A stretch of 64,000 nt of DNA, from positions 3,534,001 to 3,598,000 of the forward strand of contig NW_027271384.1 in NCBI RefSeq assembly GCF_040938485.1, read 5' to 3'. The translations under genes and the position numbers were made by a program. Below the pieces are notes generated by a model that did no database searches, was not told the origin of the DNA, and saw only the letters and a program-made list of their open reading frames with translations. How positions within the stretch are numbered: the stretch's first letter is position 1; each line of letters begins with the position of its first letter. Origin of the DNA: Diadema antillarum (Eukaryota). Positions 1 to 64,000 of the stretch are shown here, piece by piece.

Positions 1-25271: not shown

Positions 25272-28106
25272 GTATGTCCGATATACACTTTTATCTAACT
25301 TGAGACATGCTGGGTTTTCTTCTTTTTTTTTCTTTCTCAATGGCGATAGTTAAATGTAAATGGCACGGGAATAAGGAAAGCTTTGCCGAAAATTAGCCAG
25401 AAACCACACGAGTTTCACGACTATTCGATCATACACATCGATTTGACAAGAAAGCCATTTGTAAGTTTAGCATATTGCTGCTCACTCACTGCTTGTCAGT
25501 GATGATTGATAGCGATGGCATAAAAATTAATGTAATGCTTACAATTTTGATTTAGATGATTAAAATCACCAAAGGTAAAAACGAATCCTGGACGCTATTC
25601 TGATTGTTAGCTATTTTTGTGAGGAATCGCCCCACCCGCGTGCGGCCTACGCCAAGTGGCGCCATTTTACCGATCGAAAGCTATCTACTGGACAGCCCGC
25701 GAGGACAGGTGGCGGGAGTCGTAGCAGGTTGAAACATCATTATAATGGTGGCAGCAGTTATGATTAGCACATGCCGGCACATCCGAAGAAAAATGATGCG
25801 CTTAGAATTAATGTATGATTCCCGCTTGAATCAGAAAAACTTATTTCCACGTCATGCTACATAGCGAGATTGTATTTCTGTGTTGCCTAGTTGAATTCTC
25901 TCCTTTTTCTTTACTAATATCATAACTTATGGGCTAACGTTTCAATCGTGTTATAAAGAAAACATAGGAATAAAATCTCCATGGATGAATTAGCTATAAA
26001 AACTACCGATTCTTTATCACCAGGTATAATTCATAACTGAATCATAGCTAGTTGGATTGTTGGTTTCTCAGTTAATCTTAACTCTGTGCTGTTGTTTTTC
26101 TACTGAGCAGAGTTTCATGGCTCAAAAATCAATCCGTTGTCTTGACTTCAAAGAGGAATATTTTCTTGCTCCAGGGAACGTGACACAAAAATAATTTTCT
26201 ACTGCATATCATAGCACATGTTTTGATGGGCCATGAATGCAACGTAAGGAACTGGTAAATCTCATGCAAATGATTTTCTCAGTGAATTTTCCTAAGTCAA
26301 GATTTGGTAACCTATCCTAGCAAAGAAAAGTGAGAATTAAAACTTAACACGTTTATATCAAGTACAGTCTACAAAGCATATGGTGCTGCATACTTTCAAA
26401 TTAAAAATGTTGTATGAGAACGTGTGTTTCGATAATCATCCAATTCTTGGAACACGAACGTATGGTACTCGTTATCAAATGCTATCGCAATATCTATATG
26501 CGTCGTACTGTACATGGCTGCAGTGAATTTCCCAAACCGCGATCTCCTATAGACCGTGAAGTTAAAAAGAAAGAAAGAAAAACCATAGCCCGGCTGAAGT
26601 GGCGATATAAGGTCAGGGGCACAGCGTGGCTAGTCTACCATTATGCCGGCATAGAGGGCATTATGGGGGGGGGGGGGAGAACACATCCCCCAAGAAAAAC
26701 AGGGCATCACAATGCAACGTCGCGCCAGGGAGAATGCACCAAACGGCAAGTCCTCGCTCCCATTCCGCCTCGAAGCTGCAAACAATTCCTCACAATAATA
26801 GAAAAAAAAAGAGAAATGAAAAAAAATCGCTGAATAGAATGACGTTTTGTGGCGTCATGCTAGAACGAGTCCACGTATTTTGAGCTTGGGTTTGGTTCGA
26901 TTCTTTCTTAGTATATTCCATACAAATATGGTGCCCCTTTTCTGCTCCCGGGCAAGATCCTTTGATTGATTATTTTCTTTTGCAAAGATTTTTTTCTCCC
27001 TCAATCCAGTTCCTCTTTCCCTTGGTCTCACATTGCCCATATTAGTTGGTAGCATTCGTTATTGAAAAGACACCGAAAATGACCCTGATGAGTTTCCAGT
27101 TTTCCGTTTCTCTCTCTCGAAGAGGACAAGAAAGACAGGGCCTGGGGGTAACATCGTGGTTTACTGCTATGATTTTTTTCAATAATGGAGCTAATGATAG
27201 TGTGAAGCCAGTGTTTCTGAGCTGAAACCAAAAGGGAAGTGTTCGACGGAACATGCACAAACTGCATGGTATTTATCATTACTGCACATCACTCGGCTTC
27301 CTTTCAAAATTTCAAACTTTATGATATCATATTCCAGAGTCCTTTAATACTAACTAGCCTCAAGGGCAGACCGAAGTACAGCGACTATAACCGATCGCAC
27401 ACACACAAAAAAAGATCTACGTATGATTAATGAATCTGAACGAGCCTTAATTTACATAGTTTCACCGGTGTACAATTTGATTTTTCCTTTCACATACTAT
27501 GAAAAAGCTCACAAACGAGATGTTTGCTCACGATAAACATATTTTTGTGAGTGTGGCGTTATCGGAGGTCAGACAGAATCGCATTGTCTTACTATAACGC
27601 TTGTTATCAATTGCCGCGGGATCTTAACTGAAGTACGTGATTTATCACATGGACTTTAGTCACATGCTGTCCTTCAGTACACAGCAATTACGCGGTAAAT
27701 GTCGATGGCTTCGGAGTCTATCTCAAACATACATATCTCTCAAAAAGTCAAGCAATTGCCTCTATAATAGAAGTTCTAATATACCTTCAAATATTTACTT
27801 GAAATAAGCTACGTCAGTTCTAGACAAGCCACAATATACAACAAGAAAAATGTTATATCGGGCAGGCATGATCATTCAACTATATTCCATCAAAAACTGC
27901 AAGTCATTTTTCATCTTACTTCCATATAAGTTTGGCTGTTTAAGGGCTTAGACATGATTTATCTGGAAGTTGTACTCTTTTTTAACTCACAGTAATTTTC
28001 GTGCGCACAAATTAATTCTTGTGGTGTGTCATACGCACAAAATGACATTGGCCTCACTTCCCGGATCACGGAGCATGCACAAGACGCAGGAGAGCAGGAT
28101 TTGGAC

Positions 28107-28112
28107 TATAAA
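28107..28112 (+). promoter_or_regulatory. TATA box upstream of the pre-miRNA
   Basis: TATAAA followed about 33 nt later by Inr-like CCAGT (28138-28142), 93 nt before the hairpin 5p arm. Confidence 0.45.
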
Positions 28113-28204
28113 TGCAGGAATTACGGACGGTTCCCCGCCAGTGCCCATCATCAGCTACTAGTATTCTCCGCGCGCCGACAACTCTTACACGACGCAGCAT
28201 GTGC

Positions 28205-28274
28205 CATCGCCACCAAGTGTACTTCAGTGGACACGTTGTCGCTCTCGTATCTGAGCACACTTGGTAGCGGTGCC
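28205..28274 (+). ncRNA. mir-2006: pre-miRNA, miR-2006-like
   Basis: 5p CAUCGCCACCAAGUGUACUUCA (28205-28226) and 3p GAGCACACUUGGUAGCGGUGCC (28253-28274) form a duplex with 2-nt 3' overhangs at both ends. Basal stem GCAGC/GCUGC; CNNC (CAUC) at +17. The 3p sequence matches echinoderm miR-2006 as I recall it (not database-checked). Confidence 0.88.
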
Positions 28275-30714
28275 GTGAGCTGCTTCCAGACATCGAACAT
28301 CGACAAGATCGAGGAGGAGGAGGAGGAACTTTCTCGTTAAGGATCACTTTTAGTCTTGATTCGGTCCTATCGCATGCTCTGACACTATTACCAAACTACA
28401 CGGACCGGTTGTTGTACATCTACCATGGCTTGCAATACTTTCTAGCCTATAGAGTACTTGGAGTGTTTTATGAATGATGTTGTGTGCATGGTTTTCGAGC
28501 TCAGTATATCCATTAAATTTCTCCTCCTATTTGATTCCGTTCACTCCCTTGAGCCGAATATTGCGTTCACTATACACGATACGTCTGCATCATGACGTAA
28601 TGCACGAAAAAAGTGGACCGTCAACGTTTGTCAGGATATACCACCTGACATATTTCACAAAGGTTTCAAAACCTCTGCACATTAATTTTTGTTTAAGATT
28701 CTCATGAGGGAGTGTTTCAACATTTTTAATGAAAAGTTTAACATTTTGGCACAAACGATTTTTTTCTTCTATTTTTACCTATATCATAAACGGAGTTAAA
28801 ATGCTAGATAAGATTCTATACAACATAGGTATATGACTTTCGCAAAGTTGGACACTCGGAAAATGAAATGTACCTAATATATCGGTAAGTCAGAATGAAG
28901 AGGCAATAGACGTATCTTTCGCCAGTTCCAAGTAAAACGCAATAAATCTTGCAAGTCTGATGTGCAGTTTGTCGAATGACAGTTCTTGATACCTGTGCAT
29001 TAATGAATTCTGTTAAAGACACGAAAATTTCTGTCAAAAAAAAATCCCCTCATAATTATACAGGAATTTTTTTAAAAATGACTGTCACAGGTTACGTGTG
29101 ACAGTATTGTCAACAATGTTGCATCCACTGACTTTATTAATTGGATTAAGTAACCGGCATGGCCATTACGACAGAGAAAGCATGTCTCTATAACCTTAAT
29201 AATGTCTGTACAACTTTAATAAAGGCGCCTTATGACGGCGTAAACACGTGACGAATATAACCTTTACTTTGTCGTTGGTCTACTTTTAATTGTGTCGATA
29301 TAAATGCAACTAGGCTATACGAGACAAGCATTCAGTGAGAGGATGGGGAGTCTGCGTGGGCAGGAAAGACATTTTGAATTCACGAAAGGTGATTTCAAGC
29401 ATTCATTGACTGAAGTCATGGCAATTCGTAATAAAAGGAAAATCGCGGGGCAACCATCACACAATACCTGACTATAGGTGGTGAACGCTCTGCCGTTGCG
29501 CTCGTGTAGTCTACTTATTAATTTTATTAATGGCCGCAGTTCGCGTCTTCGCAGTTAAATGAACAACCCAGATCTTATTCTTATCTCTACCAACAAGCTC
29601 TTGATCTCCGTTCTTTGAAAACTTTGTACAGCTTTTTCACAGGTTTGAATAATCAAGGTATGATATAGGCAGCACGAAAGTAAACATAGTTTTAATAATT
29701 AGACAATGCCACAGGGGTCGAGATAACCTGCTTAGTCATCCTACAGATAAAACAGAAAGAAAAATCCAACGCTGACGATGATAGGACATATAGATACAAT
29801 TTCTATCAGTAGTTCATTAGACAATAATGATTGCAAGTGCATGGGCATGCGGCTCATAATAATAGCAGTTGATGTAATCTTGCCGGTACTATTTTCGACA
29901 GTGTCTGCGAGTGTGAGTGAGTGTGTGTGTGTGTGTATGAAGATGAAGATCTGTTTTGGTTGGGAGGGGAAGGGCTAGTTTGGGTTTTTATGAATTATTT
30001 CATTCTAGATTTGTATGATGTATTTTTTTGTTTGTTTTGTTTTTGTTTTTGTTTTTATGTATATGCTCTTGTAAGTGAATATGAGCTATATGATTCAATA
30101 TATTGAAGGGATACATGTTTGGCATATATGTCAATATTTTCTCGTGAAGGATTATCAGTGGGATTAATTCGTTATCGAGTTGTATATGTTGAAGAGATTT
30201 TTGCAGTATTAATTGAAAAATGGATTTGTTTGTGTTCTGAATTGTATTTGTATTGTTTTTGTTCATGTTACACCCAGGATGGGTTGATTCACGAATGATT
30301 TGAATGAATTCAATAAATATCAATAAAAAAAAGTGTGCGTTGTATGTGTGTGTGCGCGCGTGTGTGTGCGTATTCTCTTTGACCGTCATTATCACGGTGA
30401 TTGCTCTATCGAGGTCAAAATCTCACAGAAATAACCACAATGATTATACAGCTAGTTTTGACATTAGTAAAGCAAAAAGAAACGAAGCATCATAAAAATG
30501 TACATGAAACACTATATGGGAAAAAATAATATTATGATACATCAACTCCACATCCTATCATCTGAAGTCATGAAGTACAGCGTTTATCTTTATCTCGATT
30601 TACATTAACATTTAAACCACACAATACGCATTTTTTAAACAAATCGTTTTATTTTTTAAAAATGACCAAATCAATGCAACACAAATATTCAATAACTTTA
30701 ACTAATGTATTACA

Positions 30715-30716
<2 letters not shown>

Positions 30717-30759
<43 letters not shown>
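30717..30759. repeat. (CA)n microsatellite
   Basis: Direct reading. Confidence 0.95.
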
Positions 30760-30761
<2 letters not shown>

Positions 30762-33196
30762 TGTCTTGATAAACTGAACTGACTATTCACATTCAGTGAA
30801 TCGTCTAATTCGTGTTTGTGCATATTTTGCGGTAAACCACCCATCAGCTTGGGAAGGTTGTAAAAAAGCAACAACAAAGAAACACAGTTTAGAATAAATT
30901 CGCGTCATTCGACAAATTAATGCGTAATGATATAAACCAAAAATAAATCCATCCATAGCTGCATTTTTGTTTTAGTGATATTAATATACTGTGGCATTAG
31001 TCATGTAAGAGACTTTTCCTTGTCATATCTTTCCTTGAAAATATTACATTTTAAAGTGGGGTAAATTATATTTCTTAAAATATTAGAATATATATTATTT
31101 ACAAAGAGCACGATTTTCATGCCAAAGTATAAAGTATATTAATGTAATTTTCAGTAAACTCTGGTTTTATGTACATTTCATGCAGGAGGAAAATTCTTCA
31201 TGAGGGTTAAACTTTCACGCTGTCGTTTTAATTTCTTATTGTTCAAATTGTTTATTGGAGATTCCGTTCATGACGTTTGAAAGACAGAAATGTTTTTATC
31301 ATAATCATTGTGCTCCCACGTATAATAGCACACCTATCTTACAGTATAGGGCTTACATACTCACAGTAGTGAATTCTAAATGAGCCGAAAATCTTAATGT
31401 CATGGCGAATTTTAAACGCATTGCACTGCATCCGTTTGAAAGAAAATTTCCTGGAGGTACTATACAGGTTTACTGCTAGGATTTCCCAAAGCCCACTTCC
31501 TCAAACGTGAATCACATACGGCTATGTACAGCTACCTGGGGATACTTATAAAAAAAAAAACAGTCTCAACGTCACACAAGTAGAGATTTGCTCCCTCAAA
31601 AACTTTTGTACCCTACCCTTTACCACCTCAGGGCGCAGATTCTAACCGCACATAATGCGTTGCATAAAAGGTTCATATTGAATGCAGCGATTTTCCAAAG
31701 GGAGCAACTGCGTATTCTATTACAGAAATAAAATTCTAAGCAGCTTACTGTAGTTCAAATACAAACAAGTAGCTGCATGATGTGTCTGTGAAAGGGCTGT
31801 TTTTTAGGAGGAAAAGGGCCCAACCTCTCCCTCTTTCATTCTCTAGCATACGTGTGGTTTTGCAGACATTATAGTGGCACTGTGAGAAATACACGTTTGT
31901 GGACCGCATAACCCAACGAGCCCATAATGTGCGACAAACAAGCCTTTTAGATCCCAAATTATTGATGAAAAAACACAACCTTTTCTGAGAAGCTATAAAA
32001 GATAACTATATACCGGTGTTATATTGCAATTTGTTTGTTGATAGAATACTAAGCACTGCATGTACAAAGACAGAAATGAAAGCCAATGTTGAAAATGATA
32101 TTCCCAATCAATTTGTATCAATGTAACTGTCTATAGAATTATCACGAATTTGTCTCATCGCTCTCTCTCTCTCTCTATATATATATACAATGAAAACGAA
32201 ACTCCGACAATCATCTATATACATATAGTTATCATGTCAGGCTCCAGAAGATCGTGCGGATACGTATGAGATAAATCTATATAGTATATAAGAAATGATA
32301 TTTGAGCTGGAACTCTGATTATACATTTTAATCAATGTCAGACAGATAATAAGTGAGCTGAAATGGACTCCTATTCTCAATGCGTCAATACGATATGAGT
32401 TATCAGTATATCAAGCTTTCCTTCAGCACACTTAATTCTTTCTTCTGTATGAACCTAACAGTAATCAGTCCAATCACTTTCTGTCAACTATCAGGCATTA
32501 ATGTATGAACATTAGCATAGTCAATTCCGTACGGTAGTTCTATCTCCTTATAATATACTTTATCCCTTAACTCTTCCTACACCTTGTATGACGCCATAAG
32601 GAAAAAGGAACTACTGCGACAAGTTGTGTTGTGGCCAATCGATTTACATGATGACAAGTATACGTTTGCAATTACCAATAAGCTTGTAAGAAAAGATCAA
32701 TAAATCCTGAATGCACTGAAATGCTCTCGAAATTAAGAATGGGCGAAATCCTGACGATATGATAAAATTTTGAACAGAGGTTTGTTGGAAAACCCCGTGT
32801 CTGGATAACCTTACAGTCAGGGTCTTGTGCACTGGTACAGGAAAAGAGGAATTAACACTCTAGGGGACTGGATTCAAAATGAGTGGTAGAAAATGTCTCT
32901 TTCAATTATTCCCCAGTTCCTATAAAAGGTGAAATACGACGATTTATGCAGAGTGTCGACACAACATCATTGATAAAAGTGGGCGCTTGAGAAATGAAAA
33001 CGAACGTTTTCTATGCTACCCATCAATCAACTTCATTACAAACCACTGGTGCAAAATGTTCGCCCGCGGCGGCAGAGACATGGCTGAAAGACGGTTTCTT
33101 TCGTGGTAAATGTGACTTTGCAGCTGGTTGAATTCGAACCAACCCTTTTTTAAGACGTCGCACAGGGATTAGTAGCTGGAAGGTGGCTTGCAGTCT

Positions 33197-33199
<3 letters not shown>

Positions 33200-33248
<49 letters not shown>
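33200..33248. repeat. (GT)n microsatellite
   Basis: Direct reading. Confidence 0.95.
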
Positions 33249-33252
<4 letters not shown>

Positions 33253-36200
33253 CTTTTTTTTTTCTCCGACGCGAGGAGAGACAGCGCATGTTCGTGCTGA
33301 ACAGTTTCTGCAATCTTATTGGACCGATCTAAGTGTTCCGATACTAACATATTACATTTTCAACTGTTGTCTATAGAATGGACATTTCGACGTACTATCT
33401 TTACTTGCTATTTTTCCTTTAAAAAGGTAACTAGAAGATAAATCTAAAGAGTTGTAAAGAACATAAGAATACGTACGGGATAACATGCATAATAAAGTAT
33501 TATACCAAACTGACGAAACAGTCGTAATTCGTGCTGCACAAAGTAGTCTAAAGACCTAACGTTTAGGCCAAATTTACAGCCACTGCTTATGTACGTAAAA
33601 AAGCTGCGACAGAACGTCAATTGAAGTCTGTCCTTCAGACAGTCATCTTTGAGTTAAAGTCTGTTTTCCATTGAGTAGTTTAATATCTCCTAATTATTCT
33701 TTCAAGAGAGAACAAATAGTTTCACATTTATGATATCATGAACTATAAGGGAAATTTGAACAATCTGCACAATGTTTACCGGCAAATTTTTCACTAGCTT
33801 CAACAATTCAGATACTGTTTTGTCTCTTCCGCCGACTGCAACTGATTATAATGCACAAGTTTGGGCCATATCAGACGTGATCGGCTACCGTAAAATGATC
33901 GGCCCTTTGTGTGTCCGTCTAGAATGCCGCACCCCTCCGTATAAAGCCCGCTGCCCACCTGTACGAGGGCGAGGCTTTAGGTGAATAGTCCAGTCAGGTC
34001 GGGGCGTTCTGGCATAGCAACGCAATTTTCGTCAGCACGGGAACGGCTCCCTGTGTGTGCACGTGATGTGCATTTTGGCGCGCAGGTGTATAGTATTTAC
34101 AATCGTGTTGTGTCGTGTGGAAATATACTGCCTTAGCCGAGCATTTTTCCCCGTCTACAAGGAACCGGTAATATTATTACACCTATGGCATGAAGACATT
34201 CATGTTGCTAAAACTGCATATACTCTAAAGCGAAACATTTTGACACACTGCACGTATTAATTACTACTCTCAAGCAAACGGTACACGAACACTTTAAATA
34301 CCATTTGAGATATTCTCATCTTAATTCGAAAATGTAAATTTGGATATTCACAATGTCGAGAAGATTCATTGTTTCAATTCAACTCGACTGCATCTTTAAT
34401 ATGTAACAATAAATACGCTCACTGATAGGAAACAACCATAGGAAAAAAAAAGTAAGATTGTCACCCAATTGTCATAAGCACCAGTTCTCTTCAACATATA
34501 CTCCGCCTGACACAGGTCGCGCAAGTTTTAGTTTCTCAGTAACTGAATGTAATGTTCTGGTAACGCTTCCCCTATCCACTCCCCCACGTGCGATGATTGC
34601 TATTATATCGCACATTAATTGCCGCTATATCGCGGTTTGCTCTGTTTATAACTTCATGAGACGTCACTAAACCCGTTCTCTGCAATATTCTACAAATTCT
34701 CGTAGACATTACACACTAAAATGGACAGGACCAACCAGATTCTGGACGGCATACAGGCTTTCATACATTCGATGGATTATAGAATACCATTCGCGCTGTC
34801 TGTTCACGCTTGCATCCACTTTAATTATTTCCACGCTCTCGGAATTCAGTGATAGAGACACATGGCCTTCGCAAACCTGTCATGTTATTGCACGGACCTC
34901 TTATGGATCTGTCACAGTCACGCTCTTATCAACAACACTCTCTCACGTTACAACAGAGGAAGGTTTCACTGGTATACATGTATTAACGAAAATACCCTGT
35001 TTGGTGAAAACATAATTATGAAATTTTCTTGGAGAGACCAAGTATAACGAAACCCCAAACGAATCACAGTGGCACAGTTAGTCGATTAAGACTGACTATA
35101 CCCCCCCCCCCCCATTTACAGTTTTTTTTTTTTGTGTGTGTGTGTGTGTGTATGAATAATAAACACGGTCAAAGGTCGCGGAGCCATCGCTCTTTATAAG
35201 TACACACCATTCATCTCTCGCCATATCAAGCAAGCCAAATTTCAAGGTGCACTGATAAAGCAAGTTTACCCAGAGCTTTGCGGTAATTTCTCACGAATAT
35301 TACTGTTCATTTCAGGCACTTAACAGTTCCATGTTATCTATGATTTGAATTAATTTGAATTAATCTCTATCAATTACTGTCAAGAATGTTCAATTCACTT
35401 GAAGTTTAAAAACGCGGTACACTTATATATCATCTCAACTTAACTATATAAGATTGGGATATTCCAGGTTGTACTGTTTGTACTGAATAAAAATCGCATA
35501 CCTTCAATAACGATCGCATGGTGCTGAATGTAAGGGCATTTTCTCTTTAAAGTAGGAATACAGCTATTGTGATGCAATTACTATTTAGCATTCAAATCAA
35601 CATATATCATTATTGTCCCAAGGACGTACGCCTCAACTGCTGTTTGTATCACCTGGCATTTCTGCGTGTATGGAAGTTGTAAGTTTGAACTATGTGCTTT
35701 ATACCAAAGGTAATGTGAGGATCTGTAAATTATAAGGATGGTAAAGGCTATCGCAGATATATCTTTATATGATGCACTGAAGTTAGGTAAGTTTAGAATA
35801 ATACATGACATTCTCAAAAAGGCAGCCTGACATCTGATTAAATGTCCCTTCTAGATTCTTCTATGATTAGAAAGAAGACCGAAAAGAGACACGCATGCAC
35901 TAAGAATGTTTGGTATAATCCATACTCTTTGGGAAGCGGTTGTCCGCATTTACAAGGAGAAAATTCTTCTCGTCCTTAGGCAAGACCGGGGGAATAGGAT
36001 GCATTTTTCTTTTGTCGTAATGGCAAAATGAGATGCACCAATTATAATTTGCGTCGTGCCGAGCGCTTTCACCATTCACACACAGCGGTCGATCCTCCGG
36101 CAGCGAAAAGGGAAACTGGAACAAGGTCGCCCGGACAAAATAGCGCCACTTTTGTCGATATTCTCTTATCTGCCCCCAACCCTCGCGACTAATCAGTCGA

Positions 36201-39200
36201 TGGCCCGGATGTTACGTGTGACGCGATGCTCGGAAAAGCCGCCCATGCAGATCCAACCCACGCCTCGTGTCCAGGCATGATGTAAAGTGCTGATGAATTG
36301 GAGCGTATGAAGAGAATATTTGCCGCCTGAGTTTCCCTTTTGTCCGCCACTTCAAATACTGATTACTCTTCTTCGAAGACAAGATACTTTTATGGTAAAA
36401 TAAAATGTATATCTGTGTGACTTTTTAGTATTTTCATTTAGAATCTTATTTAGCAATGTAAAGCAGGGAGAACATTATTACTGCTCTCCATTGTGATCCC
36501 AAACGGACTTTTCCTATCATTAGATTAAATTTCTAAAACTTTCCAGATAATTTTAGAGAAATTGATAGAATAAATAAAAAAATACAGCTTCAACTTTGAC
36601 AATGAAGCAGTGTATTCCGCCCAGCATTTACGAGTTTCAAAAGAATCAATCAAAACAAACGCAATTTCAAGGCGGGAAAAACTTTGCGCCCTTACTCTAA
36701 AACATGATATCCCAAATATGAATGTCAAATACATGAACCGTACTGGAGTTTGATACCTTATCTTGCCCAGCTATCTTCATTAGATGTCTATCATTTCGTG
36801 AAATGCGATACCAGGTTCCGTCGCGACATCCCCGCTTAAGTCTACACACTCGCATCGCAGTAGGTTGTCAAGGCAACAAGTCATATTGACGCGAGTTACC
36901 ATGTTAACATCACGACCACACACTCCATCTTTGATGCATTGCCGAGACGAAGCCAATATCGTAGCGAATCCGAGTTTATATCAAAATGACATTTTAGTGA
37001 TGATGGCATCGAAAAAGGGGAGATGGTAATTTCAGTTTACCCCGCATGTAAATGATCAAATCCACTGAGCGATAATGACAATCTGCCCCGACACATCATC
37101 TCTTTTTTCAGTTCATTGTCTCTAGCCATAAGTTTGCATAATCCTCTCCCACCCCCTCCCTTAAACAAGCATTATATATACACACAAAAAAAAAAGCAGC
37201 AGAAGAATCATCAAGAAAACGAATCGTGATGTACATGCTTACATTTAACATTATTGTGTCGGTCATATTGTGAAATGTTTTCTCATTCAGGGCTTCCCTG
37301 TCCAGGTAAACACAATTAGAAGTATTATGTAGGGCACCTACTTTATCATACTAGTTATCTGTTCGGGAATAAAGCATTAGCTTGAATGAGAGAGAAAGGA
37401 GACAAGATGCAGAATTTCAGAGGTGCAATCGATTTTTTTTTCTTTATAACATTACATTTGTTTGGGAGGGTGACATTGTTTGATTTTATGATAACATGGC
37501 GCCAGACAGTGATTGATATATAGGTACACACTGGTCGCATTGATTTCTGTTTAATTGCCCGAGTTCCTTTTAAACTCTAATCTTTGAAAGGTTCGCCGGT
37601 AACGACGGCCTATTAATGAATCTCGCCGATGAACGGGTGAATGTACGTTATCACTGTTACTCTGACAGCTGACTCTATAGTATTTCTGCAGGACATGTAA
37701 CGAGGTAGAACGACAGTGATGGACAATGTACGTAAAGTCTCACGATACTGTAATGAAAGTCAGTTTTTATGCGCCATACTTCGAGTAAATGAGTTTGCCT
37801 ATTCTCAACATTTGGTATTAATAAGTCAAGCTTCACACATCACTATCCTCTCGTGCAACCAACGAAAAATCTAAACCTATCCTAGTCTTTGAGGGGGTGT
37901 CTTCAAAAGTGACATTATTTTGAGCAATCACACATCTTACTGCCGTTCACACTGTTGTACGCGTCTCTCCAAATTGTGATGAGTAAAAGAGTTTATTGCT
38001 GTAGATATAGATGGTGACGATAGTGATAAACGATTGCTGGGTATTACAAGTTTCACATTAAAATCGACTGTCCGTAAAACATCGTATACGCTGCACGTAC
38101 CGCCCCGTTTGTTGGCTCCTATTTGTGTCTGTCTATACCTGTACAAATCAATGTGACTGCTTTATGTTTAGCCCAGCATTTCGTATCGATTCAAACTAAC
38201 AATCCAGGTAAGCAAGATTTGTATGATTGGATTTGGACGATTATTGTCGAGAAGCTTGTTCATCATCTCTCTTTTTTTTTTGTTTTTTTTAGCTGACAAT
38301 CTCAACGGTTCGAAGCGCGTACAAATTAGATTTTTGAAATTCTTTCTGGATAATCTTTTAAGTCTCACCTGGTCATTTTGAAACAGTGGGGTAAAGTAGA
38401 TTAAATGACTGATTACCTAAACTGGTAAAATGGTGTAGCGAATATTTGATTTATCTAACTAGAGAGGGAGAGAAAAGATGAAGGCAAATATGCGGCCCAA
38501 ATAGTTCCCATGGCATATATGCCCGTACACAAAACAGAGAAAAAAAAATCTTGGTTCATTCTTTCAGTTTAGGTTCATTTTTCTCTACGTTATTTTTTAT
38601 CTCGTTTCATATTTCTATTATTCATGTCTGTCCAGCGTACAAAACGTGCATGACACAATATAATTCCAGGATGAATAGCTGTGCAAATGCGACGCGAATG
38701 GAGCAAACACAATGCCAAAGAAGAAGTCTTTCGATCAAGGCCCACCCCCCCCCCCTCATGTTTGCCAGAATGAAGTGGAGATATATGAATACAGAGGAAA
38801 AACTGCTTAGTAACCGAGTGCACCGTAGGGAATATGTTTGCGCATCGAAGTGGAGAATGGCATGTATTATTATATCTACTCCAATCTTTGCATTTTATAG
38901 GCGTATTTTATTGATTTAGCAATCCTTTCTATGCATTCTCAGCAAAGCTACTGCTTTTGAGCGACTGTACTTACACGTAAAAAATAATCCAATACAGTAT
39001 CTCTATTTGGAATTGGAGTAGAATCAATAGATGTAAACAACGCCATATATACGTAAAGCGCCCAAAAGTGGTAATGTGAGGTAAGAAACCCCCAAATAAA
39101 TACTCTAACTGAACTCAATGTACAAGATATCGCTGGGTAGACACACCGAAAAAAAAAAATCGCCCTAGAATATCTATCAGTAAAACGAAACATGCGACTT

Positions 39201-39959
39201 CATATACGCGATAGAGTTCACTTAATCTTAATTTTAGACCAATTCAACTGCCCAAGGGCATTACAATGTATTCACAACAGTCTCGCGTTTTGCGTAATTG
39301 AAATTAATAGAAGCCTTAATAAAAGTGTATACACATGAATATACGTATATAGAGTAATATAAAAGATGCATGCATAATGCATTGGGAAAATGAATGCATT
39401 TCTGTCGCGAGCGTCGTTCAAGGTCCGTACACGACGGTACTTAAACAAATTACTTTCCGCTTCGTGTGGAAGATCAACGGTGGGGGAGGGGTGTAGGGTT
39501 AGTCAGCAAGAGTTCCACAGGTATATGTAATGTGGAACGTAACAAATCATACACGCTTAGTTGTGTGTGTGCGTACACACATCCAATTTCTTAAACTCGC
39601 GAACACATCATGCGAACACGCAACCAATTCTTTTAACTCACGAACACATGATGCACATTTCTATTCCGATGCAATGAGAAGAAACAAAAGGAGACATTGA
39701 AGGGCACATAAAGGGGAAAGGGAATCCACTCCTCACGCATTTCACAGGTTAATATCACACTGTCACGTATTTTGCAGCACAGTACTTGATGCAACACCAG
39801 TGAACGTTTGAATGTGCAAAGTTGCAAGCATAATCTAAAACTGAATAGAGGCTATATAATTTTAGTAATCCACAATTATACATTTAATGCCATCAGTGGC
39901 AATTACATTTTTAAGATACGCATCATGCATGTCTAACAGAATGCACCAAAGGAAGGTTG

Positions 39960-40023
39960 AGAGATAGAAAATAGAGATAGATAGATGGATATAACATAGA
40001 GGTAAATAGAAAGATAGATAGAC

Positions 40024-40059
<36 letters not shown>

Positions 40060-40760
40060 GGATAGATGGATAGACAGCGATAGATGGATAAATGATTCAA
40101 GATTCAAGATTCAAGATTCAACTTTATTTATGAATTTTTATTTATTTACGATATTCATATTAAAGATTCAACTTTATTAAATGGATCGACATAAAAGGTG
40201 GATAGATGGATAGACGGGGAAAGATGGATAGATGGATAGATTGAGATAGATGGATAGATGGATAGACAGAAAAGTTGGATAGATGGATACACGGGGAAAG
40301 ATGGATAGATGGATAGATTGAGATAGATGGATAAATGGATAGACAGCAATAGATGGATAAGAAAGATAGACAGAAAAGGTGGAGAGATGGATAGATGGGA
40401 AAGATGGATAGATGGATAGACAGAGATGGATAGATGGATTTATAGATAAAAAGAAATAGGTATATACACAGAGATAGAGAGGGATAGATGTATAGACAGA
40501 AAAAGATCACTTTTAGATGGATAAACAGAAAATAGGAAGATAGACAGATTGATAGATGGATAGACAGAGAGATAGAAAGATAGATTGATAAATAGATAAA
40601 CAGAAAATGATAGATAGATAGGCAAATGAATAGATATATAAACAGAAATAGATAGATAGATAAACAGAGAAAGAAAGATAGATATAATAGACAGATTAAC
40701 AGATAGATAGATAGACAGACAGACAGAGATAGAGCGAGAGAGAGAGAGAGAGAGAGAGAG
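39960..40760. repeat. About 800-bp degenerate (GATA/GATG/GACA)n compound microsatellite ending in (GA)n
   Basis: Direct reading; internal block duplications near 40200 and 40280. Confidence 0.92.
40094..40128 (-). mobile_element. LINE/SINE-type 3' tail remnant: AATAAAG(TTGAATC)4
   Basis: Four GATTCAA units followed by CTTTATT on the plus strand; second partial copy near 40163-40178. Confidence 0.5.
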
Positions 40761-41052
40761 GGCGGGCATTAGGTAGTTTCGATCTCCAATCTTTGTCTTT
40801 CGGAAGAGACATGCACACTACAATAAATGAAAAAAAAAAGGCAATCGCTCAAAACTCAGTTGCAATCACATGATATCATTATGCACGCCAGGAGAGCAAA
40901 TAAGTTCCACTTAATGTCAACACTCAACAGAGACCAAGAATCAAAAGGAGGATAAACACATGGTCATTTCCAAATTCAAAGGTAAAAGCCACCAACTGGA
41001 TAAGTGAGAGAACACGCATGAATAGACACTGAATGCCTCGCTCCTTACTCAC

Positions 41053-41106
41053 GTCTGCCGTTGGTGGCTTTGTATTTCCCACAATTCACACTGCTCTCCT
41101 CCGTAT
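41053..41106 (-). CDS. Candidate 54-nt phase 1-1 micro-exon (DTEESSVNCGKYKATNGR)
   Basis: Strong donor GTGAGT; weak acceptor; 72-nt intron to the upstream exon. Confidence 0.4.
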
Positions 41107-41178
41107 CTGTCATCTTCCATGCAGAAGGTATGAAATAAGTACGGCAGCGTGATAAAAAGTTCTGGAGCTAAAACTTAC

Positions 41179-41250
41179 CGATAGGGGGCGTTGTTGTCTG
41201 CGCTTGCGTCGTCTCAAACATGGTTGTATCGGCAGTGGTGACGACATCAT
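41179..41250 (-). CDS. Thr-rich micro-exon (72 nt)
   Basis: DDVVTTADTTMFETTQAQTTTPPI; ttgttttcAG / GTAAGT; phase 1-1. Confidence 0.82.
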
Positions 41251-41699
41251 CTGAAAACAAAATGGAAACCATGCGATTTGTGAAATGCGCTGAGCAATTG
41301 TGTGTGTTTTTGTAAATGATTGTAAAGGTTCTGATGACCTTTATTGCTACAGTTTTGGTGATAGTTCATACTTCATGATATTTCCTTATATCCATTAAAT
41401 CTCACGCCCAATGAAGACATGATAAAGACAAGTACACGAATTATGTATAATCTTGTACCGGTCAGAAGTGCCGCTGTCTGTACTTGTCAAAAAAGTTATT
41501 GTGCTATCAGCTGGGACATGTTTATCTGGATTTAAAAAGGTGATAATTTGGTATGATTGGTTGTCGTGACTGGTTCATGGCCTCATTATATATCATACGT
41601 TAAGATTCATCAGGTCATATCATTCTTTAGTGTCGGCTTTCCCGTTAAAAATAGACGAAACAGAATAGACGAAATGAGTGTGATTAACTTAATACTTAC

Positions 41700-41756
41700 C
41701 GGTAGCGGGCGCTGTCGTCATGAATGTTGTTATGTCGTCAATGGTGGTAAGTTCAT
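41700..41756 (-). CDS. Thr-rich micro-exon (57 nt)
   Basis: DELTTIDDITTFMTTAPAT; cttttccAG / GTAAGT; phase 1-1. Confidence 0.82.
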
Positions 41757-41975
41757 CTGGAAAAGATGATGAATAATGTATGGTTATCATTGATGACTTG
41801 ATATGATATTATGACATACGTTAAGATCTCTACAGTACACATCGTATCTTGTCTTTATTCTGTTAGCACCCGTATTGGGCAAAAAAAAAAAAAAAAATAT
41901 CCCCCCTTTTTACCTGAACACACACGCAGAGCTACATTAATGAAAATGGAGTGGTTAAGTCATACACCAACTTAC

Positions 41976-42047
41976 CAGTAGAGATCGTTGTTGTCTGTCC
42001 TGTTGTCGATACAGACGTATTCAAAGCATCAGTGGTGTCGAGTTCGT
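41976..42047 (-). CDS. Thr-rich micro-exon (72 nt)
   Basis: DELDTTDALNTSVSTTGQTTTIST; tcttgcAG / GTAAGT; phase 1-1. Confidence 0.85.
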
Positions 42048-42261
42048 CTGCAAGACATGATGAATAATGTAGGGTTATGGCTAATTGTCAAACGTTTGCC
42101 TTTAAACTCAACAGCACATTATTGTTTCCATTCTGTTAGCAACCGTGTTGGAAAGAAAAAAAAACCCTTCACACACACACACAAACACACAAACACGCAC
42201 ACGCACAAAAGAAAACACAAGCCCCAAATAAAGAGTGTGATACCGTTATACACCAACTTAC

Positions 42262-42327
42262 CAGTAGAAAATGTTGTTTGTCCTGTTGTTACAGACGTAT
42301 TCAAACCATCAGTGGTGCCAAGTTCAT
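42262..42327 (-). CDS. Thr-rich micro-exon (66 nt)
   Basis: DELGTTDGLNTSVTTGQTTFST; ttttgcAG / GTAAGT; phase 1-1. Confidence 0.85.
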
Positions 42328-42506
42328 CTGCAAAAGATGGTGAATACATGGTTATGACTAATTGTCAAACATCTGTTTTTGTATATGATGATATAGGTTA
42401 AGTTTTAAAATAGATATAGTGTCCGTGGCACCCATGTTGGCCGAAGAATATCTAACTCCCCATCCCCCACAAGTGAAGAGTGTGACGAAGTTATACACCA
42501 ACTTAC

Positions 42507-42575
42507 CAGTAGAGAACGTTGTTGTCTGCCCTGCTGTAGGTATAGATGTACTCATGTCTTCAGTAGTGAATATAT
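42507..42575 (-). CDS. Thr-rich micro-exon (69 nt)
   Basis: DIFTTEDMSTSIPTAGQTTTFST; ttttgcAG / GTAAGT; phase 1-1. Confidence 0.85.
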
Positions 42576-43778
42576 CTGCAAAATAATTGGATATCGAATG
42601 ATTTCGTCACAAGCATAACGCAAGACGATTGTTGCTTGTCATTTGTTTGACTTAAGATGTACATTTGTTTAAACGATTTTAAAGAAATGGTCTAAATATC
42701 ATGCCATGATTTTCACTCAGCTATTAAATGCACTGTTTTTTTTTGTTTTTTTTTAGTAGAAAATCTTTTCTATCGAACTTTCGCGTAATAAAAATTTTCA
42801 TGAGCGTTTGTTATCGATTTCTTTTTTTTCTTATTTTTTTTTTGTCATCGCTGCCAAAGCAAAATGCACGAAATTCGATATTTCATTTCAAAGGTGAGCG
42901 ATATTGCAAGCTAGCTTCAATAAAAACAAAAAAAGTTTCAGATGTCACAAGGTACGTTTTTCACATTATCATTATTGCCATTATGTGAACAAAACATGGA
43001 ACGCCGATATGTGGAAATGCCATGTGGATATGCCAAAATGAAATATACGGAATGAAATGGCATCAAATCTGGGAAAATGTCTCTTTCTGCTCGAGATCGT
43101 GATACTAATAATGACATGCAAACACAGTGCAGATGGAGAAAATGAATGGACTAGTCTCGGAGAAAAAGAAAGTAAGTGTCACGGGGAGACATAACATCAA
43201 AATCACAGCAATACAGATCGCAAATGATGTGATGCGTATGGCACAATCAAAACATTCACAAATATAATGACTACAAGACTACGAGAATCGAACACTCCAC
43301 TATCTACATGAATCGTATATATCTACACAAGGTCATAATGCTCACTGATGAATGTACTTGGAATGTTAATTTTTTTACCTGCATGTAAAATTTAGATAAA
43401 CCATATGCCACGTTTTCGACACAGTACTTCAATATGTGTGGGATGTATGTGGGTGATAAGAATGTATGGTTACATGGGGACAGATGTGGCATGCAAGAAA
43501 TGTTTTCAAAGTACATGTATCACATTTCTCTTGAGGATACCATTGCTGTTTCGGAAACACGGCTGAAATCTGAGACTACTGGAAAGAAACATGTACATGT
43601 ACTGTAATTCCATAGAACCGGGGGAAACAACAGCACAACCATTACATTATTAATTTGATTTGGTTTTTAACATAATCATAATGTAGCTTGGCATTATCAA
43701 TAAATACACTAACCCTTGCGGATTTGTTTCTGAATTCTAGCACCAAATTGCAGGTTATCGAATTATTCTTCTAACTCA

Positions 43779-44004
43779 CAGGCCCCTAACTATAACTTAC
43801 AGGATTTTTTTTTTCGTTTCTCGTAACACTTCCGGGTTTCACCGGCTGATTAAAAAAATAGGCTTCAAGCCCCCTTTCATTTTTTTTTTAATAGGGGGGG
43901 GGGGGGGACTCATTTTTTCTTTTTATTTCTTTTAATCATTTTTGCCTGCTTGCAAACAGGGTGGGTTCCGCGGAACCCCTTGGACCCCCCAAGTTACGGG
44001 CCTG
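43779..44004. mobile_element. MITE with CAGGCCC(C/G)TAAC TIRs and 6-bp AACTCA target duplication
   Basis: AACTCA at 43773-43778 and 44005-44010; 12-bp TIR with one mismatch; 226 bp. Confidence 0.7.
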
Positions 44005-44990
44005 AACTCAGTACTTATTTTGGATGTATTAATCTTCACACGTGTACATCATTTAATTTTGATTATAGATACGCGGCAATGCACACGTAGGTTCTATGAA
44101 CCGCAAACCTAACATTTCTTTGCTATCAATGTAATAACTTTCACACTGGGCATTGAACTTTAAAGAGTGACTTCTTTCTTTGACCAATCGCAGCAGATCG
44201 GGTATATTCTATTCACTTCGCAGAGCCAACATGAAATTTCACTGCAAAAAATGGTCTTAATCTGCACACAACTGACAAATGAGTTGACGTATAACACAGA
44301 CCAATAATACTAGTAATAACGTATATATGTACAAAGATTTACCATGTTCATCAACTGCGGTGACATGTAGTCCTACCACGCATAAAATTGTACAAACACA
44401 CACACATAATGAGATTTGTTTAATTTATGTTAAATCTCTGTAGCAAGAACTCAGCAACTAGCAGGTGTATTACGGAGTACAGATGTGTTGGATCTCAAAC
44501 ATTTCGCACAGCTTCGTACAAAGAATCGAAGTTACTTTCTTTACAGCAGGAAAAAAAAACTTGCAATAACACAAGATTAAACGTATTTTCACATAGGTGA
44601 CAGACTGTAAATCACTTATTCTATCGTCACGTTGCTGCGCATTTCAAGTATAAGTAAAAGTTCAATTACAGCAGCAACTGCTCAAAAATAAACACCGCGA
44701 AACCTACGAAAATCTATTATCCAAATACTAGAAATAATAATTCTCTTTATTTTTCTGAGTCACCAGATATCAGAAATCACCAACCATAACAGACTCACTT
44801 GAATATCGATGTGATCACGGTGATTTTCGTGAAATTTTGATCAGCGATCAGTGTATAATGCTAATATAATTGTTTAGTTTGGCAACAATGATAATTGGTA
44901 ACGATAATAACATTATGAGGAATCGCAGTCATTCATTTGTACGGGGGGTCTGTAGTGTTACATCAATATCTACCGAATGCCCCCCCCCCC

Positions 44991-45021
<31 letters not shown>

Positions 45022-45553
45022 CGTAACGGGACCCTCCACAACAATAACTTTAAAAATAGTGAATCAATCCACATACAATTTCAGGGTATGAAACTGTATT
45101 GTATTACTCACATCTACAGAAAATCCTATCCGATTTGCTTCAGTAGTCAAAGAGAACTTAAAAGTTTTGTAGAGCATGTCAGGAATCCCTTCCCTCCAAG
45201 TTCTGTCCATTGTGTTCACACATTATGCAGTTCCAAGAGCATCCAAGTGCTAAACTTAGGAGAATCAGACCCATGACATGCTTTACAGCGATCCACGTTT
45301 CTCTGTGACCACTTAACCAAACTGAATGGGGTTTACTGCATAATATAGCTAAGATGTTATATTTTAAGACTCTGAAATGGCATTCAGACAGTTCAATCAT
45401 ATTGCGAGTTATCAATGCAAAAATCCGATTGTATTTTTTTTTGACATACTGTACTCTGGGAAACCGGAAACAGTCTTTACATACATGTAGCTGTTTTCAT
45501 CGAAAATACGTTATCTACCATCAACATTATCGGTTTGATAGGCCGAAACTCAC

Positions 45554-46009
45554 CGGTGATTTCTTTCGTCACCGTCACAGTATCCATCGTCACATCCCCG
45601 GTGACTGTACTCGTGAAGGAAGTAGTTGCATTGACAGACCCTGATGGTGAAGTCTTTATACCTTGCGATGCTGTCCCAGCATCATCACTCGTGGTGGTAG
45701 AAACCTGTGAAGTCATCTCTTTGGTTTCAAAGAAACTCGAGATTGTAACGTAATCTTCTGTTGTAATACTAGACTTTTCTGTTGTTATTATTGTTGTTGT
45801 TGTGTCGACAAAAGTTATATCAGAGGTTGTTTCACCGGGACCAGTGGATACTGTGGTATCTTCGCGCGTGGTTGCCATGGTTTCCGAGGCGTCTTCAAAT
45901 GGGGTGACGGTGACTGTCTCCGTCACCGTGGACCCGGTCTCCGATGTAGATACGTCGACGGGCGAGGAGGTAGTGTCGGTCGTCCCTTCGATCGTCACGA
46001 TTTCATTAT
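45554..46009 (-). CDS. Thr/Ser-rich mucin exon (456 nt)
   Basis: DNEIVTIEGTTDTTSSPVDVSTSETG...TVTKEIT; AG / GTGAGT; phase 1-1. Confidence 0.9.
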
Positions 46010-47281
46010 CTGGTTTCATTTTGAATTTTCATATGTGATAACAAGTCAAATGGTTAAAAGATGCAAAGATGCGAGTGTGGTGCATGCATAAGAAATGTAA
46101 TGGTAGATATTAGAAATGCAATTGGACAAAAGTCACACTCGTCACGGCAAGATAATATAAAACTTCGACATGCAGTGCGGTACGAGTGATAGGCTGAATG
46201 GATGATCATCATGCAAAACATGCAACATGGGTGAAAAAAATAGTAACAATTTCAATGCCCGAAAATGCAGCAATTAGTGAATCCGTTGATCTGACAGCAC
46301 GGTACACGTACAATTTTTGCAGGCAGTGCAGTTACGTGATCATTGCTACATGGTGGCATTTGTGTTGCATTTAACCCGCTTGGGAATAACGGTCCGAAAA
46401 TGCCATTTTTAAAATTCTATTAACGAAAGTCAATGCTGTAGGACAAGGTTGAACAAAACTAGAGGAAACGGAGATTTTAATGAAATGTCTTTTTTTTGCA
46501 AATATGTGAATAGACAAAGCAGACACGCACCTAACAGTACCTAATGGTCAAACTTGAAAGAAAAGGAAAGCTTATTTACATTGTAACTTTGCAAGTATCA
46601 TCACATTGTAAACAACCGTTTGGGGAGATGTGAATCGTTTTGAAACGAAACAAAGACAAAGTATCAAAATGGGCTTACATAAAGAACGACCAAAATACAG
46701 TATTAATATATTTGCTCGAGGCACTAAAGATTCCTGCTATGCGTGGCTTCTCAATTTATTAGCAAAGTCTAATACAAAATGAACAGGGGCCGTGGAATGT
46801 TTTTCAGTGCGTGGGGGGGGGGGGTGTCAAGTGTAAATGGTAACCCCCATCCCCCCATCCCCTCCCCTTATCAGATCAAACTAATATGATGCAACATCAG
46901 ACAAGCAATATCAAGGACAAAGGAACAAAACACACAAAATTACATGAAACTCAATGACGTTATACAGTCACATTCACATATCAAAACACATATACGAATT
47001 AACTGTCTATACGATCGAAACAACATAATATATTATGTGATATTAGAATATTCGCAAGTCACAGTAATTGATATTGATTATGACACAGATGGTGAGTTGC
47101 ATGTGCGGGTTAAGTACGTAAATACAAAGATATAACTGCGGTATGAGTATGGAGAGTATATGGTAAGGTAAGTCCAAAGAGTCAGTGCGGTTGAAAACTA
47201 TAAGGGTATTACAGCGAGTCACACATCGAGGTTAATGATCAAGTCTCGGTGTTATACAGGGGAGACACACAATCGATTTAC

Positions 47282-50200
47282 CTTGAGTGGTAGACTTGTC
47301 AGGAGAACTCTGGGGCATCGTAGTGAACTGGGGAGAAGTTGTTCTACCCTTTGTCGTCCTTCTTTCTGTGGACAAGCCCAAGTTGGGCGTGGTAAGGTCA
47401 GTCGTGGTCACTATGGCAACATTATCAGTTGTGGTTGCCGGAGCTGATCTGAGAGTGCTTGCCCTCAGATCCTCAGTAGACAAGGGTCCAACACTCGGGG
47501 CTAGCGTTGAGGAGCTCCCTACTTTACTTGTAATATCTGTAGTGAATTCTATAGAGACCGAAGTCGTTGAAAGAAGTGATGATGTTGTTAGATCTGAGAA
47601 GGAGGTTGTTGCCTGCATCTCCTCTGTTGAGACCGGCAGGATTGCCGTTGTTCTGACAGAGGGCGATGTCATCATATCAGCGGTAGACGCATCTTTCAGC
47701 AAGGGAGTACTTAGCTCTACGCTAGTTGTGATTTCTGGCGTAAGCAGTTTACTGGTCATATCAGGTGTGGATCTCTGTTTCACATCTGTCGTTGCTAAAA
47801 CGTCGGTGCTGGTATCGGTACTTATTCTATCTGTCAGCACAGCAGACGTCGACACTCCCGTCTTATCAGGTGTGGATCTCTGTATTACATCTGTCGTTGC
47901 TAAAACATCGGTGCTGGTATCGGTACTTATTCTATCTGTCAGCATAGCAGACGTTGACACTCCCGTCTTATCAGATGTGGATCTTTGTATCACATCTGTC
48001 GTTGCTAACACATCGGTGCTGGTATCTGTACTTATGCTATCTGTCAGCACAGCAGACGTCGGCACTCCCGTCTCATCAGGTGTGGAACTCTGTATCACAT
48101 CTGTCGTTGCTAAAACGTCGGTGCTGGTATCGGTACTTATTCTATCTGTCAGCATAGCAGACGTTGACACTCCCGTCTTATCAGGTGTGGATCTCTGTAT
48201 TACATCTGTCGTTGCTAAAACGTCGGTGCTGGTATCGGTACTTATTCTATCTGTCAGCATAGCAGACGTTGACACTCCCGTCTTATCAGGTGTGGATCTC
48301 TGTATTACATCTGTCGTTGCTAAAACGTCGGTGCTGGTATCGGTACTTATTCTATCTGTCAGCATAGCAGACGTTGACACTCCCTTCTTATCAGGTGTGG
48401 ATCTCTGTATTACATTTGTCGTTGCTAAAACGTCGGTGCTGGTATCGGTACTTATTCTATCTGTCAGCATAGCAGACGTTGACACTCCCGTCTTATCAGG
48501 TGTGGATCTCTGTATCACATCTGTCGTTGCTAAAACGTCGGTGCTGATATCGGTACTTATTCTATCTGTCAGCAGAACAGACGTTGACACTCCCGTCTTA
48601 TCAGGTGTGGAACTCCGTATCACATCTGTTGTTGCTAAAACGTCGGTGCTGATATCAGTACTTATTCTATCCGTCAGCACAGCAGACGTTGACACTCCCG
48701 TCTTATCAGGTGTGGATCTCTGTATTACATCTGTCGTTGCTAAAACGTCGGTGCTGATATCGGTACTTATTCTATCCGTCAGCATAGCGGACGTTGACAC
48801 TCCTGCGGGGTCTGATGACGTCATAATGCTTGACAGGCGCATAGTGGAACTGTCCACGGTGGACAGATCTGACACTATATCTGACAACATCACGGTGGAT
48901 GCCTGCTGGCTGTCAGTTGTCAATGACGTTGTTGACACCAAGGGCATTGTAGAAATATCTGTAGTCAAAATACCCGTCGTCGGCTGTGGTTTCATGCTTT
49001 CGGTCGGCAAATCTGACGTCGAACTTGTTATTGCTGACGTTAGGGTCTCTGATGTTGCGATGGTCAGCGCATCCTCTGTCGACAGGTCTGTTGTTAAATC
49101 ATTAGCATACACATCTGTTGTTAGAGGAGGTGTTAGTGCATTTGTTTTAAAACTCGTCGTTAAAGAATTTGCTGGAAAACTGCTGGTAGGAGCATCTGAA
49201 CTTATATCAAGAGAAGATATGTGTGTTATTTCAATTGTATTTGTTAAGAAAGTAGGCAAGTTATCAGTTGACACTGGGCTTTGAGAGTAGATTCCATCAG
49301 TACGTTTATCTGAAACACGAGCGGATGCACGGTCAGTAGTGAAATCTGTAAAGTAACTGGTAGTTAACTGTTCAGTAGACTGAAGTGGTGGTGTAGTCTT
49401 TGTATTCGTCTCTGTAGTGTAAACAGCGGAACTTATGACGTGAGATGTTTTATCAGTTAAAGTTTCTGTAGGTGCATATGAACCTTCTGTCACACCTGTA
49501 GAGCTGTCTTCGGTAAAAAAATGTGTGGTAAAGCTTAGGCCTACAGATGCATTTTCTGTTTTGAAACTAGGAGTAGATGTATCTGTACTAACATCCACAG
49601 TACTCCTTTCGGTACTAAAAGGGTAAGTGGGTGATTCTGTGTTAATCTCATCAGAAGTAAGATATTCGGGGAATTCGGTCATTGTAGCGGTTGTTACGGT
49701 AGACGTGTCTGCAGCTACTACAGTGGAAGACATCTGCGTACTAACATCGTCAGCAGAGGTCTGTGTGGATAAAGTCCCACTTGTAATTTCTGGAGTAGGA
49801 TATGCAACAGACGAATGTGTGGGTATCTCTGTACTTAACTCCTCAGTGGACATTCTTACGGACACATCTACAGTATTCGTGCTACTAGACACCATTGTAC
49901 TAATGCTATCTGTTGTTAATTGTGTTGTGGACACAGCTGTTTCTAAATCCGTTACAGACTTTTGCGTTTGTGAACTAAAATCCTCTACAGTAGTTTCAAT
50001 AACTGTTCTGTCAGTAGACATATCTGTGGTAAGATCAGCAGTAGTCGACTCTGTAGATCGACTTTCAGTGGGTGCATCTGTACTTAATCCCTTGAATGAT
50101 GCCTCAGTGGACATATCTGTTGTAGACAGAAGATCACTAATGGCATCGCTAGTTTGCAAAGTAGTTAATTGATTAGTTGATATAGGTGATCTGAATTCTA

Positions 50201-53200
50201 TAGTAGATATATCTGAGGAGATCCCCATAGTTTTAAAGTCTGTACTAATTCCCTTGGTGAACATTTCAGTTGTCAACCCTGCTGTAGATTTTAAACTACT
50301 AATGTCGGTAGCCACTTCCTCTGTTGATTCATCTGGTACAACAGTTGTTTTTACATCTGTAGTGATTTCATCTGTAATCTGTTCTTGAGTCATAGTCATT
50401 GTGAGTGTGCTAGGATCTACTTTTAACATTGATGTTAATCCTTCAGTAGATTCATCCACAACTGTAGATACATTTGTAGTAAAGCTATCTGTTGCTAATT
50501 TTGTAGTGGACACACCTGTAGCTAAATTTGTTGAACCCATCAGAGTAGTTTCAATAATTGCTCTGTCTGTAGACATATCTGTGGTAAGATAAGTAGTAGT
50601 AAACTCTGTAGATTGACTTTCAGTGGGCACACCTGTACTTAATGCTTTGGATGATGCCTCTTTGGACATATCTGTTGTAGACAGAAGGTCACTAATGGCA
50701 ATGCTAGTTTGCAAAGTAGTTATTTGATTAGTTGATACAGGTGAACTGAATTCTATAGTAGATATATCTGAGGAGAACCCCTTAGTTGGAAAGTCTGTAC
50801 TAATTCCCTTGGTGAACATTTCAGTTGTGAACCCTGCTGTAGATTTTAAACGACTAATGTCGGTTGACACTTTTGTGGATTCATCTGGTACAATAGTTGT
50901 TTTTACATCTGTAGTGATTTCATCTGTAATCTGTTCTTGAGTCAGAGTCATTGTGAGTGTGCTAGGATCTACTTTTAACATTGATGTTAATCCTTCAGTA
51001 GATTCATCCACAACTGTAGATACATTTGTAGTAAAGCTATCTGTTGCTAATTTTGTAGTGGACACACCTGTAGCTAAATTTGTTGAACCCATCAGAGTAG
51101 TTTCAATAATTGCTCTGTCTGTAGACATATCTGTGGTAAGATAAGTAGTAGTCAACTCTACAGATCGACTTTCAGTAAGCATATCTGTACTTAATGCCTT
51201 AGATGATACCTCTTTGGCCATACCTGTTGTAGATAAAAGGTCAGTAATGCCATCAGTCGATATTTCAATGCTTTGACCTTCAGTAAATCTATCTGAAGTA
51301 TGTCCATCACTAAAATTATCTGTAGACATTTCTGTAGTAATATTTTCTGAAAGTATGTCTGTGACCTTTTCACTTGTGAGTTCCTCAGTAGAGATAAGTG
51401 AATTCATATCTACAGTAGAAGTAAATTCTGTACTGCTAGTTTGTAAAGTAGTCAATTGATTACTTGACACAGAAGAACTAAATTCGGGAGTAGATATATC
51501 TGAGGAGAGCCCTTCAGTTGGGAAGTCTGTACTAGTTACACTAGCCACCATTTCCGTGGTCAACCCTGCAATAGATTTTAAACTACTACTGTCGGTAACC
51601 ATTTCCTCTGTGGATTCATCTGGTACAACAGTTGTTTTTACATCTGTAGTGATTTCATCTGTAATCTGTTCTTGAGTCACAGTCACTGTGAGTGTACTTA
51701 CATCTGCTTTTAACATTGACGTTAATCCTTCAGTAGATTCATCCACAACTGTAGATACATCTGTAGTAAGGCTATCTGATGCTAATTTCACAGTGGACAT
51801 ATATGTAGCTAAATCTGTTACAGGCTCTTGTGTTTGTGAACTAACATCCCCTACAGTAGTTTCAATAATTGCTCTGTCAGTAGACATATCTGTGGTAAGA
51901 TAAGTAGTAGTCGACTCTGTGGATCGACTTTCAGTGGGCACATCTGTACTTAATGCCTTGGATGATGCCTCTTTGGACATATCTGTCGTAGACAGAAGGT
52001 CATTAATGACATCGCTAGTTGTTGTTATTCCTTCAGTGGATTCATCTATACCTGTAGATAGATCTGTACTAAGGCTATCTGTTGCTAATTTCATTGTAGA
52101 CATATCTGTAGATAAATTTGTTACGGACTGTTGCGTTTGTGAACTAACAACCTTAGCAGTAGTTTCAATAATTGCTCTGTCCGTAGACATATTTGTGGTA
52201 AGATTAGTAGTAGTCAACTCTGTAGATCTACTTCCAGTGGGCACATCTGTACTTAATGCTTTGGATGATGCCTCTTTGGACATATCTGTTGTAGACAGAA
52301 GGTCACTAATGGCATCGCTAGTTTGCAAGGTAGTCAATTGATTAGTTGATACAGATGAACTGAATTCTGAGGTAGATATATCTGAGGAGAGCTCTTCAGT
52401 TGGAAAGTCTGTACCAATTCCTTTTGAAAACATTTCAGTTGTGAACCCTGCTGTAGATTTGAAACTACTAATGTCGGTAGCCACTTCCTCTGTTGATTCA
52501 TCTGGTACAACAGTTGCTTTTACATCTGTAGTGATTTCATCTGTAATCTGTTCTTGAGTTATAGTCATTATGAGTGTACTAAAATCTATCTTCAACATTG
52601 ATGTTGTTAATCCTTCAGTAGATTCATCCACAACTGTAGACAGATCTGTAGTAAAGCTATCTGTTGCCAATTTCACAGTGGACATACCTGTAGCTAAATT
52701 TGTTGCAGACTCTTGCGTTTGTGAACTAACATCCTCTACAGCAGTTTCGGTAATTGCTCTGTCAGTAGACATACCTGTGGCAATATTAGTAGTAGCCAAC
52801 TCAATAGATCGACTTTCAGTAAGCACATTTGTACTTAACGCCATGGAAGATACCTCTTTGGCCATGGCTGTTGTAGACATAGGGTCAGTAATGCCACTGG
52901 TCGACATTTCGGTACTAACATCTTCAGTAAACATATCTGAAGTACGTCCCTCGCTAACTATTCCTGTGGAAAGTATGTTTGTGGATATGCCTAGGGTTTG
53001 AGCTACTGAAAAAGTAGGATACGTTACATCATAAGTCAACATTTCTGTGGTAGACTGTTTCAAAGACGTATCAAATATATCTGTTGTCAGAACCTCAGTT
53101 GTGAATCTCCTTGTGGACAAATCCATGTCTAAAGACATGGTAGAACTATCTGTGATATCTTTGGCTGTTTGCATTTCTGTTGTCTGAACTTCTAATGGTT

Positions 53201-56200
53201 CATCGGAGGTAAGCTCTGCACTCGGCATGCCTATACTGATGTCTATTGTAGTCCTAAGTGTACTAAATTCACTGGCAGAAAATTCTGTACTTGATCCTTG
53301 CGGCAGGTCTGTCATAGATATGTCTGTGACTTGACTCACTGTGGTCAAATCTGAAGTGACTCCTTCAGTTGTCATATCTGTCATTGAGTCAATTACACGG
53401 GTACGCACGTCAGTAACTACTCCTAAAGTTATTCTGTCAGTATATTCATCTGTGGATACTTCTGATGGAAGATCTGTTTTGATATCTGTAGAAAACACAT
53501 CAGTAGACAAATCAGTTACAGACATCAGTGTGGTATCAGTCGACTTATCACGCATGATATCAGTAGGCATAACTGTCGTTTCCCCATCAGTGCTCATACC
53601 TGATGAAAAGCTCTTCATGGTAAAATCCTTGCTGGTGTCCAGAGTGGATAATACACTGGTTGCCTCTGCACCAGTCCTATCTGTAGAAATGTCCAAAGTA
53701 GACAGAGGCAACTGGGTTTTCAGCGTAGTTAAATAATTTGTGGTTAAATCTAGAGTCAGATCAGTAATTGATGGGGAAGAGACTATGTAAGTGCTTCTTC
53801 TTGGGGTAACATCAGGACTTGAGTCAGTTACAGAGGATGTCATTTGGCCGGGAAACGATTCTGTAGAAAACTCTGTGCTTTGGTATGGTATATATTCTGT
53901 GGTAGAATCAGTGGTAAGGTCAGACGCTGCCTCTGTAGTAATGTCAGTGGCTGCATCGGTGGTAAGTTTCTCGGTAAAGTTAGTTGTACCATCTCCAAGT
54001 TCTGCTGTAGTAAGCTCAGCAGTTTGAACAGTTTGTAAACCTGTGGTGAAATCTGTTGTTACTTTTCCATCAGTAGTTAATTCAGAAGTGACATATGTAG
54101 TAGAAAAGTTAGAAGGAACATCAGACATGACATCAACAGTGGTAAACTCAGATGTAGCAATAGCTGTAGAAATATAATGAGTTACATCAGCAGTGATGAA
54201 ATCAGTGTTGATACCTTCAGTAATAAAATCAGTAGTGATGCCAGCCGTGGTAAGATCAGTGGTCACATCAGCAGTAGTGAAATCAGTAGTTATACCAGCA
54301 GTGGCAGAATCAGTAGTGATCTCAGCAGTAATCGAATTACTAGTAATGTCAGAGGTGGTAGAATTACTAGTAATGTCAGAGGTGGTAAAATCAGGAGTGA
54401 CGTTAGCAGTGGTAGAGTCAGTAGTAAGGTCGGCAGTATGAGAATCAGTGGTGACACCAGCAGAAGTAATATCAGCAGTTACATCTGCAGTGGTGAACTC
54501 TGTAGTTATACCAGCAGTGGTAGAATCGGTAGTTACATCACCAGTAGTGGTGAAATCAGAAGAGATTTTCAAAGTTGAGTCAGAAGTGATGTCGACAGTG
54601 GTTGAATCAATTTTGACACCAGTAGTGGTAAAGTCAGTAGTAATATCAGCAGTGGTAATATCTGTGGTGACATCAGCGGTAGTAAAATCTGTAGTAATGT
54701 TGGCAGCAGTAAAATCAGTGGAGAGACCTACAGTGGTTAAATCAGTAGTTACATCTACTGTGGTAAAATCAGTCGTAACGTCAGCAGTAGTAAAAGCTAT
54801 GGTGACATCAGCAGTGGTGAAACTAGTAGTTCTATCAGCTGTGGTAAAATCAGAAGTGATACCAGAAGTGGTAACATCAGAAGTTATATCTGCAGTGGTA
54901 AAATCTGTGGTGATTTCAGCAGTGGTAAATTTAGTTGTAATATCACCAGTTGTAAAATCAAAAGTGACACCAGCCGTGGTGGAAACTGTAGTTCTTTCAG
55001 CTAAGGTAAAATCAGTACTGATACCAGAAGTGGTAAAGTCAGAAATTATGTCAGCAGTAGTAAAATCTGTGGTGATTTCAGACGTAGTGGAGTCTGTGGA
55101 GATGTCAGCTGTGGTAAACTTAGTTGTGATGTCAGCAGTGGTGAAGTCAGTTCTTATATCAGGTGTGGTAAATTCAGTGGTAATGTCAGGAGTAGTAAAA
55201 TCAGTCGCCAAACCAGCAGTGGTGAAATCAGTAGTGATTTCAGCAGTGGTAAATTCAGTGGTAATGTCAGGAGTGGTAAAATCAGTTGTCAAACTAGCAG
55301 TGGTAAAATCAGTAGTGATTTCAGCAGTGGTAAAATCTGTGGTGATTTCAGATGTGGTGGAGATGTCAGCTGTGGTAAATTTTGTAGTACTGTCAGAAGT
55401 GGTGAAGTCAGTAGTTACATCATATGTGGTAAATTCAGTGGTAATGTCAGGAGTAGTAAAATCAGTCGTCAAACTAGAAGTGGTAAAATCAGTAGTGATT
55501 TCAGCAGTGGTAAAATCTGTGGTGATTTCAGATGTGGTGGAGTCTGTGGAGATGTCAACTGTGGTAAATTTTGTCGTGATGTCAGCAGTGGTGAAGTCAG
55601 AAGTGATTTCAGCAGTGGTAAATTCAGTTGTAATGTCAGGAGTAGTAAAATCAGTCGTCAAACCAGCAGTGGTAAAATCTGTAGTGATTTCAGCAGTGGT
55701 ATATTCACTTGTAATGTCAGGAGTAGTAAAATCAGTCGTCAAACCAACAGTAGTAAAATCAGTAGTGATTTCAGCAGTGGTAAATTCAGTGGTAATGTCA
55801 GGAGTAGTAAAATCAGTCGTCAAACCAGCAGTGGTAAAATCAGTAGTGATTTCAGCAGTGGTAAATTCAGTGGTAATGTCAGGAGTAGTAAAATCAGTCG
55901 TCAAACCAGCAGTGGTAAATTCAGTAGTGATTTCAGCAGTGGTAATGTCAGGAGTAGTAAAATCAGTCGTCAAACCAGCAGTGGTGAAATCAGTAGTGAT
56001 TTCAGCAGTGGTAAATTCAGTGGTAATGTCAGGAGTAGTAAAACCAGTCGTCAAACCAGCAGTGGTAAAATCAGGAGTGATTTCAGCAGTGGTAAATTCA
56101 GTGGTAATGTCAGGAGTAGCAAAATCAGTCGTCAAACCAGCAGTGGTAAATTCAGTAGTGATTTCAGCAGTGGTAAATTCAGTGGTAATGTCAGGAGTAG

Positions 56201-59077
56201 TAAAATCAGTCGTCAAACCAGCAGTGGTAAAATCAGTAGTGATTTCAGCGGTGGTAAATTCAGTGGTAATGTCAGGAGTAGTAAAATCAGTCGTCAAACC
56301 AGCAGTGGTAAAATCAGTAGTGATTTCAGCAGTGGTAAATTCAGTGGTAATGTCAGGAGTAGAAAAATCAGTCGTCAAACCAGCAGTGGTAAAATCAGTA
56401 GTGATTTCAGCAGTGGTTAAGTCAGGAGTAGTAAAATCAGTCGTCAAACCAGCAGTGGTAAAATCAGGAGTGATTTCAGCAGTGGTAAATTCAGTGGTAA
56501 TGTCAGGAGTAGTAAAATCAGTCGTCAAACCAGCAGTGGTAAATTCAGTAGTGATTTCAGCAGTGGTAAATTCAGTGATAATGTCAGGAGTAGTAAAATC
56601 AGTCGTCAAACCAGCAGTGGTAAAATCAGTAGTGATTTCAGCGGTGGTAAATTCAGTGGTAATGTCAGGAGTAGTAAAATCAGTCGTCAAACCAGCAGTG
56701 GTAAAATCAGTAGTGATTTCAGCAGTGGTAAAGTCACGAGTAGTAAAATCAGTCGTCAAACCAGCAGTGGTAAAATCAGGAGTGATTTCAGCAGTGGTAA
56801 ATTCAGTGGTAATGTCAGGAGTAGTAAAATCAGTCGTCAAACCAGCAGTGGTTAAATCAGTAGTGATTTCAGCAGTGGTAAATTCAGTGGTAATGTCAGG
56901 AGTAGTAAAATCAGTCGTCAAACCAGCAGTGGTAAAATCAGAAGTGATTTCAGCAGTGGTATATTCAGTTGTAATGTCAGGAGTAGTAAAATCAGTCGTC
57001 AATCCAGCAGTGGTAAAATCAGTAGTGATTTCAGCAGTGGTAAATTCAGTGGTAATGTCAGGAGTAGTAAAATCAGTCGTCAAACCAGCAGTGGTTAAAT
57101 CAGTAGTGATTTCAGCAGTGGTAAATTCAGTGGTAATGTCAGGAGTAGTAAAATCAGTCGTCAAACCAGCAGTGGTAAAATCAGTAGTGATTTCAGCAGT
57201 GGTAAATTCAGTGGTAATGTCAGGAGTAGTAAAATCAGTCGTCAATCCAGCAGTGGTAAAATCAGTAGTGATTTCAGCAGTGGTAAACTCAGTGGTAATG
57301 TCAGGAGTAGTAAAATCAGTCGTCAAACCAGCAGTGGTTAAATCAGTAGTGATTTCAGCAGTGGTAAATTCAGTGGTAATGTCAGTAGTAGTAAAATCAG
57401 TCGTCAATCCAACAGTGGTAAAATCAGTAGTGATTTCAGCAGTGGTAAATTCAGTGGTAATGTCACGAGTAGTAAAATCAGTCGTCAATCCAGCAGTGGT
57501 AAAATCAGTAGTGATTTCAGCAGTGGCAAATTCAGTGGAAATGTCAGGAGTAGCAAAATCAGTCGTCAAACCAGCAGTGGTAAAATCAGTAGTGATTTCA
57601 GCAGTGGTAAATTCAGTGGTAATGTCAGGAGTAGTAAAATCAGTCGTCAAACCAGCAGTGGTAAAATCAGTAGTGATTTCAGCAGTGGTAAATTCAGTGG
57701 TAATGTCAGGAGTAGTAAAATCAGTCGTCAAACCAGCAGTGGTAAAATCAGTAGTGATTTCAGCAGTGGTAAATTCAGTGGTAATGTCAGAAGTAGTAAA
57801 ATCAGTCATCAAACCAGCAGTAGTAAAATCAGTAGTGATTTCAGCAGTGGTAAACTCAGTGGTAATGTCAGGAGTAGTAAAATCAGTCGTCAAACCAGCA
57901 GTGGTTAAATCAGTAGTGATTTCAGCAGTGGTAAATTCAGTGGTAATGTCAGGAGTAGTAAAATCAGTCGTCAAACCAGCAGTGGTAAATTCAGTAGTGA
58001 TTTCAGCAGTGGTAAATTCAGTGGTAATGTCAGGAGTAGTAAAATCAGTCGTCAATCCAGCAGTGGTAAAATCAGTAGTGATTTCAGCAGTGGTAAATTC
58101 AGTGGTAATGTCGGGAGTAGTAAAATCAGTCGTCAAACCAGCAGTGGTAAAATCAGTAGTGATTTCAGCAGTGGTATATTCAGTGGTAATGTCAGGAGTA
58201 GTAAAATCAGTCGTCAAACCTGCAGTAGTAAAATCAGTAGTGATTTCAGCAGTGGTAAATTCAGTGGTAATGTCAGGAGTAGTAAAATCAGTCGTCAAAC
58301 CAGCAGTGGTAAATTCAGTAGTGATTTCAGCAGTGGTAATGTCAGGAGTAGTAAAATCAGTCGTCAAACCAGCAGTGGTAAAATCAGCAGTGATTTCAGC
58401 AGTGGTAAATTCAGTGGTAATGTCAGGAGTAGTAAAACCAGTCGTCAAACCAGCAGTGGTAAAATCAGGAGTGATTTCAGCAGTGGTAAATTCAGTGGTA
58501 ATGTCAGGAGTAGCAAAATCAGTCGTCAAACCAGCAGTGGTAAATTCAGTAGTGATTTCAGCAGTGGTAAATTCAGTGGTAATGTCAGGAGTAGTAAAAT
58601 CAGTCGTCAAACCAGCAGTGGTAAAATCAGTAGTGACTTCAGCGGTGGTAAAATCAGTACTAATGCCAGCAGTAGTAAAACCAGTGGTGAAACCTACAGT
58701 GGTTAAATCAGTAGTTACATCAGCTGTGGTTAAATCTGTAATTAAATCAACAGTGGTAAATTTAGTGGTAATGTCAAGAGTAGTAAAATCAGTCGTCAAA
58801 CCAGCAGTGGTAATATCTCTAGTTATATCAGCGGTTGGATCAGTAGTAATGTCAGGAGTTGTGAAATCAGTAGTTACATCAGCTGTGGTAAAATCAGTGG
58901 TAATATCAGCTGTGGTAAAATCAGTAATTATATCAGATGTGGTAAAATCAGTAGTTATGTCGGTGGTGAAATCAGTTGTAAAGTCTGTGGTAAAATCTGT
59001 CGTGAAGTCAGTGGAAAATATTGTGGTCAGGTCAGTGGTAAAGACTGTTGTTTTAAAATCTGTTGTAAAACCAGGGG
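47282..59077 (-). CDS. Giant single mucin-type exon, 11,796 nt (3,932 codons), Thr/Ser/Asp-rich
   Basis: Acceptor ttttcctcaacAG at 59079-59078, upstream of the annotated 3855-aa ORF and in frame (APGFTTDFKTT...). Donor CAAG/GTAAAT at 47281. Phase 1-1, no stops. Confidence 0.9.
47757..48806 (-). repeat. 10 x 105-nt (35-aa) coding tandem repeat TGVSTSAMLTDRISTDTSTDVLATTDVIQRSTPDK
   Basis: Counted in the translation; nucleotide period confirmed (e.g. 48481 vs 48691 = 2 x 105). Confidence 0.95.
49950..52950 (-). repeat. Large imperfect coding repeats (four QEQITDEITTDVK-containing units; one 552-nt near-exact duplication)
   Basis: Anchor CTGTAATCTGTTCTTG at 50372, 50924, 51659 and 52541 (spacings 552, 735, 882). 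Confidence 0.9.
55600..58800 (-). repeat. About 39 x 81-nt (27-aa) higher-order coding repeat TTAGLTTDF-TTPDITTEF-TTAEITTDF
   Basis: 81-nt unit made of three 27-nt subunits, highly homogeneous; degenerate 9-aa units extend to about 54050 and 59070. Confidence 0.95.
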
Positions 59078-60532
59078 CTGTTGAGGAAAATGGATATGAA
59101 AAATTGATTCTTTGGTTTATGGCTATGAATCAATGACAACATGAACATCAATTTCCAACTTCAAATTTATAGAGAATGCTGAAAATGTAATGAATGCTGG
59201 ATACTTTCAGTAAAAACAGCAAAGCAGCTTGATGTTTGCAGAAACCATGTCTAATCTAAACTGTCCAAGCATATTAACAGCTATACAGAACTTTTAGCAT
59301 ATAAATGGGCAAGTACATATACTTACAAGCAGGTAACCATACTGCTTCCCCTTCACAAATTTGCAACCTTAATTCACCGCACCAGCAACAAGTATTCCAT
59401 GACAAGGCATACATCTTACATTTAAAAGGAAACTACCACAAAAAGCACAGTCTAAGCAGGCACTCACCATTTACTATATCATTTTATTGCTTGTGAAATA
59501 TAGATTGCACTTTGTGCATATAAATTCTCCATTAATGAAAAAAATCTGCCTACTATGGCACTGTTTAGTGTTAATACAGTGATATATGTTTGCCCTGGAA
59601 GAAAGTGTGTTTCACTGATTACATTCAACATGAACTTTTGACATTCAAAGTTTTAAAATACATCACTGTAAAATGCACAATTTGTTGTGATGCATGGCTA
59701 CCAGGGACAGTTTGGAATTTTGAATATCAATATTTGCTTTTGGTTGCCAAGGAAAACATACTGCATGACGCATAAATCAATGGTGATGCTTTTGTTGCAG
59801 TTTTTTTGGTGTGTTTTTGTTCTTTTTTGTTTGTTTTTTCTTTTTGGTGACAAAGTGGGTGATAATGATTAAAAAAAGACTGTGTGTGGAAGGTAAAATA
59901 TGCACACAAAAAAAGAAGAAAAATTCACACACACACAAGATTCCTCAAAACACTGGCTAGAAGAAAATAATTTAGAACAAAAAATCTTTTTGGTGACTCA
60001 TACAGCAATTTAATATGATATGAACAGATGAGCATTCTCCTTTTTCATTATGACACAATGACATTCAGCCAGATTGTCACCATGAAGAATGATACCAAAA
60101 GTAAAACTGAGGTAAATGAAACACACATGAAATCCTTGTTATTGTTGCTTTGTAACTATGCATAATAGGCGATTTATGCTGTGGCAAAGATGTCAAAAAT
60201 AATTCCTTAATATGAAAAAAAAAAACTAAAAAACCCTGAAACATTTGCATAAAAGACAGCTGCTTGTAGGCAAGGCATTTCTGGTTGAGAGAAGCACAGC
60301 ACGCTAAGCTTTTGTAAAAGGCCCATTCACCCAAAGCAAACTATGAAAATGAAGGAGTTCTCATAACAGAACTCTCTTTTTTTGCATACAAGAAGAAACT
60401 ACTTCATCTAGGAAACTGATTCTAGCTAGAAAAATAACCACAGCACCAATGCAGTCGATGACAACCAATATGATAACCATGCTTGCAACTATTGCTACCT
60501 TGGGCGATTTGCGGCAAGTGTGACCGACTTAC

Positions 60533-60568
60533 CTGTTGTGATCATCGGTGTGGTGGGAATCTCAGTGA
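60533..60568 (-). CDS. 36-nt linker micro-exon (VTEIPTTPMITT)
   Basis: ttttccAG / GTAAGT; phase 1-1, linking the EGF exon to the giant exon. Confidence 0.8.
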
Positions 60569-61094
60569 CTGGAAAATTTGACGAAGACAAAAGAATGAGG
60601 TCATTACAATTCTGTTGGTCAAACACAGTTTTTAGGATCCCCTGTAATGTAATGAAAGGGAACAGCCATGATCTGTTTCTCTGTCTCAACGCTCAACATT
60701 ATAGACTCTTATGAGTTTTAGCAATGGTTAAAAAATGAAAAGTAACAACAAATGACACTTAAACATGATGAATGATTAAGCTCATCAAGTGTCTTTCTAG
60801 GTACACGTATGTAAAGAAATGAGTAAATTAGCAGAATTTTTGCATTCAATCACAATATTCCTAACTGGCATTATAAATGGGGGTGGGGGTGTAGGGGGTC
60901 AAACAGTAAACATAAACAAAGTGTATCAAACTGATATACTTCTTTTCCTTTTCTGAAATGTAATTTGCTCCTTGGGGGAAGTGAATAACATTGCAATATA
61001 CCTTCTCACAGCAAGGAGCCATAAGCCTCCTTGTCCTCGACTTGCAAATCAGGTTAGTGACCTCTCATAACCGATAAGCCGATCTGTTACTGAC

Positions 61095-61272
61095 CTTCAA
61101 TGCAGTCCAGTCCGGTTCCGATGAAGCCTTCCTCGCAGATGCACTGGCGCTGTCCATCTTCCACTCCACAGTAGGCGTTGGCATCGCAGGTCATGTTCTC
61201 ACACAGTGCTTGGCCACCAAGGGCACAAAGACAGATAATACTGCAATCCTCTGAGACATAGCCCTGCCCAAC
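61095..61272 (-). CDS. TILa/EGF exon
   Basis: VGQGYVSEDCSIICLCALGGQALCENMTCDANAYCGVEDGQRQCICEEGFIGTGLDCIE; 178 nt, phase 0-1. Not in the ORF track. Confidence 0.92.
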
Positions 61273-61786
61273 CTGTTGTTTGGAGAATAAGCTTTATTCT
61301 TTATTTCATCCTTATGAATACAGTTTGATGGACCTTAGTTTTTTAAATCCCAAACTGCATGTATCTTGAAGATTCACAATTAAGAGTATCGATAGGAGTC
61401 TATAGAGTAGTAGATAAAGAAGTAAAAGTTCATTTTCTACCTTCATTGTGTTTTGTTGCTTTTTATTTTACATTATTACCTTCTCCTGAACTCAATAAAG
61501 ACTGAAAGTTTCATGCACATGATACTTGCGCAAATTTCGCGAGTAGCCAAGATTCAAACGAGTCAAACGAATGTGAAAGTGTTTGTCTACACACAATACC
61601 TTGCGTGCCTTGGCTATAGTAATACAGTAAAAAGGCTGTTGGCTCTAATTTGCAAAATGTTCATGTCGCGAATGTTTCTGGTTTAACAGTGATGAACCAT
61701 GGTGTTCTCGCCTCCCACACAATCAAACTTAGATATGAATGTATTGGTAAATTAGAAAGTGACTTGATTGTGAACCAATAACTCAC

Positions 61787-61995
61787 AGGTTGGTAGAATT
61801 CCACATCTCCATCAGTGAAGAGACAGCCACACTGGTCCCTCTGCAGGCATTCACCGTCTGCCAGGACAGATCCCTCGGGGCACACGCACCCTTCACTGCA
61901 CTCGCCATCACACAAATCTCCAATGGAGTCTTGGCATGTCTCTGGACACACAGGAGCGCAGGGGGAGTAGACAAAGCCTGTCGGGCACTCAAAAG
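61787..61995 (-). CDS. TIL domain exon
   Basis: FECPTGFVYSPCAPVCPETCQDSIGDLCDGECSEGCVCPEGSVLADGECLQRDQCGCLFTDGDVEFYQP; 209 nt, phase 1-0. Confidence 0.93.
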
Positions 61996-62876
61996 CTGCA
62001 GGGAAAAAAAAAGAAGAAAGCACTACAGGTCAAATTTGGGTGAGAAAAAGGTAGGTACAGTAAATAAGCATTTGACAAAGCAAAATCTGTTCATGCTGTG
62101 TATTTGCAACATGAGTTCCACGATGTAAAGTTTGCTTTGAGTAACATTCTTCTCAAGCATGCGAGACATTAAAATATGGACTGTCATGGTAACAAATAAA
62201 AAAATGTCTATGATCATCCCTGAGAAAAAATGAAAAAAAAATATATATATAACTAGAAGAGCACTCAGAAAGTGCAGATCACCACCAAGTGGCTCAGTTC
62301 CACTCATGCACACATGCTGAAAACTGTGCCATTTCCCTATGATAAAGAAGCCTTTCTAGCATTCTACATGTAGCATTGATTTCTAGTGTGAGTCTACCAC
62401 AGCTTCCTGCACTGCTGCACTCTGTGTGCATATCCACATCTCAAATAAGCACAGCTTGAACTCCCTCCTTCGTTGGCCCTAGTATATTTGCAAATGATAA
62501 TCTTTCAAAATATATATTTTTTTTAATTCCTTGATTAAGACTGTAATCCACATCGCTACAAAATCTAATAATCTGTTCCTTGTGTCATTACCAACTTATC
62601 CTGAAAACTTCATCCAAATCCTTTCATGACTATTTGAGTTATTTTGCAAACAGAAAAAAAAAAACCAAACAATGCCGGCAAAAACACAACCTCCTTGATG
62701 AAGGCAAATATATTTCTGTGTGTGTGCGTATGTGTGTGTGTGTGTGTGTGTGTGTGCATGTGTGTGTGCAAGATATCAAACCCAGCATTCCTTCATTGTA
62801 ACTAACAAGCCTTTACAGACCAATATAGACTACTGCAAGATATTAAAACTGAGAGTAGTAGGCATCAAGAACTTAC

Positions 62877-63056
62877 GACAGAAGCCTTCCGAGCGCCACT
62901 GCTCAGGCGGGTAGCCGAGGCTAGTGCATCGGTCAGCATAGAAACTAGCGTCGTCGCACACCACAGTGTCGTTTGGTGATGTCGCACAGGCATCGTATGA
63001 ACAGTACTCGAAGAAAGGTGTGGGGTCAAGGTATGGATGGCATGATGCGAATGGAC
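62877..63056 (-). CDS. C8 domain exon
   Basis: GPFASCHPYLDPTPFFEYCSYDACATSPNDTVVCDDASFYADRCTSLGYPPEQWRSEGFC; 180 nt, phase 1-1. Confidence 0.93.
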
Positions 63057-63199
63057 CTAAGAACATCAAGAGAAAGACAATGCAAGGATGTAATCACAAT
63101 CAATGGAAGACAAAGCACATGGCACAAAACTAATCTTGACCATTTTTGGGCATACTTCGGGCAAAGGAGATGGAAGGCATAGGGCAAGGAGAAGCTTAC

Positions 63200-63347
63200 C
63201 ATCGGGATCAGATATAGTGAAACAGGCATCCTGGGCAAAGAGGTAATCCTCACTCTCCTGGCAGGGGTCGGGATCATCGGTAGATGTGCAGTCTGGCAGG
63301 AGTCCTGGGAGGAGCCAGCCGTTGCCAAAGTCCACTCCCCTGGTCAC
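63200..63347 (-). CDS. VWD C-terminal / C8 linker exon; upstream exons lie beyond the window
   Basis: VTRGVDFGNGWLLPGLLPDCTSTDDPDPCQESEDYLFAQDACFTISDPD; cttctgcAG / GTAAGC; 148 nt, phase 0-1. Confidence 0.9.
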
Positions 63348-64000
63348 CTGCAGAAGGGTCAGGGCGATAGGGGCCCATGATTATTAACACTCATTGGACA
63401 TCCTGAGGTAATGAGTCCACATGTTGTTGAATGTAATGGGACTATAGCATCGCTCATATCATGCCAGGAAAATATGGGGAATATCTTCTCTTCTCTCTCC
63501 TTCTTTTCTTTTTTTTATTCTATGAAAGCCATGATATAACACTCAAATAAATTATGAATAAACGAAGAAATATATCGTCGCAGGGGCCACAAGACCTCGT
63601 ATCTACAAAATGTCAAATGTTCAGGAGAGCCAAAAAACATGGCGGCCAAAGCACTGTGATGAATGGGATAGCCTTTCCTTTGACAAGCCGTGGTGGCTTC
63701 ATTTTTGGAGTAAGACATTTCGGATTTGGACAGGACATCACTTAACCTATTATTTGACCATTAATCCAAAAAAGTCATTTTCACCAAACTTGCAGATACA
63801 AGGTCTTGTCACCCCAGCGACGATATATACATTGTACATCAATGTATATGAAGGGATGGATGGGAGAGAAAATTGACAATAGGCCATATTCCATTACTAG
63901 TCTACTTTATCACTGCAAGTCATCTTATACACACTTAAACACAAAATACAATACATACAAATCCTATACTCACTTTAACACCAGCACACATTAATACACA

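What the first reader, a model, noticed from the sequence alone, without database searches (positions are those of the whole stretch)
28107..28294. Canonical pre-miRNA (miR-2006-like) with its own TATA box, antisense to and embedded in the mucin locus
Seen: a 70-nt hairpin with two 22-nt arms, exact 2-nt 3' overhangs at both the Drosha and Dicer ends, a basal GCAGC/GCUGC stem, CNNC at +17, and TATAAA about 95 nt upstream. The ORF track hides it under three spurious ORFs. From memory, GAGCACACUUGGUAGCGGUGCC is the mature echinoderm miR-2006, which would also identify the phylum. I am not aware of a described link between this miRNA and a giant VWD-mucin locus. Antisense nesting could allow transcriptional interference or co-regulation.
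Basis: partly seen in the sequence, partly recalled or inferred. Interest (0 to 1): 0.75.

Follow-up and report, generated by a model that had tools for sequence, protein, structure and literature searches.

The report
Sea-urchin mir-2006 inside mucin gene intron
This is a genuine copy of the known echinoderm microRNA gene mir-2006, and it sits backwards inside an intron of a giant mucin-like gene, in the same place in a feather star, which suggests the pairing is very old.

Summary
The hairpin is real and is mir-2006. Rfam RF03979 scores 96.8 bits (curated cut-off 90) at window 28193-28284 (+). The 3p arm, 28253-28274, equals the published spu-miR-2006 22-mer.

The window is Diadema antillarum (GCA_040938485.1, contig JBFRCO010000496.1, 100% identical). 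The miRNA lies antisense in an 18.6-kb intron (41178-22557, minus strand). That intron follows the last Thr/Ser-rich (PTS) exon of an annotated giant gene with VWD/C8/TIL, FN3 and transmembrane parts.

The crinoid Anneissia japonica has an identical mature sequence, also antisense, in the intron after the last PTS exon of the homologous gene.

Two hemichordates (Glandiceps, Saccoglossus) carry a diverged hairpin with the same seed in homologous genes. There it is in the sense orientation and in a different intron.

A CNNC motif at +17 is present in four loci and at +16 in the fifth. The stems show compensatory changes.

The "own TATA box" is unproven. No RNA runs were listed. A 1.35-kb block about 3 kb upstream is 93-100% identical to D. 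setosum and is an equally good promoter candidate.

The family is known and the Diadema copy is a new member. The conserved nesting appears undescribed. No earlier scan note covers this miRNA.

The parts
28193..28284 (+). mir-2006 precursor hairpin (basal stem, both arms, loop)
   Evidence: Rfam RF03979 scores 96.8 bits against a gathering score of 90. My own covariance model R1 scores 96.2 bits. Fold z-score is -2.8.
28205..28227 (+). 5p arm. The end at 28226 or 28227 is not determined.
   Evidence: Pairing table from the Rfam structure. The arm is identical in L001 and differs at one base in Anneissia.
28253..28274 (+). Mature miR-2006-3p
   Evidence: Identical to the spu-miR-2006 22-mer printed in PMC4669494. 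It occurs once in the window. It is 22/22 identical in L001 and in Anneissia L002.
28291..28294 (+). CNNC motif (CATC) at +17 from the Drosha cut on the 3p side
   Evidence: CNNC is at +17 in the window, L001, Anneissia and Glandiceps, and at +16 in Saccoglossus, although the surrounding flanks do not align.
28107..28112 (+). TATAAA, the candidate proximal promoter element (unproven)
   Evidence: It matches TATAWAWR 8/8 at -98 from the 5p start. Matches of 7/8 lie at -103 in Anneissia and -109 in Glandiceps; L001 has none. There is no transcript evidence.
22557..41178 (-). Host-gene intron (18.6 kb) that contains the miRNA on the opposite strand
   Evidence: The annotated protein P0279 matches the window exactly on both sides. 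The sequence ...TTTPPI ends at 41179, followed by GTAAGT, and E-TSTCRVWG starts at 22556 after an AG. The intron is phase 1 at both ends.
41179..41250 (-). Last Thr/Ser-rich (PTS) mini-exon before the intron
   Evidence: Exact 8-mer mapping of P0279 residues 241-264, plus the splice sites.
22332..22556 (-). First VWD exon after the intron
   Evidence: Pfam VWD, E 2.2e-13. Splice sites were read. The exon is in P0279.
47232..58799 (-). Giant PTS (mucin-domain) open reading frame of the same locus, 3855 aa
   Evidence: ORF list. Its phase-1 donor CAAG|GTAAAT near 47280 fits the phase-1 acceptor of the next PTS exon near 46010.
23941..25290 (.). Conserved non-coding block in the same intron, a rival candidate for the pri-miRNA promoter or first exon
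   Evidence: 93-100% identity to Diadema setosum, against 72-88% in the flanking intron. The + strand has a TATA-like GATATATAC near 25100 and a GTAAGA donor at 25194. No Pfam, Rfam or tRNA match.

Best explanation
Window 28193-28284 (+) is the Diadema antillarum gene for microRNA mir-2006, a canonical Drosha/Dicer substrate.

Processing (inferred from the model): an 11-position basal stem sets the Drosha cut. A CNNC motif at +17 probably helps Microprocessor recognition. The 3p arm, 28253-28274, is the documented mature product.

Position (shown): the gene lies on the opposite strand inside the 18.6-kb intron that follows the last mucin-domain (PTS) exon. The host is a giant gene with VWD/C8/TIL, FN3 and transmembrane parts, resembling IgGFc-binding protein (FCGBP).

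Transcription (inferred): because it is antisense, it cannot be cut out of the host pre-mRNA. It must be transcribed as its own unit from a + strand promoter inside or beyond that intron. Which promoter is unresolved: TATAAA at 28107, or the conserved block near 25.1 kb.

Age (shown for the crinoid, inferred for the rest): the miRNA-host pairing is old. The same antisense, post-PTS-intron arrangement exists in a crinoid. Hemichordates carry a diverged, seed-sharing hairpin in the sense orientation in another intron of homologous genes.
For: Identity: Rfam score above the gathering cut-off. The mature sequence equals the published spu-miR-2006.

Strand: + scores 96.8 bits and - scores 35 bits. 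A U:G pair is invariant in all five loci; it would be an A-C mismatch on the other strand.

Structure under selection: 89.7% of cells are paired, against 27-45% when partners are slid. Eleven of 29 pairs change on both sides, against 2-4 in the slid controls. Zero of 500 shuffles reach the covariation score.

CNNC: at +17 in four loci and +16 in the fifth.

Species: the window is 100% identical to L011 from GCA_040938485.1, which is D. antillarum.

Host intron: exact mapping of the annotated protein P0279 across the miRNA. The other haplotig carries a 15,310-aa model running into the same exons. The D. setosum model also ends on the 22.5-kb VWD exon.

Crinoid: mir-2006 at L002:14370-14451 on the minus strand of a plus-strand gene. 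It lies in intron 12666-18768, directly after the PTS exons.

Hemichordates: L003:15016-15111 (+), 37.6 bits with my model R1 and 23.3 with Rfam. L009:12330-12422 (+), 31.8 bits with R1 and 29.8 with Rfam. Both lie in the same VWD-to-C8 intron.
Against: No small-RNA or RNA-seq evidence from Diadema: none was listed. Expression, arm ends and the start site are therefore all inferred.

Orthology of the Anneissia gene rests on architecture, on a near-unique match of the FN3 tail, and on the miRNA itself. Protein identity is only about 36%.

The hemichordate hairpins fall far below Rfam's gathering score. They are in the opposite orientation and in a different intron, so their homology is probable, not proven.

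Loci from Apostichopus, Holothuria and Amphiura showed no hairpin. I take these for paralogues, but that was not tested.
Confidence: 0.85

Rival explanations
1. One reading: the TATAAA at 28107 is the miRNA's own core promoter. It would start a short pri-miRNA about 55-65 nt upstream of the hairpin base.
For: A perfect 8/8 TATAWAWR match at -98, with a background rate of 0.007 per position. An Inr-like CCAGTG lies 33 nt downstream, and the 28000-28500 patch has 49% G+C against 36-40% around it. Anneissia has a 7/8 TATA-like run at -103.
Against: L001 has no such element. Glandiceps has one at -109 even though its hairpin is sense-intronic and needs no promoter, which suggests such matches arise by chance in A+T-rich introns. 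The upstream flanks do not align between species. No start-site data.
Confidence: 0.3
2. The pri-miRNA starts at the conserved block 23941-25290, for example at a short first exon near 25125-25193 with a donor at 25194. The hairpin would then lie about 3 kb downstream in that non-coding transcript.
For: The block is 93-100% identical between D. antillarum and D. setosum, while the neighbouring intron is 72-88% identical. The + strand has a TATA-like motif, an initiator-like GCCATTTTG and a GTAAGA donor. An earlier scan note, s1-217875, independently called this a promoter-like island.
Against: Nothing links the block to the miRNA. It could be an enhancer, an alternative host promoter or another non-coding gene. 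It has no counterpart in the Anneissia, L001 or hemichordate loci. The D. setosum locus stops at window 26151, so conservation around the miRNA itself could not be compared.
Confidence: 0.3
3. The conserved nesting is passive. The miRNA simply sits in a long intron that was never broken up, and there is no regulatory interplay with the mucin gene.
For: Only the hairpin and CNNC are conserved across classes; the rest of the intron is not. In hemichordates the orientation and the intron differ, so no single geometry is required.
Against: Linkage to the same gene family persists across a sea urchin, a crinoid and two enteropneusts, despite an orientation flip and a move between introns. That is more than neutral drift would usually preserve. 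miR-2006 is abundant in sea-cucumber intestine (6401 RPM, PMC3797095), a plausible mucin tissue. This is only a lead.
Confidence: 0.55
4. The hairpin is also, or instead, processed from the host pre-mRNA strand as a 'mirror' miRNA.
For: The minus strand folds even more stably: -47.9 kcal/mol, z -3.6.
Against: Covariance models favour the + strand by about 60 bits. The invariant U:G pair becomes a mismatch on the other strand. The published mature sequence is from the + strand.
Confidence: 0.08

Closest known systems
mir-2006 family (Rfam RF03979; miRBase spu-mir-2006)
   Same: Full-length match above the curated score. The mature 3p arm is identical. Same hairpin architecture and an echinoderm host.
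   Different: The loop and basal-stem sequences differ from the family consensus through compensatory changes. The genomic context described here is not part of the family description.
miR-199a-2/miR-214 in DNM3OS, antisense within a DNM3 intron in vertebrates (from my own knowledge, not checked here)
   Same: A conserved miRNA gene transcribed from the strand opposite to a host intron, as its own non-coding unit.
   Different: A different miRNA, host and phylum. In that case the antisense transcript and its promoter are experimentally defined; here they are not.
Conserved sense intronic miRNA-host pairs such as mir-33/SREBF (from my own knowledge)
   Same: A long-lived linkage of one miRNA to one host gene. 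The hemichordate hairpins found here are sense-intronic in this way.
   Different: In echinoderms the miRNA is antisense, so co-transcription with the host is impossible.
IgGFc-binding protein (FCGBP), zonadhesin and gel-forming mucins, as comparisons for the host gene
   Same: Repeated VWD-C8-TIL modules flanking a huge Thr/Ser-rich domain.
   Different: The Diadema protein ends in FN3-EGF repeats, a second PTS stretch and a transmembrane segment. Only the Anneissia protein shared that tail in the length-limited search.

Membership tests
mir-2006 (Rfam RF03979) | Covariance-model score at or above the curated gathering score (90 bits) | tested here: met
   96.8 bits, E 2.4e-21, model positions 1-91 of 91.
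mir-2006 (Rfam RF03979) | Mature 3p sequence matches the described miR-2006 | tested here: met
   Window 28253-28274 equals the spu-miR-2006 22-mer in a table of PMC4669494.
mir-2006 (Rfam RF03979) | Occurs in an echinoderm | tested here: met
   The window is 100% identical to GCA_040938485.1 contig JBFRCO010000496.1, Diadema antillarum.
Canonical animal miRNA (Drosha/Dicer product) | Imperfect hairpin with about 22 paired positions per arm and a basal stem of about 11 positions | tested here: met
   Pair table. Positions 28194-28204 form the basal stem, with 21 paired or bulged positions above the cut.
Canonical animal miRNA (Drosha/Dicer product) | 2-nt 3' overhangs at both cuts | tested here: inconclusive
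   The Drosha end gives 2 nt in the model. The Dicer end gives 1 or 2 nt, depending on an unobserved 5p end.
Canonical animal miRNA (Drosha/Dicer product) | Small-RNA reads from both arms with fixed 5' ends in this species | not testable with these tools
   The look-up of sequencing runs listed no RNA run, so read laying could not be used.
Canonical animal miRNA (Drosha/Dicer product) | Conserved arms with a diverged loop and flanks, and compensatory stem changes | tested here: met
   Alignments A1 and A4. Eleven of 29 pairs are compensatory, and 0 of 500 shuffles reach the covariation score.
Independent TATA-driven transcription unit | A transcription start about 30 nt downstream of the TATA box | not testable with these tools
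   No RNA data. The motif is present, but its conservation is inconclusive.
Antisense intronic miRNA | Lies within an annotated intron, on the strand opposite to the host | tested here: met
   P0279 exons at 41250-41179 and 22556-22332 on the minus strand, and the miRNA on the plus strand. The same holds in Anneissia.
mir-2006 membership of the hemichordate hairpins (L003, L009) | Rfam gathering score | tested here: not met
   23.3 and 29.8 bits against 90. mir-2006 is nevertheless the best-scoring family at both hairpins. The seed AGCACAC and the 5p start CAUCG are shared. They work like relatives but cannot be filed as members.

The most novel reading that the evidence does not exclude
mir-2006 did not arise within echinoderms. 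It arose in the ambulacrarian ancestor as a sense intronic miRNA of an FCGBP-like mucin gene. In echinoderms it was inverted and moved to the post-PTS intron. It has stayed tied to that gene because the two are functionally coupled, through shared gut or mucosal regulatory DNA or through antisense transcription that modulates the host.
Probability: 0.2. Interest if true: 0.7.

Novelty: new member of a known kind. Interest (0 to 1): 0.45.

Why it matters
The miRNA family itself is already catalogued, so re-finding it in Diadema is ordinary. Two things add value.

First, the antisense nesting after the mucin-domain exons is shared by a sea urchin and a crinoid, the deepest split among living echinoderms. 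This is one of the less common cases of a long-conserved antisense miRNA-host pair, and it offers a defined system for testing whether such nesting has regulatory meaning.

Second, seed-sharing hairpins in homologous genes of two enteropneusts suggest the family is older than echinoderms. That would change its use as a phylogenetic character.

Both points can be tested directly with existing small-RNA libraries and public genomes.

Tried and rejected
- RNA evidence: the look-up of sequencing runs (kind rna) on 23500-29499 listed none. No reads were laid, and the start site and arm ends stay inferred.
- Searching the PTS domain for relatives found nothing.
- An exact-ORF look-up of the 180-aa PTS exon found nothing.
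- The all-protein search with the VWD exon was dominated by vertebrate multi-VWD proteins. It became useful only after I re-ranked the hits by colinearity with the window.
- Loci from Apostichopus japonicus (L004, L005), Amphiura filiformis (L006) and Holothuria leucospilota (L007) had no mir-2006-like hairpin. They lack the FN3 tail and are probably paralogues, so I do not count them against the nesting.
- Upstream and downstream flanks of the three echinoderm hairpins do not align, so TATA conservation could not be judged by alignment.
- Seed-site counts in the host locus were at chance level, and no 3'UTR is annotated.
- A Pol III reading (TATA plus a T4 run at about 28349) was considered. 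I dropped it for lack of any supporting feature in the other loci.
- The sub-threshold mir-297, mir-466 and mir-1277 matches are TA/CA simple repeats, not miRNAs.
Only proteins returned by the tools were used.
- The N run in L002 (1410-2256) was left as it is.

Full report
**Observation.** Rfam's covariance model for mir-2006 (RF03979) matches 28193-28284 on the + strand over its whole length. The score is 96.8 bits against a curated cut-off of 90, with E 2.4e-21, and it is the only family in the 64-kb window to pass its cut-off. The opposite strand scores 35 bits.

The 3p arm, 28253-28274, is letter for letter the 22-mer printed as spu-miR-2006 in a table of PMC4669494. It occurs once in the window even when 3 mismatches are allowed.

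In the family structure, positions 28194-28204 form the basal stem. C28205 pairs with G28272, giving a 2-nt overhang at the Drosha end.

The fold is better than all 200 shuffles. The two long ORFs over the hairpin have no credible Pfam match.

**Species and host gene.** A search with the FN3 tail of the closest relative returned a masked, window-encoded protein. Its cluster and contigs identify the source.

- L011, from GCA_040938485.1 contig JBFRCO010000496.1, is 100% identical to the whole window.
- That assembly is Diadema antillarum, annotated by NCBI (PMC13511894).

All domain-bearing exons in the window are on the minus strand. Running from high to low coordinates they are:

- VWD/C8 at 62.8-63.2 kb, TIL at 61.8-62.0 kb and EGF at 61.1-61.3 kb.
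- A 3855-aa Thr/Ser-rich ORF at 47232-58799 and a further PTS exon at about 45.56-46.01 kb.
- Five PTS mini-exons between 42.6 and 41.18 kb.
- Two VWD-C8-TIL-EGF modules between 22.6 and 3.8 kb.
- FN3-EGF repeats.

The annotated protein P0279 matches the window exactly. It joins the mini-exon ending at 41179 (donor GTAAGT) to the VWD exon starting at 22556 (acceptor AG), phase 1 on both sides. The miRNA therefore lies antisense in the 18.6-kb intron 41178-22557.

Other annotations agree:

- On the second, uncollapsed haplotig (95-98.5% identical), the corresponding model has 15,310 residues and runs into the same exons.
- In D. setosum a 2927-residue model also ends on the 22.5-kb VWD exon.
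- The C-terminal model P0277 carries a transmembrane segment, so the product is probably a membrane-tethered mucin-like protein.

I did not build a spliced model myself. Exons were searched one by one by reference.

**Conservation of the nesting.** The closest representative of the gene outside Diadema is XP_033095406.1, annotated as IgGFc-binding protein-like, from the crinoid Anneissia japonica. It has the same VWD/C8/TIL, PTS, FN3 and EGF order. Its FN3 tail was matched only by the Diadema protein in a length-limited search.

Its locus L002 has the gene on the + strand. mir-2006 is at 14370-14451 on the - strand, scoring 71 bits with Rfam, with the mature 22-mer identical. Exact exon mapping puts it in intron 12666-18768, immediately after the PTS exon (10003-10860) and a PTS mini-exon (12621-12665). 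So the orientation and the intron position relative to the mucin domain are shared by an echinoid and a crinoid.

A third copy, on metagenome contig JAAUXV010039950.1 (L001), has both arms identical and no coding sequence within 7 kb.

**Hemichordates.** A covariance model built from the three echinoderm hairpins found one further hit among seven other loci. It is L003:15016-15111 on the + strand of the Glandiceps talaboti FCGBP-like gene, at 37.6 bits.

A second hit is L009:12330-12422 on the + strand of a Saccoglossus kowalevskii FCGBP-like gene, at 31.8 bits.

- Both hairpins fold well: z -3.65 and -2.9.
- Both lie in the same intron, between the last VWD exon and the first C8 exon of the first module.
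- Both share the seed AGCACAC and the 5p start with miR-2006.
- Rfam's independent model names mir-2006 as the best family at both hairpins, but at only 23.3 and 29.8 bits.

They are therefore probable distant relatives, in the sense orientation and in a different intron. They are not family members by the curated test. No paper in the held library mentions these sequences, or mir-2006 in hemichordates.

**Processing signals.** Across the five loci, 89.7% of stem cells pair, against 27-45% when partners are slid. Eleven of 29 pairs show changes on both sides, against 2-4 in the slid controls. No shuffle in 500 reaches the covariation score. One U:G pair is invariant, which marks the + strand as the selected one.

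CNNC sits at exactly +17 in Diadema, L001 and Anneissia (all ACATC) and in Glandiceps (CAGC), and at +16 in Saccoglossus. The flanks are otherwise unalignable. With CNNC at 4% of positions in the window, this is very unlikely to be chance. That last step is my inference.

**Promoter.** The TATAAA at 28107 is a perfect TATAWAWR match at -98. Anneissia has a 7/8 match at -103 and Glandiceps one at -109. L001 has none, and the Glandiceps hairpin would not need a promoter.

Independently, 23941-25290 in the same intron is 93-100% identical to D. setosum, while its surroundings are 72-88% identical. It carries + strand TATA-like, initiator-like and splice-donor motifs, as an earlier scan note also remarked. 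It has no protein, Rfam or tRNA match and no counterpart in the other phyla or classes examined.

Without RNA data I give each promoter candidate about 0.3.

**Function.** It is shown that this is a conserved hairpin with the family's mature sequence, in an antisense intronic position. It is inferred that it has its own Pol II transcription unit, that Microprocessor and Dicer process it, and that 3p is the dominant arm.

The only expression lead comes from sea cucumber. miR-2006 reaches 6401 RPM in active intestine and falls to 1762 RPM in aestivation (PMC3797095). It is nearly absent from coelomocytes. This fits a mucosal tissue but says nothing direct about the host gene.

**Verdict.** This is a known miRNA family and a new member in Diadema. 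The "antisense, embedded" reading is right and now has intron-level detail and deep conservation behind it. The "own TATA box" and any regulatory coupling remain open.

Noticed in passing
window 23941-25290: A non-coding block that is 93-100% identical to Diadema setosum, while the flanking intron is 72-88% identical. It is more conserved than the neighbouring coding exons. No Pfam, Rfam or tRNA match. It could be a promoter, an enhancer or a non-coding exon.
   Followed up: partly
L003:15016-15111 (+) and L009:12330-12422 (+): Enteropneust hairpins that share the miR-2006 seed. They are sense-intronic in the same VWD-to-C8 intron of FCGBP-like genes in Glandiceps talaboti and Saccoglossus kowalevskii. 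They may be an undescribed hemichordate miRNA.
   Followed up: partly
window 44627-57809 (= L011:14623-27805) versus L008:1-9948: The two haplotigs of the same assembly are annotated very differently. One has a 15,310-residue model. The other has three separate PTS 'genes' (286, 609 and 1283 aa) lying inside an intron of a 1820-aa model that skips the giant exon.
   Followed up: partly
window 1-21918 versus L008 (JBFRCO010000616.1): The locus is present twice in GCA_040938485.1 at 95-98.5% identity. This agrees with the incomplete haplotype collapse reported in PMC13511894.
   Followed up: yes
L008, C-terminal part of the P0277 gene (protein residues about 1163-1186): The C-terminal model has a hydrophobic transmembrane stretch followed by a charged tail. 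The giant mucin-like protein is therefore probably membrane-anchored rather than secreted.
   Followed up: no
L009:12568-12745: A long, near-perfect inverted repeat about 150 nt downstream of the Saccoglossus hairpin. It matches plant MIR families at 55 bits, below their cut-offs, and looks like a MITE-type foldback.
   Followed up: no
window 22715-22785 and L002:2690-3100: Sub-threshold mir-297, mir-466 and mir-1277 matches over TA/CA simple repeats. These are low-complexity artefacts, not miRNAs.
   Followed up: yes
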